A stretch of 60,995 nucleotides of DNA, filler included, from Jimgerdemannia flammicorona (Eukaryota): the NCBI GenBank assembly GCA_003990765.1. It is 3 parts of 3 records of this genome, joined end to end, with 100 filler letters (N's around TTAATTAATTAA, not from the genome) between each part and the next. Parts side by side here need not be neighbours in the genome. Positions count along the whole stretch, not along the records: positions 20,369 to 40,635 come from RBNJ01001721.1; 2 more parts are not named here. The stretch is one strand, 5' to 3'. Under the pieces are notes generated by a model, which did not search any database, had not been told where the DNA came from, and saw nothing but the letters and a program-made list of their open reading frames with translations. Positions 1 through 60,995 of the stretch are shown here, piece by piece; position 1 is the stretch's first letter; each line of letters opens with the position of its first letter. The position numbers were made by a program, and so were the translations under genes.

Positions 1-1502
1 TTTTTTTAAAATAAATCTTCCATCATCCGAAACAGTTGCTTCAGCCGACCGAAGAAAAAAAGGATACATACCACAGCAAACTCCAGTGCGCGCTGGATCA
101 TTGCAAATGTTGAGTTCCAACGCGTACAGACGTCCAATATAAGCTCTTTCGGGGCTAAACTGATTGCCCTACACTGTGCAGCGAATTTGTCTTATCATTG
201 TGGGGATGATCGGACCGACACAACCAGTTTGCGCAGCTTGGAAATTATACTCAGGGCCCCTCCTCTCTCAGATGTTTTGTCTATGTGCGTAAGATAGTCC
301 TGAACAGTGAGGTTCAGTACGTGGGCCTGGCATTGCACATGGTAGCTTTCTGTACTGAAGGCTACATTTTCCTGTTTGAGGCTGGCCACTAAACCTTGGA
401 AAAATGTTGAGTTGTTTGTGGCATTGTCTGTCGTAATGGCCAAAATCTGTACTTGAAATATTTGGTTGATAAGTTTATGTGAAAATAAGTAACCAATAAA
501 ATCTGGTTTGGTTTAGGACCTCTCTCAAAACGCCGACCTGATGGCAAGCCCCCCTTTTTTACCTTAGTGGTGATCCCAAACTCTCGGATACAACTAATAA
601 AAGTATCTGTGATGTTGTCTCCAGAATAAGGGCCAGCAAGTTTGACGAAGTCAAGGGTGAGAGATTTAAGCTGCCAATCGAGGTCAATCCAATGACCGGT
701 AATGCCCAGAAACGAAATTGCATTGGGGGATATCTATGTGTCAATCGTAAATGAAATTTTGCCTGCCGAATTCTGCTTATTGAATGTGAGGTTAAATTGG
801 TGAGCTCTTTTGTATAATTCAGCTTGTAAAGGTCATGGTGCTGCTCTTATTTTACCTGAAGTATCTGGTGGAGATTGTCGTGCTCCTTCCTATAGGCCTC
901 CAGGACATCTTTGCGAATAGTATCGGCACTTGGCAAATATAAATCATACTTGAGGAGGCCAAAGATACTATGCAATTGATCACTCTCGATGGTTGTGAAT
1001 GGCTGGTCTGTGCACACAATCCAGCGAACGAGCCGATTTCGAAATTCTGCCAAAGAGTATGGCTAAAATTTTTGATTAAATGACGTTGTTGGTACAGAAA
1101 TGATCAGGCAATCGGATAAACGTACCCACCACAGCTTGGATGTCGATTTTATTTGTCTCCATGTTCTTTTTGATTTTGTCAGAGTGCTTGTCTTTTATGT
1201 GTCGATTTATGTTCAAAGTTGTACCCCCAAGCATTTTGAACTTCTGGCTGGTGCAGTTCATGGGGGTGGATGAAACAATATCATGTGTGTGTCAAACAAT
1301 ATCATGTGTGTGTCAGACAAAGTGTCAATAGGTGCATCTTAATTTTTTACCTGCAATAATTACAAACAACATCATCTCCTATCTTAGTACAATGTTGCCA
1401 GATTTTGGAGCGAGGATTGCGTGGAAGGTGTGGAACTATCAGGGATGTTTGACTTGAAGCATCATCGGTACTGTGGACTGTTGAAGACTGATCTGTCGAC
1501 AT
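1..1502 (-). pseudogene. hAT-superfamily transposase, intron-containing, inactivated by nonsense mutations; runs off the window start
   Basis: Spliced translation from ATG at 1502 gives a BED finger (RSKIWQHC..VCNYC/SQKFKMLGGTTLNINRHIKDKH), a Hermes-type DNA-binding segment (LVRWIVCTDQPFTTIE), ISFTIDT*ISP..FLGITGHWID, ITTDNATNN, CQAHVLNL and VRSSPQ. Stops at 734-736 (TGG>TAG) and 192-197 (TGA TAA). Confidence 0.92.
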
Positions 1503-1586
1503 GTGTGTTTGCGTGTTTGCATGTGCATGTATATGTATGCGTGTGTGTGTATTGTGTTGTGGACGCGTCCGGCATATGAGTCATGT

Positions 1587-2022
1587 GGAGGATTTGGATT
1601 GGAGGATTCGGTTGAAGGATTCGGATGAGGATTTGGATTGAAGAATTCGAATTGGAGGATTCGAATTGGAGGATTCGAATTGGAGGATTCGGATTGAGTG
1701 ATTCGGATTGAGTGATTCGGATTGAGTGATTCGGATTGAGTGATTCGGATTGAGTGGTTCGGATTGGAGTGGTTCGGATGGGTGATTCGGATGGGTGATT
1801 CGGATGGGGCGATTCGGATGGGGTGATTCGGATTGAGTGATTCGGATTGAGTGATTCGGATTGGGGTGGTTCGGATGGGTGATTCGGATGGGGCGATTCA
1901 GATGGGGCGATTCGGATTAAATCCGAGTTGATCCGGATGGTTTCGGATTTGAGATTCGAATCAAACCGTCATGTGACGAATCGAATCCGGATTTGATTCG
2001 AATTGACTCGTTCGGAGCACTA
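1587..2022 (-). mobile_element. Left end of hAT element: array of GATTCGGA(T) subterminal repeats plus TIR (5'-TAGTGCTCCGAAC on minus strand)
   Basis: Many GATTCG-containing 12-15-bp units upstream of the transposase ATG; the terminus matches the hAT YARNG consensus. Confidence 0.8.
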
Positions 2023-2509
2023 TTTAGGTCAAACCATTATGTAATAAATCAAATCCAAATTTGATTCAAATCAACTCATTCAGAGTACTACTTTTATATA
2101 TATTTAATTTACTATTTATAAAGAAATAAGAGTTAATAAAAAAATAATAAGATAGTAATTTATTTATAAGTATTATAATTTAATCTATAAATCTTAATAA
2201 ATCTTAATAAACTTTAAAGATATAAAAAAATATATATATTAAAAAACTAATTTTATAAAATAATTATCTATTTTATTTAATTTTTTTTATATCTCTTTAT
2301 AAGTTTAAAAAAATAATTTTTATTATATTAAGTCAAAATTTGATACAAGTTACATATGTCTTAAAAAGGAAATTACTATATAATTTTATATAAATTTTAT
2401 AATAGTATACATCATAATTAGCCTAATTATTGTCAAAAAATATTATTATATAATGATTTTTAGTGACATAAGTATTATTTTACCCAATCATTGACAAATA
2501 CATAACTAT

Positions 2510-4241
2510 TTCATTTTGTATACCCTTTCTCTGGAACCCCTAATAGACCAAATTAGGTAGAGGGTAGTGGGGCTCTCTATCTATGGAATTGAGTAGAAAG
2601 TTGGGGCCTTTGTAGATGATATGGTGGTTGGTTTGGAATCGATTGCTAATGTCGAGAAGCTCAAAAAGATAGTGGAGTAATATGAAGAAAACTCTGGGGC
2701 TAAGTTAAATTGGTATAAGTATGAAACAATGGTACTAGGCAATAGCCTAGTGGGAGGAGAAGTTATAGGAACAATTGTCCCCATCGGTGAGGCAGTGTGG
2801 TATTTAGGTATCTATTTGTCAGTCTATGGATCAGTTCTGACTAGGCTTTGGTAAGAGCAGAGAATTGGAATCTGGGGGGAGGACCTACAGAGTTGGGGGG
2901 GGAAGATACTTTTCTCTGGTGGGGTAGGTTTCGATTTGAATATCTATTGGCTGCTGAAGTTGTAGTATCTGGCTTATCATTTGGACTTCCCAGCCTGAGT
3001 GGTAAAGAGATTGGTGAAGGTAGCAAAGAAATGGATTTGGGCTAGCAGACAGAGTCAGATTGGTTAGGAGATCTTATCTCTACTAGTGGAGAGAGAGGGT
3101 ATTGAGATGGTGGATTTTTCCAAGTATTTATACTGCTTGAGGGTATGGTGGCTAAAGAGAGCAGTGGAGCTGTGAGGAGGTAGTTGGGTTCCCCTGCTAC
3201 AGAAGATCTGGGAGAGACAGACATCACCAAGAGACTTGACTGGCAATCTCCTCTCATTGGTTAGACTTTGGAATACTAAACTATTGTAATACAAAGGATT
3301 CTGGTGGGAGATAGCAAAGGGGACACACCACATCAGTATTCGCTTGCAGGAGAATGAGGGAGAGGTGGCTTGGGACCTGGTGATGTAGAGATGGGATAGT
3401 ATACTACTAAGTGGTGTTTCTTTAATTGAGTTTGACATTGGGGATGAAATAGAATGCCAAAAGGGACCAGGCCAGGATCTATGGCCTAGCGGTTAGCAAG
3501 GAGTTAGAATTGAAGAGGAGTGGGACTGATAAGGTATTTGGACCTGGAGTGCCACAGTATAAAAGTGAATACCACCAAAGTACTGGGTGGTCTGGTGGTG
3601 CATACTGAGGAGAAATGTAATGTTCAACTTCTGCTTGGGGTACCTAATCATAGGGGGTTGCTTCAACTGTGAGAAGTATCTTAATGTAGGGCAGGAAGGG
3701 GGCTTTGTACAGATACCAGAACATTGGCTAGGAGAGTGTGAGATATTGGGAGACTTTTGGAGGACTATTAAGGATTACTTAGGGGTGAGATGTTGGAGAG
3801 GTGAAGTATGGGAGAGGTGGGAGAACTTGAGGGATCGATTGATAGAGGAGGTAGGAAAGGAATGGCTTACCTTGGGCTGGGCATTGGCCATTTGAGTAGG
3901 GCTGGCCAGTTACTGGCTATTTGTATTTGAGGATGAAAGGAGACAGAGCTTAGAGAGCTGGTCATTGCAGTGGCAGAGTCTTATAGAAGATACCTTGACA
4001 GGCTGGTGGCTTGGTTGGAGGCCACGGGGGGGGTGGAGGTGCCACTTGATGGTGAAAATCTGTAGACAGAGTAGTGGAAGAGTTGGAGTCATTGGTAAGA
4101 GGGTGATCTTTATTCATGAAGAGGCAGAGAGAGGCTCTTCCATGGAGATTGGGTAGTAGGTGGTGATAATGTATACTTATTCATAGACTGGTAATAAAGA
4201 TAGAGTTTGAGTAACTATAAAAAAAAAAAATAAAAAAAAAA
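2510..4241 (+). mobile_element. 5'-truncated, decayed non-LTR retrotransposon (L1/Tx1-like), 3' part of RT ORF plus polyA tail
   Basis: Colinear with the LINE at 39040-40635 (KVGAFVDDMVVG, EHWLGECE); AATAAA near 4193 then A-tract 4220-4241. Confidence 0.88.
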
Positions 4242-5567
4242 ATATATATATACATGACTATTTTGATGACGTATCCATGGAACCGGCAGTCAAACTATTT
4301 AGTCACATGGTGTGGTTTATAGATGTAGTAATCAACCTGAGGATAAGCAGCCACACATAGGAGCCACGCGGCTAACACCTATAGTAGCAATGACGAGAAG
4401 CAGTCACACGCAAATCTAGCTCGGCTAACCCCTCAACTTGCTGAGTTTATAATTATAGAATTAAAATTTTAAATGATCCAACAGACTAAATCCAACTCAG
4501 TTGTTGATAAGTAATGCTCCAAATTACTATAAATATTGCAGTACATAAATAACTCACACATATTTGGCATATCAGATTCGTGACCCCAATCAAACTTTCG
4601 GAGGTGATCCCGATTATAAAATCCGAGTCAAAGGCACCAAAACAATCTCGGCACAGCCCAACCTTTATCAAATGTGGGGAGATTTCCAAATGGTTAGGTT
4701 GTTGGGAAGGGGAAAAAATGGTGGTTTGACATATAAATCCAATTCGGAGATCGTGCATATATATTTACGCATATTGAAACAGATCGGACATCAATTTGCG
4801 TCAACAAAAACGCCACCATGAAAAAACCTTGCCCTGTGCGGAGCTGAATGTTGTTGGCCGCCGCAGCCGCACGAGATTCTCGTCAAGACTAGCTCCGTCG
4901 CGACGAAGTACAAGCGCTTAACTCTGTCAATTGGAAGGCGGCGAATGATTGGTAGCTAACCCCATCGTGCTGGGGTCCGATGCCAGTGGTGTTGTAGAGA
5001 GCTGGGGGGAGATTTAAGAGTGGAGATGAAGTGTAGGTTTTGGCGGGTGTCGGAGGTCGGAGCCACACCCCATGAGCTGCACCGTCGGGATCCGTGACCC
5101 CGGCGGAGGGAGAAGTTGTGCCGAGGTTTGTGTTGTTAGGTGGTCAGTGGGAGAAATGTTACACCGGGTAGGTTGGAGGTGTTGGAAATGGTAGATGATT
5201 ATTACAAATAGGGCCGGCAGTGCTAATGTTTACATAAGTATTTTCCGTGCCTGTTCTTATGTGGCCATGCTCATTAACCACACGTAGTGTCTCTGTCAAT
5301 AATAAGTTGGTCGTTCATTCAGCAGATACCGCTTGAAAAGGGGTAAGCTATTTGCATTTGAGATAAATAAAATAAAATAAAATGAACACTTGCATTTGAG
5401 ATATATAAAATAAAATAAAGGGAGGTATCGCAGTCGTAGCTCATGGATTATTTTTATTTTTTATTTTTAAAAAAGTGAGCCAAAAATAAAATTTCCGTCA
5501 CTTTCGTGATCTGTCGGAAGTAGTCAACACCAAACTTCCACACAATCAAATTCACACCTCCAAAGCC

Positions 5568-6278
5568 TCACCAATCGGTCGCCTTACACTTCTCACTCGC
5601 CCCTTTACACGCCCCCTTCTCCCTCATCCCCTCAATCTTACACGCATTCACAGTAGCCCACCCGCCACCCGACATTCCGCCCCTCTCGAGCGCGTACTCC
5701 CAATAATGCAGCGGGCACAACAGGATGGGTCCGATCTCGGGCCCATACTCGTCCTCTATCACCTCGCCCACGTGCGCCATGTCTGCCCCGTTGTGGGGGC
5801 AGTACCGATCCGCTCCGTACCGTCTCCCGTCTGACAGCGTCACCACAATTCGTTCTTTGTCCGACGGGTCAATGCTAATTTGGGAGGAGAAGGGCTCCGG
5901 TGGCGTGAAGGGTTTGGTCGGTGGAGTGGAGGGCGTGGGTGTGAGGTTGATGGTGACGGGAGGGTTTGCGGGAGGAGTTGCTGAGGAGGAAGAGGACCAA
6001 GCGTTGGGGATGGGCGTGGGTTTGGGTGCCACATCGGGTTCGGAAATATTGCCCACTTTGGTCTCCGCCGCATCTTCATTCGAGGCGGCGGTCGAGATCC
6101 CAGCATCCCGGCTCGACGAGGAAGGAGTCTGATCGGAGGTGGGCATCTGTGGACCGGACACCGCCGCGGGAGACGGGCGGCCGAGGTTGAGCTTGCTTAG
6201 GACCGCCGACACCTCATTCTCGGTGGGCTTCTTCGCCGACCTATATTTGATGGTGGGCTCGAACCTGGAGGAGGACAT
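5568..6278 (-). CDS. Rieske [2Fe-2S] domain protein with Pro/Ser-rich disordered N-terminus
   Basis: Intronless 236-aa ORF with Rieske ligand motifs CPHNGA and CPLHYWEY. Confidence 0.88.
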   Translation of the reverse strand: MSSSRFEPTIKYRSAKKPTENEVSAVLSKLNLGRPSPAAVSGPQMPTSDQTPSSSSRDAGISTAASNEDAAETKVGNISEPDVAPKPTPIPNAWSSSSSATPPANPPVTINLTPTPSTPPTKPFTPPEPFSSQISIDPSDKERIVVTLSDGRRYGADRYCPHNGADMAHVGEVIEDEYGPEIGPILLCPLHYWEYALERGGMSGGGWATVNACKIEGMREKGACKGASEKCKATDW

Positions 6279-7945
6279 GGATTTCGCTGTCGTCGAATGT
6301 GATTGGAATGGTCTATCTTGATGAATCTTATCACGTGATCGATGATCGGGGTGGCTTTGCCGCGATAGTTCGGAAATCCTATGATGCTTTTTTTTCTTTT
6401 CTTTTTTGGGAGCTGGAAGTTTGAGCGTGGTGACTATAGAAGTCCTATTAGCCAGTCGATAAGCGCCTTTTCATGTCCATATCCCCTAGGCCCCTAGGCC
6501 CCTAGGCCATCCAAAAGAAGACCGTTGGCATGAGAGCCTCTTAAGACGTAGAACTTTTGAGCATAAGCCATCATGCTTCAAGCTGTTCTAAGAAAGGTTT
6601 CTTGAATTGAACCGCCGAATTGAATTTGCTTCGCATGCTCATGATGCCCCCAAAAACCATATATATTGATGCTAATTTTGCAATCACGTCAAAGACATCT
6701 CCGGACACCCCAGTTTCCACTTTTACGCAAAAAGGCAAGTATTCACATTTTTCGTGGTGCGTCAAAAATCTACTAATATGGGTTCGCCTGATCCACTCTC
6801 GTCATGCCAACTGTCTGACTTTGATTCAGCCTATAATTAATAACCTGTGCTCCCATTGCGATTCAGTCAGGTAATCTTAAAGATCGCCATCCCTCAGGGC
6901 ACATACCGGGTCGCTACCGAAAATTCGATGAGTTCGACCACACTCACTGTCTCCAACGATACGCTCTCCTCAACAATATCTCGTTATATCGTTATATTCA
7001 GAGGCGAATATGCTACTTTGCCGTAGCCTCGTTGGAGCACACGTGACTTCATTTCAGTCATGTGCAGCTGTGACTGGCCTTCAATTTTTGACAGGAACTG
7101 CGGCTCGGAACCACGGATGCAAACAATTAAAATGTAAGAAGATGCGCAACCGCCCTGTCAACTTTCAAGCTATATTATTCGGCCTATCGGAGGCGCACGT
7201 GGTTCCCACCCCCTTTTCCTGTTCGCGTGGACTTGGCGTAAGCTACCAATATCCTAAACGCGCTTCGACCATTCCTTCCAGGTTGCGCCCACATGGAATA
7301 ATTTTCTTAATTTGGAGATTGAGCCTTATAACATCAACTGAATGTACTTTCAAAGCCTATCAAATGTATCAAATGCATTATGCATGCTGCCACTCGCCTA
7401 ATTCCGACGAGGCTTGGCCTTGGCGCTGACCTGAAATGTTGGGGACCATATTCCATCTCATTCGTGCCGGGGGCGGTACCTTTTGCGCAAGTGTTGGGGA
7501 GCCACAGCATAAAATTTACAAAGTGGCTGTAGGAGCCACATGTTAGATCACTTCATAAGTTGGCCAGGGTACCAGTGGAATGGCCAAAAATAATTATAGG
7601 GTTCTGTAAATGGCCATACCGCCGGAAGACGGAGAAGTTGAGTGGGGTACATGGAGACCAAAACGAGTTAAAATGGGTGGCTGATGTGCGACCCAAAATA
7701 TTTTTCCCTATGCCTGGGAAACATATTTTCTACGGCACATGAAACTCCAATCGTAAGCATAATGTCATTTCTTTTAACCGTCCTAGTCATTTCCGAAGCG
7801 GAACATGCTTCCCGTGATTGTACTTAATCAAACCCCATTGGCCGGGCGAGCGAGGATATAGATCAACGCTCTTGGGCTTCCAAATCCTTCAGCCGCCGCT
7901 TCTCTTCCGACTAAGAACCCCCTGAAACCCGACTTCTCACAAAAA

Positions 7946-9346
7946 ATGGATGTCGCAATGCATCGCAGCCTACACCTCACAGAACAGCCGTGGCAAATAC
8001 AAACTCCGTCTACTGCAGCTAAACCGCAGGCTCCTAGAAAGAACCGAGGTATGAAGCGGACGTGCACCGACCGCCAAGGAGATGACAGCGTCCACGGCAG
8101 CAGCAGCGGAAGAACAACGACTGGTGCCATGAAACGCAACGCAATGGTGGCCGGTTTACAGACTCAACCCATCGCAGACGAATACAAGCAGCAAGGCCCG
8201 GCTTGCCTCGAAAACGTGGAGGACGACAGCTTTTCGCCCAAACGGCAACGGCCCGACCAGGAACAGTGCGACGCAATCGAGAATGAAATCACGCCAAAGC
8301 TGGAGTTTCCAGGGATCGACCTGAATGACTTCCCGAGTTTCCCGACTGACGACATCGGCTTCGGTCATGTGATGGAAAATTCTATGACAAGCCTGGAAGA
8401 CGCGGCAATATCACTCTTTGGCCAAATCTTTCTGAACAATCCTAATCCATACCAAGAATATCTGGAATACACATCGCCTTCCGAATCCTCGTCCACATCT
8501 ACATGCTCCTCGCCTCCGGAAATCTACGCGGAAACCCCATGCACTACATTCAACGACCCTACTGCTGGGATCCAAACGATTCCGCTGATATTCTCGCCCT
8601 GGCCTGAGGCATCCGAAACATGTTGCACAGGTGGTTCATGCTCCGCCTCCAATACCGACTCCTGCAATTCCCATTACAGTTACCCCCCAACACCCCCCGA
8701 AAAAACCCCCCTCGACTTCATCCTTCCCTATCCCTCGGCCCGCCGCATTTCCTTCCCGACACCCACCTCCACCCGGATCCCCACATACTCACGCTGGGCC
8801 CCATGCCCAAGCTGCGAAACCACTCTCCCCTTCACCCGCGACCGCGAACCCATTTTCTGCCCCTGCGGCGCCTCCTTCTCCGCAAACATCAACAACATCA
8901 ACAATATTACCAGCCAGCGCCGCAGATCTAACCAAAACTACATGGCACCCCACCCAAGCATCGGCCTAGCTAACCCGTGGACTCCAACAGAGGCCCCCCC
9001 CTCGCCGCCGTCCGACGCCGTGCCTTCCACTCCGCCTCCCAGTATTCGCATTCGCCCCGAAGACCCTTGGACAGCTCCGAACTTCGAACAGCCCCAGGGG
9101 GATATCCAACGCGGCGTGGTCATGACAACCCACCGCCGCAACGCCTCCGGGTGGTTTATCCAGATGCTCGACACGCTCCAGTGCGGATACTGCGGCGAGG
9201 CCTTCCCGCAACTGCTGACACTGCAGGCGCATTTGAACCAGACGAGGAAGCATGACGTTTGGGGATGCTGTGGAAGATTTTATAGAAAAAAGCAGGATCT
9301 GATGCAACACGAGGAGAGGGTGCACGGAAAGGCGTGGGAGGCCTAA
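7946..9346 (+). CDS. C2H2 zinc-finger protein (putative transcription factor)
   Basis: Intronless 466-aa ORF; C-terminal CGYCGEAFPQLLTLQAHLNQTRKH and CCGRFYRKKQDLMQHEERVH; internal CPSC..CPCG motif; basic PKRQR. Confidence 0.85.
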   Translation: MDVAMHRSLHLTEQPWQIQTPSTAAKPQAPRKNRGMKRTCTDRQGDDSVHGSSSGRTTTGAMKRNAMVAGLQTQPIADEYKQQGPACLENVEDDSFSPKRQRPDQEQCDAIENEITPKLEFPGIDLNDFPSFPTDDIGFGHVMENSMTSLEDAAISLFGQIFLNNPNPYQEYLEYTSPSESSSTSTCSSPPEIYAETPCTTFNDPTAGIQTIPLIFSPWPEASETCCTGGSCSASNTDSCNSHYSYPPTPPEKTPLDFILPYPSARRISFPTPTSTRIPTYSRWAPCPSCETTLPFTRDREPIFCPCGASFSANINNINNITSQRRRSNQNYMAPHPSIGLANPWTPTEAPPSPPSDAVPSTPPPSIRIRPEDPWTAPNFEQPQGDIQRGVVMTTHRRNASGWFIQMLDTLQCGYCGEAFPQLLTLQAHLNQTRKHDVWGCCGRFYRKKQDLMQHEERVHGKAWEA

Positions 9347-9561
9347 AGACGGCATATTGTAATTAGCATCCCAAACATATTCCCTACTATGCTGATCCTT
9401 ATGATTAGGTTATGATATCTCAAAAATACGGACTAACAGATGCGCAATAGGCACAAATATGTAGGATATAAAGAACAGCGCCATCTATATATGTCTATGT
9501 CAAAAAATTTACTTTCTATATAATAATTATATACGTGCCATACCCTACTTGGCGACCAAAA

Positions 9562-9605
<44 letters not shown>

Positions 9606-10346
9606 ATAGACGGTTCACCACCCAATGACGTCATTCGGGATCTCTGAACGACGGTCGACCTGCATACAAGGAGGGGGTTAAGGCGAACGACTTGCGAGGC
9701 ACGGAGTTTTCCGTTTTTGGGTGTGTCAAAGTTCAACCAACCATCATTCTCCCGCCGACCGGGCCGTCGACTGATCTGGTCATTCCGTCCGGGCTGCGTG
9801 ACCGTCTCTGCAATCCTTCCATGGGTCGAGTCTTTTATAAATTCGGGGCCGACGATTGGATTGATCTCGGCTGCTTATTGCCTAAGGCAGCCGACCGAGA
9901 CATCCACGCCTCACTTATTGAAGCTATTCTAACGGGATTGAAGGAACACATATCCCTATCAGAGGATACCATACCTTTGCCTGCATGTATGTGCACACGG
10001 AACCCATTTCGCTCCGCTAGGTTGTTTGGAATGGTCGCAAATGCCCTGTGGGTTCAATAGGGGTTCTCAAGGAGGTCAAATAAAGTTACGAGCGCGTCAA
10101 GTTAATCAACCCGAAAAATATGTGTCAACCCATCAAGAACGTCTTCTCCATTGACGACGATCAAATCCAATCTTCTCCATTGATGATCAAGTCCAATTTC
10201 TATACACAAGAATAAGACTTCGAACAAAAAGGTCTTCGACACGAGGACGATACCTTATAATTATTTATCATGCACATTGAAGCCCGCCGAACCAAATCCG
10301 ACACAACCGTCGTTGGCCGTGTAACTCCGAAGAGTGCGAAAAAGTG

Positions 10347-10385
<39 letters not shown>

Positions 10386-11001
10386 TTTCCAGAGCCTAAA
10401 CGGATAGATGTCTAAGTAGGATCATAGAAGCAACAAGCAGTAATCAAGGGGTCCCGACCTGCGCGCTGTCCAATCTACGTGAATGAATGAAGGGAAGGAA
10501 TATTACACCAGTATTTACAACACGGGTAAAATGGAGAAACGGCGAAGAGTATGCCCGAGGCCAATTAGGCGAAGGGGAAAATGTCTAGAAAATATGCCGT
10601 GAATTAAATTATCTAAATGAAGGAATGGAAGTAGTACATTGTTCTAGTGTAGGGGTAGATTTTTTTTTTTTTGTGCAAGTCTATATGTAATGAGCGAGGA
10701 GTATCTCGCAAGAGGTAGTAATGTAGAGAAAGAAAAGCGCAGTAAGAGTTTCAAAAAGTGCGAGCCTCCCAGAGGACCACTTGAGCCAAGGGTTAGGTAG
10801 GAAACAAAACTTGGAAGAAAATCTCGGCCGGAAAAATTAACCAAACCCCAGGAGTGGCACGAAGACCAAAATTAATTCTAGGCCTTATGTAGGCAGCCAC
10901 ATAACCTCACCGCCACGCTGGCGTCACAGACGCCGGTAGCGCACGACGTTCCAATAACCCTAGCTCACCGATCACTCCTCCCCCTTCCCGATCAATCGTT
11001 G

Positions 11002-12490
11002 CTACAATTTCACCGTCTTGGCACGGTCCACTAGGCTGCTCTTGCTCTTCTGCTTGCCCTTGGGTCGCTTCATCGTGCCGCCACCACTGGGGCTGCCCGA
11101 GGCGCGACGCTGCTTCCTGCGTTGCCGGAAGAACTCGCGCCAATGATCTATCTCTTTGCGCGTAACCTCGGATTTCTTGCCCTGACGTTTGAATGCGGTC
11201 TAATGGGAAGGTATATGTTTGTATGATGAGGATTTGATGGGACATCGAGTGCAAACGGTAGTATATTAAAAACACGCAAATAAAATATCTGACACCTACA
11301 TCCATTAGGTATTGGCAATTTAACATCCGCTTGGGCATGTTCTGAATCATGAGTGACAACAAAAAAAAACTGTTAGGGACGTTGCTGCTTTCTCATGTTC
11401 GCATATCTGGCTCATAGTATCGCATGCTCACCTGCACAACTTGGAACACCTCAAGGGGATCATTCACTGCCAGGATCTTCGCTTCGTTCATCTTGAAAAT
11501 GGTGAGTGCAACACGGAACAGGATCTTGTGGCCTTCGCTATAAATAAAGATAAAATTGACGTATTGTGATTAGTGCGGGTTCGTCATGTTCATGGCCCAG
11601 CCTAACAATCATCCACGAAATAGCTTGTGAAATGGAAGAATAAAAATACAAATGCATAATGTACTTACTAAAACAAGCAATCCCACACCCTCAACACCGA
11701 TTCGACCGGCAAAATGTTGATGAACAATGTCAAGAACCAATGGCTCGTGACGAGTGTCACGGTGGGCATAGCACCATCGCCGTCCTCGACCTCCCAGAAC
11801 CCCTTTCCGCCCGACAGCTTATTCCACACGGCAGGCACCTTCTCCATGATGAACATCATGAGTACGGACTGGTCTACGTTAGCGCCCTCCATTGTCACGT
11901 CGTACATGCCCTCTGGTAGGAATTCGAGGATGGTCGTCACGAGCATCCAGAAGGCCTCCTCTTCGTCCATAAACAAGAGCAGCATTCCCGCGATGTAGTT
12001 CAGTGACTGGCAGTAGCCGATATGAGGTGCATGCAGCGAGAACGTCTGAAGCACCCGGCGCAGGGACTTGATCGCCGGCACGTTGTCTGGATCAAGCGTC
12101 GTGGAGCCATCCGCGTTGCTGTGTGTCGATTTGAAGCGGATATTCTCGGGGAAGGTGCGGTGAAGATCTATGAAAAGTGAGTGAAAGGAAATGTTGGCGG
12201 TATTTGTGGACAAGTATTTTATGGAGTTCTGTACGCCCGCGGAACACAAGTATTGTCTCTCCTCACACGTCATTGAGTCCTTACCTCGCTCAATGATCTC
12301 AGCAAACTCGTTCGATTCGCTCTTATCTTCCGCCAAACGCAATAGCTGCTTATACACGCCAGGATTCGCTTGCATTTTCGCTTCGGCACCACTGTAATGG
12401 AACCACACCTGGTGGAGCATTGAGATTATGTTAGTCATCAACCACACCCTTTTATAGATCTCCATACATCACTGATCTGACACTAGTCAT

Positions 12491-12548
<58 letters not shown>

Positions 12549-13798
12549 AGTGCGAAGGAGGGCTGATCACGGTAATTACCTTGCCTCTAATGTACGGCGG
12601 GATACCCTTTCTGATAAACCGTTTCACTGGATGCAGAAGGAAGAATGAATGTCAGCAACATGGCAGGAAGTAGATAAATCAAGCCTACCACCGCCAAAGA
12701 CACCATACAAGAATGGACGCTCACACTTGATGCTCCGATCCGGCCACTGCCCGTTGTGCTCAAGCAGTAACGCCTGCCACTTATGCGCGCGACGTTCCTG
12801 GATCGGTTTGTAGAAGGCCTCGAACTCGTGGTGGTCGTCCACGGAGAGCCATTGCGAGATCTTGCGGAAGCCGTACGCGTCCCTGGGGACGTGAAAAACA
12901 AAAAGTACCACGATCACCATTCCGTTCGAAGCACCCGCAACATCCCGTCCCAACCCCTAAATTATATCAAATCGATACCAACCTCTCCTCACCGCTTGCG
13001 CTCCGCGCCGGCGGCGCCTTGGGGACAGTTAGGTCGACGCTCGTGTCATGCGGATCCCCGCGATCGTGCTTCCGGTGAAAGAAGGAGGCACGCCTTGCTG
13101 TGTTGGGGTGGTTGGAGGTTTTGGGCATGGTATGAAGTTTGCCGTTGCTGTTAGTGCTGCTATTTGGACTGTGGGTCGAGGTGGAGGTGGAGGTGGAGGG
13201 GTGGGGATGGGGGTAGGGTTGTGAGGGCGGATGCGACGGTTGCAAGGACTCGTTACTGTGGGTGGAAAGAGCTCCCGTCGACGTCGAGGAATAGGGCGAC
13301 GGAGTGGGGAAGGTGTTGGCTTTGATGGGTGGCGCGCTGTGGGGTCCCTGCTGGGCAGTCGTGTACGCGGACGGAGGGGTCAATTGGGCAAGTTGGGGAC
13401 GTTGGGAGTTGTAGCTGGGGTATTCCGAGTTCGAGTTCGAGTATTCGGTGGTAGGATAGTACTCGCGAGGGGTCTTTGGAGGATTCTGCGAGCTCGGTGA
13501 AAGTGGGGTCTGCGCGTAATTGTTATGGTAGTTGTTGCTCCGGTTGTGGCTGTTGGAATAGTTGTTGTACTGAGGTTGCGGTGGCGGTTGGGGTCCGTGG
13601 GTAGAGGAGGGTGACGGTGGTGCAAAAGAAGTGGGCGACGCAGACAGCGTGGAGCTGAGGGGAGCATAGGTGTCCAGGTAGGGAGGTGATGGGGGTCGCG
13701 TGGGTCGGCGCTGCTGCTGCTGCTGCTGCTGCTGCTGGTTGTAGTGCTGCTGCTGCTGGTAGTGCTGGTGCTGCTGCTGCTGCTGTTGCTGGTGATGC

Positions 13799-13872
<74 letters not shown>

Positions 13873-14337
13873 GTGCTGCTGCTGCTGCTGGTGCTGTTGC
13901 TGTTGCTGGTGTTGGTGGTGTTGGTGTTGGTGTTGGTGTTGGTATTGGTGTTGGTATTGGTGTTGGTGTTGCTGCTCTTTTGAAGGTAACGACGACGACC
14001 GGCCGGTGCCGTCATCGCTATGTTGTTCAACTTGAGGAGGTCTACGCGACGTTGTGGTAGATCTCTCGTCAACTTCATATTCGTGTGACGTCGCGCTGGG
14101 ACGTCCATCGTTCTTATAGGCCGGTCCAATACTCCGGGAGTCAAACGACGGCCTCCTGTTGTTGTTCTGGTCGATTCGTTGACCCATCGCTTGATTCGTG
14201 AAGAATGAGTCGGATTTTTGTCGCCTAACCTCTGCACGAGGCGCACTCACCGTCTGGGAGCGTTGGCGCGTCTTGGGTGGAGCAGGTTGCGGAGCCCCGG
14301 CGGCAGCATTAGGAATTTGTAGTGTGTTATACGACAT
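11002..14337 (-). CDS. Rab-GTPase-activating TBC-domain protein (Msb3/Msb4/GRTP1-like), 8 exons
   Basis: Exons approx. 14337-12983, 12882-12725, 12626-12580, 12408-12285, 12167-11669, 11537-11432, 11341-11300, 11199-11002, with GT-AG introns in consistent phases. Motifs RDAYGF, LKRFIRKGIP, IERDLHRTFP, IGYCQSLNYIA, EEEAFW, WFLTLF, VLRVWD, YEGHKILFRVAL. Confidence 0.93.
13710..13975 (-). repeat. CAG/CAC/CAA coding microsatellite (polyQ/QH tract) in TBC exon 1
   Basis: (CTG)n and (TTGGTG)n runs on the plus strand; about 85 residues, almost all Q/H. Confidence 0.95.
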
Positions 14338-16694
14338 AGTGTATACGTAGAGTCACTGGCGAGACGATCGCGAATGTATTGGGTTTGGTCGTTACAAAGT
14401 CTGCGAAGGCTGCAAAATGGGAAAAGGGTGTGAAGAGGTCCTTTCAAAGGACTTGGAGGGTGTGACTGGTGAAGAGCGAGGTAGTACGGGGCATGGAAAT
14501 GAATGTGTGGGATAAAAGACAAACAAGGCTTTTCGAGGGACCTCGTGTTGAGCGGTCGGTCGAGGGATGGTTGAAAAAGGAGAAAAGAGGAAAAGTGTTT
14601 ATTTACAATTGCAGCGGAGTCAAGTATGCACAAGCGCAAGGTGGTATAGTTTATTTGGAGCTAAGGCTCTCCGTGTGACGGTAGAACGGAGTTTTCTTTT
14701 TGGGGAGTTGTGTGATGGGGTGAGTGTGGCTGGGCGGGCTGCTGCAGTTTTTGACAGGGACGGCTAAATGGGCCGAGGAAGCGGTTGGGCTGTGGGGCAT
14801 TGGGCGAGCCCGCCGATGCCGCCATTCTGGGTCCAGTGCCAGCCGCCATGGCTCAAGAAAGCATGCTCTCACGCCTTCTTCATCTGCAACCCCAGGTCAC
14901 AAGCCATCCATTCGTGCGGACCCGGATTTCGCATTTGTGCCGTTGGCCAATCCCCTAAATCGGAGGGTGGCCTGGCCCAATTTACACTTAATAGACCAAC
15001 TCCCATACAAACCCTTCTGCTGTCCACACATAACACTACCACTGTACACCCTGTTAATACCACCCCAAATCACTAAATCATTTCAGCGCGAGTGATATGG
15101 TAAGCGTGTTTAACGAATGCATCGCACGTGCGACATTACATCCATCCAACAAATATATGAATCTGTCGCGTGAGATCCCATCGCACAGGCACCCCCGAAA
15201 TCTGCATTGCCCAAATGAGGTCAAATGATGCATCCCAGTACCAAGGTTGGCTCGACTGCGCTTTTGGCCATTGGGGCTCGGCTCGGTAATTCGCGCACTC
15301 AAGCTCCAACACCCCCACGTTTTGACGATCTTCAAAGGGATCCCCAATATCCCCACTGTATATAAGGCTCGTACTTTTACGGCATCTGGGTATCACGTCC
15401 TGCACGACACAAGATCGGTGTTCGATCCTCCCGATAACCATGTGCGAGACCCATGTGGCACCGCAAGTGATTATCACCGTGGGTGTGTGTACACCTCGCG
15501 GTACGAAAAAAAATTCTCACACGCTCCGGCGTCACCGAGTCCTTAATGAATGCATGTGCATAAGGCCGTAACGCCGTCTAACATAATTGTCCGATGCATC
15601 ATGATAAAATGGTGCTCAAGATGCATCTCTCAAAAATGACGTTTCTACTATCCCGTGCAGCAGCCATCCCACTCTCAGCAATTTTGATTACTTTCAATGT
15701 AAATATGGAATCGTGCCGCCCCCCTCCGTAATTTTAAGTGTGTATAACCACCCATCCAGTGGCAACCCACCGCGTACTGTGTGCATGAAAATAATCTGCA
15801 CAATCGAAAAAACTATCGCAGCGAGTTTCTCTCGGCCCGCACTAAGAACTCGTCCGAATTCATGCGCCAACATATAATATAGTTAAAATCACACACGGTA
15901 ACCCAATCCAGGAACAATCGCGGTATCGAGCTTGCCCTGTCTCACCCATGACTCATATTCTCATTTCCCACCGTCGGGTCGTTGCCTACGCTGGCCAAAT
16001 TGGGAATATGGATTTTCTTGCGGTCATTGGCGAAGGCCGCCGTCTAGCTGGGGCCCAAGAGGTTGAGAGAGAAATTCCGGAAGCCTGGTAAAATGGGTTA
16101 CCGATAGCTTGAGTCACGGCTTTTTGCTTTCCAGCTTACTGGAAATGAAACCCCCCGGTTTTTTTTTATTTTTTTATTTTTATACCAGTTTCAACATGCA
16201 GGGTTTCCACCACCACAATTTCCCTTCTTTCCCATTTTTCTAAATAAGAAGAAAACTGCCAAACAAGTAACAAACAACGACTGCAACGGCAATTGGATAT
16301 CAACCCATTCTACTATGCAACACAATTGAAATAGCCATAAACAAACCCGATGTCATCAAATATATCTATTATAAAATAGGGTTGTTTATGGCTATTTCAA
16401 TTGTGTTGCATAGTATGTCATGTTCATTCCTTCCTACGCGGATATCCGGATATTGATCTCCTAGAATGGCTATCTGAGCCCCATCGTATCTTTGGCAACA
16501 CACTTTTGAAAAGATGTATTTTTTTTTTTTTTTTTTTTCAAATTCTAAAAGTCAAATGTATTATTTTGGGCCATTGCGAGCCTTGTTTGTGCAACAATAC
16601 TATGGTGCATCACAAATCTCTGCGACGAAACTACGTCCGTTCATTCCAAGGCGAATGAGATTATTGACAAAAAGAATCTGTAACTAAAGAGACC

Positions 16695-17531
16695 TCACGT
16701 CTCCTGGTCCCTCCATCCCCCTCGCTCTTCCTCCACTTTCTCATTCCCCTTCGTCTCTTTCTCTTCCTCCACGCTCTCATTCCCCTTCGTCTCTTTCTCT
16801 TCCTTCACACTCTCATTCCCCTTCACCTCTTTCTCTTCCTCCACACTCTCAATTCCCAACCTCCTATACACAACGTCATCCACCACCTCAAACACCGTTT
16901 CCGTCGCCACCACCAATTCCTCCCACCTCCTCCCAATCGCAAACTCCCTCTGTTCCTCCACAAATTCTGACACGTCCTCAATCCCCAACAGGTCTTCCCC
17001 ACTGGCAAATCGCACCGCCATGCCCCCCTTCATCCCCAACTGTATTGCCCGTCTCTTCTCCTTCTCTCCCGTAGGCCCATGATCCGGATCCCATTGCAAC
17101 CGCACCTCCGATTCTGCCACGGCCCGTTGCCATGCCTCACGGTCGCCGTATACGGCCTCGACAAAGCTCGAATGCACTGCCGCGGCGACCAGCTCGTCGA
17201 AAAACGATCGTTTCAGTCGGATCGCCAGCGTCGCCTGTTGGTTCGTCTTCGTGCCCCACCCGCTCCGGTACATCATCCACAAAAAGTTGGTCTTGATCCA
17301 CGTCATCCGCGTCGGAGAGAAGTCGGAGCACCCGGCAAACCGTTGATGCGCCACCGCGTACCGCGCGATCGACGGCTTGTACGCTTGGTAGACCACCACA
17401 GAGGTCGCGTCGTGGTGCGCGAGGATGTGTCGCCCTTCCGAAGGCCAGAGGGGAACTTGCGTGAGGTAGGGAGTCGTGGTGAAGGATTGAGGCGTGGTTT
17501 GGGTGGTCTGGGTGGTCTGGGTGGAATCCAT
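16695..17531 (-). CDS. DUF4291 family protein with charged C-terminal 13-aa repeats
   Basis: Intronless; motifs VYQAY, RMTWIKTNFLWMMYRSGW, VRLQWDPD, RAIQLG typical of DUF4291; tail repeats EEKETKGNESV. Confidence 0.85.
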   Translation of the reverse strand: MDSTQTTQTTQTTPQSFTTTPYLTQVPLWPSEGRHILAHHDATSVVVYQAYKPSIARYAVAHQRFAGCSDFSPTRMTWIKTNFLWMMYRSGWGTKTNQQATLAIRLKRSFFDELVAAAVHSSFVEAVYGDREAWQRAVAESEVRLQWDPDHGPTGEKEKRRAIQLGMKGGMAVRFASGEDLLGIEDVSEFVEEQREFAIGRRWEELVVATETVFEVVDDVVYRRLGIESVEEEKEVKGNESVKEEKETKGNESVEEEKETKGNEKVEEERGGWRDQET

Positions 17532-17940
17532 TTTTTCGGTGTGATAATTGAAATAGATATATATATACTGCCTGCTGCGGCAGTCTTTGCTCTGGTCCCG
17601 TGCTCACAAGGAACAAATTGCCGTCTCGGATTATGTATCTACCTTTTGCATTCAAAATGCATACGTATTTTCCAATAAATGAAAAATAATGCGAAAATTG
17701 GTTGAATATTGAAATTCAGTTTGTAAGGCCGACCATCCAGTGATCGCCAAAGGTATTGGGAAAAGTTTGGGAAGCGTCTATTATGAACGTTCTTGGAACA
17801 AAGGCAGTCACGCTTCCAGGTGACGTATTGTTTTTGCCCTTTTGACATTTTAACCATAATAACCTCAACCCAGAATCCGGATTGATAATCTCTCTCTCCT
17901 GCCGTCCTACAACACCCATCCAGCACCTATTATCGCCACG

Positions 17941-18177
17941 ATGAGCTCCAAACACATCGACACCTCCATCCTGAACAAGGTCCCCAACCTCGTCTCCGAA
18001 GACCCCTCCATCGTCACCCCGACCAACTCCCGCTACAGCGACCCCCCCTGGGAATCTCTCTCGCGCCTTGCCGACGAAGCGACCGCCACTACAACCACCG
18101 CCACTGTGCCCGCCGAACAGACCAAAGCGACGACCACCAACGAGGCCGTGTCGAACCCCGCCTCGGGGTCGGGTTGA
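17941..18177 (+). CDS. Hypothetical 78-aa protein, divergent from the DUF4291 gene
   Basis: Good start context (GCCACGATG) and C-rich third positions like neighbouring genes; no recognisable domain. Confidence 0.45.
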   Translation: MSSKHIDTSILNKVPNLVSEDPSIVTPTNSRYSDPPWESLSRLADEATATTTTATVPAEQTKATTTNEAVSNPASGSG

Positions 18178-18217
18178 ATCGGGTCATCCGTTGCGGAGGA
18201 ACTTTTGATTATTGGGG

Positions 18218-18309
18218 CATAATATGGGGATTCGCAATTAAAAAGAGACTCTGTTATTAGTGTTATAACACTCCAAGTCGCTTTTTAATTGCCTCAACCT
18301 CATATGATG
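18218..18309. repeat. Small imperfect inverted repeat (MITE-like remnant or hairpin)
   Basis: GCAATTAAAAAGAGACT (18234) pairs 16/17 with AGTCGCTTTTTAATTGC (ending 18292); central 14-bp palindrome AGTGTTATAACACT. Confidence 0.7.
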
Positions 18310-18877
18310 TTTGATATGTAATGTTCTGATCCGTCTTTTTACCTTGTCCGGTGGACATTTGCCGGCGTTTTGGTTTAATCATCGCACTATAGTCGTATTG
18401 GTGTCTCGTCCACCACCCAGACAAACAATCACATATATTTAAAGAAAATCACGAAACGCAATATCCGTTGCCTAGCGGGTTGGGAATACGTGTAATTGGG
18501 GAACTTCATTTTTTCCGAACGCTGTTGCTGTTTCTCGTCCTTGGTCACCAACTTCTGAAACGTAGCATCCATACGCCCTGCGGCTGCCTATTAAAAAAGC
18601 ACGTCGCATCAGCTGGTATCGATTCGCTGGATGCGACAACACATTAACCTCAATGGATACCCAATAAATGGGCTGGCCCTGCGATTCGCTGCTATTCAGT
18701 CAGTGTTTCAGGACGGCTTACTATATTTACCTGTGGATTCTGATTCAAGTTGTGACCCCAAAATTTCTTGCAGTCATCGCAATAAAGAAAATGTATCTGA
18801 TGGACGGATCAGCACATGACGCTCAAAAAACGCGCTGCAAATTCCGTGACTGGAAACTCGGCGTGCTGATTGAAATG

Positions 18878-20150
18878 GAATCATTGGAGCGGAGATCTTT
18901 GATACAAACCGTGTACATGTATTGTGTGTGGGACCCTTTTTTTTTTCTCGCACGGATCCGTCATGGTATATTGCTCTTCGTGTCTCGGACCGGAAGCCAA
19001 GAGTTGATACCTTGTCAACCCCTCTGATGCATATTTCCCCCCTTCCAATTGTTGCTCTTCCCAAACGCCCACTCCCTGCACGAATGGTCAGAAATAGGGG
19101 GTACGCTATCCTCCGCGGGGCTTGTATCGCAGCACCTTCCCATTTGACACGATTTCAAAAATAGCGAGCATGGCCAGAACTAACACACTCGGCCAGAAGA
19201 GATGATTTCCATGACGAATAGTCTAACCCAGCCTTTCAGTCGCAAGGCGTGTGTGTTTGTGTGTGTCCGATTGACGGATCAGAAACTCAGTTCCACCGGT
19301 GTGCTGACAGAAAAGGAAGTTTTACGATCAGGGAAAGGTCGTTCGATTCGACATTGCGAATTATTGGAGCGGAGATCTTTGCTATAAACCATGTGCATGT
19401 ACTTTATTTTTTTTCTCGCACGGATCCGTCATTGTATATTGCTCTTCGTGTCTTGGACAGAGAGTCAAGAGTTGATACCTTGTCAACCCCTCTAATGCAT
19501 ATTTCCCCCCTTCCAATTTTGCTCTTCCCAAACGCCCTCCCCCTGCACGAATGATCAGGAAATATATTGTAATAAGGGTGTATCGCAACACCTATGTCGT
19601 TTGCATCTTCCCACCTGACATGATTTCAAAAATAGCGAGCATGGCCAGAACTAACACACTCGGCCAGAAGAGATGATTTCCATGACGAAGAATCTAACCC
19701 GGCCTTTCAGTGTGTGCTTGTGTGTCTGATTGACGGATCAGAAACTCAGCTCCACCGGTGTGCTGATAGAAAAGGAAGTTTTACGATCAGGGAAAGGTCG
19801 TTCGATTCGACATTGCGAATTATTGGAGCGGAGATCTTATGTGCATGTATTGCGTGTGGGGTACATTATTTTTTCTCGCACAGATCCGTCATTGTATATT
19901 GACCGAGAACCAAGAGTTGATACCCCGTCAACCACTCTGATGCATATTTCCACCCTTCCAATTTTTGCTCTTCCCACACGTCGCAAACGTCTTCTCCCTG
20001 CACGAATGAGCTTCTAGGGCCCGTGGAGGATAGCATACGTGTACCCGTATATTACAGTATATTTCCCGGTCCGACACCTACGCTGTTTCTACCTGACATC
20101 ATTTCGAACGGCCAGAAGAGATGAATTCCATGACGAAGAATCTAATCCAG
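18878..20150. repeat. Tandem repeat, ~460-480-bp unit, about 2.7 copies, function unknown
   Basis: Recurring ATTGGAGCGGAGATCTT (~18883, 19363, 19822) and CGGCCAGAAGAGATGA (~19190, 19661, 20109). Confidence 0.9.
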
Positions 20151-20268
20151 CCTCCTAGTGACAGTAAAGCGCAAGGCGCATATATTGAAGCTTTTTTAAA
20201 CAATAGAATTCTGTGGGGTTGGTGCCGTTGGTTGTTCCCCAGTGACCTGCGCTGCGCTGCAAAAAAAA

Positions 20269-20368
20269 NNNNNNNNNNNNNNNNNNNNNNNNNNNNNNNN
20301 NNNNNNNNNNNNTTAATTAATTAANNNNNNNNNNNNNNNNNNNNNNNNNNNNNNNNNNNNNNNNNNNN
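20269..20368. other. Assembly gap / contig linker
   Basis: N44-TTAATTAATTAA-N44, with stops in all six frames. Confidence 0.97.
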
Positions 20369-21860
20369 TTTTTTAAAGTCTCACAGATTTTTATTAGAAG
20401 AGAACCTAGACTATATAGGCCAAAACCCTTTTCCACCACCCTCTAAGCACTACACTCTCATTAACTTAGACTAGTTATTGTCCAGCAGCTCAACTATACT
20501 AGGTATAGCAGGAGTTATAAATCACCATATCTTATTCTATATACTATACTCTTTCTACTACTAGAGAGTAAATAACCATATATCTATAACTAAAGATATA
20601 TGCCTGAAACTCCAATATATATACAAGGCTAGGCCCAAGCTAATTTGCATAGCCTCTACTATCTCAAGTAGAGTGACAGATAAAAAAAACCCCTCATCAA
20701 AGTACAGAATAGTAGATAGAGTCTAATTCTCTCAGATGAGATAAGAGGAGACCTCCAATACTCTACTACTCAAGTCTGCAGGCCTTGATTATATTGCTAT
20801 ATTAGCTCTTGGTTCTAATTGAGTGCAGCCAAGATGTCTGATCTAGGTAGCCTTGGGCCCTCTAACTATTTTCAATAACTGGAGCCTAATCTCATATATT
20901 ATTAAAAGTAGCTGAGAGTAATATCTACTATCTAACCACTCTGTATCAATTAGAAGACCCCACTGATATAGTATCTGCCCCAGCCCTGATAACTGCCCCC
21001 AGTCTGGTACCCTACTGATTCACTATAATCACTATTTCTCCTATCTATAATTGGCTATCTTCTCTCTCATCTCAATTCTATAAAAACAGTCACTTATACC
21101 AGTACTACACTTACTAGAAAGCTTGCCAAAGTTCAGAGGGCCTCACTACAGATACTGAGAATCTACAGGTAACTTACACTGGTACTTGATACCCAAGGTT
21201 GACCAATAGTCTATATAGCTCATAATATACTCAGATAATATCTTATTGATAATAATAAAGAAAGAAGGTGCTGTATCAAAATAAATATACTCCAGATATA
21301 GCCAGAGATATTAGAAACTGTGAAAAAGTAGAGAAAGTACTGATATGACACCAATAAAGGGGTAACTCATCACCATTATCTCTCTTCCACTATGCTCTTA
21401 TAGATATAGTAAATCAACCTGAGATAAAGAGAGAAGAATAAAAAGAAAGAGACTCAGAAGATTGCCTATCAATCTTGTGACTGATATAGTAGTAGAGAAA
21501 AGAGGCCTACTCTTTCTCTCTTAAACACTATCAAGTTACTGATTACTGCAATCTTCCTACTATTCCTCTTATACATATATCCTCTCTATTAAATATCTAT
21601 AATGACTCCTCTGGAGGCCCCATCCTCTCCACCACCAAGACAGAATATCTATTATCAATCCCTCTCACCTTGCCACTCTCTCTCCCAAAAACATCCACTA
21701 CCTATCTTTGAATACATATTGCCAGTATCCAACCAATCTCACCTATATTACTAATATCTATCTAACTATAAGTAACTCATTGCCAACACTCCCTATTAGT
21801 CTCTCCCTTAGGCCATCCTATCTCCCCTCACTCTCACCAACCTGTCACTACACCCAAGAA
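20369..21860 (-). mobile_element. Decayed LINE 3' end (ORF2 C-terminus plus ~1.1-kb 3' extension)
   Basis: Reverse complement of ~21520-21860 resembles the ORF2 C-terminus at 40290-40630; the rest matches 46076-47250 and 22015-22565; T-tract at the gap edge. Confidence 0.75.
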
Positions 21861-22014
21861 TATTTAGATCTTATTATAATAGATATATGTATTAGTATAA
21901 TAGAATTATATATCAAGTGAATGAAAGAGGTTGATGACATATAGTGAATGGCAATCACATAATCAGATGATGACATCACATATAAATGAGTTGAATGAAA
22001 TGAGCAAGACCATC

Positions 22015-22501
22015 TTAGCTGCACTCAACTAGAACTGGGAGCTGACATGACAATGTGATTGAGGTCTACAGACTTGAGTAGTGGGGTATTTGGGGTCTCC
22101 TCCTGCCTCACATGTAAGTTCTTTACTTATCTTAACTGAGAGAACCAGGCCCTATCTACCATGATGTACTTTGATAAGAGTTTTTCTTTACCTATCATTC
22201 TTCTTGGAGTGGCAGAGACTATTCTATTTGGCTCAGGCATGGCCTTATATATATATTGGGATCTCAGGCATGTGCTTTTGATCATTGGTATATGGCTGGG
22301 TTCCCCCTGGTGGTAGAGAGAGCATGGTGTGCAGAATGAGATGTAGGCCAACATAGGCTCTGCTGCACCTGGCATAATTGAGCTGCTGGACAATAGCTAG
22401 CCTAGGTTAATGGGGGGGCAGTGCTTGATGGGTGGTGGGGAAGGGTTTTGATCTATTAGTCTAGGTTCTCTTCCAATAAAAATCTGTAGGACATTGAGTC
22501 C

Positions 22502-22565
<64 letters not shown>
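22015..22565 (+). mobile_element. Short 5'-truncated LINE tail with long polyA
   Basis: Inverted homology to 20375-20840 and 46100-46580; AATAAA near 22475 and ~60-nt A-tract. Confidence 0.8.
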
Positions 22566-22567
<2 letters not shown>

Positions 22568-22725
22568 AGCAAGATACAGAAAATGATATACCAAACACTT
22601 AGAACACTGAGCTATAGCTCACACTACAGCAAATATATTACTTAATCAATATATTATCTAAAGGGTTTGTTCTGAATATAAACAATGGTCCTGAGTATAA
22701 ACAGTTGTTCTAAACATAAACAGTG
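22566..22725 (-). mobile_element. Possible DNA-transposon end (CACTG start, three short subterminal repeats) truncating the Gypsy integrase
   Basis: Minus strand begins CACTGTTTATG; three copies of GTTCTGARYATAAACA-like text; CACTA/EnSpm assignment is tentative. Confidence 0.3.
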
Positions 22726-24965
22726 AGTAGGGATGATTATGTCTGAGACTTTTTATAGCCAAAAGGTGGTTTCTTTTATATTTTGCACAAAATAAGATCT
22801 TTCCCACTTAGGCTCCAGTTTTTGTGACCATAAAGCTTCCACTATATTCTGATACATCAGGACTTTATCTCCTATCTTGATAATCTCTAGGAACTTGTGA
22901 ATTTTTTCTATATTATTCTATTGTAGTGTCTGCACCTTAGTTATGTAATCTTCAGCCTTCTTTCTGATTTGATATAGCCTCCATATTTCTGTGTCCACAT
23001 GTTTCCATATAGTATCTCTATTGGACAATAGAGTTTCTTGAGAATTTTCTTCAAACAGCATCTCTCAAGAGGTGAAATGAGTACTTTGTAATCAGATATC
23101 CCAAAGAGCAGATAATGCTATTGTTAGATAGTGATCTCAATTTTTGTAGTTATCATAGAACTTGGTGATGACATTCTCAAGAGTCTTATTGGTCCTTTCT
23201 ACTTATCCATTTTCTTGAGAGTAGTATACTATAGTCTGAATATACTAGATCTTATACTTCTTATAGAGAACCTCAAAGAACTAGTTCACAAATTCTGTTT
23301 CTCTGTCTGTGGTTACTTATACTGGGGTCTTAAATTGGCAAATGATTTCTTTGTAGAAGAAATCAGCAATTGACTGTGTATTGACTTTCTTGAGAGATCC
23401 TACTTCTATCTATTTCATAAAAAGGTCTACAATGACTATGATGTATCAGTTGCCAATCAAAGTCAAGGGTAGAGGGCCAATCATATCCATTACAATGTGT
23501 GCAAATAGTACTAGTTCTATATATGCTGATCCTGGGATCTTATTTTGCTGGTCTTGTTTCTGTTTCTGATATTTATTACAGATATTGATAAATTGTCTGA
23601 TATCTTTCTCTATTCCTGGCCATCACATTGTTCTTCTTGCTTTATCATATGTGTTTATTCCTCCTAGATAGCCAAGTTCATATACTGATTTCATTGCTTA
23701 CTCCTTCTTATGTTTGGGTATAACTAATAGTTTTCCTTTCTTCAGTATTTCTCCATCAGTCTCAAATTGTTTCTATATTCTATTAATAATCATTTGTGTT
23801 CATTCTTCCAGATATTGGGACATTTTTTGCTATCTCAGATAGATGATGATTCTGTAGTAGAGCTTCTTATTATTTATGATTGATTTGCTAGTTAGGGGTC
23901 CTTTGGAGTATCTATAAGAGAGTATTTGCATTAGTATTGGTTCTTCTTAGACAGTACATGATGGTTATATCATAGGCTTGCAACTTCATAATCTATCTGG
24001 CATAGATTCCTTTAGGTTACCTAGTGGTCAGTAGTCAAGTGAGGGCTGAGTGGTCTATCTGAATAGTGAAGTATCTTCTGCTAGGTAGTAGTGAAACTTC
24101 TCTATAGCTTAGATAACTGTAAGACATTTTAACTTATAGGATTTATACTCTTTTTCAGCTTCTTGAGTTCCTTGGCTGAGATATATGATGATATATTCTA
24201 TCTTGTCTTTCTTCTGGGCCAGGACTGTTTCTAGTTCTTGGGACTTATATTTGTCTGCAGGATAAATTCTTGAGTCCAATCAGGTCTTCTGAGGATGGGT
24301 GTCTGGGTCAGTCTGACCTTAAGTTCATCAAATACTTTTTATTGTCTGCCAGTCTATTGGAACTTGGTATTCTTCTTGTTAAGTTTATTGATTGGGTCTG
24401 CAATGTTGGAGAATCCTCTGATAAATTTTTGGTAGTAAGAGATAAGCCTCATGAAGGCTTGAGCTTTAGTAACTATGGTGAGCCTTAGGTATGCTACTAC
24501 TGCTTGAATCTTGAGGGGGTCTATGTGTGTTTCATATTGATTGATGATATGGCTAAGATAGATAATCTCAATTTCTGCAAACTTATACTTCTCAAGCTTG
24601 ATGTAAAGACTATACTATCTTAGCTTCTCTATCATCTGCTGAATATACTGCAGATATTCTTTAGCTGTCTTGCTGTAGATGATATCATAATCTACATAAA
24701 CTATCATCCATCTTCCCATGTTATAGTGAAAGATTTTATTCATTATTTGCTGGAAGCTCACAGAGATATTGTACATTCTGAATGATATTTGCAGATAGAC
24801 ATAGATTCTGTCTGGGGTAATGAAAACTGGCTTTTTGCTTACTGTTTCAGTGAGACCAATTTGGTAGAATTCTGAGTATAAGTCTAAGATACTACAGTAC
24901 TGTACTTCATCTCTCAAGTTACAAGAATGTTACTAATGAGGGGTAATAATTGTCAATGTTTCTAT

Positions 24966-26466
24966 TGTCATGTAGTGGTCGCTGAGTTCTTCAAATACAC
25001 TAGATTCTCTTCAAGGTGTATCTCTTAGACTAACTCAAGTTGTTATAAGCAAGTTCTTATTGGAGTGCCTTTCTAAGGTCTTATAGTCCTCAAACTTCTT
25101 ATCTTTAACTGTCTTGTTATCTCTTAGATTGCTTGCAAGGAAGTGTGTGTATTGTACTGAGAAGAACTGACTTTATTTCAGAGGAAATAAGAGGGGTATT
25201 TATACAAAATATAATTCAATGGTTGCTAAGATATAAAGCTAAATATAAATTCCAATAACTAAAACTACTAAGTTCCAGGGCTGGCATTATTTAGTGTCAC
25301 ATCAAAAATGCTGGTGCTGGAACAATTTCACATCACCTCAGAATACTGGTGCTGGCATTATCCAGTATAACACAGAACTTAAAGCAGAAAGTTCAGGACT
25401 ATGGGAGCTTTATTCTCATCATCATCATCACTGAAGGAGATGAGATCTGCGAATTTGTCATTTTCACATACTTCGTTATGTGTCTCATGTATGTTGATAT
25501 CATACAGGATGATGTCATCACTGATGACGTCATCACATTCAGCTATAGCAGGAAAATCGGGAACAAGATCTGGAGCTCTCCAGTCTATGAGGTTCTCTTC
25601 CACAAAATAGGGAACAAATGTGAGGTCTTAGGGAGGTCTAACCTAGATGCTTGGGCCTTAGAATACTGAGATCAATTCTTGCAGGAATTGGTCTGGGTTG
25701 TCTTGAAGGATAGGGTGCCAGAAGTCTTCTACTTCTTTGCTGTTGAGGGTGATAGTGGACTGGGCTTCTGTAGTCACCCTGGCTTCTAGTACATTGATAC
25801 GGTGAGATGATAGGTCTCTGAAATCTGAGACTCTAACATACTCCAAGTTGGGGATTGACCATAGTGCATGCCTGAAGATCTGATGGATCTTCTTAGCTGT
25901 TCTTGTTTCGCATATATCCATGAGAGTGGCATCTTATAGCTCTTGGGTGCTGGCCTGTGGGAACTCCCAGCAGAGGAGGTTTCCTATTTCATACTCCTGC
26001 TACATTTGGAGGCATTCGGTAGCAATGGTGATCCTTGTTTCCATTTCATGGCAGTAGAGAATGAAGTGATAAGGGTCCGCAGTACCCAGGTTGACACTAG
26101 GAGTCCTTCTTGAGTGGGTCCTCATGGCTCTTCTGATGTCTTGGAACATCCTTTCCTCAACCAAGATACCTTGGTGATTCCTTGACCTTGAGGTTTGGCA
26201 TGCAGCAGGTATTTTTGTTTATGGTAAGTCTTTGAGCTATTTTGAGATTGATAGTTCTTGTTGGTTACTGCTACTGCGGTTCCTTGATCCTTCTTTTATA
26301 TTCTTCAGGATACTTGTACTATAGTCACAATGACTCACAGTTGGTCATCATTGCTCATCTTGTATGCCGTATGATCTTCTTATGCTCCGATCTGGTGGCT
26401 TGCAAGAAAAGACTGTCTCCTGTGCTGATGTCATCATTCTGGGGTCACCATTATACTATGTAATCA
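24966..26466 (-). mobile_element. Solo LTR of Gypsy family B (~1.5 kb) nested in the RT of family A
   Basis: Reverse complement of 30566-32087; termini TG..CA. Confidence 0.88.
25379..26465 (-). pseudogene. Relic accessory reading frame (~360 codons) in U3 of LTR B
   Basis: One frame runs from the LTR edge (DYIV*W*PQNDDIST..) through EERMFQDIRRAM, YCHEMETRITIATECLQ, MDICETRTAKKIHQIFRHALW to an acidic tail DLISFSDDDDENKAPIVLNFLL*. I saw no frameshift, and the stops are of the kind made by single C>T/G>A changes. The same peptide occurs at 30818-31030 (+). Confidence 0.65.
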
Positions 26467-29400
26467 ATGTTTAAACCCAAAATATATATATGTATATATG
26501 TATATATATATGTCTTATTTGGGAAGTCCAAAAAAGGAAAGGATATGAAAAAGGGAAAGAGCTATAAAGTTCAGCCCAGCCTGGCAGAAGCAAGCATGGA
26601 AAAAAAGGAAAACCAAAGAGGGAGATGGTAGGTGGGAAAAAGGAGATGAGTGGTAGAGTGAACAAGTGGTAAAGCAGATAATTGAGTTATTCCACTGAGT
26701 GTCCAATGTGTAAGCAGTATATCTATCTTAGGTACTAGCTAGCATATATGAATTGCATAGAGGTACAAAATGTCTTTGGTACTAAATGTCTAGAATCAGC
26801 ATATATATACAATGTAAGACCTCTTCACCCACTTCTAACCTGTGACTGCAAGTAACTAATTGATACATATTTATTGACTCATAATCTCGATTGATATTAC
26901 CTATGTAATCTTTCTTGATAACCAAGTTGAGCTTTCTATAATTAGTACAGAGTCTTGGAGTAAATTCTTCTAACTTGCTTTCTTTTTTTGAGACTAGTAT
27001 AACTAGTGAAGCCCAGGGGCTACTGGCTTCTTTAATAATACTGGCTTCTTCTATCTGCTTGATTTCTTCTCTGAGCCATTTGTAGTAGGCTGGTAGTATT
27101 GGTCTTGCTTTTTGATAGATTGGTTCAGTATCTTTTGTATCTACATTATAATAGTAGTGTGGGGTCTTTTCTTTGATATTCTTGAAATCTGTAGCTAGAA
27201 TATTCTTGAATTCATAGAGTATCTTCTTGAGTTTCTTCTTGAGTGAAAATTTATTTTCAATGGTGTAGTTATGCTTGTTCAGAGTTTCCTCCTTCTTGTA
27301 ATCCAGTTTAGTGATCTTAGCACTAGTAAATACTCCTCTTTCTGTAGATCTGAATCCTTTCCTTCCTCTTTCCATTTCCTCCAACTTCTTGACTTCCATA
27401 ATTTTTAGCTGAAGAACTGGAAAGATCAACATCTATATCAGTTAGTCTTTCTTCTTGATTGGAAATAGAATTATAGGATTATAGTTTCTAGCAATAAGTA
27501 GTATTTCTTCAATATAATCTGAATCAATAACTCCTCCTTCAATTATAATTTCACTCCTAGCCAGACTGCTTCTTGTCTTGAGGATTCTAATATAGTCCTT
27601 TGGAATAGTCATCTCCAGACCAGTTGTAAGTAGAGTGATTGTCTGGCTCTAGTATAGTTTTTTCTACTATGGTAATATCCATTTTGGCTGTATTTTCTGA
27701 CTTATATTCTAGTAGAACTGCATCAGGATAGATTGTTCAAATCTTGACCTTTATTTCTTCTTCATCATCACTGTCCTCCAGAAGAGCTAGTAGTTTGTCA
27801 TCCTCTTTCTCCTTCTCCTCTTCTCTTGCCTGCTTCTCAAGAGCCTTCTGTTTTCTTTCCTGATAGATCTTTCTGATATTAATGCTACATTGGTAGCAGT
27901 CATTGATATGCTCACTATAGTATATCTTGATTCTATAGAGGCAGACTCCTTATAGTGTATATCCTTCTGTGATCTTTCTGCATTAGTTTTCTTTACTAAT
28001 CTATCTAACTTTCTTCTTCTTTTTCTGAATAGTCACTATATAGACTTCTTCTTACTTGCTTTCTTCTTCCACTATCTTAGATAGCACTTCTTTGTTGATA
28101 TTAATGGAGATTTATATCTTCTGGCCTCAGTAGATGATCTGCATCTTCTGAACATTCAGATTAATTATTGTCTTGGCTTTGTAAAGTCACTGGTTGCTGA
28201 TGAGGATGTTATAGTTGGTGGCATTGATCATGATCACATTTACTGGGATAGTTACTCCCTCAAATTTGATGGGAATATCTTGGATCTTTCCCAGAGATAT
28301 AGTCCTTATACTCTACTGTGATAAATATCAGCTTGGTTGCTTCTTCAACCTCCCAACCTAGGCAGTCTACTGCTTTCTTACTAAGGAGACATCCTTCTGC
28401 TCCTATATCAATAATGGCCTTGAAGTATTCTATCTTCAATCTGACAGATTATATAGGCAGAGATCTTGTAATTATCTTTGCTCTCTTCTCTCTGGGTTTT
28501 GTGAAGTTTCTTCTTTTTTTCTCCTTCACTGACTAGAGTGGTTTCTTAAATGATATCTTGGACAGCCTGTTTCAGCTCTATATCTTAATCTATTTCTTTA
28601 TCTTAACATTCTATAGCAGTCTCTATCTGCTTTTCCACAGAGTTCTTCTTAGGTCTCCCTAATGGTCTCTTATAGGATTACTTGCAGACATCTTTCTTAA
28701 TAGTCTTGATAGGGTAGGCTTCTCATTCCTCTTCATCTGATTTCCCAATCTCCTTGAAGGTAATATTCCTTATTTCAAGTAGTATTGCTTAGCTGGGCCT
28801 TATACTTGGTTTTATTCATATATTTATATAAGTAGTGATCTTCTTCTCTATAAGTATAGCAGATATCTCTCTTTTTATCTGAGATGGTGGCAAATTTCTA
28901 AACTGGACACTGGTCTCTTCTTTTAATTTTCTTTACTACATCTTCTAAATAGGCTGTCATTTCAGTAAACTTCTTGGTAAGTTCCTCCATAGGGTCACTA
29001 TTTCTCTGCTACTCAGTAGCTCTTAGCTGAGGTATGTTTTGATTAATCACTATAGTAGGGATCATACTGGTTGCTTGGAGTGGTTTGATTCTAACTCCAG
29101 TGACTCTTTCCATTATATGGTCTTGTAGGTATCTGGCTATCCAATATTGCTAGATATAGGTAATCTTTTGTAGTAGATCTAAAACTATTAGTGATGAGTA
29201 AATAGCTAGGACTATTTCTAGGCAGACTTCTTTTATGAAGATTGCCTTAGCTACTTAATCCTGAATGACATCAGCATAATCTATAAGAATTATCTAATAT
29301 TAGATTCTGGTGTAGAATGTGTTTGGATCCTTACTTATTCCTTAACAGGTTATATTAAGTTGATCCTTCAGAGTATGCTTGATCTCATCTGTATAGTAGG

Positions 29401-30565
29401 TGGCTTGAAGCCAGGTCTTCTGTGCTGCTAGCACTATATTGTCATCATTTTCCACATAGGTTGTGGCTGCAAATACTGCTCTTGCTGGTCCTCAGAGACT
29501 GAAGAGTATGAGAGCTACTTGCTGTATTGCTGTCAAGGTCCTTACAGCAGCATACTGCTCAAAATCATCAATGAAGATAATGATTGATTCATCTGAAGTA
29601 TATTCATAGAATATTGGTAGTCTCATATCCATCTTGTCTAGATGTCTTAATTCGATTTATATGGTTGTTCTGGTGATAGCAGTTATTTGTTATTTAGCTT
29701 AAAAGTGAGGAATTAATCTTAAATCACCAGCCAATAGGCACCAAGTTGTAATGTAGCAGACACATAACAGTATAAGTATATCAGATTTCTGTATCTTGAA
29801 AACTTGATCTTCTTTGACTCTGTAGAGTCCTCAGGAGATAGGGGTGGGTGAGTTTGAAGTATATCTGCCCACAGGCCTATTAGTTTCTTTGATTTCTCTT
29901 TTGCTTTGAACTATTTCAATCTGAGGTTTATTTACTTTGGATACTGAGATATTTATACAAGTTTGCTAGCTATAAGATAGCTAAGTTATGACTATGTTTT
30001 CTATGAGTCATTTTCTATAAGTGTAAATTCTTTATATCTGTACAATCTCTATAATCATGAAGATTCTACATCTGTAGAATTTCTATATTTATAAAGTTTT
30101 TACATTTGTAAAAATATGACTGCTATTTATAAGACTATACTATATTTAAGAATCAGATTCAGATACATACCATGATCAAATATCTATTCTCCTGATTTAT
30201 ATTACTAATTCAGATCAACTATCACAATTGCCAAGATTCTCTATAAAGTTATTTTAAGACAAACTTATTTACTAGATTATCCATGATAGTCAGCCTTTTA
30301 TAGTTATTGAGAATTTAGAGCTAAAAGATCTTTTTGTCTTCTGAAACTGGACATTACTATTTATTCTACTGGAACTATATGAAATAAAATTAGACTGGTC
30401 TTTCAATGAAAATGTGATATTGTTAAAATTATACTATTGGTAAGATTTAATATTTTAATATTAAATATGAATTTGAATATTTTAAAGTTAAATGGCTTTG
30501 AATTGATCTTATTTTGATTTATTTATTTAAAAATAGAATGTAGCTAGTTAAATATTCTTTACTAT

Positions 30566-32523
30566 TGATACATAGTATAATGGTGATCTCAGAATAATAA
30601 CATCAGCACAGGAGATAGTCTTTCCTCACAAGCCACCATATCAGAGCACAAGAAGATCATATGGCATATGAGATGAGCAATGATGACCAACTGTGAGTCA
30701 TTGTGACCATAGTATGAGTATCTTAAGGAATATAAAAGAAGGATCAAGGAACTGCAGTAGCAGCAACCAATAAGACCCACCAATCCCAAAATAGCTTAAA
30801 GATTTACCACAAATGAAATGTCTGTCACTCACCAAATCTCAAGATCAAGAAACTACCAAGGCACCTCAGTTGAAGAAAGGATATTCCAAGACATCAGAAG
30901 AGCCATGGAGACCTACACAAGAAGGACTCCTAGTATTAACCTGGGTACTGCAGACTCTTATCACTATATCCTCTACTATCATGAAATGGAAATAAGGATC
31001 ACTATTGCTACTGAATGCCTCCAAATATAGCAGGAGTATGAAATAGGAAACCTCCTCTGCCAGGAGTTCCTACAGGCCAGCCCTCAAGAGCTATAAGATG
31101 CCACTTCCATAGATATACATAAAGTAAGGATAGCTAAGAAGATCTATCAGATCTTCAGGCATGTACTATAGTTGATCTCCAACTTGGAGTATGTTAGAGT
31201 CTTAGACTTCAGAGACCTATTATCCTGCTGTATCAATACACTAAAAACCAGGGTGGCTATAGTCTACTATCACCCTCAATAGTGATGAAGTAGAAGACTT
31301 CTGACATTCTATCCTTTAGGACAACTCAGACCAATTCCTGCAAGGATTGATCTCAGTATTCTAAGATCCAAGCATCTAGATTAGACCTCCCCAAGACCCT
31401 ACATTTGTTCCTTATTTTGTAAAAGAGAACCTCATAGACTGGAGAGCTCCAGACCTCCTTCTTACTACTGCCAAACATGATAATGTCATCAGCAATGACA
31501 TTATCCCATGTGACATCAAAGTATGTGAAACACATGACCTATATGATGATGATGAATTCACAGATCTCATCTCCTTTAGTGATGATGAGGATGAAGCCCC
31601 CATGGTCCTGAATATTCTGCTCTAAGTTCCTTGGTGATACTAAATTGTTCCAGCACTGGCATTCTGAGGTGATACTGAATTATTTCAGCACTGGTATAAT
31701 ACTGAATTATACCAGCATCCTGAACCTGTGTAACCATCAGTGCTGACCCTAGAACTTAGCAGTTTTTCCTATCCTGGCATTTTATTTTAGTTATTGGAAT
31801 TTATATTTAGCTTTATATCTTAGCAACTATTGAATTATATTTTGTATAAATACCCCTCTTATTTCTTCTGAAATAAAGTCAGTTTCTCTCAGTGCAATAC
31901 ACACACTTCCTTGCAAGCAATCTAAGAGATAACAAGATAGTTTAAAGATAAGAAGTTTGAGGACTATAAGACCTTGAGAAGGTACTCTAATAAGAACTTA
32001 CTTATAACAAACTTATAGTTAGTCTAAGAGATACACCTTGAAGAGAATCTGATGTATTTGAAGGACTCAATGTCCACTACATGACAATGTATATAATATA
32101 GTCTACTCAGTGCAATATACACAATTCCTTGCAAGCAATCTAAAGAGATAATAAGATAGTTTAAAGATAAGAAGTTTGAGGACTATAAGACTTTGGAAAG
32201 GCACTCCAATAAGAACTTGCTTATAACAAACTTATAGTTTGTCTAAGAGATATACCTTGAAGAGAATCTGATGTATTTGAAGGACTCAATGCCCACTATA
32301 TGACAATGTATATAATACAGTTCCTCTCAGTGCAATACATATACTTTCTTGCAAGCAATCTAAGAGATAACAAGACAGTTTAAAGATAAGAAGTTTGAGG
32401 ACTATAAGACCTTAGAAAGATACTCCAATAAGAACTTACTTATAACAAACTTGAGTTAGTTTAAGAGATATATCTTGAAGAGAATCTAGCATATTTGAAG
32501 GACTCAGTGACCACTATATGATA
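30566..32523 (+). repeat. 5' LTR of Gypsy family B: U3 ORF relic (to 31625), short repeats (31635-31720), TATAAATA (~31845), AATAAA (~31872), triplicated ~220-bp 3' end
   Basis: Homology to the solo LTR; followed by a PBS; repeat units at ~31886, 32105 and 32323. Confidence 0.88.
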
Positions 32524-32526
32524 ACT

Positions 32527-32543
32527 TAGTGCCCATTGGCTGG
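32527..32543 (+). promoter_or_regulatory. Primer-binding site shared by families A and B
   Basis: T(A/G)GTGCCCATTGGCTGG 3 nt after the LTR end; family A has TGGTGCCTATTGGCTGG. Cognate tRNA not determined (His- or Gly-like acceptor). Confidence 0.75.
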
Positions 32544-32579
32544 TAATTCAAGATGAATCCCTCACTTTTAAGCTGAAAA

Positions 32580-35500
32580 ATGAACAACCCCCACAATAAC
32601 TACCCTGACTACAAGAGTCACCCCTACAAGAATTCAAGATAAGATAGAAATACATCTCCCCACATTCTATGGATATACTACTGAAGAGTCAATTCTGACC
32701 TTCATTGAAGACTTTAAACAATTCGCTGCTATATGAGCCCTTGGTGTGGATGTACAATTGGCCCTTCTGCCAGTCAGCCTCAGAGGACCTGCCAGAGATA
32801 AGTTCAATATAGCCACTATTGCTGATAATAGTATAGCCAAACTTGCCAACATGAAGGCCTTCCTCAGAACAACATACTATACTGAAGAGATTAAGCAAGC
32901 TCTCAAGGATCAACTCAATACTATCTGCTAGAGACTCAGTAAAGATTTCAACTCATTCTATACCTGAATCTACCACCAGATTGTCTTGGCTGGCTATGAT
33001 GATACCCTCAAGGAACAAATAGTGGATTCAACCTTCCTCAAAGGAGTTCACCCTGAAATTGTCCTAGCAATCTGGTTTACCCTAGCTGCACTGACCCTTG
33101 ATCAGAAAGTGGTCTTTGTACAGAGATATTGGACTATCAGACATCCTGCTGAACACTCAATGGAGAAAATAACTAATATCAAGATAGAGTCATCGAAGCC
33201 AACCAGTATTATATCCACTACAGTTGTAATCAGACAATCATCCCCATCTACCCCCAAGACAGCCAAAGCTGACCCAGTGGAGGAACTCACCAAGCAGTTT
33301 GCCAAAATGACTACACACCTTAGTGATATTGTTAGAGAAGTCTGAAGTACCAACAGGAGACCAGTGCAGAGATTTGCAGCTACTACAGAAGAACACAATA
33401 TCATATACTTCAGATGTAGAGAAGAAGGCCACTATGTAAAGAATTGTATGACTGAAACAAGATGCAAAGTCCAACCAAGCAATGCTAGCAGAACCAGAGA
33501 ACAAACCAATACAGTAGTCATTGAGGAGATTGGTGATACTGATGATGAAGAATACTACAAGGAGCTTGAATTCTACCCTGCTTTTGAAGATACCAGAACC
33601 TGGTCTAAGTCCTATGACAAGAAGAGCAACAGCAAGCCAGTTGGAAGACCAAAGAAGACCTCAGCTGTTACTATTCAAAGCAAGATCCAACCTGAGGAGA
33701 TTGATCAAGATATGGAGTTAGATGAAGCTGCCCACCAAATTATTGAAGGCACTATTTCAGTCTCAGGAGAAAGTGAAAGCAAGAAAGAATAGAAGCTGTA
33801 TAAGACCAAGATCTACCAGTATGATATCTACAAGGACCTCAAGAAACAGAAGACCAATGCTACTTTTGGACAACTAGCTAAAGTCCCTACCTTTAGACAA
33901 TAGTTGAGAGTAGGACTTGCAACTACTGCCAAGAATCAAGAGTACAAGATTATAAAGGCTCACAATGTACAAGAAGAATCTGAAGACTCAGGCAAAGAAT
34001 CTGAAGACTAGTGCAAGACATCAGCCTATATCTCATGTCAAATCAAAGACTGTATCTTTAATGCCATCATTGATACTGGTACTGGAGGATGTCTTATGAG
34101 CAAGAAGACAATTGACCACCTAGGCTGGGACATTGAAGAGTCCACCAAGATGGTCTATGTTACAGCAGATGGTATATGAGCTACTCCTCTTGGCAAAATC
34201 TGAGAAGTCCCCATCAAGATAGAAGGAGCTACTATCCCAGTAGATGTGATTGTTACAAGTACCACCAACTATAACATCCTTATTGGCAACCAATGGCTTT
34301 ACAAGGCCAAGGCCATCATTGACCTCAATGCCCAGAAGATGTAGATTAACTATAGAAGAAGAAAGGTATGAGTCTCTATTAATGTCCACAAAGGAGTCCT
34401 ACCAGATATGGAGAAAGAAGATAAAGAGGACACAGAAGTCTTCATGTACTTGGTGAATAAGAACAAGAACAAGAACAAGACATCCAAGCTCACAGATGAG
34501 TAATAGTACAATAAGATCATTGATGATTATGCCCCTTAAGGAAGATACCCCCATAGTACTAGGATGTACTGCTCTGAACACCTGAATGACTGCTGATTCT
34601 GTATCAGTGAAGTCAGGAAAATCTGCCAACAGAAGCATGAACAAGAAGCTGCCAAAGCAAAGAGGAAAGCTGAAGAAGATGACCAACCCCCCAAGCTTCA
34701 AGCTAACAGTGATGATGAGGAGGAACAAGAACCAGATATCACCCTCAAGGTCAAGAAGTTCTACTCTGAAGCCAAGATCCCAGAATACAAGACTGAAGGA
34801 GCCATAGAAATAGACCTTATCAGTATTAAAGATGCTATCCTTGAACTACAGACCACTACCCTACTTGGCACCAGAATTGGAGTCAAGCTGCCAGAGAACC
34901 ATACTGGAATTATCAAGACTAGGAGCAATCTGGCCAAAAGTGAAATCTCAGTTGAAGGAGGAGTAATTGACCCTGATTACACTGGTGAGATCTTTCTCAT
35001 AGTCAGGAATTACAACCCCATCACTCCATTTAAAGTCAAGAAGTATGACAGGATTGACTAGATACTGATCTACAAAATCAAGAAGCCCAAGATCACTGAA
35101 GCCATCAAACTCATCAAGACCAAGAGAGGAGAACAAGGCTTTGGATCTACAGGAAGAGGAGCCTATACTACTACCAAGATTACCAAACTTGAGCACAAGA
35201 AAGACAAGGACCAGAACAAGCATACATATATCATTGGAGAAAACTTTCCCCTGAAAGAACAACTTCTCAAGATCCTGTACCAGAATAAAGAAGTACTTGC
35301 TATAGACTTCAGGGATATTCACAATCAAGAACCCAAGTACTATCATGAAGTTGATACTGGTGATACCAAGCCCATCTATCAGAAAGCCAGACCCATACCA
35401 TCTGCCTACAGAGAATAGCTGTAAGCAGAACTCAAGGAAATGGAAGAAGCCAGAATTATCAAGCAAGCTATCAGCCTCTAGGCTTCACCCATTGTCCTTG

Positions 35501-37263
35501 CCCCAAAGAAAAGAAGCAAGTCTGGAGAGTTTGTACCAAGACTCTGCATTGACTATAGGAAGCTCAATGTAATTACCAAGAAGAATAGGCAGCTTTTGCC
35601 AAATATTCAAGAAATTCTTACTACTCTTAGAAGTAAAGCCAAATACTACACCACCTTGGATCTGTTTCCAGGCTTCTATCAGATTAGTCTCACTCAAGAT
35701 GCCAGTGAGAAATCAGCTTTCATCATATCTGATACCACCTATATCTACCTGCAAATGCTATTTGGAATGTGCAATGCTCCAGCAAGTTTTCAGTAAATAA
35801 TGAACAGAGTCTTCAGCAATGAAATTGGAAAATGGCTCTTTGTCTATATTGATAATGTGATTATCTTCAGCAACACTACATGGGAACATATCAACTACAT
35901 ATAACTAGCTCTCAAGAAGCTCAAGAAGCATGGCCTCTATATCAAGCCCAAGAAATGTAAGTTTGCAGCTTAGAAAATTGCCTACCTAGGACATCTCATC
36001 AACCAGACTAGAATCCACACAGACCCCATAAAGATCAAGGCTGTTGCAGTCTACCCAAGACCCAGAACAACTACAGAAGTCCATGCCTTTCTTGGACTGG
36101 CCAGCTACTACAGAAGATTCATCAAAGAATACTCCAACATTGCAGCACCTATCTATGAGCTACTGAAGAAGGAAACCAAATTCAAATAGACCAAGAAATG
36201 CCAAGAAACCTTCAATGAACTCAAGACCAGGTTGACCCAAGCATCTATTCTCAGAAGCCAGATTGGAATCTAGAATTCATTCTGCAGACAGATGCAAGTA
36301 CTATAGGACTTGGAGCAGTCCTAGCTCAGAAGAAAGATAGACATAAATATGTCATCTCTTATGCAAGCTGAGATACCCACAGAGTAGAACAAAACTATAA
36401 GTTATGCAAGCTTGAATACTTAGCAGTAGTTTGGGCAGTAGACAAGTTCCACTACTATCTAGCTGGGAAATACTTCACCATTCAAACAGACCATTCCACT
36501 CTTGCCTGGCTATTCTACACTCTGAACCCCAAAGGAATATATACTAGATAGATCTACAGGCTGCAAGAGTATGACTGTACTATTAAGCACCACTCAGGAA
36601 GAACCAACACCAATGCTGATGTACTCTCAAGGATACCCCGAAACACTCCCATCAAGACTATTCAACATAAATAAGGAGTTATACTATGGATTAATTAACT
36701 ATCTTGGACAGTGGAAGATGCTCAACCACCTCAAACCCTAGACAATCACCATCATTAACCAGACTTGGAAATAGTTTGAACTAGACAACACTATACTCAG
36801 AAAAGGAGGAAATCTAGTAATACCTGAACATAAGAAGTATCAAGTAATGAAGAAAGTATATAAGCAAGGATACTTAGGAGGAATCAACACATATGACAAG
36901 ACAAAAAGAACCATATGGTGGTCCAAAATAGAAGAAGACCTATACCAGTTTATCAAAGGGTGTGACAAGTACTAAAAACAGAAATAAGATCAGCAAGACT
37001 AGGCATCCAGGTCATCAAGAATTGAGTCTATCCCCTTCCACCACATTGCAATAGATATTGTTGGACCACTACCAGTAAAACTATCAGGAAACTGCTATAT
37101 TATAGTTATTGTAGACCTCTTTATCAAATGGATAGAAGCAGGAGCATTATAAGAAGCCAATGTCCTCTCCATAGCTGACTTCCTGCACCGAGAAATCATC
37201 TGCCACTACAAGATACTGAAGCAAATCACAATAGACTGCAGCACAGAATTTGTGAATCAAGAA
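32580..37263 (+). pseudogene. Gypsy family B gag-pol (essentially one frame): capsid, CCHC knuckle, protease, dUTPase, RT, RNase H, integrase (truncated by LINE)
   Basis: YFRCREEGHYVKNC; AIIDTGTGG; ASPIVLAPKK..PRLCIDYRKLN; LFVYIDNVIIFS; LQTDASTIGLGAVL; PFHHIAIDIVGPLP. Many transition-type stops. Confidence 0.93.
34744..35153 (+). pseudogene. dut: dUTPase domain within Gypsy pol
   Basis: LKVKKFYSEAKIPEYKTEGAIEIDL; IKTRSNLAK; VEGGVIDPDYTGEI; YDRID*ILI; TKRGEQGFGSTG, i.e. the five trimeric dUTPase motifs. Confidence 0.93.
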
Positions 37264-40200
37264 CTGGGGAGATCGACTGGTCTGGGGTGAATGATGCAGG
37301 CCAGGGTGGGAATCAGTGAGGGTGGGCTCATGCTACTGCCCGGCGGCTAGGGGAGAGAGGATTGCTTGGATCAAGGAACTACTGGAGGAGGGCATTCTCT
37401 TAGAGGATGGGGTTGATGTTCTTGGGGGTGATTTTAACATGGTTTGAGATTTGCAGTTGGATAGGACTGATGGAGGAAGACATGCTGGTGGGAGGAGTGG
37501 TGGTCTGGATGCATGGAAGGAGGTGGAAAACCTTAGCTCCTTAGGGGATATGGGCCGAATGTGGTGGGGTGACACCAGGGTCTACATGCACTGGGTGAAT
37601 GGCTTAGGGACAAGGATTGACTGGATTCTGACAGCTGAATGTTGGGGTGCTGATGTCTGGAAGACTTTGGAGGTGGTGTGGTGCCCGTGGTCTGATCACT
37701 GGGGACTGATTGGGCAGGGGCAGTTTGGGGGAAGTGGAGATGGACCCAGACATTGGTGTCTTAACTCCTCCCTGCTGGCTGAGAAGGAGTTGTGGGACTC
37801 ATGGGTAGAGGAGGTACAGGCAAAGCTTCCGTTTTGGAGGCAGGAGGGTTTATCTGTGGGTGTCCGTTGGATGAGATTGAAGGAGGCTGCAAGGGTTTAT
37901 TGGGGAGGAGCTGGTAGGGAGGCGGGAAGAAGGAGGAAGAGGTGAGTACAGTCTGCCTCCAATAGGCTGAGGAGATTGCAGTTGGAGTGGGCAGATTTGC
38001 TTGCATCTGATGAGGTGGAGGATTGGAGGTTAGTGAGGGCGAAATTGGAGGTTGTAGAACTGCAACAGGTGTTGCGAGAGGAGGAGGAGATTCATATGTG
38101 AGGTATGGCAGCCAGGCTTAGGTGGCAGGGGCTTGAGGAGGGGGAGCAGCCTACTAGGTACTTGTCTAGGCTCCTCAAAGCCAGGCAGGTGAGGCACAGG
38201 TGGGATGGGATCTTGGATGCAGAGGGAGAGCTGGTGTGAGGCACACAGCAGATCCTGGGAGTGCTGAAGGAGAATTGGCAGGATCTGTAGAGTGAGGAAG
38301 AAGGGGGTGCTGATGCAGAGGCAATTGGTGACACACTGGAAGAGTGGGAGCTGCCACAGGTAGAGGGTCTGGGTGACTTGACCTTACCTGTCCAAGAGGA
38401 GGAGATACAAGGTGTCCTGGCAGCGACTAAGCTTGGGACAGTGCCAGGGGAGGATGGGTTACCGTGGGACTTCTGGAAGAAGATGGTGGAAGTCCTGGAG
38501 ATGCTGGGGGAGATGGCGGCCCTCTGTGACTATGTTCTTCTGAATGGCATGTGGGTTGGTGAGCAGGACTTAGGGCTGGTGGCCCTATTGTATAAAGATA
38601 AGGGCCGGCGTGAGGATTGGAAGAACTGGAGGCCAATCATACTGCTGGATATGGATTGGAAGTTGGTGACTAAGGTGATTGTTGCAAGGCTACAGAAGGT
38701 TACTCAACAGGTACTAGGGGAGGAGCAATGGGGCTTTGTAGGTGGTAGACTTATAAGAGATGGAACTGCCTGGGTACATGGCATTATTAAAGGTGCCCGG
38801 GCCTGTGGACTGGATGGGAGACTGGTCTTTTTGGATCAAGAGAAGGCCTACGACCATGTTCAGTGGGTTTGGTTGGGCAAGATACTGGACAGAATTGGTG
38901 TTCTGCTACAGTTTCGCGCCTCTATGTTGAGTTTATTGGAAGGGAGTTGAGCAGCGCTGATGTATAATGGTCACAGGGGTTTGGTGTTCCCCTTGGGGAG
39001 AGGAGTCCCTCAGGGGGACCCTCTGTCCCCTATCCTTTATGCACTCTCCTTGGAACCTTTGATGGACAGGATCCATAAGAGAGTGACTGGGCTCTCTGTA
39101 TATGGTGTGGAATGGAAGGTGGGGGCCTTTGCAGATGACATGGTGGTTGGACTTGGATCAATAGCAGATGTAGAGGCTCTTCGAGAAACAGTGGAGTAGT
39201 ATGAGGCACACTCTGGAGCAAAGCTCAACTAGCATAAGTGTGAGACAATGGTGCTGGGGAATGGGCTAGTGGGAGGGGATGTCATTGGAACAATTGTTCC
39301 CACAGGAGAGGTGGTGCAGTACCTAGGTATCTTCCTCTCCGTATATGGATCAGTCCTACCGTGAATATGGTGGGAGAGGAGGGTGGCCATTTGGAGAGAG
39401 GCTCTAAAAGGCTGGGGGGGTCGTCACATCTCCCTGGCAGGGCGGGTGGTGATTCTGAATGTATACTGGTTCCCCAAGCTGTGGTATGTGGCATATTACT
39501 TAGACTTTCCTGCTTGGGTGGTGAAGAGGCTGATGAAACTGACTAGGGAGTGGATTTGGGCTGGTAGAAGGGCTCAGATCAGTTGGGATACCCTTGTTGA
39601 GCCAGTGCTTAGGGGAGGCCTGGGCCTTGTGGATTTCCCTAAGTGTCTATACTGCCTGTGAGCTTAGTGGTTGAGAAGGGCGGTTGATCTACAGGGTGGA
39701 GGTTGGGTGCCATTGATGAAGAAGGTGTGGGAGATGAGAGTCTCCCCCCGGGGGTCTACAGGGGATCTACTCTCTTTGGTGGGTCTGAATGGGAGCCAAC
39801 AGTTATGGTATAAGGGCTTCTGGTGGGGAGTGGTTGAGGGGGCACACTGGATAGGCCTGCACTGGCATGGGAATGAGGGGGAGGAGGTATGGGGTCCAGC
39901 TATGTGGTGATGGAACTGTCTGCTTCTAGGGGGAGTTCTGCTAGCTGAGTTTGACATTGGTGATGGAGTAGAGTGTCAGCAGTGGATTGGACAGGATCTT
40001 TGGCCGAGTAGCTGGCAGGTGGTGAGGATTGGTGAAGAGTGGGATTGGGCACGGATCTGGTCTTGGTGTACAGAGGTCCGGCAGTGGCTCCCTCCCAAGT
40101 TCTGGGTAGTATGGTGGCATATGTTGTGGAGGAATGTTATGTTGAACTTCCGTGCTGGGCATCTGATGGATGGGGGTCGGCTGGATTGTGAGGAGTATTA

Positions 40201-40635
40201 TAATGTTGGGCAAGTTGGGGGTTTTGTGCAAACAATGGAACATTGGCTGGGAGAGTGTGAGGTTCTGAGTGACTTTTGGATAGCTGTAGGGGACTACCTT
40301 GGAGTTGTAAGGAGACAAGATGGGGAGAGAGGTCGCTGGGAAGATCTGGAGTCTAGACTTGTGGGAGGTGTCAGTAATAGGTGGCTTACTGTAGGATGGA
40401 TTGTAGCAGTGTGGGTGGGGTTGGCAGGACATTGGCTCTTTGTTTTTGAGGAGGGATAACAGATCAGGATACAGGAGAAGTTATTGCGATGGGAGGAGTT
40501 GGTGGCGGATTTGTTGACAGGGTGGTGGGTTGGGTGGGGACTGCAAGGTGGGCAACATCGCCGTCTGGTGGAAGGGATCTGTGAGCAGAGTGGTGGGTGG
40601 GTGGCAATGGTGTTTGACAAAGTGGTTTTTCGTCG
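37264..40635 (+). mobile_element. L1/Tx1-clade LINE ORF2 (APE endonuclease C-half, RT, C-terminal Cys/His region), 5'-truncated, inserted in Gypsy B integrase
   Basis: VLGGDFN, TRIDWIL, WSDHWG; PGEDGLP, NWRPIILLDMDWKL, FLDQEKAYDHV, GVPQGDPLSPILY, FADD, LAGRVVILN, GGLGLVDF. Scattered stops. Confidence 0.93.
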
Positions 40636-40735
40636 NNNNNNNNNNNNNNNNNNNNNNNNNNNNNNNNNNNNNNNNNNNNTTAATTAATTAANNNNNNNNN
40701 NNNNNNNNNNNNNNNNNNNNNNNNNNNNNNNNNNN
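40636..40735. other. Assembly gap / contig linker
   Basis: N44-TTAATTAATTAA-N44. Confidence 0.97.
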
Positions 40736-41284
40736 AAAAAAAAAAAAAAAAAAAAAAAAGATATAAAAATAAAGTAAAATATAATATAACTATTTTTTTA
40801 AAAAAATATATATATATATATATTACTATATATTTTTCTTAAAAAACCTAAGTTATATCTTATAGTATATAATTATATAATATATTTTATTAATAAAGCT
40901 TAATAATATCTCTTTAAATATATTATAAAATTAAAATAGAATATGTAAAAATAGAATATATATATATATTATATTTTTAAAGTAATTATTAAAATAAATA
41001 TATTAGAAATTTATTATATAAAATTTTAAATAAAAATAAAAATAAAGATTTATTTATTAGAAAAATATAATTATATATAATAAATAATATTAGCAAAAGC
41101 TTAAAAATTTTAAGTTTAATATATAATAATATTTAGTTATAACTTATTTTGATATTTTTCTCTAATTTCTTTTTTTTAAAAAAAATATTCTACAATATTT
41201 TAGTATTTTCTAAATATTTAAAAGTCTTCTTTTAATATTAAGACTTTATTAGAACTTTTTTTATTTTTTATTTTTTATTATTAT

Positions 41285-44200
41285 TATAATAGTTGATCTG
41301 AATTAGGAACATGAATTAGAGAAATAGATATTTAATTATAGTACCTAAATCTGATTCCCAAATATAGTATAACCTTATAAATAGTAATTATTTCATAAAT
41401 GTAAAAACTTTACAAATATAAAGATTTTATAAATATAGAGAATCTATACTTATAAAAAGTGACTTATAGAAAATATAGTCATAACTTAGTCACCTTATAT
41501 ATAGCTAGCAAACTTATATAAATATCCTCAGTATCTAGAGTGAATAAACCTTAGATTGAAATAGTTCAAAGTAAAGAGAAAGTGAGAGAACTAGTAAGTC
41601 TGTAGATAGATATACTTCAAACTCACTCATTATATTCTGAGGACTCTGTAGAGTCAAAGAAGATTAAGTTTTCAAAATACAGAAATCTGATGTACTTACT
41701 CAGTTATATATCTACTATATTACAACTTGGTACCTATTGACTAGTAATTTAAGATAAATCTCTTACTTTTAAGCTAAACAATAAATAACTGCTACTATCT
41801 AAACAATCATATAAATCAAACTAAGATATCTAAATAAGATAGATATGAGATTACTAGTATTTTATAGATATACATATCTCAAATAAATTAATTATCACTT
41901 TTATTGATAATTTTAAGCAGTATACTGCTATAAGAACTCTAACAGTAAGACAATAAGTAGTTCTCATACTCTTCAGTCTCTGAGGCCCAGTAAGAGCAGT
42001 ATTCATAGCTACAACTTATGTAAAAAATAATGATAATTCTGTACTAATAGCATAGAAGATCTCCTACTATATAGATGAGATCAAGCAAGCTCTGAAGGAT
42101 TAGCTCAATATAATATGCTAAGAAATAAATAAGAATTTAAATATATTCTATACTAAAATTCAATATCAGATAATTCTTAAAAATTATAATACTACTATTC
42201 AAGATCAAGTAGCTAAGACAACCTTCATAAAAAGAGTTCACCTAGAGATAGCTATAGTTATCTGCTCATCACCAGTAGTCCTAGATCTGTCACAGAAGAT
42301 CACCTATATTCAGTAATACTAGATAGCTAGATATCTACAAGACTATATAATGAAAAGAGTCACTGAAGTTAGAATTGAAGCACCCAAAGCAACTAGTATA
42401 ATTCCCACCAAAGTGATCAATTGAAACACACCTCAATCAAGAGCTACTAAGTAGTAAAGAAACAGTAACCTTATGGAGGAACTAGCTAAGAAGTTTACTG
42501 AAATGACTGCCCACTTAGGAGATATAGTAAAGAAAATCAGAGGAAGAGATTGTCATCCAGTTCAGAAGTTTGTTACTATCTCAGACAAGAAGAGAGGTAT
42601 CTGCTATACTTGTAGAGAAGAAGACCACTACTTATATAAATGTATGAGTGAAACCAAGTATAAGGTACAGCTAAGCAATACTACCTAGAACAGAGAACAG
42701 ATCAATATTATTATTTTTGAAGAAATTGGAAAATCTGATAATAAAGAATGAGAGATCTTCTCTGCACAGACTACTAAGAAAGGTATTTATAAAGAACTCT
42801 ACAAGAGACCACCAGAGAGACTCAAGAAGAACTCAGTACAGAAATAGATAGAAACTACTATAAAAAGTTAAGTAAAAGAAATAGATCAAAATATGAAGCT
42901 GAAGCAAGCAGTTCAAGATATTATCCAAGGAACTACTCCAGTCCTAGCCAGTGAAGAGGAAAAAAAAAAAAAGCTTTACAAAACTAAGATATTCAAGTAT
43001 GATATCTTCAAGGACCTCAGCTAATAAAAAGTCAATACAACCTTTGACCAGCTGGTAGAAATCCCCACATTCAGACAGTAAATAAGATATAGACTGACTG
43101 AGATAACTAAGAAGTAAGGTTAGAAGATAACTGAGGTCAACAATGTTCAAGAAGACTCAGGAGAAGAAAGTGAAGATAATTACAAGACATCTGCCTATAT
43201 AATCTGTCAAATTAAAGATAGAATCTTTAAGACCATTATTGATACTAGAGCAGAAGAATGCCTCCTCAGTAAGAAAGCAGCAGACTGCTTAGATTGGAAG
43301 GTTGAAGAAGTAACCAAGCTGGTATTCATCACAGTAGATAGAACAAGAGCCACACCTCTAGGAAAGATCTGAGATATCTTCATCAAGTTTAGAGGAGCAA
43401 CCATCTTAGTAGATATTATTGTAACCAATACAATCAACTATGACATTCTTATCAGCAATTAATGGCTTTATAAAATCAGGACAATAATCAATCTGAATGT
43501 TTAGAAGATATAGATTATTTACTAAGAACAGAAGATGTGAATTTCCATTAATATTAACAAAAGAGTACTCTCTGAAATAAAGAAAGAAGAAAGTGAGAAA
43601 GAAGAGGCCTACATGATGACTATCTAGAAAAAGAAGAAAAAAGTTGAATGGATCAGTAAAGAGGACTGGTATAAGAGGATTATTGAAGAATATATACCAT
43701 AAGGAGTCTGCCTCTATAAAAATAAGATGTACTATATAGAACATATTAATGATTACTACCAGTATATCAGCACAATCAAGAAGATCTACTATGAAAGATG
43801 ACAGAAGACTCTTGAAAAATAGACAAGAGAAGAGAAAGAGAAGAAAGAGAATAATGAACTATTAGCTCTTCTGGAAGACAGTGATGATGAAGAAGAAATC
43901 AAAGTCAAGATTTAGAAAATCCACTCTGATGTAGTCCTATCAGAATATAAGTTAGAGAATGTAGTGAGAATGGATATTACTATAGTAGAAGAAACTATAC
44001 TTGAGCCCCAGACAACTACTCTACTTGCAACTGATCTAGAGATGACTATTCTAAAAGGCTATATCAGAATTCTCAAAACAAAAAGCAGCTTAACCAAGAG
44101 TAAGATTACTATTGAAGGAGGAGTCATCAATTTAGATTATATCAGAGAAATATTACTCATTACTAGGAACCACAACTCTATGATTCTATTTCTAATTAAG

Positions 44201-45457
44201 AAGAAGGACTGACTAGTGCAGATGTTAATCTTCCCAGTTCTTTAGCAAAAGATCATAGAATTCAAGAAGTTGGAGAAAACAGAGAGAGAAAGGAAGAGAT
44301 TCAGATCTATAGAAAGAGAAGTATTTGCTAGTACCAAGATCATCAAACTAGATCACAAAAAGGAGAAAACTACAAATAAGTATAGCTATACTATTGGAAA
44401 TAAATTCCTACTCAAGAAAGAACTCAAGAAGATACTCTATAAATTTGAAAATATTCTGGCTACAGATTTCAAGAATATTAAAAGAAAGACTCTATATTAC
44501 TATCATAATATAGATATAGAAGACACTGAACCAATCTACCAAAAAGCAAGACCAATTCTGCCAGCCTACCATAAATAACTCAGAGAAGAAATCAAGTAGA
44601 TGGAAGAAGCTTGTATCATCAAAGAAGCTAGTAGTTCTTGGGCTTCACCAGTTATACTAGCTCTAAAGAAAGAAAGTAAACTAAGAGAATTCACCTCAAG
44701 GTTCTATACCAATTACAAGAAGCTCAACCTGATTACTAAGAAGGATTGACAACCACTGTCCCTCATCAGTGACATTCTTGTGATCCTGAGAGATGAAGTA
44801 CAGTATTATAGTACTTTGGACTTATATATATTCAGAATTCTATCAAATCAGCCTTATAGAAGTAGTAAGTAAGAAGTCAACCTTAATCACTTTAGACAGA
44901 ACTTATATCTATTTGCAAATACTATTCAGAATATGTAATATACTAGTAAGCTTTTAGTAAATGATGAACAAAATCTTCTACTATAATATAAGAGGAAGTT
45001 GTGACAGTTGATCTGAATTAGGAATATAAATTAAAAAAATAGATATTTAATATGATATTTGAATCTGATTTCCAAATATAGTATATATAGTCTTACAAAT
45101 AGTAGTCATTTTACAAATATAGAGACTTTACAAATATAGAGATTTCACAGATATAGAATCTTTATAATTATAGAGATTTTACAGATATAGAGAATCTATA
45201 CTTATAAAAAGTGACTCATAGAAAATATAGTCATAACTTAGCCATCTTATAGCTAGCATACTTGTATAAATATCTTTAGTATCTTGAGTAAATAAATCTC
45301 AGATTAAAATAGTTCAAAGTAAAGAAAAGACAAGAGAACTAGTAAGTCTGCAGGCAGATATACTTTAAACTTACTCACTATATCACAAGAACTCTACAGA
45401 GTCAGTTTTCAAGATATAGAAATCTAACATACTTAGTTATATATCTGCTATATTATA
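41285..45457 (+). mobile_element. Gypsy family A, copy 2, internally deleted, with both LTRs (41285-41724 and 45000-45457)
   Basis: PBS at ~41728; gag knuckle CYTCREEDHYLYKC; IIDTRAEECL; dUTPase relic ~43900-44310 (IEGGVINLDYIREI); RT stops at ~44988, directly followed by purine tract AAGAGGAAG and the LTR; possible TTAT duplication. Confidence 0.9.
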
Positions 45458-46075
45458 TTATATATGTATCAAGTATCTTATCTTAGTTATAAACTTTTTA
45501 GTTATTTTTTATCAAAATCTCTTTTTAGTATTTTTTATGTATTTCTAAAATTCTTTTAGATTCTTTTTTTAGATTTTATATAAATATTTTCTCTTTATAT
45601 CTATTTAAATAAAACTTAGAATTTATTTTCTTAAAAATACATAAACTTTTAGTATTTTTTTAAGTTACTTAAGTCTACTAAAATCTTTTAAATTTAGTAA
45701 TAATTAAGTAAATAATACTTATTACTAAAAATTATTATATATATATATAATAATATTTTTTAATAATCATTAAGCTAATAATGATATATACTATATATAC
45801 TATTATATATAAAATTTATATAGTGATTTTCTTTTTAAGATATATAACTTATATTAGATTTTAACTTAATATAATAAAAATTCTCTTTTTTTAAACTTGT
45901 AGAAAGATATAAAAAATAAAAATTAACTCTATTAAATTATAGTAAATCAAGTAAAGAATTATAAAAAAATAAAAAAATAAAATAAAATTATTCTACAGAA
46001 TTAAGTTTTAAGTATTTTTCAAAGTTTATCAAAATTTATTGAGATTTATAGATTTGCCAGACTGTATAACTCAAT

Positions 46076-47250
46076 GTTTTTTGTTTTTTTTTGTTTTACA
46101 GACTCAGAGTCCTGCAGATTTTTATTAGAAGAGAACTTAAACTATATAGGCCAAAACTCTCCTCTACTATCTATTAAGTACTGCCTTCCTATTAACCTAA
46201 GCTAGCTATTATTCAGCAGCTCAATTATACTAGGTGCAGCAGAGCCTATGGTGGTCTATACCTCATTCTATATACTATGCTCTCTCTACTACTAGAGAGA
46301 ACTCAGCTATATACCAATAACTGAAAGCATATGAATATATATACAAAACCATGTCTAAGCCAAATAAAATAGCCTCTACTACCCTAAGGAGAATGATAGA
46401 TAAAGAAAAAACTCTTATCAAAGTATATTATAGTAGATAGGATCTAGTTCTCCCAGATGAAGTAAGTAAAGGACTTATATATAAGGTGGGAGGATATCTC
46501 TAATACTCCACTACTCAAGCCTGTGAGTCTCAATCACATTACCATATCAGCTCTCAATTCTAGTTAAGTATAACTAAGACATCTGAAATAGATAGCCTTG
46601 AGCCCCTCAACTCTTTTCAATGATCAAGGCCTAACTCTATATTACCAAAAGAAACTGAGAATAACATCTACTATCTAACTACTCTATACTAATCAAAAGG
46701 TCTCACCAAAGTAGTACCTCCCCAGCTCCAATGACTGCCCTCAGTCTAACATCCTACTGATTTACTATAAATACTCTTTCTCTTATCTGTAATAGCTATC
46801 TTCTCTCTTATCCTAACAATATCTAAAAAACAGTTACCTATATTAGAACTATACTTACTGAGAAGCTTGCTAAAGCCAGAAGGCCCCACCATAGGCACTG
46901 AGGACCTATAAGTAACCTATACTAGATACTTGATATCCAAGATTGACTAACTCTCTATATAATCTATAATATACTAAAATAATATCTTATTAGCAATGAT
47001 AAAAGGAAGAAAGCACCACACCAAAACAAGTACACCTCAGATGCAGCTGAAGATACAAAATCTGCAAAAAAGTAGAGAAGACACTGATCAGATACCAATA
47101 AAAGAGCAACTTATCACTATTACTCTCCTCCCACTATATTTTTACAGAAAACCAATCCAAGATAGAGGAAGTAATAATAGAGGAAAGAGAACTCAGAAAG
47201 TTGCCTACCAAATCTTGTGACTAGTAAGGTAGCAGAGAAAGGAGCTGGCA
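46076..47250 (-). mobile_element. LINE 3' extension fragment with polyA (T-tract)
   Basis: Colinear with 20375-21510. Confidence 0.8.
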
Positions 47251-49431
47251 CAACTCAATGTTTGCCGAGACTGACTTTAAGAGAGTTCAGGGGAAATTTG
47301 TGTGCCATCCGTAAAAAAAAAAAATTTGTGTACCCTAAGCCACAATTTCCTGTGCTGCTCCACCAGTCGAGGATTAACAGCTCAAAACGAAGTCACGCAA
47401 AATATCCCCTGTACCCTAGCGTATATCCAATATGCGTCAAACACATTCTGAAACGTAGACAGAAATAGACGGAAAAAATAGAATGTCGTTTTCGAAAATT
47501 CAATGCCCGCCAAGGTTCAAAGGAACCCCATATAGATGATGCATTCTCTGCACCGTATTTGCCAAAAGCATCAACCGAACGCCTTATGAGAAGCAGAACC
47601 ACCAAACACACGCAAATGGTCATGCAACAAGACCAAAATGTTTTAGAAAATCATAAGCCAGAAGCACAGCCGACACCCAACGAATCATGCACAAGAAAAA
47701 CGTGTAAACGTCAGATAAGGACACTCCCTACGTCACATCGCATGGCACGAATTAAAAAAAAAAAAAAAAAAACGGCGCACGACAGCGTGGATCGGGTGCA
47801 TTCACAAGAGCAACCAGCAAACGAGGCAAACACACCCCAAAGCGTTTACCGCAACCCCGCCTCGTCCATCCCGTGCGCGTTCAAAAAACGCAACAAGTTG
47901 ACTAGGAACTACGTAATGTGGAGGGGTATGCGCAGCTGTCCAGCGTTCCATTCGGGAAGGCATGTATTCCGAAAACGGGCCACTGACGCTATGGCAACCT
48001 ATTATGGACGTAGATTTGAAACAAGCAGCTTATCGAGACAAACAACGTCCACCGGGTTGTCAATTCAACATATGCCCGTTCTGCGCATCCCGACCTTGTC
48101 TGGCGGAACTGTTGATCGCGATCGCATTGGGCAAAGGATGCGACCACCACGCCCAGCCGGAAACACAAAAGTCCCGCATATAGAAATTCCAGAACGTTCC
48201 TAGAGTGACTGAGTGTGCTTAAACCCGCACACCCAGAAGCGGGGGGGGGGGGGCGACCCTCCTTCCATGCCACCCGCAACAAATAAACAAAAAACTGAAA
48301 CAAAATAAAAAAATTGTCAGCGTAAAAACAAAAAACCAAACCTTACATTATGCAACCACGAGACGAATGCACGGAGCCTGGAGGATTTTGACGCTCCGCT
48401 CGCCCCGCACTCCAGAGGGCAAGGTTTGCGCGCAGGGTCCATTTCGAGCAGCGCCTGTCCGTTATCAGATGAGCGGGGGTGATAAGGTTCACCATCACCG
48501 ATGAAGAGTATGCTTGATTTATCTCATTTCATTTCATGTCATCATTTTATGCCATTTCATCATTTCATTTTATTTCATTTCACTCACTCACTCACCCATC
48601 ATTCCACACACACACGCAACGATTTCACATTTCAAAGCATTTTATTTATGTATCTTATCAAGGACAAGTAAAAATAGCCCGACCATTTCGGGAGGTCATA
48701 GGATGGGGGATGCAGAACCACGCGAGTGTCAAACACGTCACCCCCCCCCCGATTGCATGACTTAGAGAACCCTTGACCGGTTTCAAACACCGCTCGTTGA
48801 CAAAGGGAACAAGGAGGTCCTGCGTCCGAGTATATTCGTTTGACACTTGCTCCTTATTGGCCGCCGGCCTGCATGGGTGGATGTGTCATGTTTGACAAGG
48901 ACCGAACCGTGCGTGGCTTGCATCTATGTGACACGCTACAGCGCTACACTATGAACCCTGTGTACGACGCATGCAACACGCTGCTCACATTTGTCACATT
49001 TGTCACATTCCAAGAATATTGGAGGGGGAATATTCCAAAGAGTATTTGGGGGGGGAGATTGTTTTTTTGTTCGAGGAAAACTTTGTTCACAAATCCCGAG
49101 CACCTACGATGGGATTTTATTGTAAGTATGTACAGTGCACGGAATTAATCTTCTTTCTCAGAGCAGGCGCCGATAGACACAAATTACTACAAAACGAGAA
49201 AAGGTTCTAATTCTAAGAGACCGCGAATACTTTTGTACAGATAGATAACATGACGATGCGCAAATGGAAAACCCGATAGCAACAAAAAAAAAAAAAAAAA
49301 ATATGGACAAGAATAACGAGGGATAATACAGATGATGGATGGATTGTAACGGAGGCATTAAAACAGAGCAAAGTATACTTTTTGGCTGAGAAGAGTATTT
49401 ACAAGCGAAAAGCGAACCAATTGTTAGCTTC

Positions 49432-50184
49432 CTAGTAAGCGGCCTGGACAGGCGCGACGCTGTAAATGTTCGATCCTTGGTACGGCGAGAAACGCTGGGT
49501 ACGGTAGTAGGCGACGTCATCGTCATCCGAATCAGAATCGGATTCCTCCTCGCCAGACACCTCGGACATGAACTCATCGAATTCGTCGGAGAAGGCCTCG
49601 ACGTCAATTTGACAGTCCTCGTCCGAGTCCATGCCGTCACCCTCGGGGGAATAGGGAGCCTCATCGGTGAGGTAGGCGTCGGAGGGGAGAAGAGTGGCGT
49701 ACTCGTCGATGCCAAACGATTGAATGAGACGCTCAAAGGCGGGTTCTTGGGGCTCATTATCGGATTGGCTGGACGGAGTAGGCGGCAGCGAGGAAACGGG
49801 ACGGACCTGCTTACCATCGCCGTTGGCGGTAGTGGGGACGACGGGCGAGCCGGAGGAGGGTGCTTGGGAGGAGCCGTTGTCGTCCGGGAGGAACGACCCG
49901 TACTGGTTGATGGCGAAGAGGGACATGAGCTCGTCAAGCTCGTTGTTCTTGGTAGATAATTCTGAGTTCACACTAGTAGCCAGGCTAATAGTGGAAGCAA
50001 CACACTGGTTATTAATAACCGTGGAGTCAAAGCAGCAGCAGCAGTCGGACTTGGCAGGGCTAACGGCGGCAAGAGCAGGGGTAGCCTTGGCGTGGCACAG
50101 AGGCATGTAAGAACCATCCCTGACACAACCAGAGAAGTTCTTACCATTGTCAAGAGACGGAGGAGTGAGAGGTAGCTCGATCAT
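49432..50184 (-). CDS. Hypothetical 250-aa acidic, disordered protein
   Basis: Intronless ATG ORF with GC-rich third positions; upstream TATAAA (~50295) and CCAAT (~50370) on the minus strand; no known domain. Confidence 0.7.
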   Translation of the reverse strand: MIELPLTPPSLDNGKNFSGCVRDGSYMPLCHAKATPALAAVSPAKSDCCCCFDSTVINNQCVASTISLATSVNSELSTKNNELDELMSLFAINQYGSFLPDDNGSSQAPSSGSPVVPTTANGDGKQVRPVSSLPPTPSSQSDNEPQEPAFERLIQSFGIDEYATLLPSDAYLTDEAPYSPEGDGMDSDEDCQIDVEAFSDEFDEFMSEVSGEEESDSDSDDDDVAYYRTQRFSPYQGSNIYSVAPVQAAY

Positions 50185-52346
50185 TTTTTTGTTCTGTGAG
50201 GGATTGGGAGTAATAGTGGGTTGGGGGTGAGTAGCTGAGGTGGAAGTGTGTATGGTATGGAAAAAAAAAGAGGGGCCTGTTTGGTCGGCAGTTTATATGG
50301 AGACACACCGTATCACACGGAGGTGTCCTCTGGTTGGCTGCCTGCATCGCCACCGCCCACAAATTTTCATTGGCTGATCCATCGTGATCTCCAACCCTCC
50401 AACTGCATCCGAAACCATCCTGTGCAACCATATGTCCCCCGAGCACGAAGAACACAAGCAGTCGCATCCAACCACCTCACAGGAATTTCCCGCAATTCGC
50501 CACCTTGCTTCCAAAAAAAAAAACAAAAAACAAAAACAAAACTACTGCGCTTCTTTGTGTCGTCACCACGCCCGGCCCAACAACCATCCACTCCCTTCCC
50601 CAATTATAGATGACCCTTCCCATCACGGCTTAAGTCCCTCGGGCGAATTCATACTGCATCACCACTGACAAGCTGGCTGGCCCGGCGTCCAATGATACCC
50701 AAACAATTGAACCCTCCGAAGCCTGCAAAGTACAAGCATACAAGCATACGCCCTGAAATTGAAGAGTGCGGTCTTGGCATTGGTCCATCTAAATTTTCTT
50801 TTTTGTGGCGAATATTTATTTACCTTTTCACCAAAGCAAATCATCAATTAAAATGAGCTCCGTAGTGCGACCGCGGTTTTGGCCGTCCCCCCTTCACAGC
50901 ATTTTCGCACATGCGCCCATTCCCCATTTCACATTTCACATGATCCCAATTTAGGTACTTCGTGATGGGCAGGCTCTTTGATGGGCAGGCTCTTTTTCCT
51001 GCTATCTCGGACTTTTTTCTGCCAAAGGACACGGATCAGAAAAACGGTTTAGAACACTGAGAAAAATTACATATTGAGTTCCCGAAAATATCACCATCAT
51101 AAATACAAACATTAGTTGAAGAAGCTCCCTTTGTCTATGTAATGCATGTAATGCCAGACGATCTGACCACGTGACCATTTCACACCCGAGCCGTCTGGTG
51201 ATGCCTTACGGACTCCCGTATACGGGGTGGGTCATGTGTCCGATGATCCCTCTCAGCGAACGCTCGGGCCACATGTCCGTCCGTAGCCGGGGGGACAGTA
51301 TATACCGCATGGCACACGGACAGGCAGGTAGGCCAATCGTGGTGATCTTTGGGTAAGTACCAGCGAGGCGAAGGAAAGTTTGGTAGGACTTGTGGCGAGT
51401 AAAATCTAAACAGGTTGCACTAAGGGTTAGGTTGATGTAACAGTCGACCGATTAGCGGGATGCTTAAACCGGTGATTTGAGGCGGTGGTTTCTTTTGGCC
51501 AATGGAATTAGCCGTACATGCAGTTGAATGACAGCGGTATTCCATCATACTGGGCGAGTGGGAGTTTCTGAAAGAGATGGTATATCCTCGATCGGAGGAG
51601 ACGACCTGTATAATTAGGAAAGACCGAATCTCGCAAAAAGTTCAAGGTTGCTCGGTGCACCGAGGGAACACCCGCGGAAGCGTCCCGATCCATACCAGGT
51701 GTGAATGCCGATTAGGTTATCATGCTTCAAGGCATTGAAGGGTTGCCTGGTTTGGACACCAAAAGTTACCTGCTTGAAGAGTGAACTTGCTATCGTCTGT
51801 TTTGAGTTGGTGCGTCTAGTCGTTAAGTGATGTTATCCGCTAAAAAGGGCGTCCTTCTACCTACCGGTGGTATTATAGACTGTGGCCAATCCATGCACCT
51901 GTGCTTTCCCATCCGACCCTTGGAGAGGATCGACATCTCGCCAATTTTGCCAACTCATCATACGAGCAAACTGACTCCCAGCGACCGATCCGACCCTCGA
52001 CCCATCTGCGAGCCTGTTCCAAGGGCAAAAGCGGCTCACCTCGGCGATGAACGCCACCGCCCGTAGGCCGGAATTCGGGTGGCATTTTAGCGGCTTGGGG
52101 AGACGAGGCATACTTTCCGGCAGCATGACTTGACCACGGGTTGTAGTGCTAGTTGTAGTTCGGGTAGAGGATAGCGGGTGAGCCAATCAGCAATTTCGAT
52201 GGTCAACAATTTTGTACAGACAAGGAACAAATGCCTTCATCTACCTCTCCTTCCGTTTCCGTTTCTTTGTACTATCCCCCCCCCCAAAAAAAAAAAAAAA
52301 AAAAAAAAAACTCCATCTCCTACATACCCGATTTGGGTATCCTAAA

Positions 52347-53060
52347 ATGCCTCAGCTCGTCAGGGATTGAGGCTGAGGTCTGCATTTGATCGCCACAAAG
52401 AAATCGCTCAGAAACCAAACACACTACTGAATCATGTCCGCCACAACTCGCCTGAACGACTTGCTGGGTCGAATCAAGCCCTGGGACCAAACCGAAATCT
52501 TGGCATGAAGAATCGGAAATTCCGTGATTTTAACGATCAATTCAACGATTGCCTGCGAACCCGTGCCTACCTCGCCACCTTGCGCTTGTCACCGTTGGAG
52601 CCATACCTTGCCTATTTTCAGCCCCGAGAACTCGAAAACTTGAAGCCACTCGCCCAAGGCGGATTTGCCAAAGTTTACCAGGCAGACGTTTGGGTATCTA
52701 ACATTGTTACAAGGTGACCGCCAAAGAGTTGAGAAAGTCAATGGTCAAAGAAGTGAGTTCCCATTGGTGTAATATATATATAACATTTTCCAGCCAACTT
52801 CCATTTCCAAAAATCTTGTTATTTCTTCATCTCACCAACACAGTTAGTGCTGAATATTTATTTGCGGAAATGACACCAGCAATCTCCCTACAATGAGGAT
52901 TGTTGCTTTCAAAACACCCCATTCCCAATTAACTGACATTGGCACTCTCGAGAAGCAGTCTTGCGAAAAGATGGTGATTGGTATACTGCTTTGACATATG
53001 CCATAAAACCTGCTTGTTGCTTGGCCAATATTCACGATATCATCAGGATGGCAGTGTCCG
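52347..53060 (+). pseudogene. Truncated protein kinase N-lobe (TKL-like) preceding LRR exons
   Basis: YFQPRELENLKPLAQGGFAKVYQA, frameshift near 52710, VTAKELRKSMVKE, intron 52753-52843, then stops; catalytic loop not found. Confidence 0.72.
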
Positions 53061-53129
53061 ACAACTGCAGGGTTAGCATACCGCAATTGCTTACAGCTAA
53101 CTGCTAGTTTATCATTCATTTATGTTCAG

Positions 53130-53585
53130 AGAGAACTGCCAGCTTGGGCGAGCCGGGCGCCTTCGCTGAGCCTCAGCAGCAGAACACAACCCGTACGTCA
53201 GAATTTCGTGAACCATTGTTTGCAGCCGTGTCATCTAATCAATGTTCGAATCTGCTAACTCTCCATTCATCATAAGGAAGTAGGACTGGTGGCATTCTAG
53301 CCGAACTTCTCGAGCAGTATACACCTCGCATGAGCTGAATCTATCTGGTATGTCAGTAATGTGTGAACTATTTGTTGGCAGGAAATTAAGCTTGTTATAT
53401 ATTCCAATCTTCTGACCTCCTGTCATGTTCAGGAAAGAACATCAACGATAGAGAAGCCAGCGTTCTCGTTCAATTTCTGGAGCAGAATACAAATATGGTC
53501 AAGCTCAATTTCACCGTGTGCCAACATTTCTATTTAATATTGTTTTGAAGGTGTGCTGGAGGAAGCTTATCCTTCAGTTATGCTC

Positions 53586-53630
<45 letters not shown>

Positions 53631-53996
53631 AAATATAAGAAAATGGTATTGGAATCCTGTTCATCCGCATATTAGTTGAGTTTCTGAAGCAGAACACAAC
53701 CTTGACGGAACTGAATCTTAGTAGTATGTCAGAGTTACCTAATGGAATCATGCCCAGCATATGCATGTGCTGTTCAACGACTTTGACGACGAGGAGGTCA
53801 GAGCCCTTGCAGAGTCTCTGAAGGAGAACAAGACCTTGACCAAGCTGAATCTCTTCGGTATGCCAGAACTGTGAAACATCGCGTGTGGCTACGTGATGAA
53901 GCCAAGCGAAGGATGTGTGTGTGTTCGCTTATCTTCTCTTCATTTCAAAGGTAGTAAGATTAGTGAGAATGGGGCACGCGCCCTAGCCGAGTCTCT
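53130..53996 (+). pseudogene. RI-like (NLRC3-type) 28-aa LRR exons, first block (about 6)
   Basis: NINDREASVLVQFLEQNTNMVKLN; ILVEFLKQNTTLTELNL; DEEVRALAESLKENKTLTKLNL; SKISENGARALAES. One repeat per exon. Confidence 0.85.
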
Positions 53997-56900
53997 TGAC
54001 ATCTCGTGTCTTCACTCAAACCAACATCAACACATTCAAACACCCTCCCCATTACGTTTTCATACGTTTTCACACATTCCATCCCTTCCACTTATGAGTA
54101 ATTTATGTTAGGCCTGTAATGTGTACAAACTTCTTCGGACCTCCTTATGACCTTCGGCCCTTCAACCTACGCAAACCTCGCCCATCTTTTGTATACCCAC
54201 TTGTCGAAATGGCCGATGCCCTAACCTTCAACTGCCTGAAATCCAACAGAATGTGCAAACGTGCTTTTCCTCGAATTTGACCTCTTCTCAACTCAGGTAT
54301 CCCCAAAGATACTGATCCATACGCCAAAAGCAAGGAATCGCTGGATGGTAAGAAGCTGTGCGGGCTACGTAAGATCAAAAAAGCCTTTCCCTGGAATTGG
54401 AAAGTCACAAATTCAAATCGCGACCACTGATCTTGCCTCCCACATCTTTATAGTCATTTTTTCCTTCTCACGATAGTGCTCGCCAACCACCATGGGGATA
54501 AAACAAAACTATCTATTTGGCTATTCAAATTCCAATCGTCGTGGCAAAATTGGCAGGTTAATCAATCAACGAAAAATGCATTGATGCCAAGTCTGAAACA
54601 CATGGGTAACGGGGGTAGGGGAAGGTAAGGATCCAAGGATCAATCAGGATACGAGTAAAGGTTGTGTACAAGATTGTAAGTAATCTATAGCAATGAAAAT
54701 ACTACTGTGCAGATGACGTCGACGAGGGATAGCAACAAATGTCTCATTATCAAGTTTGCATTTAACACTTCACGAAAAAGCCATTGCTCATGCCCGCAAT
54801 CTACAAACCCTGAATCCTGGTCCACTGACCCTGAAATCAACATTTCGTTCTTGTGATCGAATGCAAGGGACAGGATCCGTGTTGTGGGGCGTGGAAAGTA
54901 TGTAGGATGGAGCGCTGGCAGACATCGGTGATGGCTGAGAAATAATCAAAGTTAAGCAATGTCGGGATATGAAGAACAAGCCAGCTCTTCACATAAGTCA
55001 TAAACTCTGTTCATACGGATCATACGGAATGGCTCGACATTATTCGACAAACCTAGATTATCAGCTTGCTCTTCGGCAAATACTGCATCGCATATACGTC
55101 CGCTTCCTAGGCCAGTAACTCTGCATAAAAATAATTTCAAAACAAATTGTAATGTTTACACTCGACTCCTCCAAACTGGCTCACATATCCAACTCACCTC
55201 TCAAATGAACGCAATACCGACTGAAGCCCCAACAGCTACGCAATAGAAAATCGTGGATGGTATCGACAATCGTGATGTATGTGGTGACTGTGGATGACGC
55301 AATTAATAATATCATGGAAGATGTGTGGATACGGATGTGGGGCCGTGTTCCAAGTTAAGATAGAAAATTGAGGCGGCGACGGCACAGCTGGTGAGGATAT
55401 GAAGCTGGTAAGGAATTGTTTGATGAATGACAGGAGGGTAGGATGGCAAAGTTATTGCCAATGGAGCCTAGAATAATGGTCAGGATCATCAGAAAAGGTC
55501 TCGGCGGGTTCTTCCGTGTTGCATTCGGTACAGAACGAAAGCTATGAAACCATCTTGAACCCTTGTCCCAGGACACAATCATTTGCCATCTGGCCTGGAC
55601 AGCGTTATTCTTGGATCTCATATTATGGGCTCTGGAATGACAGAAAGCCACAATCGCACAGCCCTGAAAGTAATAAAAAGGGAATGAAACCCAGTTGCTA
55701 TTTTCGGACCGGATTCCAGAACAGAACGAGAGAAAACGAGACAAGAAAATCAAACTAAAAGCAAAGAAAGGCAATATGTGAAAGAGAAACCCAACAACTC
55801 CAACGTTCCATCAACCATCCCACCTCCAGCACAGCGAACTTGAGCTTTCTAACCAAATCCTTGAGACTCCTGCCACCCCTATTCCTGTTCTCAACCTACC
55901 AGGCCTCCATTTCTTTCCTCAAGTTCCTCAAACAGACTCCCCCAAAATCCTCCCTGGCAATACTTCCTCCACGTCGCGGCAGCCTGTACTAACCATCCCT
56001 CGCCGGGTCATTGATAACCTCGATATACCTCCCATGCAGCAGCACGTGGGCGACGCCGGCGACACCCTGTAGTCCGCCTGGAAGGACCATGGTTCCGGGG
56101 CGCATCTCAGGGCAATCATGTTTGTCGACTTCCCAGTCTGCGACGAACTCCATGCCGGATGGAAACAAAGACAAATCGATGGCGCACCCGAAATAAATCA
56201 TGCAGGAGGAACGACAGATGGATCAGACTGAATTAGTAGAGGGAATTGGAGAGGTTCGAGCATATGAACAAGTTAAAGCCGACTGAGCAAATTACTCACG
56301 CAAATCTTTAGCATACGACATCACTCTGCTACTCTACATCTCAATTCTCTTGCCCCCTATTGGGTCCCGAGTTCTGCCCTTCTGCGATAGCATCTGTCTC
56401 GCCCACACAGTCCCCTCTATCTTGCTCTCCTTTTTCCTATATCTCTCCATCCCCAAGTCAGCCCACGGTGCCCTGCCACTCTCCATCTGCCCCCTCCCAC
56501 TCTGTCTCCCTACACGCGGCTGACCCATCAGGATCTACAAATACAGTCATCTTGCTGTTGTTGGACTTCCTTGCACCTAGGTCTTTCTTTTAGTCTGGCT
56601 AGTTGCACTCTGGTTCATGCTTGTCCTGCTCGCAGCGAGATCTACTATTCATCAGCCTGGATGCCACTAGCCAATATGTATGTCTTCTATTTGGCTGTAC
56701 CCTCTATCACACTGGGTTGCTGAACCTTCGGCCACATTTTCGGGGTTGAGGCATGTAGGTTGCGGGTGGGAATGTGGGTATATCAGTGTGTGTTTCAAAC
56801 GCGCATGGAAGGAGTTTTGGCAAGGGTCGGGAAGCATATCGTCAGCTCACTAACTCATTTTTTCTTACTCTATCCACCAGACAATAATCAAAGCGACCCT

Positions 56901-57726
56901 TCAGCAAACGAGTGATTTCGCAGTTTTCAACCGTCCCGAGCACAGGCATTTTCGTAGAACACATCGACATCAGCCACATTGCAGACAAAACTCTCTGCAA
57001 CAGCGACAGTGACACTGCTACTTACCGTGCACCACTGTTTTGTTGCTGGGTTCCTTATTCAGTGGCGCTCCATCGCGCCCGTACTTGCCAACTTCGCAAT
57101 CAAGGGGAGTAGGCTACGATCTTGGTCCATCATCGATATCGCTGAACAGATGCTTGACATTGTGGTTGGAATGGCTATAGAATGGGTTAATTTTTTTTTT
57201 TTTTTTTTTTTTTAGTGGATACTTTTGTGAGACGACGCGAATAGAGTACGGGGTGGCTAGCAGAAACAGCAAGCAAGCATATCGGATAACACGAGCGAGG
57301 GTGCAAAGATATATCACAAGTGAGACACATATCAATTGAGAATACAAGCTATTGAATCAATAACCTCCCGCACCTAAAGGGGAAGGGAATAATAAAGACA
57401 GACCTTGAAGGCAACATAGGCCGTTGTCATGCATCCATGACTTCGTTCGCGCACATTCCCTTCTCTGGCTCGCCTGTCCATAGAAACGCGGCGCAGGACT
57501 AGGTAGAATGAGGGAGGCTCGAAGAAAACATAGAAAAGAAGAAGGCCTGAGGCTTACCCGGTTTACGCACTTATTAAGCGCCCGCACCAATCCACAAAGC
57601 TATAGCGCTAGTCGACCACGACACTGAAAGACGCCAGCTTATCAATACTAGTTTTGACCCCCGCGGTTGTGGGATTCACTATGTTTCGGGAAAATTTTGG
57701 GCGCCCCAAAATTCGAAAATAACTCG
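53997..57726. mobile_element. 3.7-kb insertion splitting an LRR exon; subterminal hairpin; carries decayed exon-like fragments; class uncertain
   Basis: Flanks rejoin as GAG TCT CT|G AAG CAA AAC ACG ACC (ESLKQNTT); hairpin AATTTTGGG-CGC-CCCAAAATT about 14 nt from the right end; no clear TSD or TIR. Confidence 0.65.
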
Positions 57727-59280
57727 GAAGCAAAACACGACCTTAGCCGAGCTGAATCTCAAATGTATGTTTGTGTGCGGCTGCGTGATGGAATCAACCT
57801 AACAATCTGTGTGTGTTCGCTCATTCTCTGTTCATTTTAAAGTTAATAATATTGGTGGGGAGGGAGCACGCAATCCTAGCTGAGTCTCTAAAGTAGAACA
57901 CGACCTTGACCAAGCTGAATCTCTCCAGTATGTCAGAACTGTGTGAAGCATTGTGTGCGGTTGCGTTATGGAATCAAGCTAAAGATATGTGCATATTCGC
58001 TCATCCCTGTTCATTTTAAAGTGAATAATATTGGTGCCCTAGCCGAGTGTCTGAAACTGAACATGACCTTGACCAAGCTGAATCTCGGATATATATTGGA
58101 ACTGTATGAGGCATTGTTTATGGCTGCATGATGGAATCAAGCTAACGATCTGTGTGTGTTTGCTCGTCCCCTGTTCATTTTAAAGAGAATGACATTGGCA
58201 ATGAGGGACCACACGTCCTAGCCAAGTCTCTGAGCTGAATCTCAAAGGTATGTCATGCGGCTGTATGATGGAATAAAGCTAATGATCTGTGCATGTTCGT
58301 TCACCCCCTGTTCATTTTAAAGATAATAATATCAGAGATGAGGGAGCACATGCCCTAGCTGACTCTCTGAAGCAGAACACAACCTTGACCTAGCTGAATC
58401 TCTATGGTATATCGGAACTGTGCAAAGCATCATATGTGGCTGCATGATAGAATCAAGCTAACGATCTGTATGTGTTCGCTCATCCCTTGTTCATTTTAAA
58501 AAGAATTGTATTAATAATGAGAGAGCACATGCTCTAGCCGAGTCTCTGAAGAAGAATACGATCTTAACTGAGCTGAATCTCAGAACTGTGTGAAGTATTG
58601 TGTATGGCTGTACAATGAAATCAAGCTAATGATCTGTACATATTTGCTCATTCTCTATTTATTTTAAAGAGAATGATATTGACAAGGAGAGAGTACAGCC
58701 CTAGCTGAGTTTCCGAAGCAGAACATGACCTTGATTGAGCTGAATCTCAGAAGTATGTCAGAATTGTGTGAAGCATTATATGCAGCTGTATAATGAATTA
58801 AGATAATGATCTGTATATTCATTTAAAGAGAATGATATTGTTAATGAGAGAGCACATGCCCTAGTCAAGTCTCTGAAGTAGAACACAACCTTGGCTGAGC
58901 TGAATCTCTTCTATATATTAGAACTTTATGATGGAATTAAATTAAATTAATAATATTTTCCTATTTACTTATATCCTATTAATTTTAAAGATAATAATAT
59001 TAATGAGAAGAGGACATATACTCTAACTAAGTCTCTGAAGTAGAACTTGGTCCTGGCTAGATCTCTTAGCTAATAATCTATATATTCACTTATTTTCTAT
59101 ATTCTAGTTGAATCTCTTTAGATATCAGAACTATATAAAGTATTGTATATAGCTAGATAAAGAAATCAAGCTCTTCTATTTGTGTTCTTAGCTATAAAAG
59201 AGTATATATACTAGATAAATCTATATAAACTATACTAAATTAAATCACTTCTGTCTATTTGAACTATGTGAAATATTATA
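57727..59280 (+). pseudogene. Second LRR block: about 9-10 tandem exon+intron units, progressively decayed
   Basis: Exon consensus NNIGDEGAHALAESLKQNTTLTELNL; repeated intron GTATGTCAGAACTGTG..GCTAAC..TTCATTTTAAAG; period ~165-180 bp. Confidence 0.88.
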
Positions 59281-59790
59281 TATCACAAATTAATTACTCT
59301 TATATTTATTTACTTATATTTCATTAATTCTTATAGTTATATACATATATAAATTTATTTTATTTTATCAACTTTTATTATAATTTACTTACTGCTTATT
59401 TATTTAAACATATTATAGTATATATTATAAATTTTATATAATTAATATAAATATTAAAATTTGTATAATTAAAAATATAAAGTTATATTAAGAAATCTTA
59501 TTTCTATAATATTTCTTTAATATTTATTATATTTATAATAGAGTTATTTATAAAATTTAACTCTATAAATATACTGATTGATTTAATAATTATAGTAATA
59601 GCCAAAACTATAATAATGTTTAGTTATTTTTAATATTTAATTATATTATAGCTCCAATATAAATTCTATAAAATCCAAATTCTTACTATTAATAATATAG
59701 TATTTTAGCCTTTAAATGGTATTTTTTTATTATATTTAGATAAATATAGGCATTCATATAACTATTTTAAATTATATTACCATTGTTATA

Positions 59791-60191
59791 TATGAGGAAC
59801 TGCTGAAGGGTATACATGAGCTTTGGGAATATGTGGAAGAAGAATGGAATGTGATTCCCAGCCAAGTATATAAGGATTTAATTGATGGTATACCAAGGTG
59901 TGTTGGTGCGGTATATAAGGCAAAGAGAGGCTATGTAAAGTATTAACCAGTATTGTATTTAGTATTTTTTGAGATGGTCATTCCAAAACTAGTCCAATGT
60001 ACAGATTTTTTTAAAAATTATTTTCATAGCAAAAACAATATCAAATATGATAAAATTATGATCTATGGAAACTTCAGATATAGGGCTATAACATACTTTA
60101 GTTTTATATTTTTTCTATTTTTTTTTTTCAATTTTTAAAATAATAAAAAGTAAAAAATAATGAAATATTAGACCAGTTTTGGAAGTTACTG
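59791..60191 (+). mobile_element. Tc1/mariner 3' fragment with right TIR
   Basis: ELWEYVEEEWNVIP..DLIDGIPRCVGAVYKAKRGYVKY* (stop 59946); end ..GGAAGTTACTG|TA; internal inverted copy TTCCAAAACTAGTC near 59982. Confidence 0.85.
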
Positions 60192-60272
60192 TAGTTTTGA
60201 CTCTCTGGTATCCAAACCTATTTGGATTCATTACATAATATTGAGTTGAGTTATAATTATCCACTTTTACTA

Positions 60273-60995
60273 CAGTATTGTTTCAGACATTCTTTACTAT
60301 TTTATAGTATTTTTGTCATCATTTTCAAGTAATAAAAAAGCTTTCTATTAATGTTTATAACTATATCATTCACTTACTATAATCTAGTTTATCTATTTGC
60401 AAGATTGTTAAAGAAATCAATGTAAGTGTAATGATAGTAAACTGCATATTGCAATAATATTCTTTTGTTAAAAGATGGTCATCTGGCTATATTTTCAGTC
60501 TGAGACAAAGTATGGATTATCTATCAAGTTATAACTAATAAAGCAGATAATACTACTAAAGTCATAAAAGCTCTTCAAGAATGTGGCAAAATGATAAGCC
60601 TTAGTATAGTAAAATAAACACTCCAAAAGGCTAGTCTCAAAGCATATATAAAGTAAAAGAAATCACTTTTGCTATCTTACTATATAAAGATACACTACAA
60701 ATTTGTTACTAAATATAAGCATTAGATAGTTACTGACTGGAAAACTATCATGTTTTCTGATAAAATGAAGATTAACTATTTGGACTCTAATGGATATAAT
60801 ATAAATTAGGTAGTAGGGAGCCAAACCAAATCAGGTGACCAGAACTCTAAAATTCAATAGCAGATCATTAATACTTTAGAGATATATATTATATAAGGAT
60901 ATTAGATATACATGCCAAATCAAAGGCCAAATGAATACTGAATTATATACTAATATCTTTATACAGTTTACTATCATTGCACTTACATTGGTTTT
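60273..60995 (+). mobile_element. Tc1/mariner 5' part, heavily decayed
   Basis: TA|CAGT start; transposase relic KH*IVTDWKTIMFSDKMKINYLDSNG, matching W..VIFSDE.K. Confidence 0.78.

Follow-up and report, generated by a model that had tools for sequence, protein, structure and literature searches.

Retrotransposon LTRs are regarded as promoter and terminator modules that encode nothing, are masked by annotation pipelines and, for the dating of insertions, are taken to evolve neutrally. The stretch of Jimgerdemannia flammicorona DNA analysed here (60,995 nt of joined genome parts and filler, hereafter the window) raises the question of whether the LTRs of one Gypsy family, family B, carry a gene. 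An earlier note had suggested as much from a decayed frame in two LTR copies. The reading we favour, and consider likely, is that family B is a dUTPase-bearing Ty3/Gypsy family whose unusually long LTR holds a genuine protein-coding gene (~270-340 codons, MPA start) wholly within U3.

The window holds exactly two LTR-B copies, a solo LTR and the 5' LTR of element B (81% identity over 1547 columns), and tblastn of the protein family described below against the window gave no match beyond them (Table 1). Rfam and tRNA scans of the window returned no match, and an apparent 61-nt perfect palindrome at 20263-20374 was an artefact of two 44-N runs. Pfam matches on read-through translations place gag-asp_proteas/RVP_2, RVT_1 (E=2.8e-24), RT_RNaseH (5.3e-29), Integrase_H2C2 and rve in this order along 32527-37300 (+), which is the PR - RT - RNase H - integrase order of Ty3/Gypsy (Metaviridae) elements. 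The dUTPase noted earlier is indeed present in element B: in the read-through frame, PF00692 (E=9.4e-22) covers residues 748-876, with the protease (503-591) before it and RVT_1 (1005-1156) after it, that is, inside Pol between PR and RT as in dUTPase-containing fungal Gypsy elements. The host looks fungal, as stated before, and is probably Endogonales-like. A related Gypsy element in the window, element A, also has a dUTPase (E=6.2e-12). Part of PMC2864245 already describes dUTPase between PR and RT in fungal Gypsy elements, and this part of the finding is not new. There is a composition break at ~37300; the 3' end of element B is lost, so that the window contains only its 5' LTR and no LTR pair.

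Table 1. Positions of the LTR-B copies, the relic ORFs and associated features in the window.
Feature	Position	Strand	Remarks
Solo LTR, family B	~24965..26466	-	~1.5 kb; one copy of the 219-nt repeat; nested in the RT gene of element A
Relic ORF, solo LTR	25379..26212	-	277 codons + stop; ATG decayed to ATA; 5 internal stops; no frameshift
Candidate internal TATA box, GAATATAAAAG	26293..26303	-	~85 nt upstream of ORF start; putative promoter
Core LTR promoter block, TGTATAAATACCCCTC	25189..25206	-	TATA box for genomic RNA; invariant in solo copy, plus copy and L001
AATAAA polyadenylation-type signal	25172..25177	-	27 nt past TATA box
434-nt stretch	26467..26900	-	unique in window; separates the solo LTR from the RT break in element A
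5' LTR of element B	30566..32524	+	1959 nt; followed by PBS-like sequence and gag
Relic ORF, plus LTR	30818..31625	+	ATG intact at 30818; 7 internal stops; 8-nt deletion
219-nt unit, three tandem copies	31880..32524	+	R/U5 part of LTR; one copy in solo LTR
PBS-like sequence	32527..32543	+	2 nt past LTR end; TGG decayed to TAG
Element B internal region	32525..37300	+	gag, protease, dUTPase (~34768-35154), RT, RNase H, integrase; cut off near 37300

Both LTR-B copies hold the same relic frame, as had been claimed, and it ends at the same stop in each (TAA 25381-25379 and 31623-31625), ~175 nt before TGTATAAATACCCCTC and also ahead of the tandem 219-nt repeats. In LTR coordinates the ORF spans ~255-1088, with the core TATAAA at 1263 and AATAAA at 1290; it lies within U3, upstream of the LTR TATA box, and the metagenome contig L001 shows the same order. 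Of the ~360-codon frame first proposed, the frame itself and its end before the TATA box and repeats stand, but the ORF has ~277 codons (26212->25379) and does not run from the first LTR bases. Upstream of the conserved start, an indel distinguishes the window copies, and in-frame stops are common to both. The solo copy is free of frameshifts, in agreement with the earlier note, and a single tblastn segment (26212-25382) aligns it to an intact homologue. Its internal stops begin at 26002 (TAG), 25936 (TAA), 25660 (TAA), 25645 (TAG) and 25630 (TAA), where homologues have W, Q, Q, R/Q and Q respectively. The observation that these stops are only of transition type is uninformative alone, as every stop codon is one transition from a sense codon. 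The solo relic is 82% identical to the intact protein P0003 and 69% to P0004. In the plus copy the 8-nt deletion shifts the frame near 31258/31263, and there are in-frame deletions of 9, 3 and 6 nt. The two copies in the window are pseudogenes that decayed mainly through C-to-T and G-to-A transitions.

Intact relatives exist elsewhere, with ORFs of 215-342 aa. Four were found at E<=0.01 among 971 candidates (P0003, 247 aa; P0004, 271 aa; P0005, 215 aa; P0006, 247 aa), and a profile search of 1,835,955,588 representatives gave five clusters at E<=0.001, including the divergent P0008, P0009 and P0010. L001, a 1345-nt metagenome contig, has an intact 323-codon ORF at 69..1040, preceded by GAATATAAAAG and followed by TGTATAAATACCCCTC and an AATAAA block as in the window LTRs; since the contig carries no LTR ends, PBS or gag, it is identified as an LTR by the shared promoter block. 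Outside the window, DNA context comes from L001 only, P0003-P0010 being known as proteins alone. An MPA/MPP start is kept in all four relatives that reach the N-terminus (P0004, L001, P0008, P0009), and an LNF-type end in six of the seven that reach the C-terminal region, the exception being P0010. L001 has an in-frame TAA 60 nt upstream of its ATG. The suggestion that the ORF might start before the 3' LTR did not hold: the conserved ATG lies ~250 nt inside the LTR. Longer fused forms were absent at E<=0.001 from 2424 candidates of 476-2000 aa, which is weak evidence. Viral contigs yielded no relatives among 91 pattern matches, and a single 15-residue match in prokaryotic genome contigs (L003, on the same contig as L002) was treated as spurious and dropped.

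LTR-B copies are also highly repeated in four public runs (1852, 442, 52 and 248 contigs). At two of the five solo stop positions, those falling among the differences listed (40 of 272), the majority letter in these runs restores CAA: at 25936 in X1 (609.4/649.7), X2 (90.8/104.5), X3 (838.1/838.1) and X4 (38.3/38.3), and at 25630 in X1 (557.7/565.2), X2 (58.8/62.9) and X3 (598.3/598.3), with no cover from X4. At the start position we read ATG-CCT-GCT-GCC-CGC-CAA in three X2 contigs. LTR-B copies elsewhere are less decayed than those in the window.

The earlier note had proposed dN/dS below 1 as a check on the frame, and comparison of L001 with the solo copy over 271 codons bears this out (pN 0.288, pS 0.715), with an omega of ~0.15 that is approximate because dS is saturated and the codon alignment is protein-guided. 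The differences fall 94/72/140 by codon position. The pN/pS ratio is 0.40 in the ORF frame and 1.07, 1.20, 0.97 and 1.09 in four control frames; an antisense frame (reverse, offset 1), whose third positions we take to coincide with those of the ORF, gives 0.58. The claim that the U3 of family B encodes an extra protein is upheld by (i) intact homologous ORFs, (ii) a conserved start and stop and (iii) frame-specific purifying selection. Taken together, the data demonstrate coding status, position in U3, conservation and selection.

A coding sequence in U3 need not serve the element. A host gene, or a piece of one, could have been captured into an ancestral U3 and carried as a passenger without a role, in which case the intact relatives would be the host gene or recently transduced copies. 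Both window copies are broken, and four of the five in-ORF stops of the solo copy are common to the plus copy. These shared stops reflect either descent from an element whose ORF was already broken or parallel hits at the same CpA/TpG sites; under the first of these two readings the ORF would be dispensable in cis, because the ancestor's ORF was already broken, and the elements may have multiplied without it. The related element A has a short LTR (~465 nt) and does without the ORF, and that P0003-P0010 are known without their DNA context also fits a passenger. Against this, selection acts in the ORF frame between LTR lineages that are 62% identical in nucleotides and that both keep the ORF-to-TATA arrangement. 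Furthermore, only five clusters were found in 1.84 billion representatives, none of them a larger host family, no Pfam domains were detected, and the copies are highly repeated in all four runs. We regard a passenger as improbable.

The repeat might instead be wrongly delimited, such that the ORF sits in the 3' internal region or in a separate nested element and the true LTR is the 400-900 nt after the ORF. The 3' LTR of element B is absent from the window, 434 nt of unexplained DNA precede the solo copy and the ORF segment has its own TATA-like box, all of which would suit such an arrangement. However, the ORF segment precedes the PBS and gag in element B, and therefore lies in the 5' LTR. 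The first bases of the solo copy match those of the plus copy, and it lies within the RT of element A, whose sequence flanks it on both sides; AGAAA at 26915-26911 and 24963-24959 is a possible 5-bp target-site duplication. The 434-nt stretch is bounded by a direct 10-nt duplication, GATTACATAG, which accounts for it: because of this duplication we read the stretch as probably a later insertion into the first LTR bases of the solo copy. In public runs, the PBS-like sequence adjoins the 3' end of LTR-B copies and a purine-rich tract adjoins the 5' end, and in contigs of X2 and X4 this tract lies just before the LTR-B start, upstream of the ORF segment. The undecayed PBS form, CTTGGTGCCCATTGG, which starts TGGTGCCC, is found past the LTR end in contigs of X1 and X2. 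An artefact of tandem elements was also rejected, as the solo copy is embedded in the RT of another element and the plus copy precedes a PBS and gag. An old nested insertion may have been absorbed into the LTR, but this would describe the origin of the gene and not a different present-day state. A mis-delimited repeat is, in our view, highly improbable.

The relic frame has 11 stops over 364 codons and the other five frames have 14-30, but this depletion alone is not significant (p~0.08), since a frame with <=11 stops arose in 7.8% of 2000 first-order Markov simulations that preserve the base-to-base transition frequencies of the sequence. A chance frame in a long non-coding U3 would account for that figure and for stops that are trivially of transition type, yet eight independent intact ORFs match the frame (E 1e-15 to 1e-122), its start and end are conserved and pN/pS is low in the ORF frame only, so that the intact homologues and frame-specific selection already refute this reading and we give it almost no credence.

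If family B carries a genuine U3 gene, as we favour, its expression has to be explained. An upstream TATAAA lies at LTR position 167, and GAATATAAAAG is identical at 11/11 bases in the solo copy, the plus copy and L001 whilst neighbouring bases vary, a match to be read knowing that L001 begins exactly at this motif and that TATA-like strings are common in AT-rich DNA. The L001 counterpart of the LTR-B AATAAA site is GAATAAAC. Transcription of the gene may be driven by a TATA box of its own near LTR position 167, with use of the LTR AATAAA. Each LTR (5', 3' or solo) would then form a complete transcription unit of ~1.1 kb by itself. Alternatively, the ORF could be read from a subgenomic RNA, a route that is possible because the ORF is also present at the 3' end of the genomic RNA. 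Of the public runs that contain the stretch, none is recorded as RNA, although X3 and X12 may be. We hold the proposed mode of expression tentatively, with somewhat less than even confidence.

The protein combines a helical core with an acidic tail at the C-terminus, and its P-x-x-LNF-x-L end is conserved. The acidic tail and the lack of recognisable features noted earlier are both confirmed: net charge is -20 to -34 in intact homologues, and Pfam gave no family at E<=1 for P0004, the L001 ORF, P0008, P0009 or P0010 and none for the two relic translations. A PDB profile search had no matches at E<=1. AlphaFold2, run with nine sequences, returned a mean pLDDT of 53, with only the helices at ~54-150 moderately confident. 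Searches with this poor model gave nothing at E<=0.001 in Foldseek against PDB (best E=1.0) and nothing at Z>=5 in VIA-align wide (best Z 4.3). In the ESM Atlas the best score of 0.83 (TM <=0.33) is noise by the tool's own calibration. Sequence searches, which were empty, did not connect the protein to Sag, Nef or another accessory protein; the fold searches carry the limits of the poor model. The product may be a trans-acting, non-enzymatic accessory factor that regulates LTR transcription or engages a host factor, although any single role named for it is, at best, unlikely to be the right one. It is possible, but we would not call it probable, that each LTR-B, the solo LTR included, is an autonomous cassette (TATA box, ~277-codon ORF, poly(A) signal) whose product acts in trans in the nucleus to activate the family's LTR promoter or to blunt host silencing.

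The closest parallel in layout is mouse mammary tumour virus (MMTV), whose superantigen gene, sag, lies in the U3 of the LTR. In both cases a complete ORF of ~300 codons sits inside U3, upstream of the LTR core promoter, and by virtue of this position occurs in each of the two LTRs as well as at the 3' end of genomic RNA. There is no sequence similarity: Pfam has a family for the MMTV superantigen, whereas the LTR-B protein matched no Pfam family at E<=1. In addition, the host here is a fungus, the element is a Gypsy retrotransposon without env, and the protein is acidic with no sign of being a membrane protein. The nef gene of HIV/SIV and tas/bet of foamy viruses encode accessory, non-structural, trans-acting proteins at the 3' end or in U3, but these genes begin ahead of the 3' LTR and merely overlap U3. 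The LTR-B ORF, with no detected homology to them, differs in starting ~250 nt inside the LTR and ending before the TATA box. Foamy viruses use an internal promoter, to which a possible separate promoter of the LTR-B ORF would be analogous.

The ORF0 and antisense aORFs of plant Ogre/Retand/Retrosat2 elements are likewise lineage-restricted extra ORFs that evolve faster than pol yet remain under selection. Values given for plant ORF0 in the portion of PMC3485330 consulted (Ka 0.26, Ks 1.65) are similar to those of the LTR-B ORF. In the portions of PMC3485330 and PMC7264820 consulted, the plant ORFs are internal, located either 5' of gag or in the interval from pol to the 3' LTR, in contrast to the LTR-B ORF within the LTR; the phrases 'in the LTR', 'within the LTR' and 'inside the LTR' have 0 occurrences in the text of PMC7264820 that was available. 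Dikarya are the hosts of the dUTPase-bearing fungal Gypsy elements covered by the available part of PMC2864245 (PosPlaTy3-5 of Postia placenta, and those of Phanerochaete and Tuber, Tmt1), whereas the present host probably belongs to Mucoromycota. These elements share the gag, PR, dUTPase, RT, RNase H, INT order with element B, but their descriptions, to the extent of that part, mention no ORF in the LTR. In a literature search whose scope left most subscription journals outside, no account of an LTR retrotransposon with an ORF in its LTR was found; an earlier description is possible.

With a conserved gene wholly in U3, purifying selection can act on a portion of an LTR and would bias LTR-based dating. 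The gene layout of sag, nef and tas, regarded as characteristic of complex retroviruses, has also arisen in a Gypsy element of a fungus, and an orphan protein family, abundant in soil metagenome reads, is now defined, making its role in element-host conflict testable. Solo LTRs could still express the protein. Should the cassette proposal hold, family B would provide, in an early-diverging (Endogonales-like) fungus, a retrotransposon equivalent of retroviral tas/tax/sag, built on a protein family without known relatives, and its solo LTRs would be a reservoir of helper genes rather than inert scars.

The observation in the earlier note is confirmed in part, and the core of its claim holds: a genuine protein gene, pseudogenised in the window, lies inside U3 of the long terminal repeat of a fungal Gypsy element (family B; LTR-B), and its relic is present in both LTR copies. 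A word-indexed protein search with the read-through translation of the relic frame (P0002) yielded 971 candidates, of which four, all uninterrupted, scored E≤0.01: P0003 (247 aa, 82% identity), P0004 (271 aa), P0005 (215 aa) and P0006 (247 aa, 53% identity). P0003-P0005 end in LNFLL, as does the window frame, and P0006 has LNFRL followed by nine more residues. A profile search run exhaustively on 1,835,955,588 representatives gave five clusters at E≤0.001, adding the divergent P0008, P0009 and P0010 (28-46% identity) and a fragment, P0007. At the solo copy's five in-ORF stops the relatives carry W, Q, Q, R/Q and Q.

All four sequences that reach the N-terminus (P0004, P0008, P0009 and the ORF of the metagenome contig L001) start MPA or MPP at the same column, which corresponds to the ATA of the solo copy and the ATG of the plus copy (table). 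Because this column is conserved, the gene is placed at ~277 codons with its start ~250 nt inside the LTR, and not at the ~360 codons from the first LTR bases originally suggested. A start before the 3' LTR, raised as a possibility in the earlier note, is not supported either; no longer fused form was found, although this search counts as weak evidence. On the 5' side of the start the window copies are separated by an indel and have in-frame stops in common, and in L001 a TAA lies in frame 60 nt ahead of the ATG.

L001 (1345 nt) contains an intact 323-codon ORF at 69..1040 and represents a lineage with only 62% nucleotide identity across the ORF. GAATATAAAAG, 5' of the ORF, is identical in L001 and both window copies, and the bases immediately 5' of the ATG are similar among the three. 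About 165 nt 3' of the L001 ORF is the 16-nt block TGTATAAATACCCCTC, the same as in both window LTRs, followed by an AATAAA-type signal. Since these flanking blocks are shared, the order TATA-like box, ORF, core TATA box and poly(A) signal is the same in L001.

Two dead copies are uninformative on selection when set against each other, so outside evidence is needed. Nei-Gojobori counts for the L001 ORF against the solo-copy frame (271 codons, stops skipped) gave pN 0.288 and pS 0.715, an omega of ~0.15 with dS saturated and a protein-guided alignment. Differences at codon positions 1/2/3 numbered 94/72/140. Neutral changes from the decay of the window copy are also counted, an effect that could only make omega higher. 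In the same nucleotide alignment pN/pS was 0.40 in the ORF frame versus 1.07 and 1.20 in the shifted frames. The antisense frames gave 0.97, 1.09 and 0.58, the last (reverse, offset 1) presumably sharing its third positions with the ORF.

In the solo copy the full frame claimed in the earlier note has 11 stops in 364 codons versus 14-30 in the other five frames; since 7.8% of 2000 shuffles have 11 or fewer in some frame, this scarcity is not beyond chance. That the stops are only of transition type carries no weight, since a single transition separates every stop codon from a sense codon. The lack of frameshifts noted for the solo copy is upheld; the plus copy has an 8-nt deletion. The window holds exactly two LTR-B copies, 81% identical across 1547 aligned columns. 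Transitions make up 181 of the 203 substitutions between them (89%), 105 of the 181 (58%) having a CpA/TpG context, and no CpG is left in the plus copy. Of the five stops in the solo copy, four recur in the plus copy. On one reading both copies derive from an element with an already broken ORF, which would then not have been needed in cis; alternatively, the two copies may have mutated independently at identical CpA/TpG sites. LTR-B decay (about 24964-26466 versus 30566-31880) has a RIP-like signature, in an apparent Mucoromycota genome; to our knowledge the Mucoromycota lie outside the groups with established RIP.

Public runs were found by LTR sequence, and those with parts of the LTR were mostly soil metagenomes. 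Four runs (two soil metagenomes, two coded organisms) were compared at 80% likeness, giving 1852, 442, 52 and 248 short contigs that match the LTR. Differences from the window are nearly all transitions (148 of 163 places in the run X1). Of 272 differences 40 were listed, and the stop positions 25936 and 25630 are among these. At 25936, TAA in the window, CAA is the majority in all four runs (609.4/649.7, 90.8/104.5, 838.1/838.1 and 38.3/38.3), as it is at 25630 in the three runs covering that position. By our reading, three contigs of the run X2 have ATG-CCT-GCT-GCC-CGC-CAA at the start position, copies run on beyond the end of the LTR into CTTGGTGCCCATTGG..., the undecayed PBS form of element B, and a purine-rich tract ending ...AGGAGGAAGATG precedes copies near the LTR start.

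The dUTPase attributed to element B is confirmed (PF00692, E=9.4e-22). This element is interrupted near 37300, and its internal region is ~72% identical to that of the related element A. None of the three element A LTRs in the window matches the ORF family. One A-type LTR pair encloses only ~3.3 kb and is therefore an internally deleted A-type element. The solo LTR-B is separated from the break in the element A RT by 434 nt unique in the window, with a 10-nt direct duplication, GATTACATAG, at its two ends. This stretch has no obvious terminal inverted repeats; it looks like a small insertion that entered the start of the LTR at a later date and made a long target-site duplication. AGAAA occurs on both outer sides of the solo LTR plus this stretch and is a candidate target-site duplication of the LTR.

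Features of the window
Feature	Position	Strand	Remarks
DUF4291 gene	16695-17603	minus	best named match Endogone sp. FLAS-F59071, 68% identity
44-N runs, two pairs	20269-20368; 40636-40735		spaced by 12 bases; on either side of the transposon-rich block
Large inverted repeats	20415-20836 vs 22011-22456		near the poly(A) run
61-nt poly(A) run	22505-22565	plus	just past integrase end of element A
Solo LTR-B	about 24964-26466	minus	in RT gene of dUTPase-bearing Gypsy element A
Solo-copy in-ORF stops	begin 26002, 25936, 25660, 25645, 25630	minus	no frameshift
Solo-copy start codon	26212-26210	minus	decayed to ATA
434-nt stretch	26467-26900		duplication at 26910-26901 and 26464-26455
Element A LTRs (~465 nt)	29764-30228; 41283-41707; 44999-45435	minus; plus; plus	very AT-rich, GC about 0.2
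Internally deleted A-type element	41283-45435		
5' LTR of element B	30566-32524	plus	PBS-like sequence two bases further on
Plus-copy start codon	30818	plus	ATG intact
Plus-copy ORF lesions	8-nt deletion near 31258/31263	plus	also 7 stops; in-frame deletions of 9, 3, 6 nt
Element B internal region	after PBS-like sequence	plus	gag, protease, dUTPase, RT, RNase H, integrase
GC-rich block	37300-40500		GC 0.51-0.53; strong positive GC skew (+0.36 to +0.43); cuts off integrase of element B
RVT_1 reverse-transcriptase fragment	38291-38950	plus	within GC-rich block

A 61-nt perfect palindrome returned by the repeat search at 20263-20374 was rejected as an artefact of the 44-N runs. The genes on the flanks (RabGAP-TBC, DUF4291, Rieske, HCNGP) have long exons and are eukaryotic. 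From these genes and the Endogone match of DUF4291 the host is probably a Mucoromycota fungus near Endogonales; the soil origin of most runs with parts of the LTR fits this, with little added weight. The other 119 DUF4291 matches listed are 52-60% identical, and all eight with an organism name are bacterial (cyanobacteria, planctomycetes and myxobacteria); this fungal lineage may have acquired the gene from bacteria.

The description of the peptide as unrecognisable stands: Pfam gave no family at E≤1, a PDB sequence search no match, the Atlas search no usable match and fold searches nothing above noise, the model being poor (pLDDT 53) with helices 54-150 moderately confident. The acidic tail is likewise upheld. 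In close relatives the N-terminal 60 residues are mildly basic and the remainder increasingly acidic, and net charge is -20 to -34 in P0004, the L001 ORF, P0003, P0009 and P0010; in P0008, which is shorter, it is -8. The motifs W-x-EYEI, HQ[IV]F-x-H-x-P, WNP-x-L-x-DNPDQ, F-[QE]-GPP, VPYF and IDWR are conserved, as is a terminal P-x-x-LNF-x-L preceded by an acidic run. Ten columns are invariant, and a catalytic-looking pattern is absent from them.

Retroviral ORFs in or overlapping U3 include MMTV sag, nef and the foamy-virus bel genes; the LTR-B protein shows no similarity to their products. No report of an LTR-embedded ORF in a retrotransposon was found in the literature, of which coverage was incomplete. 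A dUTPase between PR and RT is already described for fungal Gypsy elements (PMC2864245) and for bdelloid elements (PMC5408684), and the extra ORFs of LTR retrotransposons lie in the internal region (PMC3485330, PMC7264820).

Being 5' of the core TATA box, the ORF of the 5' LTR is not part of the genomic RNA, and that of the 3' LTR falls in the 3' untranslated end of this RNA. A separate mRNA of ~1.1 kb is suggested by the conserved GAATATAAAAG 60-85 nt before the ATG, the ATG-free leader in L001 and the solo copy, and the downstream AATAAA of the LTR; alternatively, the ORF may be read from a spliced, subgenomic RNA. We propose that the separate mRNA could be made by any LTR, solo LTRs included. 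Its product belongs to an orphan family and, judged by its sequence features, is probably a non-enzymatic, regulatory or adaptor protein.

Follow-up and report, generated by a model that had tools for sequence, protein, structure and literature searches.

Transposon-derived repeats of Jimgerdemannia flammicorona carry a cytosine hypermutation that is confined to the repeats and has a strong non-CpG component. It amounts to a RIP-like footprint in a root-symbiotic, early-diverging fungus, from a group for which published screens record none. RIP signatures are reported as undetected in Mucoromycotina in the relevant part of one account (PMC8647823), and a kingdom-wide screen of 2025, as far as its text and supplement bear on the matter, holds RIP-like signatures to be unique to ascomycetes and scores J. 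flammicorona as ‘no_rip’ (PMC12543289). A search of the literature other than the genome description by Chang et al. (2019) found no report of RIP in Endogonales.

Source of the DNA

The window, by which the whole stretch of DNA analysed is meant (60,995 nucleotides), consists of three pieces, each ~20.27 kb long, that are joined with N44-TTAATTAATTAA-N44 linkers. This single 61-kb sample provides five repeat pairs, several of which have a copy-rich neighbourhood in common. The first-pass annotation had supposed a host in the Mucoromycota and not an ascomycete, and this is borne out by a protein search: an ORF of piece 1 (11668-12468, minus strand) is 100% identical to an annotated protein of J. 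flammicorona (Endogonales, Mucoromycotina). The one gene of piece 3 that was searched (ORF 49432-50292, minus strand) gave a single match at just 56% identity, so that piece 3 is linked to J. flammicorona solely via the repeat families common to all three pieces.

Rfam and tRNA scans of the whole window gave no matches. Of the words sampled from 47000-53000, a fraction of 0.45-0.47 occurs in two sequencing runs and one of 0.05-0.06 in four root metatranscriptomes; the latter has no bearing on habitat. Further copies were sought in metagenomes, where a protein-based scan returned 522 pattern matches, 0 of them confirmed, and a degenerate DNA pattern returned three loci, none matching the retrotransposon described below or its LTRs. 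One of these loci does match the window, in AT-rich low-complexity relics only. The three are ruled out as further copies and are chance matches, because they have 6.7-36% GC and contain CpGs.

A dead LTR retrotransposon and its surroundings

The element at 41285-45457 (element A, Table 1) is a dead LTR retrotransposon. Its LTRs start with TATAATAGTTGATCTG (41285) and TGTGACAGTTGATCTG (45000), and at three sites (two TG, one CA) the 5′ LTR has TA where the 3′ LTR is unmutated, as the first-pass annotation had pointed out. The opposite is seen at the LTR ends, with ATTACA in the 5′ LTR and ATTATA in the 3′ LTR, so that the 3′ LTR retains its TG and the 5′ LTR its CA. Since the 5′ copy is mutated at its start and the 3′ copy at its end, both LTRs have been mutated. 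The accompanying statement that every TG or CA had become TA is true of the initial octamer alone, and across the complete LTR pair differences are seen in 29 of the 55 neighbour-matched CpA comparisons. The 5′ LTR has a composite RIP index of +0.51. TTAT stands on both sides of the element, though in DNA so rich in AT this is weak evidence.

Table 1. Positions of the element, its surroundings and the sequences used for comparison, counted along the window.
Feature	Position	Strand	Remarks
Left AT relic	40736..41284	.	Composition; 7.8% GC, 0 CpG; left side cut by window linker
5′ LTR of element A	41285..41728	+	Start TATAATAG, end ATTACA; aligned to 3′ LTR
Internal part of element A	41729..44999	+	One frame, 46 stops, no frameshift
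gag CX2CX4HX4C zinc knuckle	42602-42643	+	Read off translation
RVP_2 protease	~43136-43516	+	Pfam, E 0.0011, 19.2 bits, below 20.3-bit cut-off
dUTPase	~43970-44302	+	Pfam, E 8e-11
3′ LTR of element A	45000..45457	+	Start TGTGACAG, end ATTATA
Right AT relic	45458..46076	.	Composition; 13.2% GC, 0 CpG
Degenerate repeat family fam3	46077..47250	.	Copies at 20384-21504, 22013-22524
Adjacent gene-rich baseline DNA	47266..57700	.	GC 0.45-0.49, CpG o/e 0.87-0.88, composite RIP index -0.61
Copy B, same retrotransposon family	24685..30228	-	blastn, 76-80% identity to A
Copy C, related subfamily	32875..35814	+	~62% identical to A and B
dUTPase ORF in copy C	34597-35061		
Tandem-repeat control, genic DNA	18878..20009	.	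~459-bp units, no consistent ORF

The frame of the element runs from 41723 to 44998, and its stops comprise 20 TAA, 16 TAG and 10 TGA. At 24 of these 46 stops, a sense codon convertible by C>T/G>A alone survives in copy B or copy C (CAA>TAA nine times, CAG>TAG eight, CAG>TAA three, TGG>TAG two, TGG>TGA and TGG>TAA once each), and the TGG>TAG and CAA>TAA changes noticed earlier are thereby confirmed. A Pfam search of the read-through translation, with X at stops, found no RT domain that passed; the element contains a putative start of RT, and the remaining pol, which is most of it, is absent. Marks that would suit a Ty3/gypsy-like element are the LTR pair and the zinc knuckle; a dUTPase is also present, and the RVP_2 match lies below its cut-off. 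Of the two further copies, copy B has its LTR at 29749-30228, and a different repeat has inserted into it at 24964-26906.

The flanks of the element are near-pure AT, as first described. In the left relic the o/e values are 0.19/0.22 for CpA/TpG and 1.96/1.88 for CpT/ApG, and this relic is similar to those at 45577-45854, 2216-2298 and 59423-59559. The stretch at 45710-45916 shares 82-86% identity with 2283-2480.

Confinement to repeats

The mutated block has a sharp edge. Throughout the 6.5 kb from 40736 to 47265 there are 0 CpGs; repeat homology to the other copy stops near 47250, at the right end of fam3, and CpGs are back ~16 bp further on, the first at 47266. The composite RIP index is positive across 40736-47250, and the TpG/CpA o/e is 0.73/0.86 in 40736-47265. 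Over 20369-37000 the CpG o/e is 0.03, and the piece-2 transposons are enriched in TpG/CpA (o/e 1.16/1.08) with a composite RIP index of -0.39. That CpG is nearly absent from transposons and abundant in genes (o/e 0.87-0.97) is as the first-pass annotation had it. Its RIP-like reading is not supported for the piece-2 transposons: most of this DNA shows a TpG/CpA excess, one limited to that piece, and only 40736-47250 has a positive index. Genic DNA outside ORFs of at least 90 aa has 43-45% GC and a CpG o/e of 0.88-0.93.

The non-transposon tandem repeat used as a control is not hypermutated. TRF reports 2.1 copies with 85% matches, and the units differ by 55 transitions and 35 transversions (ts/tv 1.6). 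All CpN contexts lie at 0.07-0.09, with no context bias, and the two copies contain 35 and 30 CpGs. As to duplication as a trigger, all transposon repeats are affected and the edge falls at the repeat end, and the tandem repeat is spared, a single case for which age and function are caveats.

Mutation spectrum and sequence context

C:G>T:A transitions dominate in the repeat pairs. Transitions and transversions number 60/3 in the LTR pair, 239/38 and 90/8 in the fam3 pairs, 640/80 between element A and copy B, and 197/25 in the fifth pair, giving ratios of 6-20 (well above 2), compared with the control. With copy B for comparison and copy C as the outgroup for polarising changes, the rates in the lineage of element A are 0.30 for C>T, 0.25 for G>A, 0.08 for T>C and 0.04 for A>G, and ≤0.02 for each transversion class; C>T outside CpG exceeds every single transversion class 15-30 times. 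Indels are few (13 events vs 652 substitutions). For the LTR pair a K2P of 0.177 is observed vs a background of ~0.019 from transversions.

The pooled C/T differences follow the order CpG >> CpA = CpC >> CpT, with 9 of 9 CpG, 344 of 984 CpA (0.35), 143 of 395 CpC (0.36) and 151 of 1491 CpT (0.10) sites differing. The pool leaves out two old subfamily pairs (2570-3761/39089-40280 and 23285-24869/37256-35674; 65-67% identity, ts/tv 1.5, no context bias), because their divergence is mostly older than insertion, and also the 198-bp relic pair (2283-2480/45710-45916) and all but one of the three LTR pairings, because copies would count twice. CpA differs from CpT with a Fisher odds ratio of 4.8 (p 8e-51) and CpC from CpT with one of 5.0 (p 9e-32); CpA and CpC do not differ (p 0.66). 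CpA and CpC exceed CpT in all five pairs, and the order is kept with strict polarisation in lineage A; lineage B, also polarised, gives 0.32 for CpA, 0.24 for CpC and 0.09 for CpT. A 3′ A, C or G (not T) is favoured, and a 5′ A or C gives a mild boost.

The transitions are consequently neither context-independent nor restricted to CpG, in agreement with the earlier reading, non-CpG C>T being 4.8-5 times commoner at CpA/CpC than at CpT. A CpA-specific RIP signature, which that reading also proposed, is not what the counts give: CpG sites change much faster than any other class, every ancestral CpG being gone, and CpA is matched by CpC and is not the dominant context. Nor is the pattern that of methyl-CpG decay only, since CpG is depleted (o/e 0-0.03) but non-CpG cytosines are heavily mutated as well. 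The proportion of surviving cytosines with T as the next base climbs step by step, from 22% in genic DNA to 45% for the transposons of piece 2, 58% for element A and 66% for the relics. At the rates of lineage A, GC is predicted to settle at an equilibrium of 16.6%; the relics have 7.8-17%.

Origin of the hypermutation

Context bias and repeat confinement together make a repeat-directed mutator or non-CpG methylation a fair reading, and to this extent the proposal of a repeat-mutating defence in the first-pass annotation stands; its CpA-specific RIP form does not. The spectrum, the context order, the restriction to repeats and the sharp edge are observed, and the cause is read from this mutational proxy: methylation is the most likely one, and deamination linked to it, through DNMT1-type together with DIM-2-like enzymes, is judged probable, if only just. 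The C:G -> T:A process acts in transposon-derived repeats and spares neighbouring genic DNA and the non-transposon tandem repeat. All CpG would be removed first; CpA and CpC would then be eroded, creating stop codons (CAA/CAG>TAA/TAG, TGG>TAG/TGA), and the predicted end stage would be relics of ~8-17% GC whose last cytosines lie in CpT. The deamination would be linked to 5-methylcytosine in methylated repeat chromatin, where CpG may be the target of a DNMT1-type maintenance enzyme and non-CpG cytosines that of a putative DIM-2-like enzyme methylating CA and CC and not CT.

A bolder proposal, which we put forward tentatively, is that Endogonales own a true repeat-directed cytosine mutator, either an ancient pre-Dikarya system of the DNMT1 superfamily (DIM-2/RID-like) or an independent invention. 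It would recognise ‘C then A, C or G, not T’ and turn transposons into AT-rich relics by way of nonsense mutation. Were this so, RIP-like defence would not be limited to ascomycetes, and k-mer screens would be blind to it wherever repeats make up most of a genome.

Canonical RIP, that is a premeiotic, homology-triggered and RID/Masc1-dependent process as in Neurospora, either retained in Endogonales or arisen there independently, is unlikely. The many CpA>TpA changes (344 of the 647 pooled differences), the positive composite RIP index of the block, its sharp boundary at the repeat edge and the scarcity of indels would all agree with it, and J. flammicorona forms sexual sporocarps. However, CpC is the least used context of Neurospora RIP, and here CpC equals CpA with CpG as the top target. 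Runs tests found no clustering of C>T and G>A into strand patches in either lineage A (85 runs vs 92.3 +/- 6.5 expected, p 0.15) or lineage B (75 runs vs 65.9 expected); repeated RIP rounds would blur one-strand patches. The tandem repeat of ~459-bp units is untouched at ~85% identity, and relics at 8-13% GC imply that decay continued far below any homology threshold. The observed Ti/Tv lies inside the range of RIP-affected fungi and far over the value of 1.2 of Arabidopsis transposons, as given in one account (PMC4352252). Against this, Mucoromycota outside arbuscular mycorrhizal fungi are reported to have lost RID and DNMT5 (PMC8298701), which may hold for Endogonales too. As the hypermutation is not CpA-specific and forms no strand patches, it is not equated with Neurospora-type RIP.

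Ordinary decay of very old insertions, by methyl-CpG loss and slow genome-wide AT-biased drift, CpG methylation being the only process aimed at repeats, is quite improbable. CpG loss is the strongest signal, the piece-2 transposons have their TpG/CpA excess and negative index, and the ‘no_rip’ label (PMC12543289 supplement) points the same way. Such decay is nevertheless at odds with a non-CpG C>T rate that far exceeds each transversion class and depends strongly on context, with a background in the control that has a ts/tv of 1.6 and no CpG excess, and with the GC of genic DNA outside long ORFs (43-45%, where the spectrum of the repeats would lead to 17% at equilibrium). The boundary at ≤ ~16 bp from the repeat edge and the low background implied by the LTR-pair transversions also speak against it.

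Some other DNA cytosine deaminase, whether AID/APOBEC-like or from a new family, directed to repeat chromatin independently of methylation, has rather little probability. Nearly all changes are C>T, and the context ranking, with its 3′ A/C/G and mild 5′ A/C boost, matches no methyltransferase preference exactly. The specificity of known AID/APOBEC enzymes is, however, defined by the 5′ neighbour, whereas the 3′ neighbour is dominant here; methylation explains the total CpG loss most simply, and no candidate gene lies within the window. An assembly or sequencing artefact, or a mixture of pieces from different organisms, might be suspected in a composite of three linker-joined pieces, and is so improbable that it can be set aside, as the pattern is local and follows repeat boundaries inside one unbroken piece (40736-60995) and the three pieces have repeat families in common.

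Strong C>T mutation that is limited to repeats and reaches beyond CpG would, in an early-diverging mycorrhizal fungus, extend mutational genome defence beyond its known range, and J. flammicorona could serve as a natural test case for the question whether mutation is driven by DIM-2-like enzymes outside ascomycetes as well. Such mutation would also explain how transposons are kept dead in a genome given as 73% repeats (PMC12543289 supplement). LTR-divergence dating would here be inflated ~nine-fold (K2P 0.177 vs 0.019). Heavily mutated relics would be missed by repeat annotation, in keeping with a TATA enrichment listed as 4.0-fold in non-coding DNA vs 0.76-fold in annotated transposons (PMC12543289 supplement).

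Comparison with known systems

The hypermutation is similar to RIP of Neurospora and other Pezizomycotina in its C:G>T:A transitions, CpA>TpA stops, AT-rich relics, few indels and positive index in 40736-47250. It differs in that CpG and CpC are high, strand patches are absent, a genic tandem repeat is spared and the host lies outside Dikarya.

Methylation-linked deamination as proposed here resembles the mutagenesis by Dim2 in Zymoseptoria tritici, which is likewise limited to transposons and in which >95% of changes are C>T, according to the cited account (PMC8016269). There, Dim2 methylates transposons in the order CG > CA > CC, CT being left almost unmethylated, and C>T in repeats is raised during mitosis; the order mirrors the mutational ranking found here, where CA equals CC, and a process of this kind works without a sexual cycle and is expected to leave scattered mutations that do not cluster (PMC8016269). 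However, new mutations in Z. tritici fall almost only at CA and spare CG despite its being the most methylated, whereas here CpG is wholly lost, and CC is methylated less than CA, whereas CpC equals CpA in our pooled counts (PMC8016269). Since CpG is fastest here and slow in Z. tritici, the parallel is incomplete. Z. tritici is moreover an ascomycete, unlike J. flammicorona, a member of the Mucoromycotina, and also has RID (PMC8016269).

A CpG-biased C>T signature in transposons has been described in Tuber melanosporum and in Pucciniomycotina/Microbotryum (PMC4352252). In Tuber, which is transposon-rich and symbiotic, it accompanies a CpA signature, as here; in the transposon-rich Pucciniomycotina/Microbotryum it is tied to DNMT1-class enzymes and not to RID, as far as that account goes (PMC4352252). 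Unlike both, the present case combines total CpG loss (0 in 6.5 kb), an effect on CpC and relics down to ~8% GC in a Mucoromycotina lineage.

Among relatives in the Mucoromycota, Rhizophagus irregularis and Phycomyces show repeat-targeted CG methylation of transposons (PMC8647823, PMC7862722), which would explain the CpG loss. Phycomyces, also in the Mucoromycotina, is reported to have DNMT1 together with a Dim-2-type enzyme and mostly CG methylation (PMC7862722, PMC13297926). Within the scope of the accounts of Rhizophagus and Phycomyces, non-CpG C>T hypermutation does not figure (PMC8647823, PMC7862722), and in this J. flammicorona differs from them.

Element A, its relatives and its host

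Element A, a degenerate LTR retrotransposon, contains a single frame between its LTRs that starts at 41723 and shows no frameshift. This frame encodes a CX2CX4HX4C zinc knuckle, a dUTPase domain (43970–44302, E 8e-11) and the beginning of RT; its match to the RVP_2 protease is weak (E 0.0011, below the cut-off), and pol is incomplete, the remainder beyond the start of RT being missing. At the LTR starts, the octamers agree with those given in the first-pass annotation. The frame carries 46 stops (20 TAA, 16 TAG and 10 TGA), 24 of which lie where copy B, the comparison copy, or copy C, the outgroup, retains CAA, CAG or TGG, bearing out the nonsense changes (TGG>TAG, CAA>TAA) originally described. 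A search of metagenomes for additional copies gained none.

In this family the dUTPase domain lies between protease and RT, as also seen in copy C (34597–35061, E 2.6e-16). Copy B (24685–24963) can be aligned with A (44739–45023) for about 23 bases beyond the start of the 3' LTR of A; the deletion that stripped A of most of pol may have arisen through a short stretch of internal similarity. Three 219-bp tandem units at 31880–32524, 89–93% alike, belong to a repeat family with a further, nested occurrence in copy B (24964–26468).

Features of the analysed DNA
Feature	Position	Description
Linkers (N44-TTAATTAATTAA-N44)	20269–20368; 40636–40735	join three pieces of ~20.27 kb
Piece 1	1–20268	gene-rich; small degenerate repeat block at ~2014–4270
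Piece 2	20369–40635	transposon DNA throughout
Piece 3	40736–60995	6.5 kb of degenerate repeats (including element A), then genes, AT-rich block at end
Element A	41285–45457	LTR retrotransposon; 5' LTR 41285–41728, 3' LTR 45000–45457
Copy B	24685–30228 (minus)	second copy of A; nested insertion
Copy C	32875–35814	related subfamily copy
Tandem-repeat control	18878–20009	~459-bp units, 85% matches, no consistent ORF; in genic DNA

No feature is readable across the two joins, and element A has its left flank truncated at 40736. Self-blastn, with 43 pairs listed, shows that the three pieces have repeat families in common. A RabGAP-TBC ORF (11668–12468, minus strand) matches a protein that NCBI assigns to Jimgerdemannia flammicorona at 100% identity, with 94% of the ORF covered, the next best matches being from Mucorales (≤58%). 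The top match of a DUF4291 ORF (16695–17603, minus strand) is Endogone sp. FLAS-F59071 (68%), and its remaining relatives are bacterial (Microcoleus, Nannocystis and Planctomycetes, 53–60%), making the gene a candidate for old horizontal transfer into Endogonales. An ORF in piece 3 has one protein match only, at 56% identity, so it is the repeats in common, rather than a named gene, that link pieces 2 and 3 to the species. The matches to J. flammicorona and Endogone therefore place the host in the Endogonales (Mucoromycotina), within the Mucoromycota, the case that the first-pass annotation had considered, and not among the ascomycetes.

Homopolymer A or T runs of 30–60 bases (10349–10383, 12492–12546, 22504–22567, 9577–9604 and 53588–53628) are present in genic and repeat DNA alike. 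Two short-unit arrays inside genic DNA have full CpG: a 14-bp tandem repeat (1578–1932) with a CpG in nearly each unit, and a 9-bp repeat (13659–14000) within a 461-aa ORF (12967–14352, 60% GC).

Substitution spectrum and context

Copies A and B align over 3,543 sites and are separated by 640 transitions and 80 transversions. The LTR pair of element A gives 60 and 3, and three further repeat pairs 197/25, 239/38 and 90/8. When polarised by copy C, the rates per ancestral site in lineage A are 0.30 for C>T, 0.25 for G>A, 0.08 for T>C and 0.04 for A>G, with each transversion class at ≤0.02, and lineage B is similar. Indels are rare (13 events against 652 substitutions).

C/T differences were scored only at sites with an identical neighbouring base in both copies, so that an ancestral CpG that turned into TG in one copy but CA in its partner could not distort the counts; A and B show 18 double mismatches of this kind. 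The five pairs (A–B internal, the LTRs of A and three further families), all from one composite window, were pooled over both strands and both directions, so that a cytosine kept in both copies enters the denominator twice. Scored in this way, differences affect CpG at 9/9, CpA at 344/984 (0.35), CpC at 143/395 (0.36) and CpT at 151/1491 (0.10). Both CpA (odds ratio 4.8, p 8e-51) and CpC (odds ratio 5.0, p 9e-32) exceed CpT, and do so in 5/5 pairs; no difference was found between CpA and CpC in the pool (p 0.66). Under strict polarisation this order is retained in lineage A; the lineage B values are CpA 0.32, CpC 0.24 and CpT 0.09. The effect of the 5' base is milder (ACA 0.44, CCA 0.43, GCA 0.29, TCA 0.29), and CCT stands at 0.23 against 0.07–0.09 for the remaining NCT. 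In agreement with these counts, T follows 22% of the surviving cytosines in genic DNA, a proportion that climbs to 45% for piece-2 transposons, 58% for element A and 66% (145/221) for the relics, the very AT-rich degenerate repeat blocks.

Confinement to repeats

Not one CpG lies within 40736–47265, and its o/e over 20369–37000 is 0.03, whereas in genic DNA the ratio is 0.87–0.97 within ORFs of at least 90 aa and 0.88–0.93 outside them, a contrast already drawn in the first-pass annotation. On its right side the block loses homology to the piece-2 copy near 47250; the first CpG occurs at 47266, and 18 lie within the 416 bp of 47266–47681. The flanks of element A have 7.8% and 13.2% GC, matching the near-pure AT relics first described, and resemble the other relics, so they are degenerate repeats rather than native AT-rich spacers. 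The equilibrium GC computed from the repeat spectrum is 16.6%, which the relics have already reached; genic DNA outside long ORFs has 43–45%.

The tandem-repeat control represents the background spectrum, with 55 transitions to 35 transversions and all four contexts at 0.07–0.09; its two copies contain 35 and 30 CpGs. As this repeat is untouched, duplication alone appears insufficient here.

A transposon block at 37001–40635 (52% GC; RVT_1 match 38291–38950; distant relative at 2570–3761) keeps 40 CpGs (o/e 0.19), with TpG/CpA at 1.24/1.40, and resembles an early stage, CpG being the first to be lost. Leucine-rich-repeat-like tandem arrays at 53100–54000 and 57720–59050 (units of ~160–180 bp, 62–84% alike) showed no intact long ORF. 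The array near 59 kb grades into an AT-rich block, CpG o/e falling from 0.97 through 0.38 to 0.09 and GC from 0.46 through 0.37 to 0.21 over 57–60 kb, a gradient that suggests the decay is advancing into a repeated gene.

Relationship to RIP

The context order of RIP is CpA-dominated. The composite RIP index, TpA/ApT minus (CpA+TpG)/(ApC+GpT), for which positive values denote RIP-affected DNA (PMC11105155), is +0.03 to +0.88 across 40736–47250, −0.39 in piece-2 transposons and about −0.6 in genes. Canonical RIP nevertheless appears unlikely: the CpA-type signature initially proposed does not hold, as CpG ranks highest and CpC equals CpA, a runs test found one-strand patches absent, and decay continued to 8% GC, far under any identity threshold. 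RID and DNMT5 are described as lost in Mucoromycota apart from arbuscular mycorrhizal fungi in PMC8298701. The process is therefore not classed as RIP.

The literature search found no published report of RIP in Endogonales or Mucoromycota. RIP signatures were undetected in Gigaspora margarita (PMC7082362), in that species and Mucoromycotina according to PMC8647823, and RIP-like signatures were unique to ascomycetes in PMC12543289. The supplement of the latter lists J. flammicorona (231 Mb, 73% repeats) as 'no_rip', with 23 k-mers showing enrichment in non-coding DNA and 0 in repeats, and TATA enriched 4.0-fold in non-coding DNA and 0.76-fold in annotated transposons. This TATA pattern is expected if the most heavily mutated relics escape repeat annotation and almost the entire non-coding DNA derives from repeats; the screening method may have returned 'no_rip' as a false negative.

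Plain CpG decay combined with drift is a quite improbable explanation, the transitions being neither context-independent nor CpG-only given the CpA and CpC excess over CpT. The action of another deaminase seems just as doubtful, and an artefact is scarcely credible.

A possible methylation-linked mechanism

The most economical reading, and on this analysis a somewhat probable one, is methylation-linked deamination, in which a CG maintenance enzyme would act on CpG in repeats alongside a DIM-2-like enzyme and C>T changes would result. Phycomyces, also of the Mucoromycotina, has DNMT1 and a Dim-2-type enzyme (PMC7862722, PMC13297926), and Rhizophagus transposons are methylated at CG according to PMC8647823. 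In Zymoseptoria tritici (PMC8016269), methylation of transposons by Dim2 is strongest at CG, followed by CA and then CC, with CT almost free of it, and strains with Dim2 gain C>T changes in repeats in mitotic growth. That methylation ranking is the same as the ranking of the mutational footprint read here from the sequence. Unlike Z. tritici, however, where CpG is spared, CpG is here the fastest class, and CpC equals CpA.
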